From Chara braunii (Eukaryota; Plantae; Charophyceae): a DNA stretch of 64,000 nt. Where the stretch lies: assembly GCA_003427395.1 (NCBI GenBank), contig BFEA01000037.1, positions 4,610,666 to 4,674,665 of the forward strand, in the 5' to 3' direction. Below, in pieces: positions 1 through 64,000 of the stretch. The stretch's first letter is position 1, and every line of letters starts with the position of its first letter. The notes beneath the pieces are model-generated. The model was not told the DNA's origin and did not search any database. It was given only the letters and a program-made list of their open reading frames with translations. The translations under genes were made by a program, and so were the position numbers.

Positions 1-60
<60 letters not shown>
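1..60. repeat. (CA)n microsatellite
   Basis: Pure CA dinucleotide run at window start. Confidence 0.98.
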
Positions 61-62
<2 letters not shown>

Positions 63-815
63 GCGTGTACACGTGTTGAAGTTATGTCGGTGTTAACGTT
101 TTCTGTGTTTTTTTTTTCCTTTTTGTTTCCGTTGCCCTCTTTTCAATCCATCATACTATCTACATCGTGAAATTTACTCGCTCCATCTCATATCGCTTTC
201 TCCTTGGCTTTCGTACTTCTTCATTTTCTTAGGACATCACAGTCCTCTCACTTCGTATCTAAGTTTATGTGCCGCTAGATTCGTCCTTAAAACCCCCTCC
301 TTCAGCCAGCAATCTCGCCGTTGAAAGAGAGAGAGGAGTCAGGTAGAGGGAGGGAGCGTGAGGTGATTTGCAAGCGTGAAGACAACTTAAACAGTGACTT
401 TGGAAATTTAGGATGTACAAGACAATTGCGTTTTTTTCTTCATTTTTTTACTTTTTTTAATAATGAAAGACTTTCATCTGTTAAGTTTCATCTGGATTAG
501 AACTCAGGTCAATTTAGTGGCTATCTTGAAAATGTCTAGATAATGTTTTAAAAAAGTCAAAATTTTTGGAAATTTTTGGCTTGTTTTTCCCTTTTGCTAA
601 AAGGAGGTTTTCCTTACAGTTCAGGGGACATTTGAGCCATGGGTCATATTGCATTTCCCGATAAATAGTTTTCATATAAAACATGTCGGCTCTTGCAAAG
701 TGGACTTTTTGCTTGGTCCACTTTTCACGAATAACTTGTTCAGAGCAGTACGAATACACCAGAACATGTGATAGAGGACTGCTTTCATCAACATTGTTGC
801 ACTGAACTACAAATC

Positions 816-950
816 TGGGATAGGCGGGGTGTTCGATGGCCTTTGGGTCGGGCTTGGTTCGTATGATAGGTCGGATGGACCGTGTTGGGATAATGGGAGG
901 TGTTCGATAACCCTTTGGGTCGCGCTTGGTCTGTATGATTGGTCGGATCA
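816..950. repeat. ~70-bp tandem duplication (2 copies)
   Basis: tgggata...ggtgttcgat...ctttgggtcg.gcttggt..gtatgat.ggtcggat occurs twice in tandem. Confidence 0.8.
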
Positions 951-1611
951 ATTGAGTTTGTATCCAACAACTTCCTCACTTTACCGGCACTAGTGAAGAT
1001 GTGAATAGTGTGTCTTGCATCGAAGCAAAGGGGAGCAATGAATGAAGGGGGATGTGGAGTAGAAACCTTTGCTTACAATGTGTTTTTAACTGTTTTTCGA
1101 ACTTCTCTCACCTGTTTGCTGTGATTTGTGTCATGACGGTGCCGCCTTAAACTGTACTTCAAGCAGTGTTGATCCCCGGTCAGACCGGGGACCCCTCCCC
1201 TGACTGGGAAGCTTCCCGATTGGACCGGCCGGTTGCCCGTCCCGGTTGGCTCCCAGTTCCCCCCAGCGCATGTTTGCTGCGGGCGGGGATTTTTTTTTTT
1301 TTTTTGTCTAAGTTGTTGTTTGGGGCTCGTAGACCCCAATATCACTGAAAGAAATGTGAACCGGGCAAGGTGGGCCCGTCAACGGGCAAAAAAGGAAAGT
1401 GGTCAATCTTGGTCGCTCATCTTTATTGATCGGCGGCCAAGATCGGATGCAATGAAACTGGGAGAAGTTGCAGCCTTTCGGCGCGAAAGACTACTGTGCC
1501 CCGGCCCCCCACTTCAAATTTCGTCTGAAGTCTCTCGCTGTTGACGCGCGACCCCGCCGTGTCGTTCGTCGTTGAGTCGCCCGTGTTGCTGTCCGCCACG
1601 CGAGCCCGCCG

Positions 1612-1617
1612 TTTGTG

Positions 1618-1669
<52 letters not shown>

Positions 1670-2480
1670 ACTGCACCACTGCTCTCGTCTTCTTCTTCTA
1701 ATTCTCCTCCTCCTCCTCCGCTGCTACTACTTCTTCTTCCTCCTCTCCTATTCACCATCATTGTTGCCATCTCCTCCTCCTCCTCCTCCTCCTCCTCCTC
1801 TTCTTCTTCTTCTCCTCCTCAACTGCTTCCTCCTCTTCTGTTCATCATCATAATCGTCATCTTCTCCTTCTCCTCCTCCTCCTCCTCTTCTTCTTCTTTG
1901 ATCTTCCTTCTTCTTCCTCTTCCTCTTTTTCTTCTTCTTCTTCTTTTCTTCTTCTACTACTCCTCCTCATCTTCCTTATCTCCCTTTTTTATCCTTTCGT
2001 CGTTCATTCCCCATCTTTTTTTTTTGGTCGAGGAAAAGTTGAGCCCGCCCGCCGATAGAAAGTCGACCCGCTCGGCCTCACAGTGCAAAGTTACAAACCC
2101 TCCCTCTCCTCCACCTCCCACTTGTCTTCTCCTCTCTAGCGTCTTCTTCTTCTTCTCCTCCTCAGCGTCTTCTTCTTTGTCTCCTCTTCCTCTTCTACTT
2201 CTCTCGCCCTCCTCTTCATCTTTGTCCTCCTCTCCTCTTCTTATCTTTTCCGCCTCGGCTCCCCTTCTTTTTGTCGGGGGAAATAAACTACAAAAACGTC
2301 GAACAGCCCCTCACTTTTTCTCCTCCTCAGTGTCTTCTCCTTTCCCATTCAACATCTTCTTCTTCTATTCCTTCTCCTCTTCTTCTTTTCCACCTCCCCA
2401 TCCTCTTCTTTTCATCCTCCTCTCCTCTTATATTTTTCTCCTCCGCTCCCCTTTTTCTCCTCCTCAGCGTCGAACACCGC
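1612..2480. repeat. (GT)n(GA)n microsatellite followed by degenerate (CCT/CTT)n pyrimidine tract
   Basis: Directly visible; explains the spurious 351-aa Ser/Leu/Phe ORF. Confidence 0.9.
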
Positions 2481-2598
2481 CACTTACACCCTTACCCCCA
2501 AGATTATCCCCCCCCCCCGGTAAAAGTTTTCAGTTCACAGTTTTCTTTGCGGATTTTGATTGTTCTCCCCGATGGTCATTAGTACCCAATGCTTGACA

Positions 2599-2742
2599 AT
2601 CTTTTGTTGAAATGATTTATGCATTATCTTTTGTTGAAATTATTTATGCATTATCTTTTGTTGAAATGATTTATGCATTATATTTTGTTGAAATTATTTA
2701 TGCCTTATCTTTTGTTGATATTGTTGAAATGGTTTATGCATT
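2599..2742. repeat. 27-bp minisatellite, ~5 copies
   Basis: atcttttgttgaaat(g/t)atttatgcatt repeated in tandem. Confidence 0.9.
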
Positions 2743-3051
2743 CGTTCTAAACTTGGTCAATGAACAAATAAGTGGTGTACCAGCAGTTAAACAACGAATA
2801 TTTCCTTTGAACTTTTTCACTTTCAATATTTTGTTATTTTGTAGTACTGGCATGATTCCTTAGAGCGCAATTGAACTGCATTTTCAAAAAATAAAATATA
2901 TATGTTTTTGACTTGTTTTGAGCCTAACCAGGTTTCTGGTTGGACGACCTTGGTCTATCCAACCTGACTGCATCTGGGTCGGTCCAACCGGCCGGTTGCC
3001 GGCCCAACACCGATTTCAGGGCTATAGTCTTCGCATTGGCGTTTGCATTAA

Positions 3052-3252
3052 ACCACCAGTACTTGGCCCAGCTATTGATCCCGAGCCTAAATATGTCCTG
3101 CGCGCCGAGTTTTGTCGAGCCGCCGCCGGCCCCTTTCGACTTTCTTTTGGCTGCCGCCTCCAGCCATTGCGGTCCGGTAGGCTGAAGCCTATCAGTCGCG
3201 GCGCATTAACGAGAAACGCCCACGACTGATGTAAGTGCCAAGTACTGGTGGC
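3052..3252. mobile_element. 201-bp MITE flanked by TTAA
   Basis: TIR ACCACCAGTACTTGGC / GCCAAGTACTGGTGGC (15/16); TTAA at 3048-3051 and 3253-3256. Confidence 0.75.
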
Positions 3253-3994
3253 TTAAGTTCGTAGGTCCATTGACTCTGAATATTAGGTTTGCTTAGATTT
3301 GCTATCCATAGTTGAAAGTCACTATGCAACGCGTGCGAGCTGAAATCTTCAAGAGCAAGGGAACGAAAACACAAAGAATGTATAGAGCAAGGGGTGTACG
3401 TGCAGTGGGGGAGTGGTTTTCACAAGTGAAATTAGGGCAGTTGTTTATGGAGTCGAGTGCATTGGAGTGGATTGGATTGCACTGCAGTGGAGCTGAGTCA
3501 AGTTGAATCGAGTTGAGTAACTTCAGTTGAATTAAGTTCGCAGCCTATCAGGGGTGCGTTTTATACTGTTTAGTCATTTTTTTATCGTTTGGAAGGGTGT
3601 TGAAATTGTCGGGGGGATAATTCATGGGGAATGGGAAGTAGTTGTTTGCGGAGGCCTTGTAGCTTCCCATAGGAGGCCGAGGAGGCCGTGGTCCTTGAAC
3701 GATTTAAAATTGAAACAATGTGGGTCCACTTTTTTCGAATAGAAGGACACTTCGAATAAACCACGTAGGCATTGTATTCAAATACAAAGTGTGTTCTTTC
3801 TATTCGAAGTTCAAAAAAAAAAAATTATGTACTTGAATATAACACCACCTTTCTTCTTCTTTTTTCGATGTTAGCGCTTGCCCTTGTAGGCCGAAGGGCA
3901 GCCGCCTGGTGGCGCCTATGGTCGCCTCTTCTCCTTCCTGTATTTATTATGGAGTGCTCCCCTCTATTGACATGCTGCATGTTGTACGAGTTTC

Positions 3995-4127
<133 letters not shown>

Positions 4128-4802
4128 TACTGTGGCATGCATGATGTCGGGCGTGACGGTCTCATACCCAAACGTAATGTTTGATAGTGTCGGACCTCAC
4201 GATCGCATCACACACTAAATCGCTTCAGCAAAATACCACTCCGACATTTGTCAATTTTTTTTCTAGTCAGACCACTTCTAGCGACCAGAAAGCCAACAGG
4301 CTGTCACGCAGGATTTTGTATGCTTTTGCAATAAATAATTAAGTTAAATAAAGCAAATTTCTTCCTGTTGTGTGCGGCCGGTTTCGAGCGAGACCCTTCA
4401 ATTGCGGTCTTCATCGGACCCCGTTCTTAGGAATCTTTGATTATAATTCGAAACAACAATGATGATGCAAATAACAAAATTAAAATTAAATTAAATACGC
4501 CATGTGTGTATCAAGTTTGTCAATTTAGAGGTTGAGAACTGTGACATGAACAACAAAGAACACAATCATCAAGCAATGTCAGAAGAGATCATCAAGACTG
4601 ACTGACTTAAGGCAAGGCAAGATGAATGAGGGAAAAGTGAGAACTCATAATAATCTCAGAAAGTATAAATGAACAGACATAGACAACACTCTTCAAGATC
4701 ATTCCTCTAGGGTCTCATACTCAATCTCTCACTTGATGTGCGTCTCTTGTGCTTTGAACCATGTCTATGTACTCTCTGGGATTGTGGTCTCGAGATATAG
4801 AG

Positions 4803-6167
4803 TCAACTGAAGCTTGCGAGTTTCGAACACTTCCACCCTAACATGATGCGGAAGTCAACCACAACACATAACTCCTCCCACATTGTAGGAAGATAGGGCC
4901 TAGAGAAAATCCCTCGTTTGAGATGTTGGAACTCTGAAGGTTTCGTCACTGCCTCGTAATTGATTTCTGTTGGTGAGATGTACATCTTTGCCAGGTCAAC
5001 CAGATCACTCCAGCAAGACTCATCTGTGAAGAGGGAAGGAACTGGCGGCTTGGGATAATCAATATAGAGCTTGGGTCCGAAGTTGCGGATCAGCTTCGTG
5101 CCACTCTCATCAAGCTCACTCTCTCTCCTCTCAAGATACCTTGTTGCCAAGATCTAGACTGAGTCGAAGTACTCATGAGTTTCTTTGTCTTTCTTTACGT
5201 GGAGTCTCAGATCATGAATGGTACCTTCTGCAAAACTGGTGTGAAGCATCTCCCTGTCTTAAAACAGAAGGCACTGAGGTACTGATACTGGAAAGCATCT
5301 TTGAAGGCGATCCAGTTGAGGTTGGTCAAGACTGACTCATTGACTGGAAACGACTGAAATGTACTCATATGAGTGATAATTGTTGCTGCGTTCTGATGGT
5401 CTCTTTAGTTTACTTAACCGTCCCTATGAGTTGACTGTGTTGATTGTTTCACTGCTTGACTTCTGATAGTTTACCGTGTATCTAATTATGACCATCTTAT
5501 CATCTGGTTCCTAACGATAAGATGTAGTTTGCCCTGATGATACTTCACGCTCCTTCCCTAGCATGTTTTTGTCGAATGTTTGGAGGTTCCTCTTGAAGTG
5601 AGTGACCAGATCATTTCACTGTTCAACAGCAATAACCCTCCTTGCATGATCGATAGGTCCTACGGTTGAGCGGGTGCTTTGTATTTCCCATATGATCCAT
5701 GAATGTAGGTGTACTCAACAAGTTTCTGGTCTTTCACTAACTCTAACGCTTGTTCCATCATGAGCTTTATATCATAATGGATGTCTTGGACCACACTTTC
5801 TTCCCAGCCTTCGGTCTTGTCCCGGTGCAGGGTGCAGGTCACTCTCAACTTGTCCTCACTTCCAATCTTTCTACAAATACCCATTGCATTGAGAATGATT
5901 GAACTATGCTCATGAGTTGATATGACTGCTGACGGACTTTGGTGGTCTCCCTAGCTCGATCTGTTGTATCAATGTAGTGGACGCACTGATTGTTCCTGCC
6001 GCCCCGTTTCCAGTAGTGATTATGTGCTTGTCTATCTTGTCTCTCAAGACCAGCGAGTGTTCCTTTCCCACTCAGTCTTTGAAGTTTGCAGTAACCCTTC
6101 TCAACGTCCTCTCACTTGTCTAATATTTCTCTCTGCAACCAAATTCCTTATTAACATGTGGTGTCAT
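4803..6167 (-). pseudogene. Decayed unknown ORF inside the distal LTR (ORF-L2); copy at ~24650-26034
   Basis: Consecutive protein-like minus-strand fragments (MTPHVNKEFGCRE..., MGICRKIGSEDKLRVTCTLH..., ...LHVKKDKETHEYFDSV*ILATRYLERRESELDESGTKLIRNFGPKLYIDYPKPP...) broken by stops/frameshifts. Confidence 0.45.
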
Positions 6168-8974
6168 TGGACACATGTGTGGTTGAGATGCTTCATAGGA
6201 ATTTAAGATCGATACGAGATGCCAAGAGCACTTCCCTCTTCTCATAAACGTGATAAGTGCAATTAATAGTAATAACAGCTGGATAATGAGAGAGTTATCA
6301 TTAGGGGCTCTTCACATCAAAGCACTTACGTAAGTTTTGTTGGGTGTTTAATCATTTGTAAAAGGCACAGAGAGTCGCATAGTGTATCCTTTGTTTACAG
6401 GCAGCGAGATCTGCAAATCACAGTCTTAGGCAGTAATGTAGCAACAAGGAAGAATAGAGCACTCGGACGTCCGCACCTCCCTTGATAGCTTCATCGGGCT
6501 CTCCGGCCTGAGTCTTCGTTACGACATTTGATCCAACGCTTGCTAACTCCACCTGTCTGAGCCAGATGCCACTTCCAAGTAGTTTGTCCACAGGGCCATC
6601 CTAGGATAAGTTTAGCCTAGGCATGGCTTAGGGTCGTCCGCCGGAGCGACGCCATCCGAAGCATCTCGGGCAATCTTAACTGATCGTGGTGTTACACTAA
6701 GTCTGGCCAGTGGTTAGTTATGAGTCACAGTATGAAGTAAACTCAGGCTAGGCACCGCACCATTTGTTGCATGGCAGGCATGGTCCTTTTGTTGTTTTTT
6801 CTTCCTTTCTTTTTACTATACAACTTACTACATGGGGTCATCTCTGATCAGATGAAAAAACATGGATAATCGACACATAGTCAAGTTGATGGAGCATACT
6901 GCGACTTGCCAACCTAGGTCTTCCTTATGTACTACACCGATAACAATCACTCAACGTTTCTTTTCATATATTGTCTAGGGGCTACGTCAGAAATGTGTAT
7001 CACATGCGCACTGGGCAAGCGTCATTGATAATTGAGAACAACTCTGTGATGCAGGGGGGGGTCTTCATGTTTATGAGGTGTCGAGCACTACTAATCAGGC
7101 CCTCTTTCTTCATATGTCTTAGGTTGTTGTTGAAGACAGGACCCTGGGACAAACAGCAATAGCAGCTACTCTAACCATGATATGAATGGCTATAGCAGTA
7201 CAAAGCATGGTCAATTTTAGTCCTCGTACAACATTTCTGAATTGGTTCAGCAGATTGCAAGATGAGAAATTAATCAAGCAGGATGGAGCAATCAGTCTTG
7301 AAATCGAAATGTTGAGGATTACTCTTATGATTAGTCCCAGTACAAGACTTAAATTAGAACACAGCCGTCCCGGTTACCACATGAAAATCCTCTGAGAATT
7401 ATGCTTTCGGTCACTGTACCGATATAGTGTTACTCATTTAGATAATATACTACTCTTAGTTTTGGGTTTTCTCTGCTTTCCTGTTATTCCTTATGCGCAC
7501 TTCTCATTTAAGTGTCGTTTAAGGCAAACACGTCTCAGAATAACAGATAGTTTATCAGTCACCATCAAGTAGGTACTTGGCCAGGAGATAGGCAACTCTT
7601 CTTAGCAGGAACTTCCTCTTGCTCATCACTTGCAAGTGAGTGGACGAGATCAGTTTACCCCTATCTCGGGGTAGGTCCAGGGTCACTCAGTTTCATCTCG
7701 CTCAATTAGATAGCTGGAGCTTCGACGAGAGTACCTGCAACTCGGGAATGTCCTCAAGCTCGCCAATCCAATTAAGCGGGTCGTGTTTGGTCACATCACA
7801 TTGATTGCCTTTGCAACGAGAGATACAAGGAAGGAAATGAAGGTGAGCAATGGCAGTAGTGAGTAGATTTATAGAAAAAGGGGGAGGATGCAAAAGAAAA
7901 CCAAGAAAACAAAAGAAACAAGGGTGCGAGGAGACTTTCAAACGAATTGATCAGAGGTTTTATCTGTGATTACGCTCCCCCTTTTATTTGATCACTGTTA
8001 TCATTCATCATTCTAACTCAAACACCCCATCTGCTTTCAGCACTCAGTTCATCATCTTTGTAATCCGTTCACTGATGAACTTATCTATACCTACGGATGC
8101 AGATGGCAGTTTACACGAGGATAGCCAGATCGCCCTTGACATACTCCCAGAAAGTCGGTGTAACTACAGTCTGATAGTTTATGATTACAGTTCCGGAAGC
8201 CAACATAGTTAGACTAGAGTCACGCTCGGATAATAGAATTGATGCAGCAATAAGCGACTAAAACGTGTTTCTTGATTAACTATGATGAATACTCTTCGGT
8301 CAGCTGCAAGAACGACTCCAAACAGACACTCAAGTACTGCAGTCTCATGAGCTCAGAGACTTCCTAACTAGCAATGGGGATTAACCAGATCTCGGCAAAG
8401 AGTCGTGACATGACAGATGAAGACGCACCAAAGACAAACCGCTGGAATAGGCGACGTGAAGCCAAGGCGATCGCCCTTCAAGGTCAGTGGAGAACAACGC
8501 CAATGCGCTTCAGCGATCTCTTACTTTGGACTAACCTGACTACTTTTCTTATTTGCCAGCGTTAAGATATTCTCTGCATATCCGCATCATTTTCTTCTTA
8601 CACTACCTTCCCTCTTACTGACATCGCTCTTGTTCATACTAACCCTCTAGTTCTTTCGTGCGCAACACAAACTCGCACATGCATCCTCCCTCTCTTTGCC
8701 TCACACCTATTTTCAGTATTGGCGATAATCAACATCGTGTCCCTCCAATCATACATTGACGATATTGGAACGACTATAATGACTGGAACGGGTTCTAGCA
8801 CAAGTGTATATAAGCTGACTACACCTAGGAAGAGACATAAAACGACAGTCAGCGCATAAAACTTTTCCTCATGACGTAATCAAGAATGGGCGTTTCCTAG
8901 ATCACGTTCGATCTCCCCTCACGCACTTCTTCCTTCCTCTCATGACTGACACGTGTCACGAGCACCGTCTTATG

Positions 8975-9957
8975 CACTTGCGGTTAACGACCACCTGAAA
9001 TTTCAGAATGAAAGATTCTGAACTGGTCTGAAACCATTGAAATGGCCTGAAGACACTTTAGGTCATTTCAGAAGTTTCGGGTGGTTTGCAGGACAAGTTT
9101 TATGTTTTTTTTTCTTTTTTCCTGCCTGTTTTTTCAGCCACTTCAGGTCATTTCAGGAATTTCAGGTGGGGATCTGAAACCACTGAAGTGGTTGAAGCTT
9201 CTGAATGGGGTTTCAGGTACCCCCATCCAAATGGTTGGATGGGGGTACCTGAAACCCCTTTCAGAAGCTTCGGCTACTTCAGGTCACTTAAGGAGTTTCA
9301 GGTGGGGACATGAAACCTTTGAAGTGGCTGAAGCTTCTGAAAGGGGTTTCAGGTACCCCCATCCAAATGGTTGGATGGGGGTACTTGAAACCCCTTTCAG
9401 AAGCTTCAGCCACTTCAGGTCATTTCAGGAATTTCAGGTGGGGACCTAAAACCACTGAAGTGGCTGAAGCTTCTGAAAGGGGTTTCATGTACCCCCATCC
9501 AACCATTTGAATGGGGGTATCTGAAACCCCTTTCAGAAGCTTCAACCACTTCATGTCATTTCAGGAATTTCAAGTGGGGACCTGAAACCGCTGAAGTGGC
9601 TGAAGCTTCTCAAAGGGGTTTCAGGTACCCTCATCGAAATGGTTGGATGGGGGTGCCTGAAACCCCTTTCAGAATTTTCAACCACTTCATGTCATTTTAG
9701 GAATTTCAGGTGGGGATCTGAAACCGTTGAAGTGGCTGAAGCTTTTGAAAGGGGTTTCAAGTACCCCCATCCCACCATTTGCAATGGATCTGTAGGCAAT
9801 CTGAAAGTGGTGTATCAACCTAAAGTGGTTGAACTGCCTGAAGGCGGTTTCAGACAAACCCATGTATAGATCCACACACAATCTGGATAATAACCTAAAG
9901 TGGTTGAACTGCCTGGAAAGGAGACCTGAAAATATATGCATCCGTTAACCATCTCTC
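8975..9957. mobile_element. Non-autonomous DNA transposon nested in the 3' LTR
   Basis: Absent from the 5' LTR (empty site gcactgtcttatgcaagtag at ~28821); TSD gtcttatg (8967-8974 / 9958-9965, extendable to 10-11 bp); termini cacttgcGGTTAACG / CGTTAACCatctctc. Confidence 0.88.
9139..9785. repeat. 136-bp tandem repeat (~4.7 copies), each unit containing a ~50-bp-arm palindrome
   Basis: Unit starts at 9139, 9275, 9411, 9547, 9683; arm ctgaagtggytgaagcttctgaaaggggtttcaggtacccccatcc is followed by its reverse complement. Confidence 0.95.
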
Positions 9958-10923
9958 GTCTTATGCAAGTAGAAAAGAAGTAGATGAACAGCTCCATGAT
10001 GATAAAGGGAAAGATATACCGATGAAGGGCAATTGAATCAACTGCGCGCCCTCGTAAGTCTTAGTGTAACTCATCGCCGCTATAGGAAGGCAAAACGACC
10101 AGCTAAGACGAAGAATCAACATCAACAAGAGTGGACCCCTGCAAGTGAAGTGACAAGTTATAACATATAAATCAAATGCGTCAATCGCATCAATCCGTTC
10201 CTATCCTCACGCCACTTGCGCACTCGTCACCTTTACGAGTGGATCAGAAAGTCATTCCGGCCTGACTGTTGATGATGATAACAAAAGAAGGAATGTCTGC
10301 CTCTCCCTTTATGGCTCGACTTCCTTCTCTCTCATGAGTACCATTCACCCACCACATTCATGCTGTTTTGGGTCTCGCATGCTTCCACATTGTAACTGCC
10401 ATGTAGTCCTAAGGCTAAGGCACTAGACCAATTAGAGCGAGATAAAGTCTGCTGCTGTACCATCCAAGTGGAATTAACGCTGACATCAACCGAGAGGGCA
10501 CGCATCTATTCTCCCTCTCTCCGAATAGTCGCGCGCTCTTCTTCACGAGGGAACAACCGTGTTTTCATCACTGAAAAGCGTCGTGCAAAGCTTTCTCCCC
10601 TCATTAGCATGACGGGGATAAAGCGTGACAGGGCGAGGCATACTGCTGGATATCAACCACTTCTCTCATGACGACAAAAACACATATGTGATGTGTGTTG
10701 CCCTTCGTCCTCCCATGTAGTTCCCCGTCCTCTCGTTTACTACCACCTCAACGTCAACGATGGAGCAGGGTACCGCGTTTCTGGAGCTTGCTACCCCGAC
10801 TCCAAACGAAACTGACTCCGACGAAATACTCTGTATCTCCCTCACAAACGAGAGTTGACTCCCTCTTCGTGAATCGCCGCATCACGCGCAGCCTTGCCGA
10901 GTATCGCGTCCTTTTTTTTTTTT

Positions 10924-10992
<69 letters not shown>
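10924..10992. repeat. (CT)n microsatellite within LTR (also 29788-29865)
   Basis: Present at the same position in both LTRs. Confidence 0.95.
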
Positions 10993-10997
<5 letters not shown>

Positions 10998-11052
10998 ACC
11001 GCCTCGCTCCCTCAGTCTCTCTGCTGGGCCGAGCTGGCCTCTGGGCTGTCCT

Positions 11053-11647
11053 CTACCGACTCGGCTGGCGGTTGTGCTCTCCTCCACTGCTCCAGCCCGT
11101 GCTAAGACCGAGTTTGTGCATCGCTGGCCTCGAATTCGCCCCCGAGTCTCGGTCCAGCTCCTGCTGCTCTCTCTCAGTTGTGCTCGTGGAAGTTTTTTCC
11201 TCGTGGTAAGTGACCGTAACCTTCAGGGCCACGGTCACTCCATCCCACCTGCACCTCCGCCCAGCTCGATTGCGAGCCTCAGTAACCACGCCCTGAACTT
11301 TCTCGTCTTCCCTCATCTCTCGCTCCTTTCCCCCGTAGACATTAATCTTTAGTCTAGCCTGCCCATCACCTTTATTGTAGCTGAGACAGGCGTCCACCGT
11401 AGCTCCTTCTTCACGCATAGGCTCCCAGCTCCAGTAAAACCTTAAATGGCCTGGCCTACAACCAAAAAGCCCATTGCTTCGCGCCATAGCCAAGTTTCGC
11501 ACAACGTCAGTCTGCCAACCTCGAACAACACACCACACTACGCTTCACTTCTCCTCGAGCTTCCAGTGCAGACGGGTTACCACTAAGCAGCTTAGTCGTA
11601 GGCAGTGTCCCGACTCTCAGAAAGTGAGGGGCGCGTCTGACTCTCAT
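11053..11647 (-). pseudogene. LTR-encoded ORF-L1 (unknown ~200-aa protein), frameshifted
   Basis: WEPMREEG...LSYNKGD...LKINV...EMR...TEARNRAGRRCR...VTVTYHE...REQ..LDR aligns with the element 2 ORF at 51313-51981; ATG at 11647 lies 37 nt after TATAAAAA. Confidence 0.7.
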
Positions 11648-11683
11648 CGACTAATCAATAACCAGTAACTCGCTCCCCTTTTC

Positions 11684-11691
11684 TTTTTATA
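11684..11691 (-). promoter_or_regulatory. Putative LTR TATA box
   Basis: cctataaaaagaaaag on the minus strand; same in the 5' LTR (30577-30584); tctatgaaaaaaagggg at the equivalent site of element 2. Confidence 0.5.
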
Positions 11692-12258
11692 GGACCGCTA
11701 CTCACCACGATCCCCGCGTTCTAAACGAAGACTTCAAGTAATTCTCCTTTTTAATCCTTCACATCAATAATTCATAGTTTTGAAAAGAAATATTAAGATA
11801 AAATAAATCCAAATAATTTGAGAAAAATAGAAGATCGAAACCCAAGGATCGGAGCACGAACTGAACTCCCTACGCTACTATCAATCACCGATCCTCGTGA
11901 TGTGACCACAGGTTGAAAGCATGGTCCCATAACGGGATACAGATGGGCACACCCTTCTCTTCAAAACACGCCGTCGGTCTATTCCTATTGGGTGACCGTG
12001 TTCGATGGTACGGAGGGGGCTTATGACCTTCCACGAGAAGTGATAAGCCTCCTACCGATGCGGCCACAGGTTGCCCCTCTTTTGGGGTCTTATTGGGCGA
12101 CACTCAGCCAAATAGGTCAGCCACAGTGAAAAGCGAAGGGTCGGGCCAATTTGGGTCATCGGACGACAATCACAGTCCGAAATTGAACCGTTAGTTTCGC
12201 CACGAAGTGACAGAAAGCCGAAAGAGGGAGCCGCGTCTGACGAATCAGCTAATAAGAA

Positions 12259-12318
<60 letters not shown>
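12259..12318. repeat. (TAA)n microsatellite in LTR
   Basis: Directly visible; target of the hAT-like insertion in the 5' LTR copy. Confidence 0.95.
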
Positions 12319-12320
<2 letters not shown>

Positions 12321-12876
12321 TAAGAAAAGTTAGGAAATTTTAACACCACAGTGACCTGAAGCTGCTGGATCTTCCCGAACTAAGGCGAAGGTTCAAATCT
12401 AAGCACAGATCTGACGCTTGACTTTCTTTTCACGTTTTTTTTTCTTTTCTTTCTTTTGCCTTGCTTAGTCCTCTTCTGCTTGATAGTGATAACAACCTCA
12501 TTCATCTAACCCATAACCTGGTTAGAGGGCACTCTGCGCGCAGTAGAAAAGACCGCGCCTGTCCCTCTACCTTTGCGTCCCTTGGCGAGCCCAACGGCTA
12601 CCACGGCCACAGGCCGGTAGTGCTCTGTTGTACAGCAGGGCACCGAGTCTGCGTGGACCAATGGAAAGTCCTGTAGTGCAACTACTTTTTGCCATTGGTA
12701 GCGCCGACTGGACCGATTCCGCAACCGTGCACAACCCGACTGACCATGGTACGCCGTGAGCATGGTAGTGGGAATTCCTAGGTGGACAATCCGATACCAC
12801 ACCTACAGGACTCTGAACACCTCTGGGCAGGGAGTCAGGTACGCAGCGGAGGGCCAGGATACCGCGCCCTACGACA

Positions 12877-12896
12877 TGATACCAAACCCCCGCCCA
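12877..12896 (-). other. Putative plus-strand primer (PPT-equivalent) next to the 3' LTR
   Basis: Minus strand gggcgggggtttggtatca|TGTCG; element 2 has gcgggggtttggtatta|TGTCG at 53042-53058. Confidence 0.55.
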
Positions 12897-13193
12897 GCGT
12901 CCACGCTGGGCCACAAACAAAGTGAGCAGTTAGTATAAAGCAACTGAATCGAAGACCTATTCATTCATTCCTGCAACAATTAATAGCGAAGTCCTCGGTG
13001 TAATTTTGCGCTGGCTGTAGACTCGTGTTTTCACAACGCCGCGCTCCTCTCTCTTTCCATTGTGTAGTTCTGCTCAACCTGCGCAGCTACTTCCTTCTCC
13101 CTTTTCTAATAGTGCATCTCTTACTTTCACGGTTCTCCCTCTATCTCGAACTTCCATAGTTGTACGTCTTTTTACCCCCGACTCTTTTACACC

Positions 13194-13550
13194 ATGTCTG
13201 AAGCACGCCATGGACAGGGAAGAGGGAGAGGCGATAGGGGAGGAAAAACTCGTGAAGAGCCACCGATTCGCACACGGCGTGAATATAGTTCAGAGGAGGA
13301 GGGAGAGGAAGCGAGAGGATATGGTTCTTATATGGGGCCATGCCCTCGTCATCCTCTCGCTGGTTGGCATTAAAGAACTCCATCCCCAACAAAATTGAGT
13401 ATTATCAGAAGAAGAGAGAGGCGCGGTACGACGCTCCAAGCTCCTCCTCTCCTCCATACTCGCCTAGAGCCCCTACTATACCCGAGGCAAGCAGAGCCCT
13501 AGTGTCTGTTCCATCATCCTCTATCCCATGCACGCTCTCCCTTTTCATCT
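13194..13550 (+). pseudogene. Antisense ORF of element 1 (RGRG / acidic / SP-rich small protein)
   Basis: accATG at 13194: MSEARHGQGRGRGDRGGKTREEPPIRTRREYSSEEEGEEARGYGS...GWH*...EYYQKKREARYDAPSSSSPPYSPRAPTIPEASRAL; homologue at ~53365-53770; TATAAA upstream at 12934. Confidence 0.65.
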
Positions 13551-13999
13551 TAATACCTGCACTCTTCTTTGCATCTTCTTTCTTCTTTCTCTACTTCATA
13601 TTGAATTCATGGTTATCTTTTATCTCTTGCATAAGCACGATATCCTTCCCTTGAGCTTCGGAGTCTTCCCCTTACCTTAATTTCTCAGTCTATTTCATAC
13701 TTCAAAGCGTCACTGGCTTAAGAGTTTGAATACCTTGAGGCCGGGGATGTAGGTTCCTTGTGAACCAGACCGCTCTGTAGGCCACCGAATAAAATTTACG
13801 AAGGATTACTTCTTAGTTTTTTCATCTGCAATTTGGCTTTGACTTTCTGTTGTCGTCAAATCTGAATTTCTACTTGACCTTTTTCAGAAGAGAGGTTACC
13901 TCATTTTTCATTTTTTATAGTGTTTCCAGGAATATCGTCAAATTGAATCTGGCGTTAGCACTATGGACACTCACTGTCGGCAGTATCATGGGTAAGTCA

Positions 14000-14170
14000 T
14001 ACCAAACCCTTTCCTCTTTCTTTGGCCTGAGTGAGATGTCTTCTCAAGTTCTCGAGCAAACCAGGGGATACCAAACCTTATTCTTTTTCTCCGGCCTAAG
14101 CGAGGTGTGCCCTCAACTTCTCAGACAAATGAAGGGGGATACCAAACCCCTTTTCTTTTCTCTGGCCGTA
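14000..14170. repeat. ~69-71-bp degenerate tandem repeat (about 2.5 copies) in the 3' internal region
   Basis: taccaaacc at 14000, 14069, 14140; same array in element 2 at 54233, 54302, 54372. Confidence 0.75.
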
Positions 14171-15199
14171 GAGTTTCAGAAGAGTCTGCATGATCCTGCA
14201 AAACAGCAATTCCACAACCTTCCAAATATATCCTCAACATACAGACTTTCTGACAGACAATCACCACGCAGTAATTAAACAAAATAACCCAAAAGTTATT
14301 GATTGCTTTGGTTTTGACCCACCACTGGCGAGGAATGACAGACCTTCTGTCAGTCTGGCATACCTTATTCGGCCCGCCTCAAGCCAGGACCAATCAGACC
14401 ATTTGTCTTGACGACCCCTTTAACCTGCCTTCAGGTTAGGACCACCATATCTAGTACTCGAGTATAGTGACCCTTTAGCACTCTCGCCAAGACACCCGGA
14501 CTATAGTGGGTTTGGTCACCCTATAATAGTAGACCACCCGTTAGTCAAACTGTCCATATTCATATCTCACCACTGTGGTCGGGGACCGCTCACCTACCAG
14601 TTCTTGGCCTAGGGCGTTGGCTGCCTTGCCCTGACTTTTGAACGTGGGACCGGTCTAACCACGGTTTTAGGCTCTGGCGAACCTCACTGGATTGCAACCT
14701 CTGACTATGGTAGGGTTCCAACTGATCTCTTTTGACCTCACAGACCAGATTCCTAGAGTCTTAGCCTCAGTCAACTACGGAATTCGACACTCACGTAGGG
14801 GACCTGCTGTCCCTGCCAGATTGCAACCTACTGCGGTAAGGCTCTGGCTGACCCTGACAATCAATGCATCTTTAGGTTAGAGAAGAAAATCCCAGGCACA
14901 GACAGCCAAACAAACATCTCATGCCCACAGTTAGTCAGTCCATGCCCCAGATAACAGGACAGACATTTCTCAAGAGATGTCCCTTCAGTCTCAAGAGGCA
15001 CTGAACAACAACAAACGACAGCCGACAATGCACTTTCTAAAGAACTCCCTTCAGCCTAAGGAAACGCAAAGTGCTGATCCCAGAGAGGTCCCTTCCCTCA
15101 TCTGAGAATACTCCCAAGAGACCTCCCGTCAGTCTCCAGGAAGTATAGAAATATTGACTCCAAAGAGGTCTCTTCCCTCATCTCGGATAAAAAACAGAC

Positions 15200-15372
15200 A
15201 ACTTAGTCAAGAAACACGAAGTCCCCATGCCGACAACTCTCTGGTCAAGCAAGGCTGAACTTCTTTATGCCTATCTTCTTGACAACTCTCTTGGACGGAC
15301 AATTTAGTCAGAAGACACGAAGTCCCTCTACTGATAACTTTCTAGTCAGATAGAGCTGAACTTCTTTATGCC
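15200..15372. repeat. ~100-bp tandem duplication in the 3' internal region
   Basis: ttagtcaagaaacacgaagtccc...ctgaacttctttatgcc twice; also in element 2 at ~55390-55562. Confidence 0.7.
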
Positions 15373-15699
15373 CGTCAGATTTTCTCTTTATCACGAAATT
15401 GATGATGGTTACTCTTTGATATGCCACGACCACGAGTTCTGTAAACTTAACATCATTGCAACTGCTTCTCACAGTTGTCCCCTACTCAGGGATCTGGTGC
15501 TCGTGGATCAACTGCGGCTCGATATTTATGACACTTTTATCTCATAGTCTCTGTCACTTATATCAGCTCAGGTGCAGAAACGAATATAGATCATCTGAAG
15601 ATCTTTCTCTAGTCTCTCGTGTCATAAGTTGATAAGCTGAAAATTGACATACTGAATTGACAATGCAAAAGTAGTTAAAGTCTGTTGAAATTTTGTCTT

Positions 15700-18600
15700 T
15701 GTTGTGTCTCTCGGTCTCACTATACTCCTCTCATTTTTCTGAAGCAGTTCTTTTACCGGATGGTTGAATTTTCCCCCCTTCTTTACAATCATTGTAAGGA
15801 CCAGGTCAGGGTCTCTGAAGATGAACTTACAAAGTCTTGACCCTGATACTATATCATGAACTCTTGAACCATCTATCTCTGATATCTAATAAACTTTATC
15901 TTCTGCTTCGCCTGTAATTCTGTAGGGACCGAACTATCTGGATTCCAATCGTTTAGTCCACCGGGTCTCAAAGGAATTGTCAAATAGGAGGACAACGTCA
16001 CCAACCTTCAATTTCTCTTTTCTTATATATCTCTTTTTGTTTCATCTCTCTTGATCTGATAGTCAGCTAATTGCCATTCTCTCTGCAACATCCATTACTG
16101 TCTGGTCAACCTCTGATATCTGCCTCATTCTGATCTGAAGAAGTTCTGAGATAGAGTACTATCTATCACTCTCTTGACCTAACAATGTTTTAATTATACT
16201 CTCAATAGGGAGAGTGACATACCGTTCATACTACAAAGTGAATGGAGCATAATCTGTGGTTCTCTTGATAGTGATGTTGTAAGCATAAACTGCAGCTTTG
16301 AGTACTTTCGGCCAATTACTGAGGTTTCCTTCACAACATTTAGCCAATGAATCTTTCAGCGTTTTGTGACCTCTCTCGACAGGTATGTTTGCTTGAGGAT
16401 GATAGGTGGTTACATTTTGAATTATAACACCCAGTCTGAGAGTGGTTCTTCTTACGATCTTATTCCTGAATTCAGATCCTCTGTCTGAAACAAACTCTCT
16501 GATAAAGGGGTATCTGAGATAAACTTCCTTTATTTAGTCAGTCACTTGCTCGGTTGTCTTCCTCTTCAGAGTCTTTGCCTCAACATATCCTGAAAAATTA
16601 TCTTTCATGTTCAATATGTATCTCATACCACCCTTGCCTAGGGGCATGGTGGTGAGGTCCAAGTGGACTCGATTGTCTGGCTCTACTAGGATAGTGGGAA
16701 ATAAAGGTTCGATCATCCTATTTGTAAGACCTCTTCTGACACAACACACAAAACCAGAAATCGAGTTTAACGGTCTTAGAGAAGGTTGCTACAACAACCC
16801 TATGACCACCAATAACCCCTCGTGTAAAATAACAATTATTTCGAGTCGTCTTTCTTTTCCACAAACCACCCTTAATGGAGGCACCCCTCCATTGCCATCC
16901 ACAAAGAGGTGACATCTCTTAATCCTGAACTTTTTCCTTGAATTTTTGCAGTAATATTCCTTTAATCATTCTTTTTCCATCTTCTTCTTCTCTTGATAAA
17001 TCTCATCATATTCTTCAAAGATGAATGATATCTCTTCCTCTTTCTTCTCACCCTCTTCTTTATTTTTTGAACCGGAGTTTTTTCTGGTTCATGAGCAGCC
17101 ACAACAAACATTTTGTTTTTCCTCTTCTTCATTTTCAATGATTAATTCATAGACATAAGCATCAAAGATTTCTCTTCAACTGTCTCTCTTTTCAGGTCAT
17201 AGGGTCCATTTATAGGAACTAAGAACCCTATAGTCTTCATCATCGTCCTCATTCCTGAAATTATCAATATAGGCAGATTCTTCAATTGACCCATCAACAT
17301 TCTCTTCTTCTTCTTTCCTCCATTTAATTCTGCTTAAACTATCCGCCCGATTATTTTCAGTAGGGATATTTTCCAGTTTAAAATCAAAAGTTCAGATAAA
17401 GGCAATCCACCAACTTACTATTGGATCTACTTGTTGATGCTTTTTAATAGCACCTATCACAACAGATGCATCAGTTCTCATGATGAACCTCCTCCCGAGT
17501 ACATAGTGCCTGAAGCACCTGAGACAATGGTTGATTGCTAGTCACTCTTTTCTAAACTGGTGTAGTCTCTTTCTGTAGAGTTAAGAGTTCTACTCTTAAA
17601 TCTCAGGGGTCTCTCTTTTTCATTCCCATCTTTTTGAATAAGCACACCACTAAGAGTTACTGGTCCCCCATCTGCCTCGATGATGAAGGGTCTCCTCTCC
17701 TCATCATCGTAAAAAGGCACTCCCAACACTACACCTTCATTTTTAATTTTTCTTGTAGAGTTTCTGCAACAATGTGTCTTTTCTTAGTGCAAGATAAGTC
17801 AACCCATTGTCTCACAATCTCTCTTAGAGGTTCTACAAGGGTAGCAAAATGAGAAATGAAAATCCTTCAGAACCCACAGACACCCAAGAAGCTTCTGACG
17901 TCTGTCACTCGTTTGAGAGGCAAAAGTCAGTTCAAAATTATATCTATCTTCTTGGGGTCAGGGCTCCTACCATTGGAGAAGCATCTAAAGCCAAAGATGG
18001 TTACCTCTGCTTGAAAGAGGAGGGACTTTGGCGCACTGGCAGTCAGATTGTATTTCAGAAGTCTCTTTAAGACCAGCTTTACTCCTTCAGCATATTCTCA
18101 GACGAACTTTCTGACTTCATCAGCGACCAAAGTCTCATCTCTTATTATGAGTCTTTTCACAGGATTATCATCAATACAAGGATTGATTATCTCATGAGAG
18201 ATGTCCTGTATGACTTGGATCATATCCCTTTGAACCACTGTCACGCCATTGGTCCAACCTTGAGGTACCACGCACATCAATGAGCCCTCTTGGCGTGTGC
18301 ATGACGGTCATCGGTCGGTTGGTGGGATCAATGAGAAACTGATTATAGCCAGAATACAAATAAACTAAAGAATAAATGCATCGACCAGCAAAGGATTCAA
18401 AAAGGAGATCAGCATTAGGAAGGCTACCTGCATCACGTATCGTTATTGAATTGAGCTTCTGAAGTTTTTGTATCCATCTTAATCCAACCCCTGATTTCCA
18501 AAAACAAAACCCGTAATTAGAGACAATCTTCTTATCAAGACACTTCACCACCTCTGCCTCTTCCTTCTGGGATACTTGGTTGGTCTATCATTCCATGAAA

Positions 18601-19650
18601 TATGTTCAACTGTCCAAATTTTTGTCATCTTAATCATATTCACGTCCAACCGCCCGCTCACCTCATCATTAAAGGAGAAACCAGAGAACTCTTGACACAT
18701 CTTGAATATATATTATTTCTCTTTAGACAAGATTAACTGATTTGAACCTATCTTCATCGTGTCAAACCTTTCTCTGGTGACTCTACTACTCAATTTTGCA
18801 GATTTTCTTAATACTTAATAATGCTCATTTCTTTCTCCAGTGCTTCATCATAATCATTTTCAATTAGGACTGCCACCGGGTTCTTTTTTACCCCATTGGG
18901 TTTGTATTTTTTATTTGACCCAGTGACTATTTTCTTAAAAAATGATGAGTTGATGCAAATTTTAATTTCATTTTTTCACTCTTAGCAGTTTTAACAGCCT
19001 TCTTAAATGCTTCAATCTGTCCATTTTCATCTTTGAGCTTGCCAAAACTTTCATCATCTTTGAAATCTGATTAATATCAACTGAGACTTCCTCCTTTGAC
19101 TCTTGCTTGTCTTTTTCTTTTATCTTCATAATCTTCTCAATAAATTTTTCCGTTCTGATTGAGTTAGCTGATACCTTATACTTATAACGATGAGAAGGGC
19201 ATACCATAAATGTATGTTTCTGTGCAGTCTCTGGATCTTGCAAACCAATCCAGGACGACCCTTCATGATTGAAGAACTGGACAACTTTCATCCTGTGCAA
19301 AAACGAAGTGTCCATAATACAATCATGGTCTAGATATGGTACCACAAATCCTAACAGTTCGACTGAAATCATCTTAACCTTGATGGGCAAATTGTCAATG
19401 AATCCAACCACAAAGAGTTTTTCAGCAATATTACTTAGTATTTGCTTCGTGGGCCTATCAATGGTCACGTTGCGGACTTCCATTGCCTTCTAAGAGATAA
19501 GTATCATTTCCGCCCAAGAGTCCGCTAAGGCTCGGATTTTTACATGATTAATGTAGATAGTTAAATACCCACATCCCATGGTTGCGAATTTCATCTTACA
19601 TTAAGGTAAGGTCCTGTTGACTTGGTTGGGGAAGACTGGTCCCAGGTAAT
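15700..19650 (-). pseudogene. pol: Element 1 pol (PR-RT-RNaseH-INT), many stops/frameshifts
   Basis: PR ALADSWAEM (~19510-19535); RT VPQGWTNG and NPCIDDNPVK; RH FIIEADGGP...RPLRFKSRTLNSTERDY; INT RVHLDLTTMPLGKGG, FVSDRGSEF, GPY-like C-terminus; HHCC region partly deleted near 16745-16770. Confidence 0.93.
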
Positions 19651-21343
19651 TAACTTACATCCTTTTTTTTTCAATTAACTTCTTGAGTTCCTCTCTCAAC
19701 TTTGGTGCTAACGTCATTGCCTCTTTGAAAGACAAAGTCAGTTTTGTTTCTTCTAACATTTTTGTAATTGCATCTGTACTTGCAGTTTCATCTTCCAACT
19801 CACTCTTGATGATACATTTTTTCTTTTTCCCTTGCTCACTCTTTTTAGATTATGGGTGTAGTTCTTGATCATCAAGAATGTCAATTAGAGTCTCTTCGGT
19901 CTTTTTTATCTTCCTTTCCTCTATCATTTGTGGCGTAAAGCGTGCTTGAAGATTTCTCACTTCTCCAAACATTGAACTGGGTTCCATGATGAGTTTCGGT
20001 GGTAGATCACCCTCAAAAGACATCATGTTGGCCGAACAGACGGGCTCGCTAGGAGAAAATGTCACCAACTCAGAAGAAATCCGAGAAGCAGAACTCTCCC
20101 CTAACGATAGTCCACTTGAAAAAACCTCACCAGACATGTCTTCCATTAAAGTTAGAGCCGTAGAGACGATTCAATCAATGAAAGAGGGTCATCGTTTTTT
20201 TGCATAAGTTCTTCAGACAATTCACCAACGAGGAAGTGAACACTCACATTGACATTTCTCTTCTTTTTTTTCTTCATCCTTTCTTCATGTTTAAGGGCAA
20301 AAAGTCTCATACCTCCAGGATGCCTGGGATCCAGTTCGTTCTATGAACTATCACAGACATGACTCATTGCATCCTTCTTAGCCACCCCACTTTTCACATC
20401 CTCTTCCAGAGGTTTACAGTAGGTGGTAGTATGACCTCCTTCACCACAGTAGTAACAGATAAAACTTTTTCTTGGACGATCATCATACTTTCTTCTCTCT
20501 CTGTTTTCTTTTCCACCATTCCTTCTATTCTTTCAAGATCTGGAGGAATCCCCTCTCTTACCATAGTCACCATCATCGTCATTATCTTCCTCATCTTCAC
20601 ATTCTGTTTTTCTTCTTCCCTTTTTCGTCCACAGCATGATTAACAAACATATAATTGACCATAACCCGTTGAATAATTTTCTCAGCATTCAAATTGTTCC
20701 CTCTGTTCATACCATTTTCGGTTTCCCAGTTTTTAGCCAGTGTACTGATCTGATTTAGTGACCACTTCTTGTGTGAGACTGTAGGCAGAGTTCTGACTAT
20801 TGTAACAATTTCATCCTACATGAGAGGGTAGTGCTGAGTTTGATTGTAAAATTAGTTAGAAAAATATGACATCTCTGAGCCTCATCCAAATATGGGATTC
20901 TCCTGGCTATTCGGATGAAAGTTTAGAGGAAGACATTGAAGGTTTCATACTTAGCTCTTATGATGTTGAGAAGATCCTTTGTGGTAGTTGAAACCGAGTC
21001 TTTCTCAAATTCTCTTTTGATTCTCTCTTTGACTTCTTCCTATGTTGTAGCCTCTTCCATCAACTCTTGAACAACCAACCTCGAGTCAGTATCACAATAA
21101 GATAGAAGGCGCTTGCTGTTTGTCTGTCCATCCATAACTGAACCCAAATAATTCATACTCATCCAGGAAATCATTTACTTGAGGTCCTCTTAAGCATGAA
21201 ATCCTCCCATCCGGTCTCTTTGCTCTCGCAATATCTGACCCTCCTTTTATTGTGTTAACTCTCTGGACCAGCTCTTGTATAACACTGATTAGGGTTTCTT
21301 CATGGGTCCCCGCGGAAGAGCTAGGTCTCCCTCGTCCAACCAT
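19650..21343 (-). pseudogene. gag: Element 1 gag
   Basis: MVGRGRP...QVNDFLDEYELFGFSYGWTDKQ capsid-like N-terminus; CYYCGEGGHTTTYC zinc knuckle at ~20415-20460. Confidence 0.85.
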
Positions 21344-21584
21344 TTTGACTATAAACTTCCCCGATACTTTCTTATCTTTCTTCTGTCACTTTTGTCTTCT
21401 CCTCTCTTATTTTTCAATCTCTTACTCTTCATGCAAGGAATGCAGGTTCGTTTATCTCTTTTCTTGTTTGCTTTACCCCTTGCGAGTTTTGTACGTAGAG
21501 AGTGTAGGCAATAATAGACCGAGTAGTGATCAAAGGCAACGCAATCCTTCTCAGCCTTCCGATGTAATCCTCAATCAGTTCTTT

Positions 21585-21875
21585 CTAATCATCGCTGTTA
21601 ATTCTTATGGCAAGAGAAACTCGTTCTCTGGAGGAGTGATATGAAACTCTCTCAATGATTCCCACTTTCACCACATTTAGTAAATAGTTGATCTCAATCT
21701 GGTCAGTGACGATTCTCAAGGCAGAGTCTCCCATCTTATCAAAGAAAGGTTGCAGAAACTCAAACTCATCCAAAGTAGAGAGACTCATGTCTGAGATCCG
21801 AAGAATCCATTCTATCTTGACTATCTCTACTTCCAATACAACCCCAAACGTTAACTATTCAACGGAACCAGACAT
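21585..21875 (-). pseudogene. Leader accessory ORF D (96 aa, unknown)
   Basis: MSGSVE*LTFGVVLEVEIVK...RINSDD; same length as the intact orthologue at 62159-62449. Confidence 0.7.
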
Positions 21876-21896
21876 TATTGATCACTATGGACAGTT

Positions 21897-22386
21897 TCAG
21901 GAGAGGTAGATCTCTCGAAGAGTGTAGTCTGAGATCTCAAACTGGTGCTTAAAACTATTTAAAAGTAAGAACTTCATCACCACCAAAAAATCACTCTCTT
22001 TTGTGTTACGTATTATGACAACAACTTCTAGGAGAGGTAACCAATCTCTCTTTTCGTCAAAGTCATCAGTAGTTAAGAAGCAAGGGAGTCTCAAATTGCC
22101 TTATTCCTTCTCCCAAAGTTACTTTTCCCCGTAAGTTTTCCAACCACTTTTTTGTCTTTATAAGACTAATATAAACTCTCAACCGATATTCCAAATAATC
22201 AACTTTCTTCTCTAGGCATGCTGGAACGTAAATTCTCACAGTCAGGCTGCCGGTGTTCAGAAACTTAACCACTGGAATGTGAAATATTATTTGTCCTCTT
22301 GCACATGTCTCATACCTCAGAATTGCAAACGGAGTCACCTCATAAAGTCTACCTCTCACAACAGTTATCCTTGTTGTTAAGAGCAT
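21897..22386 (-). pseudogene. Leader accessory ORF C (paralogue family), one frameshift
   Basis: MLLTTR...FAILRYE...SLTVRIYVP...RDWLPLLEVV...EIYLS*; ATG overlaps the ORF B stop (TAATG); intact orthologue at 62471-62971. Confidence 0.75.
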
Positions 22387-22868
22387 TATTTTTTAGCCCT
22401 CTTCACCTTATATACAAAATCTATCATGACTGACCAATTGTCCCTTGAAAACTTAAGTCCTTCAACATCTGAAAATGGTATCCCAGTGAAAGGTCTAACA
22501 TAGGTATTCCAAAAGAAGTTCTCCCCTTCTTATTCAAGTCTTCTTCTTTCGTCATGCACAATATATGACGCTCGTTGCTAATATCGACCACTTCTACACT
22601 CTTCGAACCTATGTCGTGGCACGTAGATCTCAACGTCAAACTCATCAAGGTCAATAAAATAGGAAGTAAGGACATACATATCATCAAGTTCTCATCCTAG
22701 GTTCTTTAGTGCCTCATACCTCATAATCTCGTAGGGAATAACAACTCTCATTGTTATAGAATTAAGAGAATTGAGCAGTTTATCAGAATCCTCCTTACTC
22801 AGCCTCCTATACCCTCTTCCCAGCCTAAACCAGGGTCTCACTTTTGGAGGTACGTATGGTTGACTCAT
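22386..22868 (-). pseudogene. Leader accessory ORF B (160 aa, paralogue family), in-frame stops
   Basis: MSQPYVPPKVRPWFRLGRGYRRLSKEDSDKLLNSLNSITMRVVIPYEIMRYE...FDVEIYVP...RDNWSVMIDFVYKVKRAKK*; 483 nt; ATG overlaps the ORF A stop (ATGA); orthologue at 63708-64000. Confidence 0.75.
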
Positions 22869-23344
22869 TTGCGTCTTTGGTCTCTTCTCACTTTCAGTGC
22901 AAACTCAATCACAGCAGACCAGTTGTTTCTCGACAAAATATTAGGTAAAGGAGGAGCTGGGAATCCCTTAAAGGGGGCAAACCTAGTAGATCCAATGAAG
23001 TACTTATTTTCTCTCTCAAGTCTCTCTTTCTCTTTCAGTACAACTTCCTCGGCAAATCTCCAACATCTTTCATACACACCGTCAATACTTCTTTCTTTAG
23101 GAATATAAATTCTTACATCATATGTGTTCAAGTCTGTAAAGTAGAATGTCAGAAAATAGAATCATTCTTGCTCTCATCCACTCTCGACCATCTCATACTT
23201 GACGATCTTGTATAAGAATTTCTTACTTAAAGCATTTAGTGATCTCAGGAGACACTCAACGTTTTCCTTGCTTGGACCTGAAGCTTTGCCAAATTTCAGT
23301 CTTCTCTGTCTGGTTTCCTCTGCGGAAGTTTCTCTTGCTCTCAT
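22865..23344 (-). pseudogene. Leader accessory ORF A (159 aa, paralogue family), in-frame stops
   Basis: MRARETSAEE...SKENVECLLRSLNALSKKFLYKIVKYE...YDVRIYIPKE...RCWRFAEEVVLKEKERLER...RNNWSAVIEF...RRK*; 480 nt. Confidence 0.72.
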
Positions 23345-23363
23345 GTCAGCCTTCTCATTTTTT

Positions 23364-23747
23364 TCATCTCATTACCATGTTAATTATTGACAACCAATTA
23401 CTTCCGTTACCGTAGTTCTCAGAAATAAGAGAAATTGAAATTGTCTCACAGGTTACAGGCATTAACCCTCATTCCACTCTCTTCTTCCGCCTGATAAGGT
23501 CTGTCTTTTCATCGTAGATAGACTGAACAACAATTTCGCATAGTCAGTTGAAGGTCTCACCATCATTGCAATCTCCTTTCTTGACACAAGGACGAATATC
23601 ATAGATATCTCCTCCTAAGAAGCGAGTCAACACTACACAGATGGTCGAACTGCCAGAGTGGTAAACCTAAAAGTGCTCATACTGATAGAGGAATACCCCT
23701 TTAATAGTTAATTTTGAAAGTTCTTTCAATGAATCAGTAGTTAGCAT
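23364..23747 (-). pseudogene. Leader accessory ORF Z (more diverged paralogue), in-frame stops
   Basis: MLTTDSLKELSKLTIKGVFLYQYE...RFLGGDIYDIRPCV...SIYDEKTDLIRR...SNWLSIINMVMR*; 384 nt, same motif order as A/B/C. Confidence 0.55.
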
Positions 23748-24070
23748 TATTGATGGAGTCTCTAAGCTTCTGACTCATTCTCTTCTTTTTCAGTTTTTCA
23801 AGGGCATCAAGGGATCATAAGACATACCTGTGATCAAGCTTGATCCTCTACAATAAGTAATGTCAGTCTCCTCCTCTGGTTCAGTGTCGTACCTCACACA
23901 TGAAGAGATGAGACCCAGTTAGCAACTGAGAATTTCCAAGAGAATGATGTCTCAATCAAAATAATAGAGTCGGTCTGAAAATCGAGAGATTGTGAACAGT
24001 TCTCAAACCCTAATCAACGCTTATAGTTGATGCTGACCCAGGCTCGTTCCGGACACGAAACATTTTCATG

Positions 24071-24088
24071 TCTCCGACAACGGTGTCA
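24071..24088 (-). other. Primer-binding site complementary to the tRNA-Asp 3' end
   Basis: Minus strand TGACACCGTTGTCGGAGA, 4 nt after the LTR end, vs canonical Asp PBS TGGCGCCGTTGCCGGGGA (4 transition mismatches). Confidence 0.8.
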
Positions 24089-27000
24089 TTTTTGTCGCAT
24101 TTTTTCTAGTCATACCACTTCTGGCGACCAGAAAGCTAGCAGACTGTCACGCAGGATTTTGTATGTTTTTACAATAAATAAATAAATTAAATAAAGCAAA
24201 TCCCTTCCTGTTGTGTGCGGCCGACTTCGAGCAAGACCCTTCAATTGCGGTCTTCGCCGGACCCCGGTCTTAGGAATCTTTGATTATGATTCGGAACAAC
24301 AATGATGATGCAAAAAATAGAATTAAAATTAAATATGTCATGTATGTATCAAGTTTGCCAATTTAGAGGTTGAGAAATGTGACATGAACAACAAAGAACA
24401 CAATCATGAAGCAATGCCAGAAAAGATCATAAAGACTGACTGACTCAAGGCAAGACAAGATGAATGAGGGAAAAAATGAGAACTCATAATAATCTCAAAA
24501 AGTACAAATGAACAGACATGGACAACGCTCTTCAAGAGTCCTCACTCATCCCTCTAGGGTCTCATACTCAATCTCTCACTTGACGTGCGTATCTTGTGCT
24601 TTGAATCATGTCTATGCATTCTCTGAGATTGTGGTCTCGAGATATAGAGTCACCTGAAGCCTGCGAGTTTCGAACACTTCCACCCTAACATGATACGAAA
24701 CTCAACCATAGCACGTAAATCCTCCCACAGTGTAGGAAGATAGGGCCTAGAGAAAATCCCTCGTCTGAGATATTGGAACTTTGAAGGCGCCGTCACTACC
24801 TCATAAATTCATAATTGATTTCTGCTGGTGAGATGTACCTACCTCTTTACCGAGTCAACCAGATGACCTCAGCAAGAGTCATCTGTGAGTAGGAAAGGAA
24901 CTGGCGACTTGGGATAATCAACATAGAGCTTGGGTACAAAGTTGCGGATCAGCTTCGTTCCACTCACATTAAGCTCTCTCTCTCTCCTCTCAAGATACCT
25001 TGTTGCCAAGATCCAGACTGAGTCGAAGTACTCATGAGTCTCTTTGCCTTCTTTACGTTGAGTTTCAGATCACGAATGATACCTTCTGCAAAACTGGTGT
25101 GAACAACGAAGATTGACAGATCTCCCTATCTGAAACAGAAGGCACTGAGGTACTGATACGGGAAAAAATCTTTGAAGACGATGCGGTTGAGGTTGGTCAA
25201 GATTGACTCATTGACTGGAAACGACTGAACTGTACTCATGTGAGTGATAATTGTTGCTGCATTCTGATGGTCTATTTAATTAACCTGACCGTCCCAATGA
25301 GTTGATCGTGTTAATTGCTTACTGCTTGAATTCTGATAGTTTACCGTGTATCTAATTATGATCAGTTTCCTATCTGGTTCTTAACGATAAGATGTAGTTT
25401 GCCCTGATGATACTTCACTCTCCTTCCCTAGCCTGTCTTTGTCGAATGTTTGCAGGTTCCTCTTGAAGTGAGTGACCAGATCATTTCACTATTCACCATT
25501 AATAACACTTCTTGCATGATCGATAGGTCCTACGGTTGAGAGGGTGTTGTATAGTTTCCCATCTGATCCATGATTGTAGGAGGTGTACTCAACAAGTTTA
25601 TGGTCTTTCAAACGTCTGTTCCATCGTGAGCTTTGTATGATAATGGATGTCTTGGACCACAATTGCTTCCCAGCCTTCGGTCTTATCTCGGTGCAAGGTG
25701 CAGGTCACTCTCAACGTGCCCTCACTTCCAATCTCTCTACAAAGACCCATTGCATTGAGAATGATTGGACTATGCTCATGAGTTGATATGATTGCTGACG
25801 GACTTCGTTGGTCTCCCTAGCTCAATTTGTTGTATCAATGTAGTGGACGCGTTGATTGTTCCTACCGCTCCGTTTCCGGTAGTGCAACATGTGCTTGTCT
25901 ATCTTGTCTCTCAGGACTAGCGTGTGTTCCTTTCTCACTGAGTTTTTGAAGTCTGTAGTAACCCTTCTCAACGTCTTCTCACTTGTCTGATTGTTCTCTC
26001 TGCAACCAAATTCCTTATTAACATGTGGTGTCATTGGGCATAGGTCTGGTTGAGGTGCTTCATAAGAATTTAAGATCGATACGAGATGTCAAGAGCACTG
26101 CCCCCTTCTCAGAACAAGGCAAACGTGATAAGTGCAGCTAATAGTAATGACAGGTGGATACTGAGAGAGTTATCGTTTGGGACTCTTCATATCAAAGCAC
26201 TTACGTAAGTTTTGTTGGATGTTGAATCATTTGTAAAAGGCACAGAGAGTCGCATAGTGTATCTTTTGTTTACAGGCCGTGAGATCTGCAAATTACAGTC
26301 TTAGGCAGATGAGATAAAGTAGCAACAAGGAAGAATACAACACTTGGACGCCGACACCTCCCTTAATAGCGTCATCGGGCTTTTCGGCCTGAGTCTTCGT
26401 TAAGGCATTTGATCCAAGACTTGCTAACTCCACCTGTTTGATCCAGATGCCACTTCCAAGTAGTCTGTCCACAGGGTCATCCTAAGATAAGTTTAGCGTA
26501 GGCATGGCTTAGGGTCGTTCGCTAGAGAGACGTCATCCGGAGCATCTCGGGCAATCTTAGTTGATCGTGGTGTTACAGTGAGTTTGGCCAGTGATCGGTT
26601 ATGAGTCACAGTACGGAGTAAACTCAGGCTAGGCACCGCACCATTTGCTGCATGCTTCTTTTGTTGTTTTTTCGTCCTTTTTTTTTACTATACAGCTTAC
26701 GGTATGGGGTCATCTCTAATCGGATGAAAAAGCATGGATAATCGGCATACAGTCCAATTAATGGAGCATACTGCGACTTGCCAACATAAGCCTTCCTTAT
26801 GTACTACACTGATAACAATCGTTCAACGTTTCTTTTCGTATACTGTCTAGGGGTTGTGTTAGAAATGTTTATCGCGTGCGCATGGCAAGCGTCATTGATC
26901 ATTGAGAACAACTCTGTGATGCAAGGGGGGGTCTCCATGTTTATGAGGCGCCGAGCACTACAATCAAGCCCTCTTTCTTCATACGTCTTAGGGTGCTGTT

Positions 27001-29785
27001 GAAGACAGACCCCACGGACAAACAACAATAGAAGCTACTCTAATCATGATATGAATGGCTCTAGCAGTACAAAGCATGGTCAATTTCAGTCCTCGTACAA
27101 CATTTCTTAATTGGTTCAACAGATTGCAAAATGAGGAATTAATCAACCAGGATGGAGCAGTCAGTCTTGAAAGAGAAATGTTGAGGACTACTCTTATGCT
27201 TAGTCCCAGTACAAGACTTAAATTAGAACACAGTCGTCCCGGCTACCACATGAAAATCCTCTGAGAACTGTGCTTTCGGTCACTGTACCGATACGTTGTT
27301 ACTCACTTACTACGCTTAGTTTTTGGTTTTCTTTGCTTTCCTGTTATTACTTGTGCGCACTTGTCATTTAAGTGTCGTTTAAGGCAAACACATTTCAAAA
27401 TAACAGATGGTCTATCAATCACTATCAAGCAGGTACTTGGCCAGGAGATAAGCAACTCTTCTTAACACGAACTTCCTCTTGCTCACCACTTGCAAGTGAG
27501 TGGACGGGATCAGTTTACCCCTATCTCAGGGTAGGTCAGGGCCACTCAGTTTCGTCCCACTCAATTAGATAGTTGGAGCTTCGACGAGAGCACCCGCAGT
27601 TTGGGAATGCGCTCAAGCTCGCCAATCTCATTAAGCGGGCTGTGTTTGGTGACATCGCATTGATTGCCTTTGCAACGAGAGATACAAGGAAGCGAATGAA
27701 GATGAGCAATGGTAACAGTGAGTAGATTTATAGAATAAGGAGGATGATGCAAAAGAAAACCAAGAAAATAAAAAAAACAGAGGTGCGAGAAGACTTTCAA
27801 ATGAATTGATCAGAGACTTTATCTTTGATTAAGCTCCCCCTTTTATTTGATCACTATTACCATTCATTATTCGAACTCAAACACTCCATCTGCTTTCAGC
27901 ACTCGGTTCACCATCTTCGTAATACGTTCACTGATGAGCTTATCTATACCTACGGATGCGGATGGTCGTTCACACGAGGATAGTCATATCGCCCTTGTCA
28001 TACTCCTAGAAAGTCGGTGTAACTGCAATCTGATAGTTCACGATTAAGGTTCTGGAAGCCAGCATAGTTAGACTAGAGTCGCACTTGGATAATAGAATTG
28101 ATGCAGCAATAAGCGACTAAAACGCGTTTCTTGATTAACTATGATGAATACTCCTCGGTCAGCTGCAAGAACGACTCCAAACAGACACTCAAGTATTGCA
28201 GTCTCATGAGCTTAGAGACTTCCTAACTGACAATGGGGATTAACCAGATCTCGGCAAAGAGTCGTGACAGGACAGATGAAAGCGCACCAAAGACAAACCA
28301 CTGGAATAGGCGACGTGAAGCCAAGGCGATCGCCCTTCAAGGTCAGTGCAGAACAACGCCAATCCGCTTCAACGATCTCTTACTTTGGACTAACCTGACT
28401 ACTTTTCTTATTTGTCAGCGTTCAGATATTCTGTGCACATACGCATCACTCTCTTCCGACACTACCTTCCCTCTTACTGGCGTCGCTCTTGTCCATATTA
28501 GCCCTCTAGTTCTTTCGTGCACACCACAAGCTCACGCATGCATCCTCCCTCTCTTTGCCTCACACCTATTTTCAATATTGGTGATAATTAACACTGGGTC
28601 ACACCAATCATACATTGACGGTATTGGAACGACTATAATGACTGGAACGGGTTCTCGCACAAGTGTATATAAGCTGACTACACCTAGGAAGAGACATGAA
28701 GCGACAATCGACGTATATAACTTTTCCTCATGACGTCAAGAAGAATGAGCGTTTCCCATATTATGTTCGATCTCCCTTCGCACACTTATTCCTTCCTCTC
28801 AAGATATACACGTATCACGAGCACTGTCTTATGCAAGTAGAAAAGAAGTAGATAAACAACTTCGTGATGATAAAGGGAAAGATATACCGATGAACGACGA
28901 TTGAATCAACTGCACGCCTTCGCAAGTCTCAGCGTAACTCATCTCCGCTATAGGTAGGCAGGACGACCAGCTAAGACGAAGAATCAACATCAATAGGAGT
29001 GGCCCCCCGTGAGTGAAGTGACGAGTTGTAGCATATTAATCAAACGTGTCAATCGCATCAATCAGTTCCTATCCTCACGCCACTTGCGCACTCATCACCT
29101 CTACGAGTGGATCAGAAAGTCATTCCGGCCTGACTGTTGATGATGACAAGAAAAGAGGGAATACCCGCCTCTCCCTTTATGGCTCAACTTCCTTCTCCCT
29201 CACGAGAACCATTCACCCACCGCATTCATGTTGTTTTGGGTCTCTCATGCTTCCACGTTGTAACTGTCATGTAGTCCCTAGGCCAAGGCACGAGAGTCAC
29301 GAGACCAATTAATGCGAGATAAAGTCTGCTCGCTGTACCATCCAAGTGGAATTATCGCTACATCAACCGAGAGGGCACGCATCTACTCTCCCTCTCTCCG
29401 AATAGTCGTTCGCTCTTCTTGACGAGGGAAAAGTCGTGTTTTCGTCACCGAAAAGCGTCGTGCACGTCTTCTCCCCTCATGAGCAGGACGAGGGTAAAAT
29501 GTGACAGGGCGGGGCATTTACTGCTGGATATCAGCCACTTCTCATGACGACAAGAACGCATATGTGATGCATGTCGCCCTTCGTCCTCGCATGTAACTCC
29601 TCGTGCTCTCGTTTACTACCACCTCTACGTCAACGATGGAGTAGGGTACCGCGTTTTTGGAGATCGCTGCCCCGACTCCAAGCGAAACTGACTCCGACGA
29701 AATACCCAGTATCTCCCTCACAAACGAGAGTTGACTCCCTCTTCGTGCATCGCTCCATCACGCGCAGCCCTGCCGTGTATCGCGC

Positions 29786-29869
<84 letters not shown>

Positions 29870-29935
29870 GCCGACCCGTAACCGCCTCGCTGCCCCAGTC
29901 TCTCTGTAGGGCCAAGTTGGCCTCTGGGCTGTCCT

Positions 29936-30540
29936 CTACCGACTCGGCTGGCGGGTGCTCTCTCCTCCACTGCTCCAGCCCGTGCTAGGACCGAGTCTGC
30001 GCATCGCTGGCCTCGGACTCAGCCTCCGAGTCTCGGTCCATCTCCTACTGCTCTCTCTCTCGGTTGTGCTCGTGGAATTCTCTTCCTCGTGGTAAGTGAC
30101 CATAACCTTCAGGGCCGCGGTCACTCCATCCCTCTTGCACCTCCGCTCAACTCGATTGCAAACCTAAGTAACCACGCCCTGGGGTCCTAGACTTTCTCGT
30201 CTTCCCTCATCTCTCGCTCTTTTTCCCCGTAGACATTAATCCTTAGTCTAGCCTTCCCATCACCTTTACTGTAGTTGAGACAGGCGTCCATCGTAGCTCC
30301 CTCTTCATGCATAGGTTCCCAGCTCCAGTAAAACCTCAAATGGTCTGGAATATAACAAAAAGGCCATTGGTTCGCGCCATAGCCAGGTTTCGCACAACGC
30401 CAGTCTGCCAACCTCGAACAGCACACCACACTACACTCCACTTGTGCCCGAGCTTCCAGTGCAAACGGGTTACCACTAAGCAGGTTAGCCGTGGGCAGTA
30501 TCCCGACTCTCGGAAAGTGAGGGGCGTGTCTGGCTCTCAT
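29936..30540 (-). pseudogene. ORF-L1 copy in the 5' LTR, disrupted near 30180
   Basis: MRARHAPHFPRV...LRFYWSWEPMHEEG...EMREDEKV* then ...LKVMVTYHEE in another frame. Confidence 0.65.
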
Positions 30541-31160
30541 CGACTAATCAATAACCAATAACTCGCTCCCATTTTCTTTTTATAGGATCGCTGCTCACCA
30601 TGATCCCCACGTTCTAAACGAAGACTTCAAGTAATTCCCCTTTTTAATTCTTCACATTAATAATTCAGTGTTCTGAAAATAAACAATAAGATAAATAAAT
30701 CCAAATAATTTGAGAAAAATGAAAGACAGAAACCCAAGGGTCGGAGCACGAACTGAACCCCCTACGCTACTGTCAATCACCGATCCTCGTCATGTGACTA
30801 CAAGTCGAAAGCATAGACCCATAATGGGATACTGACGGACGCACCCTTCTCTTCAAAACACGTCGTCGGTCTATTCCTATTGGGTGCCCGTATCCGATGG
30901 TAAGGAGGGGGCTTATGACCTTTTGCGGGGGGTGATAAGCCTCCTAATGATGCGGCCACGAGTCGCCCCTCTTTTGGGGTCTTACTGGGCGATACTCAAC
31001 CGAACAGGTCAGCCACAGTGAAAAGCAAAGGGTCGGGCCAGTTTGGGCCATCGGACAACAATCACAGTCCGAAATTGAGCCGTTAGCTTCCCCGCGAAGC
31101 GACAGAAAACCGAAAGAGGAAGCTGGGTCTGACGAATAAGCTAATAATAATAATAATAAT

Positions 31161-32883
31161 CAGGGTTACCAGCCCGTACGTACAGAGGTCCTGGGCAGAC
31201 CTCCGTACGTACGGGCGTTCGGGGTCCTGTACGGGGTCCGAACCCGACGGCGTTTGGCCCCCGCCAAAAATTATTTCGGGGCCTAAAAATATGTTTTTTT
31301 TCTGAAGTTTTTTTGTGAGTTCTCTATGACGTGAGGTACACGACTATAAATTTTCAAGGCATTTGGCTCAGCCAAACAAGAATTAAAAATTGCCAAAGAT
31401 GGCGGTGTCAAAACGTGCTTGCCCACATTTTTTTTCACTTTTTACTTTTTGTTTTCACTTTAGTTCGGCATCTAAACAATTTTATTATTTTTTAAAACTT
31501 TTTAAGAGTGTTTCGCATTATGTGAAGAACACTTATCTAAATTTTCAGGGCATTTAGCTATTTCAAAAAAAAATGAAAAATCGCCAAAGATGGCGGTGTT
31601 GAAAACATGCTCGTGCACTCACTAAATTTAATTCTCTTTTTATTTTTTGTTATTTTCTGTGTACGGATCCGGGCCGCCCGGCCGACCAGCGCCTGCCCGG
31701 GGGAGGTCCCAGGCGGCCTGGCCGGGCGGGCAGCCCGGTTGGGGGCCGGGCACCCCCAGCACACCTTGTTGGGGGGGGGTTCCGACCCCGAAACGCCAAG
31801 TTCTGGCCTCCCTAGAGCCTACCGGGTCCGACCAGGCCCAAAAAACGGCGCGTCGGGCCCGTGAGGCCAATTGTTTTTTTTGAATTTGTGACGGCCCTCC
31901 GGCCGTCGATCATCCATGATAGATGGCCAGAGGGCCGTTTGTTTTTTGGAGGGAAAATCAAGGCCCCGTTTGAACAACCGACTGGCTGGGGCGGCCTGTA
32001 TCGGCTGTCCAAACGGGGCCCCTTCTCTAGCTGCCTGTGTTCGTGGTTCAGCCGCCCTCGCTCCTCGCACTGCCCGTTGTCGCCATCGCCTGGGAGCTGC
32101 ACTCCCCCGTCGTCGTGGAGTCGCCCGTCGCCCGTCGCCAGCGTCGTGGANNNNNNNNNNNNNNNNNNNNNNNNNNNNNNNNNNNNNNNNNNNNNNNNNN
32201 NNNNNNNNNNNNNNNNNNNNNNNNNNNNNNNNNNNNNNNNNNNNNNNNNNNNNNNNNNNNNNNNNNNNNNNNNNNNNNNNNNNNNNNNNNNNNNNNNNNN
32301 NNNNNNNNNNNNNNNNNNNNNNNNNNNNNNNNNNNNNNNNNNNNNNNNNNNNNNNNNNNNNNNNNNNNNNNNNNNNNNNNNNNNNNNNNNNNNNNNNNNN
32401 NNNNNNNNNNNNNNNNNNNNNNNNNNNNNNNNNNNNNNNNNNNNNNNNNNNNNNNNNNNNNNNNNNNNNNNNNNNNNNNNNNNNNNNNNNNNNNNNNNNN
32501 NNNNNNNNNNNNNNNNNNNNNNNNNNNNNNNNNNNNNNNNNNNNNNNNNNNNNNNNNNNNNNNNNNNNNNNNNNNNNNNNNNNNNNNNNNNNNNNNNNNN
32601 NNNNNNNNNNNNNNNNNNNNNNNNNNNNNNNNNNNNNNNNNNNNNNNNNNNNNNNNNNNNNNNNNNNNNNNNNNNNNNNNNNNNNNNNNNNNNNNNNNNN
32701 NNNNNNNNNNNNNNNNNNNNNNNNNNNNNNNNNNNNNNNNNNNNNNNNNNNNNNNNNNNNNNNNNTTTTTTTTTTTTTTTTTTTTTTTTTTTTTGGTCCG
32801 CCTTCGGCATGAACGGCCGAACGCATCCCCAAGGGGTCCCATACATTCGGGCGTTCGGCCCGTCCCAAACGCCGGTTACCCTG
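31161..32883. mobile_element. Non-autonomous hAT-like DNA transposon nested in the 5' LTR (spans an assembly gap)
   Basis: TIR CAGGGTTACCAGC / GCCGGTTACCCTG; 8-bp TSD ATAATAAT within (TAA)n; absent from the 3' LTR; subterminal hairpin 31173-31215; internal repeat at ~31347 and ~31538. Confidence 0.85.
32151..32765. other. Assembly gap
   Basis: N run. Confidence 1.
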
Positions 32884-35800
32884 ATAATAATAATAATAAT
32901 AAAAATAGGGAAAGTAAGGGAATTATAACACCACAGTGACATGAAGCCACTGGATTATTTTTTTGTTCAGATTTGCGCACAGATCTAACGCTTGACTTTC
33001 TTTTCACCTTTTTTTTTTCTTTTTTTCTTTTGCCTTACTTAGTCCTTTTCTGCTTGACAGTGACAGCAGCCCCATTCATCTAACCCATAACCTGGCTAGG
33101 GGGCACTCGGCGCGCAGTAGAAAATACCTCGCCGGTCCCTCTATCTTCACGTCCCTAGGCGAGCCCGACGGCTACCACGGCCACAGATCGGTAGTGCTCT
33201 GTTCCCCGAGTCTGTGTGGACCAATGGAAAGTCCAGTGGTGCACCTACCCTTTTGCCATTGGTAGCGCCGCCTGGACCAGTTCTGCAATCGTGCACAACC
33301 CGACTGACCCTGGTACGTCGTGAGCATGGTAGTGGGAATTCCCAGGTGGACAATCCGATACCACACCTGCAGGACTCTGAGCACCTCTGGGCATGGAGTC
33401 AGGTGCGCAGCTGAGGATCAGAAAACCGCGCCCTCCGACACCGTGCACGCCAGCCGTACCTCTCGCAGCTCCCTGCGACAGTACAGAGAACCCGCGTGGT
33501 ACAAGTCACCTCTACCCGAAGGATTGTCACCACCCTTAGGTAGGTGTATCTCTGTTGAACTAGTGAATCATGTGCGAAAGTTTTTATTTGTAATCACAAA
33601 GATAAGTTCGCCAAGGGTGTTTGCTCGATCGTTGTACCATAGGTATACGCGTGGTAGAATGCCTAAGACTGACCCGTATATGTGTCTAGCATCGGGGCGT
33701 TGATCTCCTGGACTGACTTACAATTCAGGTCGACTTTCTTAGTAGTTGCCCATGCTCAAAATTTGCTTGAATACAAATGTTTTACCATCTCAGTTATCCT
33801 TATAAAGGTTAAATCTCATAATCGATTCCTTTGGAATAAATTCCGGAACCACTAATCTTGATGTCTAGCTACCCTCCTTCTTACCAGGACCACTGTGAAT
33901 CAGTATGATATGTGATTCATCTTAGTATATCAATCAAAGTATAGTCTATATGTATCAAGGGGGGGTATGATGAGTGGTGGACCTCACTTCTCACAATTGC
34001 GGCGGACGAGTCTGAATTTTCCAGATGACACTCTCTTCCGATAAAAACAAGTTATAACCCACATCTGCATCAATGCAAGAAATCAGATACGCACACACAA
34101 ATGCAGACAAAGAATGCACTACATGCGTAAACTTCAACCCGTTAAAGACTTGTCCCTCACTCCCCGAAACCTTGGACAAACACCATTCCAACCTCTGACA
34201 CTTTCTAGTAGCCTCCTTACTAGAATCAAAGTATTTTGATAGTGACCAAGACCATTCAAGTGTGGGTATCATTCCATGCGGAAGTTGAGTCGTAGTTCCT
34301 ACCGACCTATTATCCAATGATAATAAAATTGTAGTTCCTTATGGATCCTTCCGTAATTTTTTTTAGGAATGATGAAAACCTGTAGATACAACACAGTCCA
34401 AAACAAACTTAACATCCCTTTTTTCATACAATGATTTAGAAAATTTATCCTAGACAGTGTAACTTCAAGATTGTAACTATCGATAACTTCCGTTTTGCTT
34501 CTACTTTTAGCTAGTTGCAAGGTTGTCGCCTCACAGTTCGGGTGATGGACAATAGTTCAGTCTACATTCATTCGACTCGGTAAGCTTAGATAACGGTTTT
34601 AAGATAGTGATTAACCTTTGGTGACCATCAACCTCAATCTTTCTCTCTTGACTTCCCTCGCTTAGTCCCTTTCTTCCTTATTCTCTTATAATTGATACGT
34701 TTTCTCTTCTTATACGTCTTTCCCCTTTTGACATGTGCAAACAAACATCAACAATCCATCTTAGAATATAATTATAGGATAAACATCAGTTAGAGGTTTT
34801 AAGATAGTAGAACTTGGTCACACAGGACTACATTCTACCACCCTTACCTTAATAGAATAAAAAAATTATTTGTCAATAATTGATTAACCTTTGGTGAGGC
34901 TTTATATTTTCCCCAATCATCAAGAGGATTAGTGATGATAGGACAGATCACTCTGGATGCATTTTCTGTGGCGCTACCCAAGTTGATAGGCGATCAGAAA
35001 GACCTCATGGGGTCGTGCTCCACCCATCATCGTTACTTGGCGCCTGTTGGTGATAGGGCATACCTCGCAGGGCCTCGTTTTTCCTATAACCGACTTATAT
35101 TGAAGTAAGGTTGACCGGTAATAAGGATGACCTCATCGGGTCTTGCTTCCTCTTACTATCACCTTCCTCCTCATAGAAATAGGCAATAGGGCAGGCCTCA
35201 CGGGGCCTATCACCGTCACAATCTCCTTTGATGAACTGAATCATCTTACTTCAAATTTCTCATCTCTGAAGTAAGGGTACTTTCATATCCTATATCATTC
35301 GGAAGTCTTTAGGTCAGGTGAGTAGGCCATACGAGATTTATACCCCATGATTGACGTGACCCACAACAAGGTAGTTCACACAGAAACTTCCTCCTTATTG
35401 TACACCTTAAAGATCCTCAGACTAATCTTTGACCCATGTTAGTTTAAATTTAAGAAGACGCAAGTGTTAGTCAGGTATATGGCAAGGAACAGGTTAGTCA
35501 ACGCTTTTCACAATCACAATATTCTAGCCAGTATTAAAGAATCTCAACAATTATAGTTGTAAACAATCCCACAATTCATCCGAACTCACCATGAACTTAT
35601 TTTATCCATGTCAGGGTAGTCCATTAAGTAAGGCAAAACTTCACGCAGTCTATTCCCTTGCTGCCACATTTCCTCGCAAATAAAAATGCACATAGCGAAA
35701 CAGTTCACGTGGGAACTTCTCGTTCTCACTATTTTTTTCAAAAATAATTAATCATATACAATCCATATCCAAATTTATTCTCCAACAACCAATTTTCTTT

Positions 35801-36286
35801 ATACCGAGGTTTTCTTTTCCTTTAGCACTCAAGCTCTTCATACAGGCAATCCCGCTTTCTTTAATTTCAGTTTTAATCATGAAGAAATATATGAAAACAA
35901 TATTACTTTTCACTGGAGCAAGCACAGGCAAGGTGTACGGGTCATAGTTTTGCATTTTATAGGTTAGGTTAGAGCGCGCGTATCGTTTTATTCCCTGTCT
36001 CCTGAGTCTTGCTTGAACTCCAACAGAGTTCCCGCAATCGTCCTATTACCCGGATGCGTTTACACTGAGCAAATATTTAAGAGGAATTGATTATCCTCAA
36101 GTAAACTTTTCCCTAAAAAATCAGTTGAAACTAACATTTTGCAACCATTGCTTGAAAAGATTGGTGTGCAAGAGGATACGGAGGAGGATGGAGGAGGTAG
36201 GCTCCGTCAGTATTGATGATGACTTTCTCCTCTTCAATGCCTTGCACTTTTCCATCTCCGACCCTTATCCTGGCATGTGATGTCGG

Positions 36287-36352
36287 ATAATAATAATAAT
36301 AATAACAGTGAACATAATAATAACAATGGTATTAATAAAAATAAATAAATAA

Positions 36353-36427
<75 letters not shown>

Positions 36428-36480
36428 CTAGAATAATAATAGCAAACAAAATTAATAACAACGATAAAAACAACAATAAA
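36287..36480. repeat. Degenerate (TAA)n microsatellite
   Basis: Directly visible. Confidence 0.95.
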
Positions 36481-37691
36481 ATAGTTTTGAAGTACCCATT
36501 GATGCTTTGAATGACCTTACAAGGTGCAAGATCGAAGGAAAAGAATACGCTCACTTTTAATTGACAACTTTTTTTTCTCGCGCGATCCATTTTATCTCCT
36601 TTTTCCCCTTTTGCTCTCCCTCGTTCCCCACTTGTACTCTTCTTTGCTTCTTTCATTCTCCTTCTCTCCTTCTCTTTCCCTAGTTCGCATTCCTTCTTTG
36701 TCATACTCTACTTTCCCTGACCTTCTTCACGACTTCTTCTTTCTTAGAGCACCTTTCCTTTTGTTCGTCTTCCTCATCCTCCCTACGACTTTGATACATT
36801 CGACCAGACAAGTCTTTTTTTCTTTGTTAATGTCGCTTAATAGCGAAAATAACAAATAAAAGAAATACAGGCATACACGCCATCCTCCAAACTTCAGCTC
36901 AGATAGACCATCATTGTGGCAGTGTAGGCTGCGTAGGGTCAAGAGAGTGGTTTACAAATTCTTTCCTCAGTTTTCATTTCCTATCTCAATACCACTACTT
37001 CCTAGCATTGATACTATGCAAATGAACACTACCTGAGCTTAGTCTATATGGTTGAATCGTTGTTGACTTCTATCTTTTCACGCGGTCTACACTGTCATGG
37101 CCATAGGTAAATAATAACCCTGCAGTCCCAAGCAAACGAGCACTATCCTGATCCCACGCATCCTCAAGTTGGCAAGCACTCAGATAGGCATGTCGGTCAA
37201 CAACATGTGATTTCACAAGCTTAACAACTGGTCACATTTAGGTAGTTGCCCCTGTGAGTCTGTGACCAATTCAAACTTTATCATTGTTCTTAGCTTGTGC
37301 ACTCTGACAGACACACCAACCAATAGCATGCATAATCTTTGAAGTCCAACAAAATATAGAACTCAGTTGCAAACGCCCTGTCTGGGTCATAGACTTAAAT
37401 TGCTTAGTAGAACCTAGAAACATAAGCAAGTAGAATTTGAAATAAGGTCTAATTCAATACAATCTTCCTTCCCTTCTTATCCTTCCTAGTTTGTGCATTC
37501 ATTATGACTTTGAAGGATGTTTATGTAGGAGTAATAGAGATCTTGTTAATCCATTCATTCACGTCACTGTGTGGACAACAAGGTAGTTGGTTACCTCAAA
37601 AGTGTCATGGCTACTCCGCCATTTACTCGTTCTTGGTTGAATCTGTCCTCTTTTGACTTTTCAGAGTCCTGGGTGGGAATCACACTACTTC

Positions 37692-38160
37692 CTAGGAAGA
37701 TTCTCACGCCCGGCCGGACACCCGGGCATGACGCCCAGGGGGTTCTGACGACGTGAAAAAAAATAAAAAAATAAAAAAATAAAAATAAAAAAATAAATTC
37801 TGCGCTCTACCAGAGGACTCCAAATCCAGGCTTATTTCGTTTTTTGCGAGTTGGCTGTCAAAGGGGGGAAGCGGGGTATAAATTGGTTTTAAAGGGGCTA
37901 AAGGGGTCTAAAGGGGGATGCCTTTGTGTGATTCTGTTATTTTCTTTTTTATCTCCATCATAATGTGACCCTCACCCAAAAGTGGTTTGCATTTCAATCC
38001 TACACAACATATTTTGTTTCCAAAATTTTTTGAGTTTTTTTTTTTTTTTTTTTTGCGTTGGGGCTGCCCGGAACCCTGCCCGGGGGTCATGCCCGGCCGG
38101 GCACCCGGGCGTGTACCCGGGCAGAAGTTGGGTGCCCGAGCGCCCGGAAAAACAGCCTAG
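37692..38160. mobile_element. 469-bp MITE / non-autonomous hAT-like element
   Basis: Perfect 8-bp TSD ACTACTTC (37684-37691 / 38161-38168); CTAGG...CCTAG ends; GC-rich subterminal inverted repeats (cacgcccgg...cgggcatgac / gtcatgcccg...ccgggcgtg). Confidence 0.85.
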
Positions 38161-39328
38161 ACTACTTCATTATTTGTAGGAACCAGTGCCATACTTGTTT
38201 AATCAGTAGGGTTATGCTTGTCCACACCAGTTCTAACTTGGCAGCCTGATAGCTTGGGTATCAATATTCGTTTAGATAGAGCAGACCCCTTTTCTTCACA
38301 TATTAAGTCAGGTAGGTAAGTCTTATGGCCGTATTGTTACGTAAGTAATGATGACAAAATTGAATAGTGATAATAATCATATTAGTAATAAAGAACAATT
38401 GTAATGATAACAACAATAATACCATTAATTAAGGCATTCCTTCCTAACTGTACATCCGTAGAATCGTGCCATTCTCAGCACACCCCACAAAGGTGCTTAT
38501 ACCCAGACGTACATGGCTTAGTCTTTGAGCCAGACATATGACTACTGGCACAATCAACCAGGTAGCGGGTTTAACGGGTAGTCGCAGGGACAGATGGCAG
38601 AAGAGCACGCATGCATCTCACACCGACCAGCCTACCAGAACGTCAAACAATCATAAGACATGAGATGAGCTACCGAGATGCTGCAAGTCTGGATCCTTGG
38701 ATTTCTGGTGAATTCCCCTCTCGTAGGCCAGTTCCAATGGCAAGGTGTGAGCATACCACACAATCCAAAACAGCCTGTCGCATTTGCTTACTAGGTTGGC
38801 TATGAATCAGCATTCGCTCACCCCACACACCGAGGACTTGAAATAAACACACAACTCTCCGGACTACCAACCGCTTTGGCTCACAATCGGATGCAAATGT
38901 TCGTCCGAAGCATATCAAAAGCAAAGTGCACCGCCTCATCTCTACATCGAAAATCGCGAGTCAAAGAGAGAAACGAATGCACCACGCACCTACGTGCAAG
39001 GACGGACCGGAAGTCTCCTCTTGTGCACGCGGTCGCAAAAGGAACACCCTTCCCCCTTTGGATCCACATGCGCCTGTTGTCACCGACATCACCAGCAGAA
39101 CTCGACGCAGGCGAAATCCAAGAGACAGAGGACGACAACCTTCATATCCCACAACTTAGATGTAGCGGAACTGCAACACAATGCGATTTATCATGATGGG
39201 TACTATGCGAAGGCCACAACACGGGGACACGACAAACACAAATGCATATTCCAATCGAGTCGGGTGATGACGGGCCTAACCTCACGACGCCATTGGCGGA
39301 TGCATCACACATCATGTTAGTCCCCGCC

Positions 39329-39381
39329 TAATGATAATAATAATAATAATATAACAAATAACAAAAATAATAATAATAATA

Positions 39382-39421
<40 letters not shown>
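39329..39421. repeat. (TAA)n microsatellite
   Basis: Directly visible. Confidence 0.95.
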
Positions 39422-39423
<2 letters not shown>

Positions 39424-42400
39424 GCATACTACATATTGTTCTGGTCAGATACATGTGAAGGCGACATGAGATCGGCCGTCCAGGTTAGGATTCTTTCTGT
39501 TCTCTCTCTCTCTTCCACCTTCCTCTACTTCTTCTTCTTCTTCATCATTGCTTTCAAAATCGTTGTCGTTATATATGTCGTAGTGGTCACTTCCTCCTCA
39601 TTTTCCCCCCCATTCTCCCCTTTCTTTTGCCCTTCTTCTTCGTCTCCTTTATCTCCTCTCCTTCGTTTCTCCGCTTCGTAACTCTGCTAGCATCTCCTTC
39701 CTCTTCACCGCAACTTTCCTCTTTCTTACGTCACCGCACCTTCTTCCTCAAGTATACCTGTGCGTCTTCTTCCTTTTCGCACATTCTTCTTCACCTACCC
39801 TTCAACTCATCCTTCAACGTGCGTTCATAGCCTTTCTCAACCACTCCACCTGTGCGCCTAACTCTCCCTCATTTCACTCCGCCCGTCGTCCCGTTGCTTG
39901 TCCGTCCGCCAGTAATCACACTACTATTGCGCGCACTCCTCATCTTCCTCATGCTCTGCTCGCTTGCTCATGTTTCATCCTTTGCACGGTGGTGTTTGCT
40001 CTCTGTCTCCTTGTGTTTCCCTTGTTTTCGTCTACCACATGCTGCTTTCCTCTTTCTCTCTTTCACGCACACATACACACACAAGTGAAGTAGTGTACAT
40101 TTCCATGATCTAGCGTAGATTCATTCGATTTTGCTCATACTATTGATGGACGTACCATGAACTCCGCCGTGAGATTGGAGATTTACCTGTGCTCAACATG
40201 ATCCAACACGATGTGCAGCATACCGGGACCTCAACATTGGAACACGATCGGTACAAGCGCACATTCTTATCAAGTCCGGCGGATGGTGGTCCAACCTCAT
40301 GACACCGTCGGAGGATGCATCACACACCAATAAGTCCTCACCTCCGCATATGGTAAGCAACAGATACAGGGTCGAGGCCTCCAGCGCCATCATCCTACGT
40401 CGCCATTCGGACGATGAAGCGCAGAGTTGCCATACCAAGTCACCACTTCTACCTATCATTCTCATTCCCTTTCGTTTTCTTCTTACCTACTCCTTGCGTT
40501 CTCTTCGTCTCGCCCCCCCTTTTTTTTTCTCCATCTTTGTTTCCGCTTTCAATTGCAACCACTTGCTACTTTGGCATTTAGATTGTATTAGTATTAGAAT
40601 GACTCACTGGTCTGGATTGGGTTGGAGTGACGTGGTAGTCGGACTTACGGTTTCAAATACATGAAGTGAAGGTAAGCGCGTGTCCCCACTTGTCTCCTCC
40701 GCTTGAATCTCTTTTGAAAACACATGTACTCGCGACCTACGGTCGTTCAGTTATTTCCAAAACGAGGGCGCTCCAATCGGGGATGATGATCGTGAATATT
40801 TCCTCTGCTTTTCGCTTCATGGTCCTCGCCTTTTCCTTCTCTTTCACTCCTCTTCCCTGATGACATCCGCTTTCACTTTCTTCACCCTTGCTCACTCTCG
40901 CTGTGGGTCTCCTGTCGCGCTGGCACCATCTTTCCTCAACTCGTGCTCACGTACAGTTGTCCGCTTTCGTTTTCCCTCGCCTGCTTGCTTGTGCATCTAC
41001 TCTCGCTCGCGCTCGTCCACTGTGGGCCCACTACTCACACATCTATGCGTGTTAGTGCCTGCTCAATCTAGCCCTCGAATGCTCACTTTCATGTATGCGT
41101 GTGTTCACAATCGTGTCTGCTTCTCAACTACCTATGTCACTCTCCTCGGCATGCATTCAGTGCTTGCTTTTCCTCCTCGCATTCCCAATAGCTTCACTAC
41201 TCGTTCCCACGACCACGAGTTGGCCCGCTCTTGCGCTCATCCTTGCTTTCATATTTCATACTGTGATCGACGAATTTGGACGTATGCGCATGTCTAGATC
41301 CAATTGTTATTGTTTTTATTCATTTGTATATATATATTTTTTGTTTTTGTTCATTTTATTTACTCGAAAAATAGTATAGAATCGTGTTTTGTCTCAAATC
41401 ACGTAGGCATACCTTTCCACATTCTAACGGAAGATTCAGTGTCATCCTGCCCGTTTGATTGGTCGGTGTATTGATGTTCCTTGTTTCAAGTATTCCCGTA
41501 GATTTTGGTAGATGACCGCTTCACTTCCCTTCCCTTCCGACAACCAACAAAACTACCACACAACTTAGGTAGCGCATAGATTGGGGAGTCAAAAGAAAAC
41601 TCCGTAATAAAATAATTGATTTAATGGATCCTCAAAGAATTAAAAATATATGTATATATATAACTGAACTACCTATGATGTGCCCTGTATGGACAATCGT
41701 CGGGCTCCTGTCTCGAGAGGAACCCAAATTCATAACTACTTTTGTTCTCGTAATCACGAGTTCGAATCCTGGTTGCTCAAGGACGAGGTGAAATAACAGT
41801 CCCCATTAGTGAGTTTCCTACCAAAACGAGTTTGCCTAGAGGTAGGATGGACTTTGTCCTAGTACGTACGGTCAGTTAATCCGCACATGAACCTTATGGC
41901 CAACTCCTTCGGTAGAAGAGGAGCCGACTTGCCATATGTAGAGATCCAGGCTAGACCTTACTAGTGTATTAGGCCCATAGTCTATTTTTAAGGTAAGATT
42001 AGGCCAACTTTTACTATCATAACTCGCTACGTTGGGTAAACACATTCTTTCGGTTGCCCTGACCACATGGTTGGGCCCATAATAACTCCTAACCTTCTTC
42101 CCGGCTCTACGGGTGGGTGAACTGTTGGTTTTTTTATGTTGATTGTTCCAACATATGCAGTACTGAACTACTTAACTTATTATACTGTGCCGCCTAAACT
42201 CCTGATTAACTCAGGATGTTATTGTCGCATGCCCTTTTTCCTCCATTCACCAACTCTTCGATTTTTACGGTCGAAGGCCTTTACCTCTTAATAATCATCG
42301 ACTCTGCGGGCATCACGATGACACACGCAACCCTTTAATAATCTCGGCCTTCGTGGTCGAGGAATCTGATTCATAGTGTCGCACTAAAGCGCCCTTACTT

Positions 42401-44523
42401 ATTACTAGAAACCAGCTTCGTCTCGGTAATTGATGTCAGAGTTATGTCAGTTGTAAAAACATGGTAAAATACCCTTGTAACAGTATTCCCCGACCCTATT
42501 AAGCGATGTCCCCGTCGCTATGGGAACTATATGCAAATAAAATTGTCTTCTAACAAGCAACTTGTCAAACCCGGATTAGTGGCGTGAAGCGTGGTTCAGG
42601 ATTGGCATCGCCCCATTATGTTTGAGTGTCACTACCGAGATTAGAACATGTGTCTCCCACATTATAACTTTTAATAAAATCAAACGATTTTGCCTCGCAG
42701 GTGGGGATACTTGATTTGTACTATAGTGCATGAAATCATTAAGCGTGACAATGTTTCATCCTTCCCTTAAGCCTTAGACTTGGTTCAGTTCACTGTTCGT
42801 TGTCTTAAGAGTCAGTGTTCTCGTTTGAACTCAACCCTTCGGATGAGGTTCCTAACCGAGACCTTGGCAGTCCAAACTCTTAGTACAAATGACCAAAGTA
42901 GCCCGTTGTCCTGTTCGAAGCCTAATACAGGACTAGCGGTCTCCATCTTGACCCACCACAGTCCAGCTTATCAGGCTAGAGCTGCAACGCACCACGTTGT
43001 TGTTTAACGTTGGTTACCCTCGTCGGTTATGCAACGATAGGATATTCATTCTATTTTTTTTAATTTCACAAATTTCAAGACTAATGTTGACCCTTCTGGC
43101 ACCCACCTGAGTCAATTCCTTCATCTGGGCAGCCAACCCCTTGGGTTTCGACCCCGGGCCAAAGTGGGAAGGTCAGCTATCCGATTATGTTGGGTCAGCA
43201 GCCCACTCTGGAGTTACGTCCCAACGATGTTAATTTTCTACCATAGGCTTGGTGATTCATGCCCTCAAGTTGACCCTTGGAATTAATGAATGATGTATTT
43301 TCAATATAATAACCATAAATTGCAATATCATAAAAAAAATAAAAATGATCATCGTCAGGTTGCCATTTAGGGTTGTGCCCTTAAAGTCTTTGATCATAAC
43401 TCGGTCAGGCATGCACCTCGGGGTCATTTATTCATACAAAATCCAACAAAAAAATAATGAGTAGTGACTCTTTGCTGGTCCGAATCCAATAAAAAGAAAA
43501 TATCACATTCAAATTGTATGTCAATTGTATTTGTAATGATTCATCACTCGATTCACTGAAATAATTTGTCCTCAAACATGGATATATAATCAAATATTTT
43601 ATACATGATATGCCACTTGCCGCCACTTCAAAAAATTTTACCACACAATCCTTATTGGTTTTGTCCAAAATTTAGATCCGCCCAGTCCTACCACCATCTT
43701 AGGCCTCTAACGAGTCCAGGAGTGATAGATGAAGGAGGATATTCATTTCACAACAAGGGCTCAAGATATGGACAAGGATTTACTCACAATGCGAAAAATA
43801 TTTTTGTGGTCACTAACTTATCCCCCTTGAATACATATGTAAAAATAGAAGTATGTCATACGTGTTCTTGACAAATTTGGAACGTACAGAGTCATATTTG
43901 TGACTCGTTCCTTTCTCACTCTCATGTCAATTCAGAAATGTTATGCAACCCTTATACTATCATCTATTCTAAGTATTACTCCTATTAAGACCTAACTCCA
44001 CTCAAAAAGAAAAAAAAAAATCATCCATCTCTAGACTGAAATCTGCTTGTTTACATTTTCTCTGAACTTTTTATACTAACAGAACTCCATAGCTCAACTA
44101 GTCAATACATGTGTTTAACCAGGGGTGTTATTATCGACGAATTTTGCACCGAAATTGTCATATTGTATTGATTTTTGCTTCTTTTTTTTTGTGACATATA
44201 TGTGCTTTACGGTACGCCATGTGTCCAGTTTTAATATGTTTGGATCAATAATGAAAAAGTTGGCATTTCGTTGAATTCGTTCGATGTTTCGTTTTAACTC
44301 GGACAATGTTTTTGTGTTAGGGTTTTATAGTGTTTTTTTGTTTTCCTTTTTCCGTTTTCTTTGGCCTGATTCTTTTTTTGATGTTTGTACTATGGACCCA
44401 TATCGTTTGTTTTTAAAAATTTCAATGAATTCTGCACCGAAATTATCAACGAAAACGATGAATATTTGGCGCCCCGTTAACCATCTCTCTCATGTCTCTA
44501 CTCATCTTTAGTCTAAGAATGTG

Positions 44524-44745
44524 ATAGCTAGCCTCAACGTTCGATGCAACTCTGCTTAGCCTCCTTCAGGAGTTATGGGGATTACTTGTTCAGTGATGGT
44601 CAGAAGTCTCCTCTGCGGGTTATATGTAGTCAGCCCCTACATTCGATGGAGCTCTACTTTGTCTCCTTCAAAAATCATGGGGATCACTTGTCCAGTGATG
44701 GCCTCAAGTCTCCTCTGCGAGTCATATGTAGCTAGCCCCAACGCA
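44524..44745. repeat. ~102-bp tandem repeat, ~2.2 copies
   Basis: atggggat(t/c)acttgt(t/c)cagtgatgg...aagtctcctctgcg at 44575 and 44677. Confidence 0.8.
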
Positions 44746-44949
44746 ATGTACTTTGCAAGTACTTCACATTCGTTTTTGAAGTGTCATTCTTTCGTGCAGA
44801 AGAAGCACCTGGTTTTGGGCTTGTTGTTCCTTGCTTTCTTCGTGCGACGACGAGGTTCCTGCCTGACCCCCTAATTCCTCCTGTACCCCCAAACTAGAGA
44901 ATCCTCTCTTCTTGGTGCCTTCATGTTGAAGCAAGGTCAAACTCTTACC

Positions 44950-46871
44950 CCTCTCATTCTCAGAGACACGAGACTCAACAATCCCTAACTCGTTTTATGG
45001 TCCCAAGTTGGTGGGCTCATCATCTCTAACATTTGTCTGCTCCTTTCCTTCCTCCTTTTTTCCTTGGGCGAAGGGCCCCCACTCCTTTCCTAATCACCTT
45101 GATTTCAAATTTGTTTCCTCCCTTCCATTCCATCACCCTCATACCTTCCTCATTCCTCTCCTGACAACTCTATTTCAGCTTCTCCATCCATCTCATTACT
45201 TCTTCCCATCGTTTGTCCCAAGTTTGATTCGATATCCCCTTTGCTGCAATCTCCTCATCCAAGTCCTCTCCTTTCTTACTAACTTCTTAACACAGATCTT
45301 TTTTTTTTTTTTCATTTTTTCCTTACAAGCCACTTCATTCTCCAGTTCCTTGTTTTTCATAGTCAAGGTACCATTCAACGTTTTCACTTGCTTTGTCAGC
45401 TCATCTTTCCCCTTTTCAACTCATTTAATTATCCCCTTAGCTTTTTCAAGCCCTCAGTCAATTTTGCCATTTGAAAATCCCTGTTTTTTTCCTTCTCTTT
45501 CAGCTTGCAAATTTCCTTCAGTAGCCTAGGGATATAATCCAAAAATCCCTCCATAAGGAGCTCAGTGCTTTCTTTCAGCTTAGACTGTAGCCCCTTCCCC
45601 AAAGTCCCCAGATCACCACCAACTTTTTTCTCCTCCTTTCCTTTTTCCATCTCCCTCAACATACTCCTAAAGAAGTCTGGTACATTGGTCATCCATTAGC
45701 TCATGCAACCCCATCAACTTGTGCATGTTCGTTGAGTGTTTTGAACTTACCATAAGCTCAGAGAGAAGCATCCTTTCAAACTTACATCCTAGGAAGAGTT
45801 AACATGCAGATCATCATCTTGAAGCATTTTGACCACATTAATCCCTCTGACTTTTCTTCTTTCTTTCCTTCTGCAACCTTTCCTCCTTGCTTTCCAATTT
45901 GTCTTCTGCTTCTCCTTTCTTATGAGAAGAACCCTTGCATTCCACTCTTCTCTCCTCTATTTCTTTTTTTAATGCCCTCTCCTTCTCCCGTCTAAGCTCC
46001 TTCTTACCCTCTTTTATTTCAACTTTTTTTTTTTCATCCTCAACTGGTTTCCACATTTCAGTCTTTCTGACTCTTGGAAATCTACTCACCCCATGAGGGT
46101 TTTCTTTTGACAGTTCCTCTTCTTTTTTTCCTCTTTCCCCTTTTTCCAGGACTTGACATGCTGTCCCCTTCCTCGCCTTGGCTGATGACCCAAGTCTGCT
46201 TCGCAAGTTCCTCAATGGTACATCCTCTTTTTTTTTCTCCTTGTTGAATCCCCCCCTGCAGCATATCCTTCTCTCCTCCAATCCACAACCCTTTTTCCTA
46301 AAGTCTTTCTTTCTTGGTCTGATCCTGCCTCAATTGGGTGTATGTCATCTGCAATGTTATCAGTATCCATTGCCAAGTGCAAGTCTCACTTACAATCCCT
46401 TTCACCTCCTCATACTCACTCTTTTCAGTTCTTTCCAACAAGCTCTTCTTCGTATCCTCATCATCCCACCCACCTTTTTGTGCAGATAGTTAAAGCTTGT
46501 AAACAAAGTCATCCAAGTTGATCCCATCATGTGCCAGATCATCCTCAATCTCATATCTGGAAAAAACTCCAAAAAGTTGCCGTAACCTGACCATGCAAGT
46601 TTTTCACCTTAGACAATCTGCAACCAACTTCCCAATCTTCTTCATATATTTCCCCTCTCTAGTCACCATTGAGAGTTTCATATTGTCATCTCATTCTCGC
46701 TTGAAGGCATACTCCTCAAATTCTCTCAAAAACATATGCAGGTTATCCCTTGGTTTGTAGATCGACAGTACCTACGGGTCCCTGGTGCTTCTCTTGATCC
46801 CTCCTCTGCCCTTCTCTTCTCAAGGATGGCCTAGAGGGTCCTGCCACATTTCCCTTCTGAGCCATGGCCAT
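44950..46871 (-). pseudogene. Decayed Gag-like / charged coiled-coil ORF downstream of the element 3 integrase
   Basis: DNLHMFLREFEEYAFKRE*DDNMKL and DGINLDDFVYKL*LSAQKGGWDDEDTKK both resemble the gag N-terminus of elements 1/2; E/K-rich remainder. Confidence 0.6.
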
Positions 46872-47049
46872 CTTTTATCCAATAGATACGCCTGCACACA
46901 GAGGGGAAAAATGATAGGCACAACGGTCAGAGAGCATCAAGGTAGCAACGTAGCATTACCAATCCCGCAAAACATAAGCACAAAATTTTCAACATCTTGA
47001 TATTCTTGACATATATATATATATATATTTTAAGTTTCTTTGTTTTCAT

Positions 47050-47792
47050 TCACTTATCTTGTCTCTAATCTTGAATTTCTTTAGCTTAGATCCCGGAACC
47101 CAATCTTTTCTTGAAGTGTCATCCAACTCCTCCAATTCATAAGCTCCATGGAGTCCTTGATGCCTGATTTTGAGGTCCTAGCCATCGCTTACCCAATTTT
47201 CTTGACCACTGCTTTTCTAAGGAGGAATCGTATAGCAGTACAATATCTACGACCTTTAACGGTTCGGCCCTTACTCGAGGAAGTATGTCCAACCTTTCCT
47301 TATCTTTCCCACGACAATGAATCATTCAAGTTGCAGCTTCCTGAATCCTATCTTCAGTGCCGCTAACCTGTTGTGCTCTCAGTTCCAGAAATTCTTTCAA
47401 TGACAAGCCATTTTCAAAATCCTATTTGTGCCATGTCTTCAGAAAATTTTCCATTGGGAAAGTTGCATGCCTAACATACCAAAGAGTCGCAGATGCGTAC
47501 CTAGTCGTCCTCTTAACAGTGATATTCTCTCAACGAATATGGTTCTTAGGAACTTTGGCAAGAGGTTCAGTTTCCCACCAGTCCACTTAGCTAGCAGCTT
47601 CGTAATAGTACCGTGACCTCTTTCAACTGGTGAATTTGTCTGTGGGTGAGTCTGAGTCGTGTAGTTACCCATCACTTCCAAATCCTCCAGCAGTTCCTTC
47701 ACCTCCCCACATGTGAACTCATACCCCTTATTGATCATGAACTCGATCACGAATGGGTTTTTGAGATAGTATTCCTTAATGCACTCCACCAA
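47050..47792 (-). pseudogene. pol: Element 3: integrase core/C-terminal fragment of a different gypsy family
   Basis: FMINKGYEFT, HPQTNSPVERGHGTITKLLAKW, LLYDSSLEKQWSRKLGKRWLGP. Confidence 0.88.
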
Positions 47793-47799
47793 CGTTGCT

Positions 47800-50700
47800 G
47801 CAACTGAAGTTTTACTGGGTACCGGCTGAACTCGGTCAGACTGAGAGCAGCATAGGAGCGAATAGTACTATGAAGCTCCCCAGGAATCTTCTCCTGACTC
47901 ACTCCCACCATTTTTCCCGAGGGACGTATTGCCCGTGACATGGACTTTCATCGTGCACTACCCAAAGAAAGATTCATGCAGACACCTAACCTGAGTTGGG
48001 TTCTCTAAGTTGCTCCCTCTTCCGAAAGCCCTGACTGAAGGCTAGCTAGTGTTAATCACCAATCCCCCCACTCAGTCGAAACAACTTCCGTACGCCTCTT
48101 CCTTTACCTCGTTCATCCAGTGCTGAATATGCAAATTGTTTGACATCCGTTTAATCAGCAACAAAGATTGGCGGTGTTATAGGTATGGAATCAACTTTCA
48201 TACAGTAAGCACTTCACCGACCACTCTCGACTGTACATTGCAATTTTGAGACTACCGGCCTCCGTTCCAGCTATTTACACCGTACACGCCCAGCTATCAG
48301 ACATAGGCACTATTCTGGAAATGCACGGACCAGCTCCGACAACAAGCCTTGACAAGGTATATCTAGCTTGAGTACAGGTGCAAGTTGTTCCCGCTCATGG
48401 ATTGCGCAAAACCGCTGCACTTAGAGTTGGATTTGGCCAGATGTTTAGCCAAAAAGAACATACAGACTCAAGTAGTGATAAGCAGTGGACGGATAAGTGG
48501 GTGAAAGAGCAGACGTCTAGAAGGCTCTGAGTCGATCTTTACATTTGGGGTCTACCTCTTCCTTTTGAGTAACTTTCACTAATTTTCAGTTTAACCCAAA
48601 CTCTGGGTCTTACACAGAATAATGTTAACATTTTTCATTCAGACCCCATGCTGGTGTAGGGTCTACATGCTGAACGAACCATGAAGAGCAGGTAACATCA
48701 CCAGGGTGAGTCTTTGACCGCCACATCTTTCTGTCAACGGACCAGACCCGGCTGGTACACAACATATAACGATTGGAGAATCCTACTCAAATAGTGCACT
48801 CCGGACTACCAATAACGAGTTACTTGAGGGTGACCCCGTACGAAATGCTGCTCAACTCTTCTCGCGTTTAGGCATAGTACCAGAAGGCCGCTATCAGCAG
48901 ATTTTTAGGGCCCCTACAGGGCACTCAGGTAACGGCCACGGCACAGAGCAACTCAGGCCCAGTTACTGTTCAGGACCTCACATTTCAGCTTTGCCATCGC
49001 ATTGTCCACTCAACTCACACTCAAGATCTTTCATAGGACTCAATACGGCAACATGCCTTGCTCTCACATCAAACAGGGTCTTAATCTAGGAATACGCAGA
49101 ATGGTTTTAGGCCAGATAGAATCAACACCTCCCTCTTTTTCACTGAAACGACGACCTTAATCCCCTTCCATTAAGAACTTAACAAGCAAGTATGCAACCT
49201 TCCTAAGGGCGACTTGCTTCTTTCCCATCAGGCAATCATGCCTACATGATAAATCAATAATGCTATTACCTTGTGATCTACTCTTCTTCGGTGTTTGTGT
49301 TCTTTCACAGAGGTAGACAAGTCCACACTATTAGGCCAGACCTCCATTAACAAGCACTAAAATAGATCAGTGTTTATCACAAAGCTCGCCAAAGTCGATC
49401 ATCGACCCCTCGCTAGCGACATTCAGAGTTCAGGGCACTAACAACTCTTAACTGCCTCGTGCTAAGATTACAGAGCAAGGAATGAGTTTTTATTGATTAG
49501 GTGCGACACTAGCGACTAATCACAAGCACAAATTGATAAGAGTCTTTCATATAGGTGATCATCCATATGATTAGTTTGCAAGCCCGTTAATTGGTCATAC
49601 ACACTTGGCTGAAAGCGAAAAGTCTCTCGGGCCTCAAGACATTCGATATGCCTTAGTCTTCACCGATTTGTGGGCGGGGAATTGAAAACAAATACCAATG
49701 AAGAAGTCTTATTATTGCTCCGAGAGGCGGATTAAAGAAGTCTGAGTCTCAAAAGATAGCATTTTCAAATCCATTCACATACATCGTCAGAAACCAAAGG
49801 ACAACTTGTGTGAAAACAATCGTTGCTTCGTTCAAGTCTCAGATCTCACTTACACAACTGGTTAGTGCTAAGTCATCAATGCTGGCCCGGGTAATCACTG
49901 TTTGTGCACTATGTTTTCGCAGCAATCATCTGGATCCCCGTTCAGTTAGGTTTTTACACGGACCTGCTGAATTAACTTACGAAACGCACATGCCCCCTTA
50001 TACTTACAATAACCTATACACTCATTGTACCACTCTTGCGAAGGTCATACCTCTTAGTCGTCCCTCTCCCTGGTCTACTAGGGGCAAGAAGTCGGGACAG
50101 TCGGGATCGTCACTTATTCCTCAGTCCGAAAGAGAATATGTACAGATACCTCTTTTTGAGCGCAGACTCATGTCTCCCCAAGAAGGTAAAATTCAGTCCC
50201 CCTTTTCTTCTCAAGTACTAACGCTCACTTATGGAACTAACAGACGATTAACGAATGATGAATGAAAGCAGCGCAAAGTTAGGGTATTGCATCTCGGCAA
50301 TAGTAAGCGAGGAGCCTCGAGCGGGCTGATCCTTCAATGGCAGACGTGATGGGTCGACTTGAGAACTGGTATCGGCCGACCCCCGCCCACTTCCTCCGCA
50401 AGTCGCCAGGCTCCCCTCTGCTCATAATTGTTCCTCCCTCTAGCTTCGCACCGAAAAGCTCAAGGTTTGCAGGTACAACTAACAGTAGCACGACGAATGA
50501 TCAGCAAAGGAGAGGGGATTCACTCCAGCTCAACGAAGCGCACATACCTGCGTCCCTTCGTTCGAAAGTCGCCAACAACCAAGATCAGTCTTTCTCCTAC
50601 ATGACCACTCAGCTTGGACTTAAATCATCGCCGGCATGGATAGCCAACGGACATGCTCGCTCCTTCTGCGCGGGTCTCACGAGGCTGCCTCCCTTGACTC

Positions 50701-53041
50701 TATTTGCTCACTCTCACATGCAGTCCCTCTTGTCGCAGCATGGCGGTACCTCAGACAGTCTTCGCAAGCTATGCCAAGCAGAGGGCCCTCTACACCAAAA
50801 ACCATGAATCGTACCTTGGCTTACGCCTAGTCCCACCGAAGCTTCTCCAATCTCTACACGGAACTGTTGACATCATCGGCAATGCCACACAGGGAGCAAC
50901 CTTTCTCTCATATCGTGCTTTACATGTCCTCTTAGCCTCCTCTCCTTCCCTTGTAACCACCCGCTCGTTTAGGAGGAAAAGTTGCAGTGATCACAGTCAG
51001 TTCACACACAAGAAAGTGTGTATCATGATTGCTATGGAGGAGGTCATAATTACCTAAGTAGAGAGCACCATCTCAGGATGCCAGTCAGGACAGGCGAGCG
51101 CCCGTATATCAAAACAAGTTTAAACTCTGCTCAAGCTCCTTTCTCTTGGTTTGCTCATAGAAGACCAGTGTCATCAGTCCGTCGTCCAAACATCGACTAC
51201 TCGCCCAGTTGCGTCCGCTCACTTCTCTCTAGCAACCTTCTTCTTTTTCTCTCGTAACCACTCACTCTTTTCGTTCTTCCACGCTCTCGAGTTGACCTCT
51301 CACCACACGAGTCTAACGGTTCTGGTCCCTTTTTCTTCTCGAGTTGACCTCGGGACCACTCTCTCCTGGCGCGGACCGCGGGTGGTCCCTCCTCCACTGG
51401 TCTAGTCCATGCCACGACAGGGTCCCTGCATCACTCATCTCACTCTCTCCCCCAGACTCCCTGTCCAGGTGAGCCTGCTCTCGGTCCACCGTATCTTTAC
51501 AGGTCTCTGCCTCATGGTAGGTCACGGTTACCCGCATTTCCGCAATCACGTCGTCCGTTCTGCAGCGTCTCTTCGCGCGGTCCTTAGCCTCAGTAATAGC
51601 TGCTTGTAACTTTGAGTTAGCTCTCATTTCCTCCTCTCTTGCTTCTTCTACGTTAATTTTTAGCTTAACTTCATCGCCCCCGTCATAGTTGAGCATTACG
51701 GTAATCCAAGGCCCTTCCCCAGACATCGGCTTCCAACGAGTCAGAAGGTTCCAACAGTCTGGTCTATAGTTATGCAGAGTCATAGCAAGACGTCACTCAA
51801 TAGACTCAGTACCATCCCAGGCCACTAACTCAAAATAGTGCGTGCTAGAGAGCTCACAGTGTAGGCAAAATGTCGTCGAATGGCAAGTTGTGAGCAGCGA
51901 CTTGACTCTCAGAGCGTGGAGAGCACGTCTGACACTCACTAACAAGGCGATAACCAGTGACTCAACCTCCCCTTTTTTCATAGAACCACCAGTTATCGTG
52001 ATCCCTGCGTTCTGAACGAGGGACCAGACTCAAATGACATTTGAATTTTTATATTTTATTAACTGTATTTTTTTTTTGAAGAATAACAAACAAGTAGAAT
52101 AAAAGGAAAGGATTGAAGGTTGAACCCCAACGGTCACATTATGAGTGGAACTCTCTGGAGTCCATCGCAGCCCCTCTATTTTGTGACGTGACGTTTTTGT
52201 TTGCGGGGCAGTCCCATTATGGAATATTGCCCGACACTTCACTTACCTCATAAGGAACTTACGAGCTACCACCAACGGGTACCCGTATCCGATAGTAAGG
52301 AGGGGGCCTATGACCTTCCACCGGGGTGAGAGGCTTCCTACAGAAGTGGCCACGGGTTACCCCTCTTTTGGGGTCTCATTGGGCGGCGCTCAACCAAACA
52401 GGTCATCCACGGTGCATCACTTGAAGGGTCAGGTTAGTCTAGACCACCGAACTTCAATCGAGTTAGAGAATGAAACGTTTGTTCCCCTTCCTGCGAAGTG
52501 ATAGAAGAGAGGGAATAATAATAAAAAATCAAAGGTAAAGAAAGAAGGAATAAAAATGCAATAAGAAAAGATTCGTGCCACCACTAGATATTTCCGATTA
52601 ACTAAACCATAATTCGATAAATGCATTTTTAGTCTTCTTTTTTTCCTTCTTTTTATTTTCTTTTAATGAGTTTTCCTCTAGTAACCGTCGCTTCCGCACC
52701 TACCCCAGAACACGACTATAGGGGTCCAACGTGTAGTTGAGAAAAACATATCGACTATCACTATCCCACTTCTACACTATCCGGATAATGACCATCGGGG
52801 CCCAATGTGCGACTAACCCTGCTACCCCTTTTCTATCACGCTAGGCAACCTCGACGGTCACTTCAACTACGGGGCAACACACCGTAAGGCAGGATACCGA
52901 ACATGTGCGGTTCCACTGGAAAACTCAGTATCTGGGCCTGTCAGTTCCACACGACCTTGCGGTCTCGCACCAGGCTTACAACGGTAAGTGAGCGGACGGA
53001 CTGGTACACAGTGGAGGGCCGGGACACCGCGCCCTCCGACA
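47800..53041 (-). repeat. Element 2 3' LTR (right end exact, left end approximate)
   Basis: Ends ...accgcgccctccgaca as in element 1; clear similarity to the element 1 LTR over ~51200-52500, weak beyond; no TG terminus identified on the left. Confidence 0.6.
51313..51981 (-). pseudogene. ORF-L1 orthologue in the element 2 LTR (one in-frame stop)
   Basis: ORFs 51793-51981 and 51313-51783 share a frame; VRRALHALRV...WKPMSGEG...LKINV...TEAKDRAKRRCR...VTVTYHE. Confidence 0.72.
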
Positions 53042-53364
53042 TAATACCAAACCCCCGCACAGTGTCCCCGCTGGGCCAAAATGACATTAACAATTAATAT
53101 AAAACAACAAGAGTCAGTTGTGCACTCACTCATTTTCATTGTGACTTGCAATGAAGTTCGCACTGTAACTTTCCACTAACTGGTTTCCCAAACCCACAAC
53201 GCAACGTCTTCTTTCTTGTTCTCTTTGCGACACGCATCACTTTATGCATGACCTGTGTATTAACTCTCCTCCCTCTTCTCCTAATAATTCAGTCTTCTCG
53301 TTCTCAAGCCTTCTTTTAATCTATATCTTGTCGCAACGTACCTCTTTCTCCTTCTTCTCACACC

Positions 53365-53770
53365 ACACCTGAGGTACGTAGAGGACAGAGAAGAGGGAGA
53401 GGTGATAGAGGAGGGAAGGCACGCGAAGAACCGCCAGCTCGTGCACGACGAGAGTTCAGTTCGGAGGAGGAGGAGGAGAAGGATGTGTGGGGATATGGTT
53501 CTCATACGAGACCATTTCAGCGCCAGCCTTCCGTAGGTTGGTATGAGAGAACTTCATCCCCTACGAGGATGGAGTATTTTCAGAAAAAGTTTGAGGCGCG
53601 TTGTGGCGCACCCAACACCTCTTCTCCCTCTTACTCACCCAGGGCTCCCACCACTCCAGTGGCAAGCAGAGCCTTAACACCTCTTCTCCCTCTTACTCAC
53701 CCAGGGCTCCCACCACTCCAGTGGCAAGCAGAGCCTTAGTACCTACAGTGCCTCCTCCTATACCATGCAT
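53365..53770 (+). pseudogene. Antisense ORF orthologue in element 2
   Basis: GQRRGRGDRGGKAREEPPARARREFSSEEEEEKDVWGYGSH...GWYERTSSPTRMEYFQKKFEARCGAPNTSSPSYSPRAPTTPVASRAL; start codon mutated; frameshifting 62-bp duplication at 53614-53737. Confidence 0.62.
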
Positions 53771-55899
53771 AACTCCTCCTCTTACCTCGTTCAATAGCTT
53801 CTCCCTCTTCTGCATTTTCTTCCTTTTTTCTTTGCTTCAGATGAAATTCATGATCATCCTTTATCTTTTATATAAACACGATATCCTTTCTTTGAACTTC
53901 TGAGTCTTTTGTCTTTCTTGACTTTTCAGTCTATTCCCTAGTGTCCTTGGCTTAAGAGTTTGAATACCTTGAGGTCGAGGATGCAGGTTTCTTGTGAACC
54001 AAGCCGCTTGTCGGCCACCAAATAAATTTAAGAAGGATTTCTCATTTGCTGTTGGTATGACTTGCCGCTGAACTCTTTCAGTGAAAAGGTTACCTTGGCA
54101 TGACTTGCCGCTGAACTCTTTCAGCGAAAAGGTTACCTTGTTCCTTGTCTTTGACGGTGACGCCAGGGATGTTGTCCATGTGATATTAACGTCGAGGACA
54201 CTCATTATTTCTGTCATATCGGGGATAGGGTATACCAAACCTTTTCCCTGTTCTCTGGTCTGAGTGAGACGTCTTCTCAACTTCTCAAGCAACTCAGGGA
54301 ATACCAAACTCTGTTCTTTCTCTCTTGTCTGAGCGAGACACACTCTCACGTCTCAGACAAATGAAAGGGGCTACCAAACCCCTTTTCTTTTCTCTGCCTT
54401 TGAAGTTTTTGAAGTGTCTGTGTGATCCTGCAAAACAACAAGTCTCTCAGTCCCAACATACAGACTCCCTGACACACAGTCATCAATCAGTAATTAAATA
54501 AAAATAAATCAATATAGAAACCCATAGCAAAATAATAAATAAACATAAACAGTTCTTCACACCCAAGAGTTAGTGATTGCCTTGGTTTCGGCCTACCACT
54601 GACCAGGAATGACAGACCTCCCATCAGCCTGACATACCTGATTCGGACCGCCTCAGGCCAGGACCAGTCAGACCATTTGTCTTGACGACCCCTTTAACCT
54701 ACCTCTAGGTCAGAACGACCATACCCACTACTTGAGTATGATGACCCTTTGGCACTCTCACCAGGACACCGAGATTATAGCGGGTCTGGTCACCCTATGA
54801 CGGTAGACCTCTTGTCAGCCTAACTGTCCCGTATCCGGATTTGACCACTGTGGTTGGGGGCTGGCTCACCCACCAGTTTTTTGCCAAGGGCGCTGGCTGC
54901 CCCGCCCAAATTTTTGAACGTGGGACCCGGTCTAACCACGGTTTCAGGCTCTGGCAAACCTCACTGGATTGCATCCTCTGCCTGCGGTAGGGTTCTAGCT
55001 GACCCCTTTCGACCTCACAGGCCAGACCCCCGGAGTCTTTAGCCTCAGTCAACTACGGAATTCGACACTCGCGTTGGGAACCTGCTGACCCCACCAGATT
55101 GCAACCTACTGCGGTAAGGCTCTGACTAGCCCCGACAATCAATCCATCTTGAGGTTTGAGAAGATCCCAGGTACAGACAGTCAAGCAAACATCGCACACA
55201 CAGTTAGACAACTGATGCCCTAGATAACAAAACAAACATTTATCAAAAGACGTCCATTCGGTCTCAAGAGGCACTAAACAACAACAAATGACAGTCGATA
55301 ATGCATTTCTCAGAAACCTCCCTTCGGTCCCAGGAAATACAAAGTGTTCATCCCAGAGTCTCACCCCTCATCTGAAACAGAAAATAGGCAACATAGTCAA
55401 GAAACACGAAATCCCCATGCCGACAACTCTCTGGTCAAGCAAGACTAAACTTCTTTATGCCTATCTTCTTGATAGCTCTCTTGGACAAACAACTTAGTCA
55501 AAAGACACGAAGTCTCTCCACTAACAACTCTAGTCAGGTAGAGTTGAACTTCTTTTATGCCCGTCAGATTTTATCCTCATCATGAGATCAACACTGGTTA
55601 CTCTTGTATCACAGCCACGAGTTCTCCGAACTTAATATCACTGCAACTGCACTTTACAGTTACTCCCCACTCAGAGATCTGATGCTCAAGGATCGACTGC
55701 GGCTCAGCATTCATGACATTTTGATCTCATTGATTCCATCACTTCTAGGAAGTAATAAAATCAGTTCAGATGCAGAAATAAATACAGATCGTCTGAAAGA
55801 TCTCTCTCAAGTCCTTTGTAACAAAATCTGTCATGCTGAAAATTGACACACTGACTTGACAATGCAAGAATAGTCAAAATTATGTTGAAGTTCTTGTCT

Positions 55900-58800
55900 T
55901 TGGTGTACCTCTCTGCCTATTCATACTTTTCTCAGTTCTTTGGAGCATCTCTCTTACTGGGTGGCTGATTCTTCTTTCCTTTTTTTGAGGTCATTGTAGG
56001 GACCAAGTCAGGGTCTTTAAAGATAAACTTGCGAAGTCTTGACCCTGATACCATATCATGAACTCTTGAGCCATGCATCTCAAATATCTCATAGACTTTG
56101 TCGTCTGCTTCAACTGTAATTTTGTAGGGACCGAGTCATCTAAGCTGCAATGGTTTAGTCCACTGAGTCTGAAGGGAACGGTCAAATAGGAGGACAACGT
56201 CACCAACTTTTAATTTCTGTTTCCTTATATATCTCTTCTTATTCCATCTCTCTTGATTCTGCTGGTTGTCATTCTCTCTGCAGCATCCATTACTGTTTAA
56301 TCAACCTCTGATATCTGCCTCATTCGAATATGAAGAAGCTCTGAGATAAAATATTCTTTGTCACTCTCTTAACTCGACTAAGTCTTGATTATAATCTCAA
56401 TAAGTAAAGTAGCATATCGGTCATACCACAGAGTGAATGAAGCATAACCAGTAGTTCTCTTGACAGTAATGTTGTCAGCGTAAATTGCAACTCTTAATAC
56501 TTTTGACCAGTTTCTAAGGTTCCCTTCACACTATTTAGTCAACGAATATTTCAGTGTTCTATGACCCCTCTCAACTGACGCATTTGTTTGAGGAGGATAA
56601 GTAGTTACATACTGGATTCTGACACCCAGTCCGAGAGTGGTTCTTCTTACAATCTCATTTATGAATTCAGACCCTCTGTCTGAGACAAACTCTCTGATGA
56701 AGGGATATCTGAGAAAGATTTCCTCTATCCAATCAACCACATGTTTGGTTGTCTTCCTCCTCAGAGCCTTTACCTCGACATACCCAGAAAATTTTCTCTT
56801 ATATTCAATATGTATCTCATCCCGCCCTTGCCTAATGGCATGGTGATGAGATTCAGGTGAACTCGACTGCCTGGCTCTACCAGGATAGTAGGAAACAAGA
56901 GTTCAATCATCCTCGTTGTAGATCTCTTCTGACATAATACACATGACTTACAAAATTTGTAAATCATGTCTCTCATGCCAGGCCAGAAGTAAAATTTAAT
57001 TGTCTTAGAGTAGGTTGCTTCTGCAGCTCTATGACCACCTGCAACCCCTTCATGTAAAACAACAATTATTTCCAGTTGTTTTTCTTTTCCACAGACCACT
57101 CTTAATGAGGGTAATCCTCTCTTTCCATCCACGAAAAGGTGACCTCGCTTTAGCCTGAACTTCTTTTTTGAACCTTTGCAGTAATACTCCTTTAGCCGTT
57201 TTTTTTTCATCTTTTTTCCGATCTCTTGGTAACTTTCATCATATTCCTAAAAAATTAAAGAAATATTTTCTCCTTTCTTTTCAGTTTCTTCCTCATTCTT
57301 TGACCAAGAACTTTCCCCCAGCTCATGGGCAGTTACGGCTGCTGCATTAATTTTTGCGTACCAATCGTTTTGTTTTTGCTCTTCTTCATTTTCAAGGACT
57401 AATTCATAGACATAGGTATCAGGGATTTCTCCTCAGTTGTCTCTTTTTTTAGGCCATAAGCTCCACTTATAGGAATTTGGAGCCTTACAGTCTTCATCAC
57501 CTTCTTTATTCAGGAAGTTATCTACATAAGCAGATTCTTCAATTGTCCCAACAACATTTTCATCTTGTTATTTTCTCCATTCAATTTTGCTTAGGCCATC
57601 CGCCCGATTTTTCTCTGTAGGAATTTTTTCTAACTTGAAATCGAAAATTCAAATGAAGGCAACCCACCTGCTTACTGTTGGATCCATCTGTTGGTGCTTC
57701 TTAATAGCACCAATCACAACAGATGCATCAGTTATCAGGATGAATCTCATTCCAAGTACATAGTATCTGAAACACCTAAGGCAATGGATGATTGACAATA
57801 ACTCTTTTTTAAATTGGGTGTTGCCTCTTTCTGTAGAATTAAGAGTTTTACTCTCATATCTCAGAGGTCTCTTTATTCCATTCCCATCTTTATGAATAAA
57901 TACACCACCAAGAACTACTCGTCCCTCATCTGCCTCGATGATGAAGGGTCTTCCCTCCTCTTCATCATAAAACGGCACCCTCAACATTACTTCCCCATCT
58001 TTTTACTTTTCTTATGAAGTTTCTGCAACAATCTGTCTTTTCTCAGTCCAAGATAAGTCAGCCCCTTGTCTCACCCTCTCCCTTAAAGGTTCTGCAAGGG
58101 TAGCAAAATGAGAAATGAAAATCCTCCATAACCCACAGACACCCAATAAGCTTCTGACGCCTGTCACCCACTTGAGAGGCAGAGACCAATTCAAAATTTT
58201 GTCTATCTTTTTGGGGTGTGGGCTCCTACCCTTGGAGAAACATCTAAAGCCTTGGATAGTCACTTCTGCTTGAAAGATAAGGGACTTTGGCCCACTGGCA
58301 GTCATGTTACATTTTTGAAGTCTCTCTAGGACCATCTTTACCCCTTCCGCATGTTCCTAGACAAATTTTCTGACCCCATCCGCAACCAAAGTCTCATCTC
58401 TTACTATAAGTCCTTTCATAGGATTATCATCAATATAAGGGTTGATTATCTCAGGCGAGATGCCCTGATACCTTGGATCATATCCCTTTGAACCACTGTC
58501 ACACCATTGGTCGAACCTTGAGGTACCACGCACATTTGAATGAGGCCCCCCGGCTTGTGCATGACAGTCATTGACCGGCTAGTGGGATCAATGCGAAACT
58601 GATCATACCCAGAATATAAATCAATTAAGGAATAAATGCATCGATCAACAAAGGATTCAGAAATGAGATCAACATTAGGGAGGCTACGTGCATCATGTAC
58701 CCTTACTAAGTTGAGCTTCTGAAGATTGTGTATCTATCTCAATCCGCCCTCTGGTTTCCAAAAGCAAAACCAATGGTTAGCATACGGTCCATCAATAGGT

Positions 58801-60057
58801 TCAACAACGTTAGATGCAATTTTCTTATCAAGATACTTTACCACTTCTGCTTCTTCTTTCAGGGCATACTTAGTTGGCGTGTCATTCCACGGAATATGAT
58901 CAACTGTCCATATTTTGTCATCTTGATCATATCCACATCCAACCGCCTTCTTTCTTCATCATTGAAAGAGAACGCACCAGAGAACTTCTGACGCACTTTG
59001 AAGATATACTCCTTCTTTTTATATAGGATAAATTGATATGAGTCTATCTTCATCGTGTCAAAACTTTCCCTGGTGACTCTATTCCCCAAGTTTGTAGATT
59101 TCCTTAATGCTTTGATAATTCTCCTTTCTTTTTCTAGTGCCTCGTCATAATCATTTTCTATTAGGATTGTCTATGAGTTCTTCTTTACCCCCTTGGGCTT
59201 GTATTTCCTTTTCGACCCAGTGAATATTTTCCTAAAAAATGATGAGTTGATGCAAACTTTAATTCCATTTTTTCACCCTTGGCAATCTTAACAACCTTCT
59301 TAAATGCTTCAATCTGTCCATCTTCATCTTTGAGTTTGTCAAGAACTTTCATCATCTTTGATATCTGATTGATATCGACTGAAACTTCTTCTTCAACTTC
59401 TTGCTTTTTTTTTCCCTTCAATTTTCTTATCTTCTCAACAGACTTTTCCCTTGTAATCGAGTTGGCTGACACTTTATGCTTGTGATGATGAGAGGTGCAG
59501 ACCATAAAGGTCTGTTCCTGTGCAGTCTCCGAATCTTGTAAGTCAATCCAGAACGACCCTTCATGACAAAAAAATTGAACCGCTTTCATCCTGTGTAAGA
59601 ACGGAGTGCCCAGAATACAATCATGGTTTAGGTCTGGTACCATGAACGACAATAGTTCGACCGACATCATCCCAACCCTAATAGGCAAGTTGTCAATAAA
59701 CCCTACCACGAAGAGTTCTCCAGCAATATTACTTAGTATTTGTTTCGAGGGCTTATCAATGGTCAGGTCACAAACTTTCATTTCCTTCTGAGAGATAAGT
59801 ATCATTTCCGCCCTAGAGTCCACTAAGGCTCGAATTTTCGCTTGATTAATGTAGATAGTTATATACCCATAGCCTATAGTCGCGAATCCCAGTTTATATC
59901 CTGGTAAGGTTCTATTAACTTGACTGGGGAAAACTGACCCCAGATAATTAACTTCAATTCTTTTATTTTCAATCAGTTTCTTCAGTTCCTCTCTCAACTT
60001 AAGTGCTAATATCATTATCTCTTTGAAAGACAAAGTCACTTCCGTTTCTTTTAACAT
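55900..60057 (-). pseudogene. pol: Element 2 pol (PR-RT-RNaseH-INT), disrupted
   Basis: ALVDSRAEM; INPYIDDNP; FIIEAD...RPLRYESKTLNSTER; LHEGVAGGH...CKSCVLCQKR (HHCC); FVSDRGSEF; PQTNASVERGH. Confidence 0.93.
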
Positions 60058-61816
60058 CTTAGTAATTACATCCGTAATTACAGTTTCATCCTTCTACTCA
60101 CTCTTGAGAATGAATTTTATTTTATTCCCTTGCTCACTTTTTTTAGATACAGGTTCTGATTCTTGATCATCAAAAATGTCAATTAGAGTCTCTCCGGCCT
60201 TCATTCTCTTCTTTTCCTCTACCATTTGTGGAGTAAGGCGTGCTTGAAGATTCCTCACTTCTCCTATTACTGCACTGGGTTCCATGATGAGTTCTGGTGG
60301 TAAATCACCCTCAAAAGACATCATGTTGACCGAACTGGTAGACTTGCTAGAAGAAATTGTCTCTAACTCAGAAGGAATCTGAGAAGCGAAGCTCTCTCCT
60401 AACAAAAGCTCGCTTGAGGATGCCTCATCGAGCATATCTTCCATTAAAGTTAGAGACTGTAGTGGTAAATCAATCAATGAAAATTGGTCATCGGTTTTCT
60501 GCACAAATTTCTCAGACAAGTAACCAATAAAAAATGTACATTCACATAAGTTTTCCTTTTCTTCTTTTTCTTCATATTCTCTTCATGTTTAAGGGCAAGA
60601 AGTCTCATACCTCCAGGATGCCTAGGATCCAATTTGTTTCATGAACTGTCACAAACATGGCTCATTGCATCATTTTTAGCTACCCCACTCTTCACATCCT
60701 CTTCCAAAGGCTTACAATAGGTGGTAGTGTGACCTTCTTCCCCACAATAATAGCAGACAAAATTTTTCCTAGGATCCAATTTGTTTCATGAACTGTCACA
60801 AACATGGCTCATTGCATAATTTTTAGCTACCCCACTCTTCTCATCCTCTTTCAAAGGCTTACAATAGGTGATAGTGTGACCTTCTTCCCCACAATAATAA
60901 CAGACAATTTTATTTTTTTTGTCGCCCGTCGTACTTTTTCTCTCTATTCTCTTTTCCACCATTTCCTTCATTCTTTCTGGATCTGGAAGAATCTCCTCTC
61001 TTACCATAGCCTTCATCATCATCCTCATCATCCTCATCATCTTCACTTTCTGCATTTTTCTTTCCTTTCCCGTCTGCAGCATGATTGACAGACATGTAAT
61101 TGACTATAACCCGGAGAATAATGTTTTCAGCACTAAGATTATTCTCTCTATTCATACAATTTTCAGTCATTCATTATTTGACCAATATGCTGATCTGATC
61201 CAATTACCATTTCGTGTAAGAAACCGTAGCTAGATTTGATTATTGCAACCATTTCATCCCGTCTGAGAGGGTAATATTGAGCTTGATTAAAAACAGTCTA
61301 CCTTTCATTGTCAGTGAAGTTAGTCAGAAAAATATAGCACCTCTGAGCTCCATCCAGATATGAAATTCTTCTTGTTGTTCTGGTAAATGTCTGGAGAAAA
61401 ACATTGAAAGTGCCATACTTAGTTCTTCTGATGTTGAGGAGATATTTGACAGTTGTTGGAACATAATCTTTCTCAAATTCTCTTTTCATTTTTTCTTTGA
61501 CCTCTTCCCAGGTAGTGGCCCCTTCCATCAATTTTTGAACAGCCAACCTCGAGTCAGTATCACAATAAGATAGACGATGCTTAATCCGTTGTTTATCTGT
61601 CCAACCATAACTCAGATCGAATAACTCATATTCATCCAAGAAATCATTTACTTGCAGCCCTCTGAAGCATGAAATCCTCTCATCTGGCCTCTTTGCTCTT
61701 GCGATATATGACCCTCCTTTTATTGTGTCAACTCTCTCGACCAGTTATCGTATAATTTCTACCAGAGTCTCTTCATTAGTTCCTGCAGAAGAGCTTGGTC
61801 TCCCTCGTCCAGCCAT
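60058..61816 (-). pseudogene. gag: Element 2 gag with duplicated CCHC knuckle
   Basis: MAGRGRP start at 61816; DEYELFDLSYGWTDKQ; CYYCGEEGHT(I/T)TYC twice. Confidence 0.85.
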
Positions 61817-62158
61817 TTTGACCATAAACTTTCTATGATACTCTCTTATCTCTCTTCCTGTCACTTTTGTCTTCCCCTTTCTCATTTTTCAATCTCTTAC
61901 TCTTCTTGCAAGAGATACAGGTTCGTTTCTCTCTTCCCTTGTTTGCTTTACCGCTTGAGAGTTTTTGACATAGAGAGTGTAGGCAATAATAGACTAAGTG
62001 GTGATAAAAGGCAACGCAATTTTTCTCAGTCTTCCAGTATAATCTTCAATCAATTCTTTTTCATCATTCCCACTCAATCTTTTGTTATTCCCTTTCACAA
62101 TACCCCGGATCATAAAGTATCGTGTCAAATCTATGATCTCATAGTCAAATTGCATTGC

Positions 62159-62449
62159 TTATGAACCACTGTTAATTCTTCTTGCAAAAGAAACTCGTTT
62201 TCTAGAAAAGTGGTATGATACTCTCTTAATAATTCTCACTTTCACCACTTTTAATAAATAGTTGATCTCAGTCTGGTCAATAACGGCCCTCAGGGAAGAA
62301 TCTCTCATCCGATCAAAGAAAGGTTGCAAGAACTCGAGCTCATTCAAAGTAGAGAGGTTTCTGTCTGAGATCCGTAGAGTTCCTTCTGTCTTGACTACTT
62401 TCCCTTCCAGCACAACTCCAAACGTTAGTTGTTCAACAGAGCCAAGCAT
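62159..62449 (-). CDS. Leader accessory ORF D of element 2 (intact, 96 aa, unknown)
   Basis: Open frame, orthologous to 21585-21875. Confidence 0.65.
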   Translation of the reverse strand: MLGSVEQLTFGVVLEGKVVKTEGTLRISDRNLSTLNELEFLQPFFDRMRDSSLRAVIDQTEINYLLKVVKVRIIKRVSYHFSRKRVSFARRINSGS

Positions 62450-62470
62450 TATCGATCATTATGAACAATG

Positions 62471-62971
62471 TCAAGAGAGGTAGATCTCTGGATGAACGTA
62501 ATAAGGGATCTCAAACTGATGCTCAAAAGTATTTAAGAGTAAGGATTTTATCATCATTGTGGAATCACTCTCCCTTGTGCTACCTATTACGACAATAGCC
62601 TCCAAGAGAGGCGACCAGTCTCTCCTGTCATCAACACCACCAGTACTTAAGAAACTAGGGAGCCTCTCAAATTGCCTTATTTCCTTTCCCCAAGTTACTT
62701 TTCTCTGCAGTTTTTCAATCCACTCTTTTGTTCTTATGAGACTGACATAAACTCCCATCCGACATTCCAAATAATCAGTTTCTCTCTCTAGGCGTGCTGG
62801 AGCGTATATTCTTACGTCCAAGCTGCCAGTGTTCATGAATTTTACTACTGGAATGTGAAATATTATTCGCCCTCTTATACAAGACTTATATCTCAGAATT
62901 ACAAAGGGATTATTAGACCATGTTACTTCATAAAATCTGCCTCTCACATCAGTTATCCTTGCTGCTGAGAG
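62471..62971 (-). CDS. Leader accessory ORF C of element 2 (open frame; ATG displaced by an insertion)
   Basis: FVILRYK...SLDVRIYAP...RDWSPLLE...EIYLS*, orthologous to 21897-22386. Confidence 0.65.
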   Translation of the reverse strand, partial: LSAARITDVRGRFYEVTWSNNPFVILRYKSCIRGRIIFHIPVVKFMNTGSLDVRIYAPARLERETDYLECRMGVYVSLIRTKEWIEKLQRKVTWGKEIRQFERLPSFLSTGGVDDRRDWSPLLEAIVVIGSTRESDSTMMIKSLLLNTFEHQFEIPYYVHPEIYLS

Positions 62972-63094
62972 GAGAGAAGGTTAACGGAGACCCTAATTTT
63001 CAGACCACTTGTCACGTCATTTATATGAAAACCAAAGGGAAATTTTATTCAAACTTGCCACCAATTCGTAGAGTGGAGACCATACTAACTAACT

Positions 63095-63150
<56 letters not shown>

Positions 63151-63297
63151 TTTATTACCATAATAGACTCCCGACGCGTGATCGGAGGGCTCAGGATGCT
63201 CACATTCCTGGCGCGTTTCCGCGGGTAGCGCACCGGTGCTCCTCAAGGGCAGCAAACCACACACCCAGCCATACGGCCCTTTTTTTTTTTTCCTTTT
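62972..63297. mobile_element. One end of a nested non-autonomous DNA transposon (runs into the gap)
   Basis: Homology to element 1 stops at 62971; insertion begins GAGAGAAGGTTAACGG, matching the terminus of the 8975-9957 element. Confidence 0.7.
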
Positions 63298-63707
63298 NNN
63301 NNNNNNNNNNNNNNNNNNNNNNNNNNNNNNNNNNNNNNNNNNNNNNNNNNNNNNNNNNNNNNNNNNNNNNNNNNNNNNNNNNNNNNNNNNNNNNNNNNNN
63401 NNNNNNNNNNNNNNNNNNNNNNNNNNNNNNNNNNNNNNNNNNNNNNNNNNNNNNNNNNNNNNNNNNNNNNNNNNNNNNNNNNNNNNNNNNNNNNNNNNNN
63501 NNNNNNNNNNNNNNNNNNNNNNNNNNNNNNNNNNNNNNNNNNNNNNNNNNNNNNNNNNNNNNNNNNNNNNNNNNNNNNNNNNNNNNNNNNNNNNNNNNNN
63601 NNNNNNNNNNNNNNNNNNNNNNNNNNNNNNNNNNNNNNNNNNNNNNNNNNNNNNNNNNNNNNNNNNNNNNNNNNNNNNNNNNNNNNNNNNNNNNNNNNNN
63701 NNNNNNN
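63298..63707. other. Assembly gap
   Basis: N run. Confidence 1.
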
Positions 63708-64000
63708 ACGATATCCTAGTAAAAGGTATGACGTAAGTACTCCAAGAGAAGCTCTCCCCTACTCGTTCAAGTCTTCTCTTTTCATCATGCACAACATCTG
63801 ATGCTCGTTGCCAACATCGACCACTTCTACACTCTTCAAACTTTCGTCGTGGCACGTAGATCTTAATATCAAACTCATAAAGGTCAAGAAAATAACAGGT
63901 AAGAACATACATACCATCAAGTTCCGATCCCAGATTCTTTAGTGCCTCATACCTCACGATTTCGTAAGGAATCACCGCTCTCCTTGTTATAGAATTAAGA
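63708..64000 (-). CDS. Leader accessory ORF B of element 2 (partial, open)
   Basis: IPYEIVRYEALKNLGSELDGMYVLTCYFLDLYEFDIKIYVPRRKFEECRSGRCWQRASDVVHDEKRRLER. Confidence 0.7.

What the first reader, a model, noticed from the sequence alone, without database searches (positions are those of the whole stretch)
21585..23747. Operon-like array of small accessory genes with ATGA/TAATG stop-start overlaps upstream of gag
Seen: reading through transition-type stops, the ~2.7-kb leader between PBS and gag is tiled by at least five separate ORFs: Z (23747-23364), A (23344-22865), B (22868-22386), C (22386-21897) and D (21875-21585). A/B overlap as aaATGA (22865-22868) and B/C as TAATG (22384-22388). Z/A and C/D are ~20 nt apart. 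The C stop (EIYLS*) and the taATG start of D are identical in the diverged element 2, where C and D are still open, so this boundary predates decay. Established: stop-start overlaps mediate termination-reinitiation in influenza B BM2, caliciviruses, victoriviruses and the SART1 retrotransposon, whereas Ogre/Tat gypsy elements typically carry a single extra 5' ORF. Inference: this is a polycistronic, translationally coupled gene cassette in a eukaryotic LTR retrotransposon. It is the best candidate for an undescribed system in this window.
Basis: partly seen in the sequence, partly recalled or inferred. Interest (0 to 1): 0.9.

Follow-up and report, generated by a model that had tools for sequence, protein, structure and literature searches.

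The report
Retrotransposon leader packed with duplicated genes
A giant Ty3/gypsy retrotransposon, likely from a stonewort alga, carries ahead of gag a tightly packed row of small genes, four of them diverged copies of one protein of no known family, which are likely read one after another from a single RNA.

Summary
They lie in a ~29-kb decayed Ty3/gypsy element with ~8.6-kb LTRs, likely from Chara (nearest named homolog 70% identical to ORF A). Z, A, B and C are tandem paralogs of one soluble ~130-160-aa domain without a known family; a fifth, broken paralog (Y) sits inside both LTRs. D is unrelated. Its quoted end (21585) follows a 99-nt deletion in this copy; element 2 shows a further in-frame ORF E. 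B-E evolved under purifying selection (dN/dS 0.32; integrase 0.25; non-coding control 0.55-0.65). The A/B overlap also appears in a divergent copy. The B/C TAATG is copy-specific: its AUG differs in about 98% of family contig depth. The leader has no AUG depletion, consistent TURBS motif, junction hairpin or shared splice acceptor, and there is no usable RNA evidence. Serial reinitiation is my best guess (~0.45), not shown. Small ORFs ahead of gag are known (Drosophila MDG1: two); a six-gene, paralog-built cassette was not found in ten paper searches. New variant of a known kind.

The parts
24093..33440 (-). 5' LTR of element 1 (starts TG at 33440, ends CA at 24093; interrupted by an insertion with an N gap at ~31160-32884)
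   Evidence: 88% identical to 4250-12876; ends; depth jump and loose ends at 24092-24093
24845..25239 (-). ORF Y: fifth, frameshifted paralog of the Z/A/B/C domain inside the 5' LTR
   Evidence: profile hits 25209-24907 (iE 2e-6) and 25051-24845 (iE 0.027)
4986..5368 (-). ORF Y copy in the 3' LTR (frameshifted)
   Evidence: profile hit 5243-4986, iE 3.7e-9; BLASTP to external homolog P0011, 34% over 80 aa, E 1.5e-15
24070..24090 (-). probable primer-binding site just after the LTR end (tRNA identity not tested; its likeness to Athila/Tat-type sites is recalled)
   Evidence: sequence after the LTR end
23364..23747 (-). ORF Z, 127 codons, paralog 1, three premature stops
   Evidence: 79 bits on a profile of external homologs only, shuffles at most 5.5; 35% identical to P0014 over 124 aa
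23341..23367 (-). 8-codon mini ORF that overlaps Z's stop and A's start, each as ATGA (seen in one copy only)
22865..23344 (-). ORF A, 159 codons, paralog 2, two premature stops
   Evidence: 110 bits on external profile; 70% identical over 77 aa to part of Chara braunii CBR_g46266
22865..22868 (-). A/B stop-start overlap (ATGA)
   Evidence: sequence; AUG and overlapping stop also present in 9 reads of a divergent copy (table 7)
22386..22868 (-). ORF B, 160 codons, paralog 3, three premature stops
   Evidence: 97 bits on external profile; dN/dS 0.29 vs element 2
22384..22388 (-). B/C junction; TAATG in this copy only
   Evidence: 22384 differs in about 98% of laid depth in two DNA runs
21897..22386 (-). 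ORF C, ~163 codons, paralog 4 with a C-terminal extension; frameshifted in element 1
   Evidence: element-2 copy 47 bits on external profile; dN/dS 0.41 and 0.38 for the two parts
21594..21875 (-). ORF D, ~95 codons, unrelated to Z/A/B/C
   Evidence: -2 bits on external profile; dN/dS 0.24
21414..21593 (-). remnant of ORF E, joined to D by a 99-nt deletion in element 1
   Evidence: alignment with element 2; dN/dS 0.22; terminal stop shared with element 2
15800..21343 (-). decayed gag-pol: gag, CCHC knuckle, protease, RT, RNase H, integrase
   Evidence: RT_RNaseH and rve in element 1; Retrotrans_gag, aspartyl protease, RVT_1, RT_RNaseH, Integrase_H2C2 in the aligned element 2
4250..12876 (-). 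3' LTR of element 1
63709..63999 (-). element 2: part of ORF B, open
   Evidence: 75% identical to B
62471..62975 (-). element 2: ORF C, open; its 5' junction is interrupted by other sequence
62159..62449 (-). element 2: ORF D, open
61889..62155 (-). element 2: ORF E, 88 codons, one premature stop, starts 3 nt after D's stop in the same frame

Best explanation
This large Ty3/gypsy family carries between its primer-binding site and gag a cassette of five or six small genes under purifying selection, four of them tandem paralogs of one orphan domain, and they are likely translated as separate proteins by ribosomes that stop at one ORF and restart at the next on the same RNA. Shown: the ORFs, their paralogy, a fifth broken paralog in the LTR, selection on B-E, and junctions of -4 to +21 nt. 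Inferred: the cassette grew by repeated duplication of one ~140-codon gene and was kept because the proteins act on the host or on the element's own cycle (counter-defence or trafficking; function untested). Inferred: restart is not TURBS-driven and would need another tether or a trans-activator as in caulimoviruses. Gag itself may be made from a different, shorter RNA. I put the cassette's reality at about 0.9 and serial reinitiation at about 0.45.
For: Paralogy: a profile of 7 external homologs only scores A 110, B 97, Z 79 and C (element 2) 47 bits; the best of 200 shuffles each is under 10. Selection: pooled B+C+D+E, 407 codons, dN/dS 0.32 (0.24-0.42), integrase 0.25 (0.17-0.36), non-coding control 0.55-0.65; off-frame shifts of the same DNA give higher values in every ORF. 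Three premature stops (codons at 23164, 22579, 21431) differ in 92-99% of family depth. Separate cistrons: three in-frame stops between C and D in both elements; external homologs are stand-alone proteins of 121-164 aa, P0010 and P0017 matching A/B over their whole length. Against leaky scanning: 59 AUGs in the 2749-nt leader vs 55.8 +/- 6.9 expected. Against one spliced RNA per ORF: no acceptor-like AG within 30 nt of the A, B or C starts, and those at D and E are not shared by both elements. An A/B overlap persists in a divergent copy with a different codon upstream.
Against: The B/C AUG is copy-specific, and where C starts in other copies is not known. Family-wide conservation of the other junction bases could not be read: one search showed 40 of 790 variant rows. 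The A/B support rests on 9 reads of one run. No UGGGA lies within 40-87 nt of A/B or B/C (one at -99 before C). No stable structure flanks the cassette junctions: 13 of 14 windows have z above -2, the exception lying before gag in element 2. Tight junctions can be a by-product of duplication, and one overlap has a 14% chance rate. The D/E stop is seen in one copy only, so D and E may be one gene. RNA: 5 reads in X5 and 373 in X6, only 1 of the 378 at least 95% alike to this copy; X6 depth is on both strands and tracks DNA depth (Spearman 0.77), as DNA carry-over would. Paralogy does not imply shared function.
Confidence: 0.45

Rival explanations
1. The genes are real but each is translated from its own subgenomic RNA (alternative splicing from a leader donor, internal promoters or alternative polyadenylation), as in complex retroviruses; the tight spacing is a relic of tandem duplication.
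For: A leader of 59 AUGs plus kilobases of LTR cannot be scanned to gag, so some RNA processing is probably needed anyway. MDG1 elements make a short transcript ending after sORF1 (bioRxiv 10.1101/2025.03.14.642691, passages). No TURBS or junction hairpin was found.
Against: No acceptor-like AG within 30 nt of the A, B or C starts, and the upstream 40 nt are purine-rich. None of the 15 joints shown of 184 had RNA support, on very thin RNA data.
Confidence: 0.27
2. Some junctions are recoding sites: the ribosome frameshifts or reads through, giving fusion proteins (B-C by a -1 shift on the A-rich run at B's stop, D-E by readthrough or as one gene) rather than separate products.
For: C is under selection yet lacks its AUG in about 98% of family depth; B ends on an A run; D and E are in frame with a stop seen in one copy, and element 1's deletion joins them in frame.
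Against: C and D are parted by three conserved in-frame stops; external homologs are single-domain stand-alone proteins, although searched only 44-282 aa; no canonical slippery heptamer or downstream structure at B/C.
Confidence: 0.18
3. The cassette is a passenger: captured or duplicated DNA that is no longer, or never was, expressed by the element, and the ORF pattern is a fossil.
For: Both copies in the window are decayed; Y is frameshifted in both LTRs; no convincing transcript.
Against: dN/dS of B-E between two lineages is close to that of integrase and below the non-coding baseline; intact homologs exist in other samples.
Confidence: 0.07

Closest known systems
Drosophila MDG1-group Ty3/gypsy elements (412, mdg1, Stalker, blood) with sORF1 and sORF2
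   Same: Small selected ORFs upstream of gag on an unspliced full-length RNA (bioRxiv 10.1101/2025.03.14.642691, passages).
   Different: Two unrelated ORFs of ~110 and ~70 aa there; five or six here, four of them paralogs. sORF2 has a membrane segment; none of these proteins does (best 19-residue hydropathy 1.48).
Plant OTA elements (Ogre, Tat, Athila, Retand) with extra ORFs
   Same: Very large elements with long LTRs, long internal regions and extra ORFs (PMC6317226, passages).
   Different: That survey counted only ORFs of 250 codons or more and reached 24.1 kb and ~5-kb LTRs; this element is ~29 kb with ~8.6-kb LTRs and ORFs of 88-163 codons that such a filter misses. No plant mobile, Transposase_28 or Athila ORF-1 domain. 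Its protease region resembles fungal and streptophyte DUF4100-linked clusters instead.
Caulimovirus (CaMV) polycistronic pregenomic RNA
   Same: A reverse-transcribing element of the green lineage with consecutive small ORFs ahead of the capsid gene, joined by overlaps or a few nucleotides, with no TURBS (PMC5902531, passages).
   Different: CaMV needs its TAV transactivator; no such protein was identified here. CaMV's ORFs are not described there as tandem paralogs.
TURBS-type termination-reinitiation (caliciviruses, influenza B BM2) and SART1
   Same: AUGA or UAAUG overlaps between consecutive ORFs (PMC5972666, PMC5902531, passages).
   Different: Those are two-cistron cases with an upstream UGGGA element or a downstream hairpin; neither is found consistently here.
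Hapavirus P-M intergenic proteins U1-U3 (rhabdoviruses)
   Same: A tandem row of small, highly diverged paralogous accessory genes of unknown function (PMC4334499, passages).
   Different: Negative-strand RNA viruses, unrelated in sequence; an analogy of architecture only.

Membership tests
Ty3/gypsy LTR retrotransposon | Two direct LTRs with TG...CA ends | tested here: met
   88% identical pair 33440-24093 and 12876-4250
Ty3/gypsy LTR retrotransposon | Domain order gag, protease, RT, RNase H, integrase | tested here: met
   Pfam hits in this order across the two aligned elements
Ty3/gypsy LTR retrotransposon | Target-site duplication at the element's ends | tested here: not met
   the 4-5 nt flanks differ; the insertion may be recombined or decayed; this bears on the copy, not the family
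Ty3/gypsy LTR retrotransposon | tRNA primer-binding site after the 5' LTR | tested here: inconclusive
   a PBS-like stretch is in place; no host tRNA set to pair it with
Ogre/Tat lineage | Archaeal-type RNase H in pol | tested here: inconclusive
   no such Pfam hit in the pol pieces scanned; not every frame of the decayed pol was scanned
Ogre/Tat lineage | RT-RH-INT phylogeny within OTA | not tested
   no reference set at hand; one search points to DUF4100-linked clusters
MDG1 sORF cassette | sORF2-like protein with membrane segment and polybasic tail | tested here: not met
   no 19-residue window above 1.48 in 11 proteins
TURBS-dependent termination-reinitiation | Stop and start overlapping or adjacent, conserved | tested here: inconclusive
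   A/B kept in one divergent copy; B/C AUG copy-specific; C/D 21 nt apart
TURBS-dependent termination-reinitiation | UGGGA motif about 40-87 nt upstream of the junction | tested here: not met
   none before A, B, D or E; one at -99 before C, one at -57 before Y, of 10 starts examined; copies are decayed
TURBS-dependent termination-reinitiation | Downstream translation depends on termination at the upstream stop | not testable with these tools
   needs reporters or ribosome profiling
SART1-type coupling | Stable hairpin downstream of the overlap | tested here: not met
   z -0.80 after A/B and -1.32 after B/C
Badnavirus/tungrovirus leaky scanning | Upstream ORFs devoid of internal AUGs | tested here: not met
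   59 vs 55.8 +/- 6.9 expected in element 1; 22 vs 24.0 +/- 4.6 in element 2
Caulimovirus TAV-activated reinitiation | Element-encoded transactivator | tested here: inconclusive
   no Pfam match for any cassette protein; a non-homologous activator cannot be excluded
Gelsolin/ADF-like actin-binding fold | Structural match well above background | tested here: inconclusive
   gelsolin-family chains lead both lists but best Z is 5.0 and 5.7 (rmsd 4.2 and 3.7, 72 and 78 aligned), under the tool's background of 7-8; models at pLDDT 60 and 65

The most novel reading that the evidence does not exclude
A eukaryotic LTR retrotransposon runs a true operon: six cistrons translated in series by a TURBS-independent restart relay (including an 8-codon bridge ORF), encoding an expanded family of a new protein fold that the element uses against, or to travel within, its giant-celled algal host.
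Probability: 0.25. Interest if true: 0.85.

Novelty: new variant of a known kind. Interest (0 to 1): 0.6.

Why it matters
Accessory genes of plant-lineage LTR retrotransposons are mostly catalogued as single long ORFs; a survey cut-off of 250 codons hides arrays like this one. A five-member paralog family under selection in a high-copy element defines a new protein family and points to a host-element conflict in a close algal relative of land plants. If the junctions do couple translation, this would be a natural multi-cistron test case for how eukaryotic ribosomes restart after long ORFs without a TURBS, with use for polycistronic expression in plants.

Tried and rejected
No host genome is held, so copies could not be compared one by one. 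Single-protein searches of the 5.8-billion set found nothing for B or for the protease region; only profiles found homologs. Scans of metagenome and viral contigs gave nothing real: searches found none, and the one locus (L001) is a short match that I judged chance on reading its sequence. Pfam gave no family for Z-E (one weak HTH hit, E 0.023, in 1 of 14 members); PDB sequence searches gave none below E 0.4; ESM Atlas best score 0.83, a lead only; viral fold library none at E 0.001. D does not match the paralog profile. No RNA holder was listed for the stretch, which is no evidence either way. A finer lay over the B/C junction gave no result, so C's family start stays open. A scan for further conserved ORFs in the LTR and the 3' region listed stop-free stretches without a clear third-position bias; not pursued. 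Rejected: Z-D as one decayed polyprotein (frames differ, C/D stops shared, stand-alone homologs); leaky scanning (AUG count); sORF2/Env-like membrane role (no hydrophobic segment). In the tree I left out the 5'-LTR piece of Y; 6 of 12 inner branches are open, so it gives no order of duplication.

Full report
Setting. The finding lies on the minus strand of a decayed LTR retrotransposon (element 1). Self-comparison shows LTRs at 33440-24093 and 12876-4250, about 88% identical and about 8.6 kb long, and a second element (element 2, about 53-64 kb) about 79% identical over the internal region. Pfam hits across the two give gag, aspartyl protease, RT, RNase H, integrase in Ty3/gypsy order. The protease region resembles eukaryotic clusters from fungi and streptophytes, some carrying DUF4100. 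No host genome is held. Two DNA runs of one study gave 3888 and 3625 contigs on the 3-kb leader, most under 90% alike (2207 and 2093), so the family is abundant and diverse. The only named homolog of the cassette is part of Chara braunii CBR_g46266, 70% identical to ORF A over 77 aa; I infer a Chara host from that alone.

Observation. Four corrections follow. C is frameshifted in element 1 only. The AUG of the B/C 'TAATG' is private to this copy: position 22384 differs in 726.8 of 739.8 depth in X1 and 623 of 640.7 in X2. D's quoted end follows a 99-nt deletion; element 2 has a D stop and 3 nt later an in-frame ORF E, whose final stop both elements share, and 10 reads of X6 also carry the segment that element 1 lacks. 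C and D are in one frame, 21 nt apart, with three stops between them in both elements. Junctions are thus Z/A +19 (with an 8-codon ORF overlapping both ends), A/B -4, B/C overlapping but with the start unresolved, C/D +21, D/E +3 (one copy), E/gag about +70.

What the genes are. Z, A, B and C are paralogs. A profile search of 1.84 billion representatives gave 6 hits and a second profile search one more; a cluster look-up added one member. Apart from the Chara model these are unnamed proteins of 81-164 aa on contigs of 509-737 nt. A profile built from the 7 unnamed ones alone scores A 110, B 97, Z 79 and element-2 C 47 bits, while 200 shuffles of each stay under 10 and D and E score below 0; without P0014, Z still scores 47.5. 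A six-frame scan of the window then found a fifth, frameshifted paralog, Y, inside both LTRs (iE 3.7e-9 and 2.1e-6). Different slots have different nearest outside relatives (Z with P0014, 35%; A with the Chara model and P0010; C and Y with P0011), which suggests old duplications, but the tree leaves 6 of 12 inner branches open. The domain has no Pfam family, no PDB sequence match, no Atlas match above 0.83 and no membrane segment. Two AlphaFold2 models (pLDDT 60 and 65) agree on three strands, a long helix and a fourth strand; their best structural matches are gelsolin-family domains at Z 5.0 and 5.7, below the tool's background.

Selection. Between the two elements dN/dS is 0.29 (B), 0.41 and 0.38 (C), 0.24 (D), 0.22 (E) and 0.15 (start of gag); shifted frames give higher values. 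Pooled over 407 codons it is 0.32 (0.24-0.42), integrase 0.25 (0.17-0.36). The method is biased by transitions: a non-coding control gave 0.55, 0.61 and 0.65 (lowest bounds 0.38-0.46), so the margin is real but narrower than against 1. Z and A have no second copy in the window and were not tested this way. Three premature stops fall among the 40 variant rows shown of 790, each differing in 92-99% of depth.

How it might be read. Leaky scanning is unlikely: AUGs are not depleted (59 vs 55.8 +/- 6.9), whereas tungro- and badnaviruses rely on AUG-free upstream ORFs (PMC5902531, passages). One spliced RNA per ORF has no sequence support, but the test is weak. For coupling: all cassette junctions are within 21 nt, and 9 reads of a divergent copy keep B's AUG overlapped by a stop in A's frame although the codon before differs. 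Against: the chance rate of one overlap is 14%; the B/C AUG is private; the UGGGA core that defines TURBS (PMC5972666, passages) is absent from the expected range at A/B and B/C; and no hairpin of the SART1 kind stands out. The same review notes that restart can tolerate non-AUG codons, so C may still be coupled; an in-frame AUG close by in other copies or a -1 frameshift are the alternatives, and I could not tell them apart. RNA is uninformative: 5 reads in X5 and 373 in X6 (6% and 12% of those runs read), 1 of 378 at least 95% alike, both strands, depth tracking DNA depth. I therefore hold serial reinitiation at 0.45, separate RNAs at 0.27, recoding fusions at 0.18, passenger DNA at 0.07.

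Comparison with what is known. Small leader ORFs in a Ty3/gypsy element are not new: the MDG1 group has two, both translated, on an unspliced RNA (bioRxiv 10.1101/2025.03.14.642691, passages). Plant elements carry extra ORFs, most often between pol and the 3' LTR (PMC7264820, first third of the text; PMC11963269, passages); the largest survey counted only ORFs of at least 250 codons (PMC6317226, passages). The best mechanistic analogue is CaMV, where close ORFs ahead of the capsid gene are read by protein-activated reinitiation without a TURBS; the best architectural analogue is the hapavirus row of diverged paralogs (PMC4334499, passages). Ten full-text searches returned no description of this cassette; I saw listings only for most hits. 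The Chara genome paper is not held; I recall that it mentions unusually large Gypsy elements, and its text or supplements, which I could not see, may bear on novelty. Two earlier notes of this scan describe ATGA-type overlaps before integrase in fungal Ty3/gypsy elements; they are unchecked and I did not test them. Four other look-ups of earlier findings returned nothing.

Verdict. A real, selected, five- or six-gene accessory cassette built largely by tandem duplication of an orphan gene, in a giant algal retrotransposon family. The headline evidence for translational coupling is halved, and the mechanism remains an inference. New variant of a known kind; interest 0.6, and 0.85 if serial coupling is shown.

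Noticed in passing
window 25239-24845 and 5368-4986 (-): A fifth paralog (Y) of the cassette domain lies about 0.75-1.1 kb inside the 3' end of both LTRs, frameshifted in each; its AUG again reads ATGA, and long near-open frames lie upstream of it (to ~26170), so the cassette may extend into the LTR.
   Followed up: partly
window 23341-23367 (-): An 8-codon ORF bridges Z and A, overlapping Z's stop and A's start each by ATGA; one copy only, could be chance or a trace of a frameshifted longer A.
   Followed up: partly
window 8997-9812: Five to six 136-nt units with internal inverted arms, present in the 3' LTR only; probably a satellite or small-element insertion.
   Followed up: no
window 31160-32884: Insertion in the 5' LTR with a tRNA-Pro-like sequence at 31712-31798 next to an N gap; possibly a tRNA-derived SINE.
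   Followed up: no
window 4246 and 33440: No target-site duplication at element 1's ends, and the sequence just past the 3' LTR begins with the same 8 letters as the LTR start.
   Followed up: partly
window 53041 downward: Element 2's 3' LTR matches element 1's only in three patches within the first ~1.3 kb, and no Y paralog was found below it, while the internal regions are ~79% alike.
   Followed up: partly
window 60621-60907: Element 2 has a tandem duplication of the CCHC knuckle region (two 140-nt copies, 96% alike).
   Followed up: no
window 62975-63710: Element 2's B/C junction is interrupted by unrelated sequence with a long homopolymer run and an N gap, likely a poly(A)-tailed insertion.
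   Followed up: no
P0012 residues 204-286: The Chara braunii gene model CBR_g46266 joins an ORF-A-like stretch to unrelated retroelement pieces: an annotation chimera that hides this family.
   Followed up: partly
models m84b7eb2e8c7c and mfda94b455a71: Both models rank gelsolin/villin domains first (Z up to 5.7, below background); worth an actin-binding test given the host's likely identity, but not evidence.
   Followed up: partly
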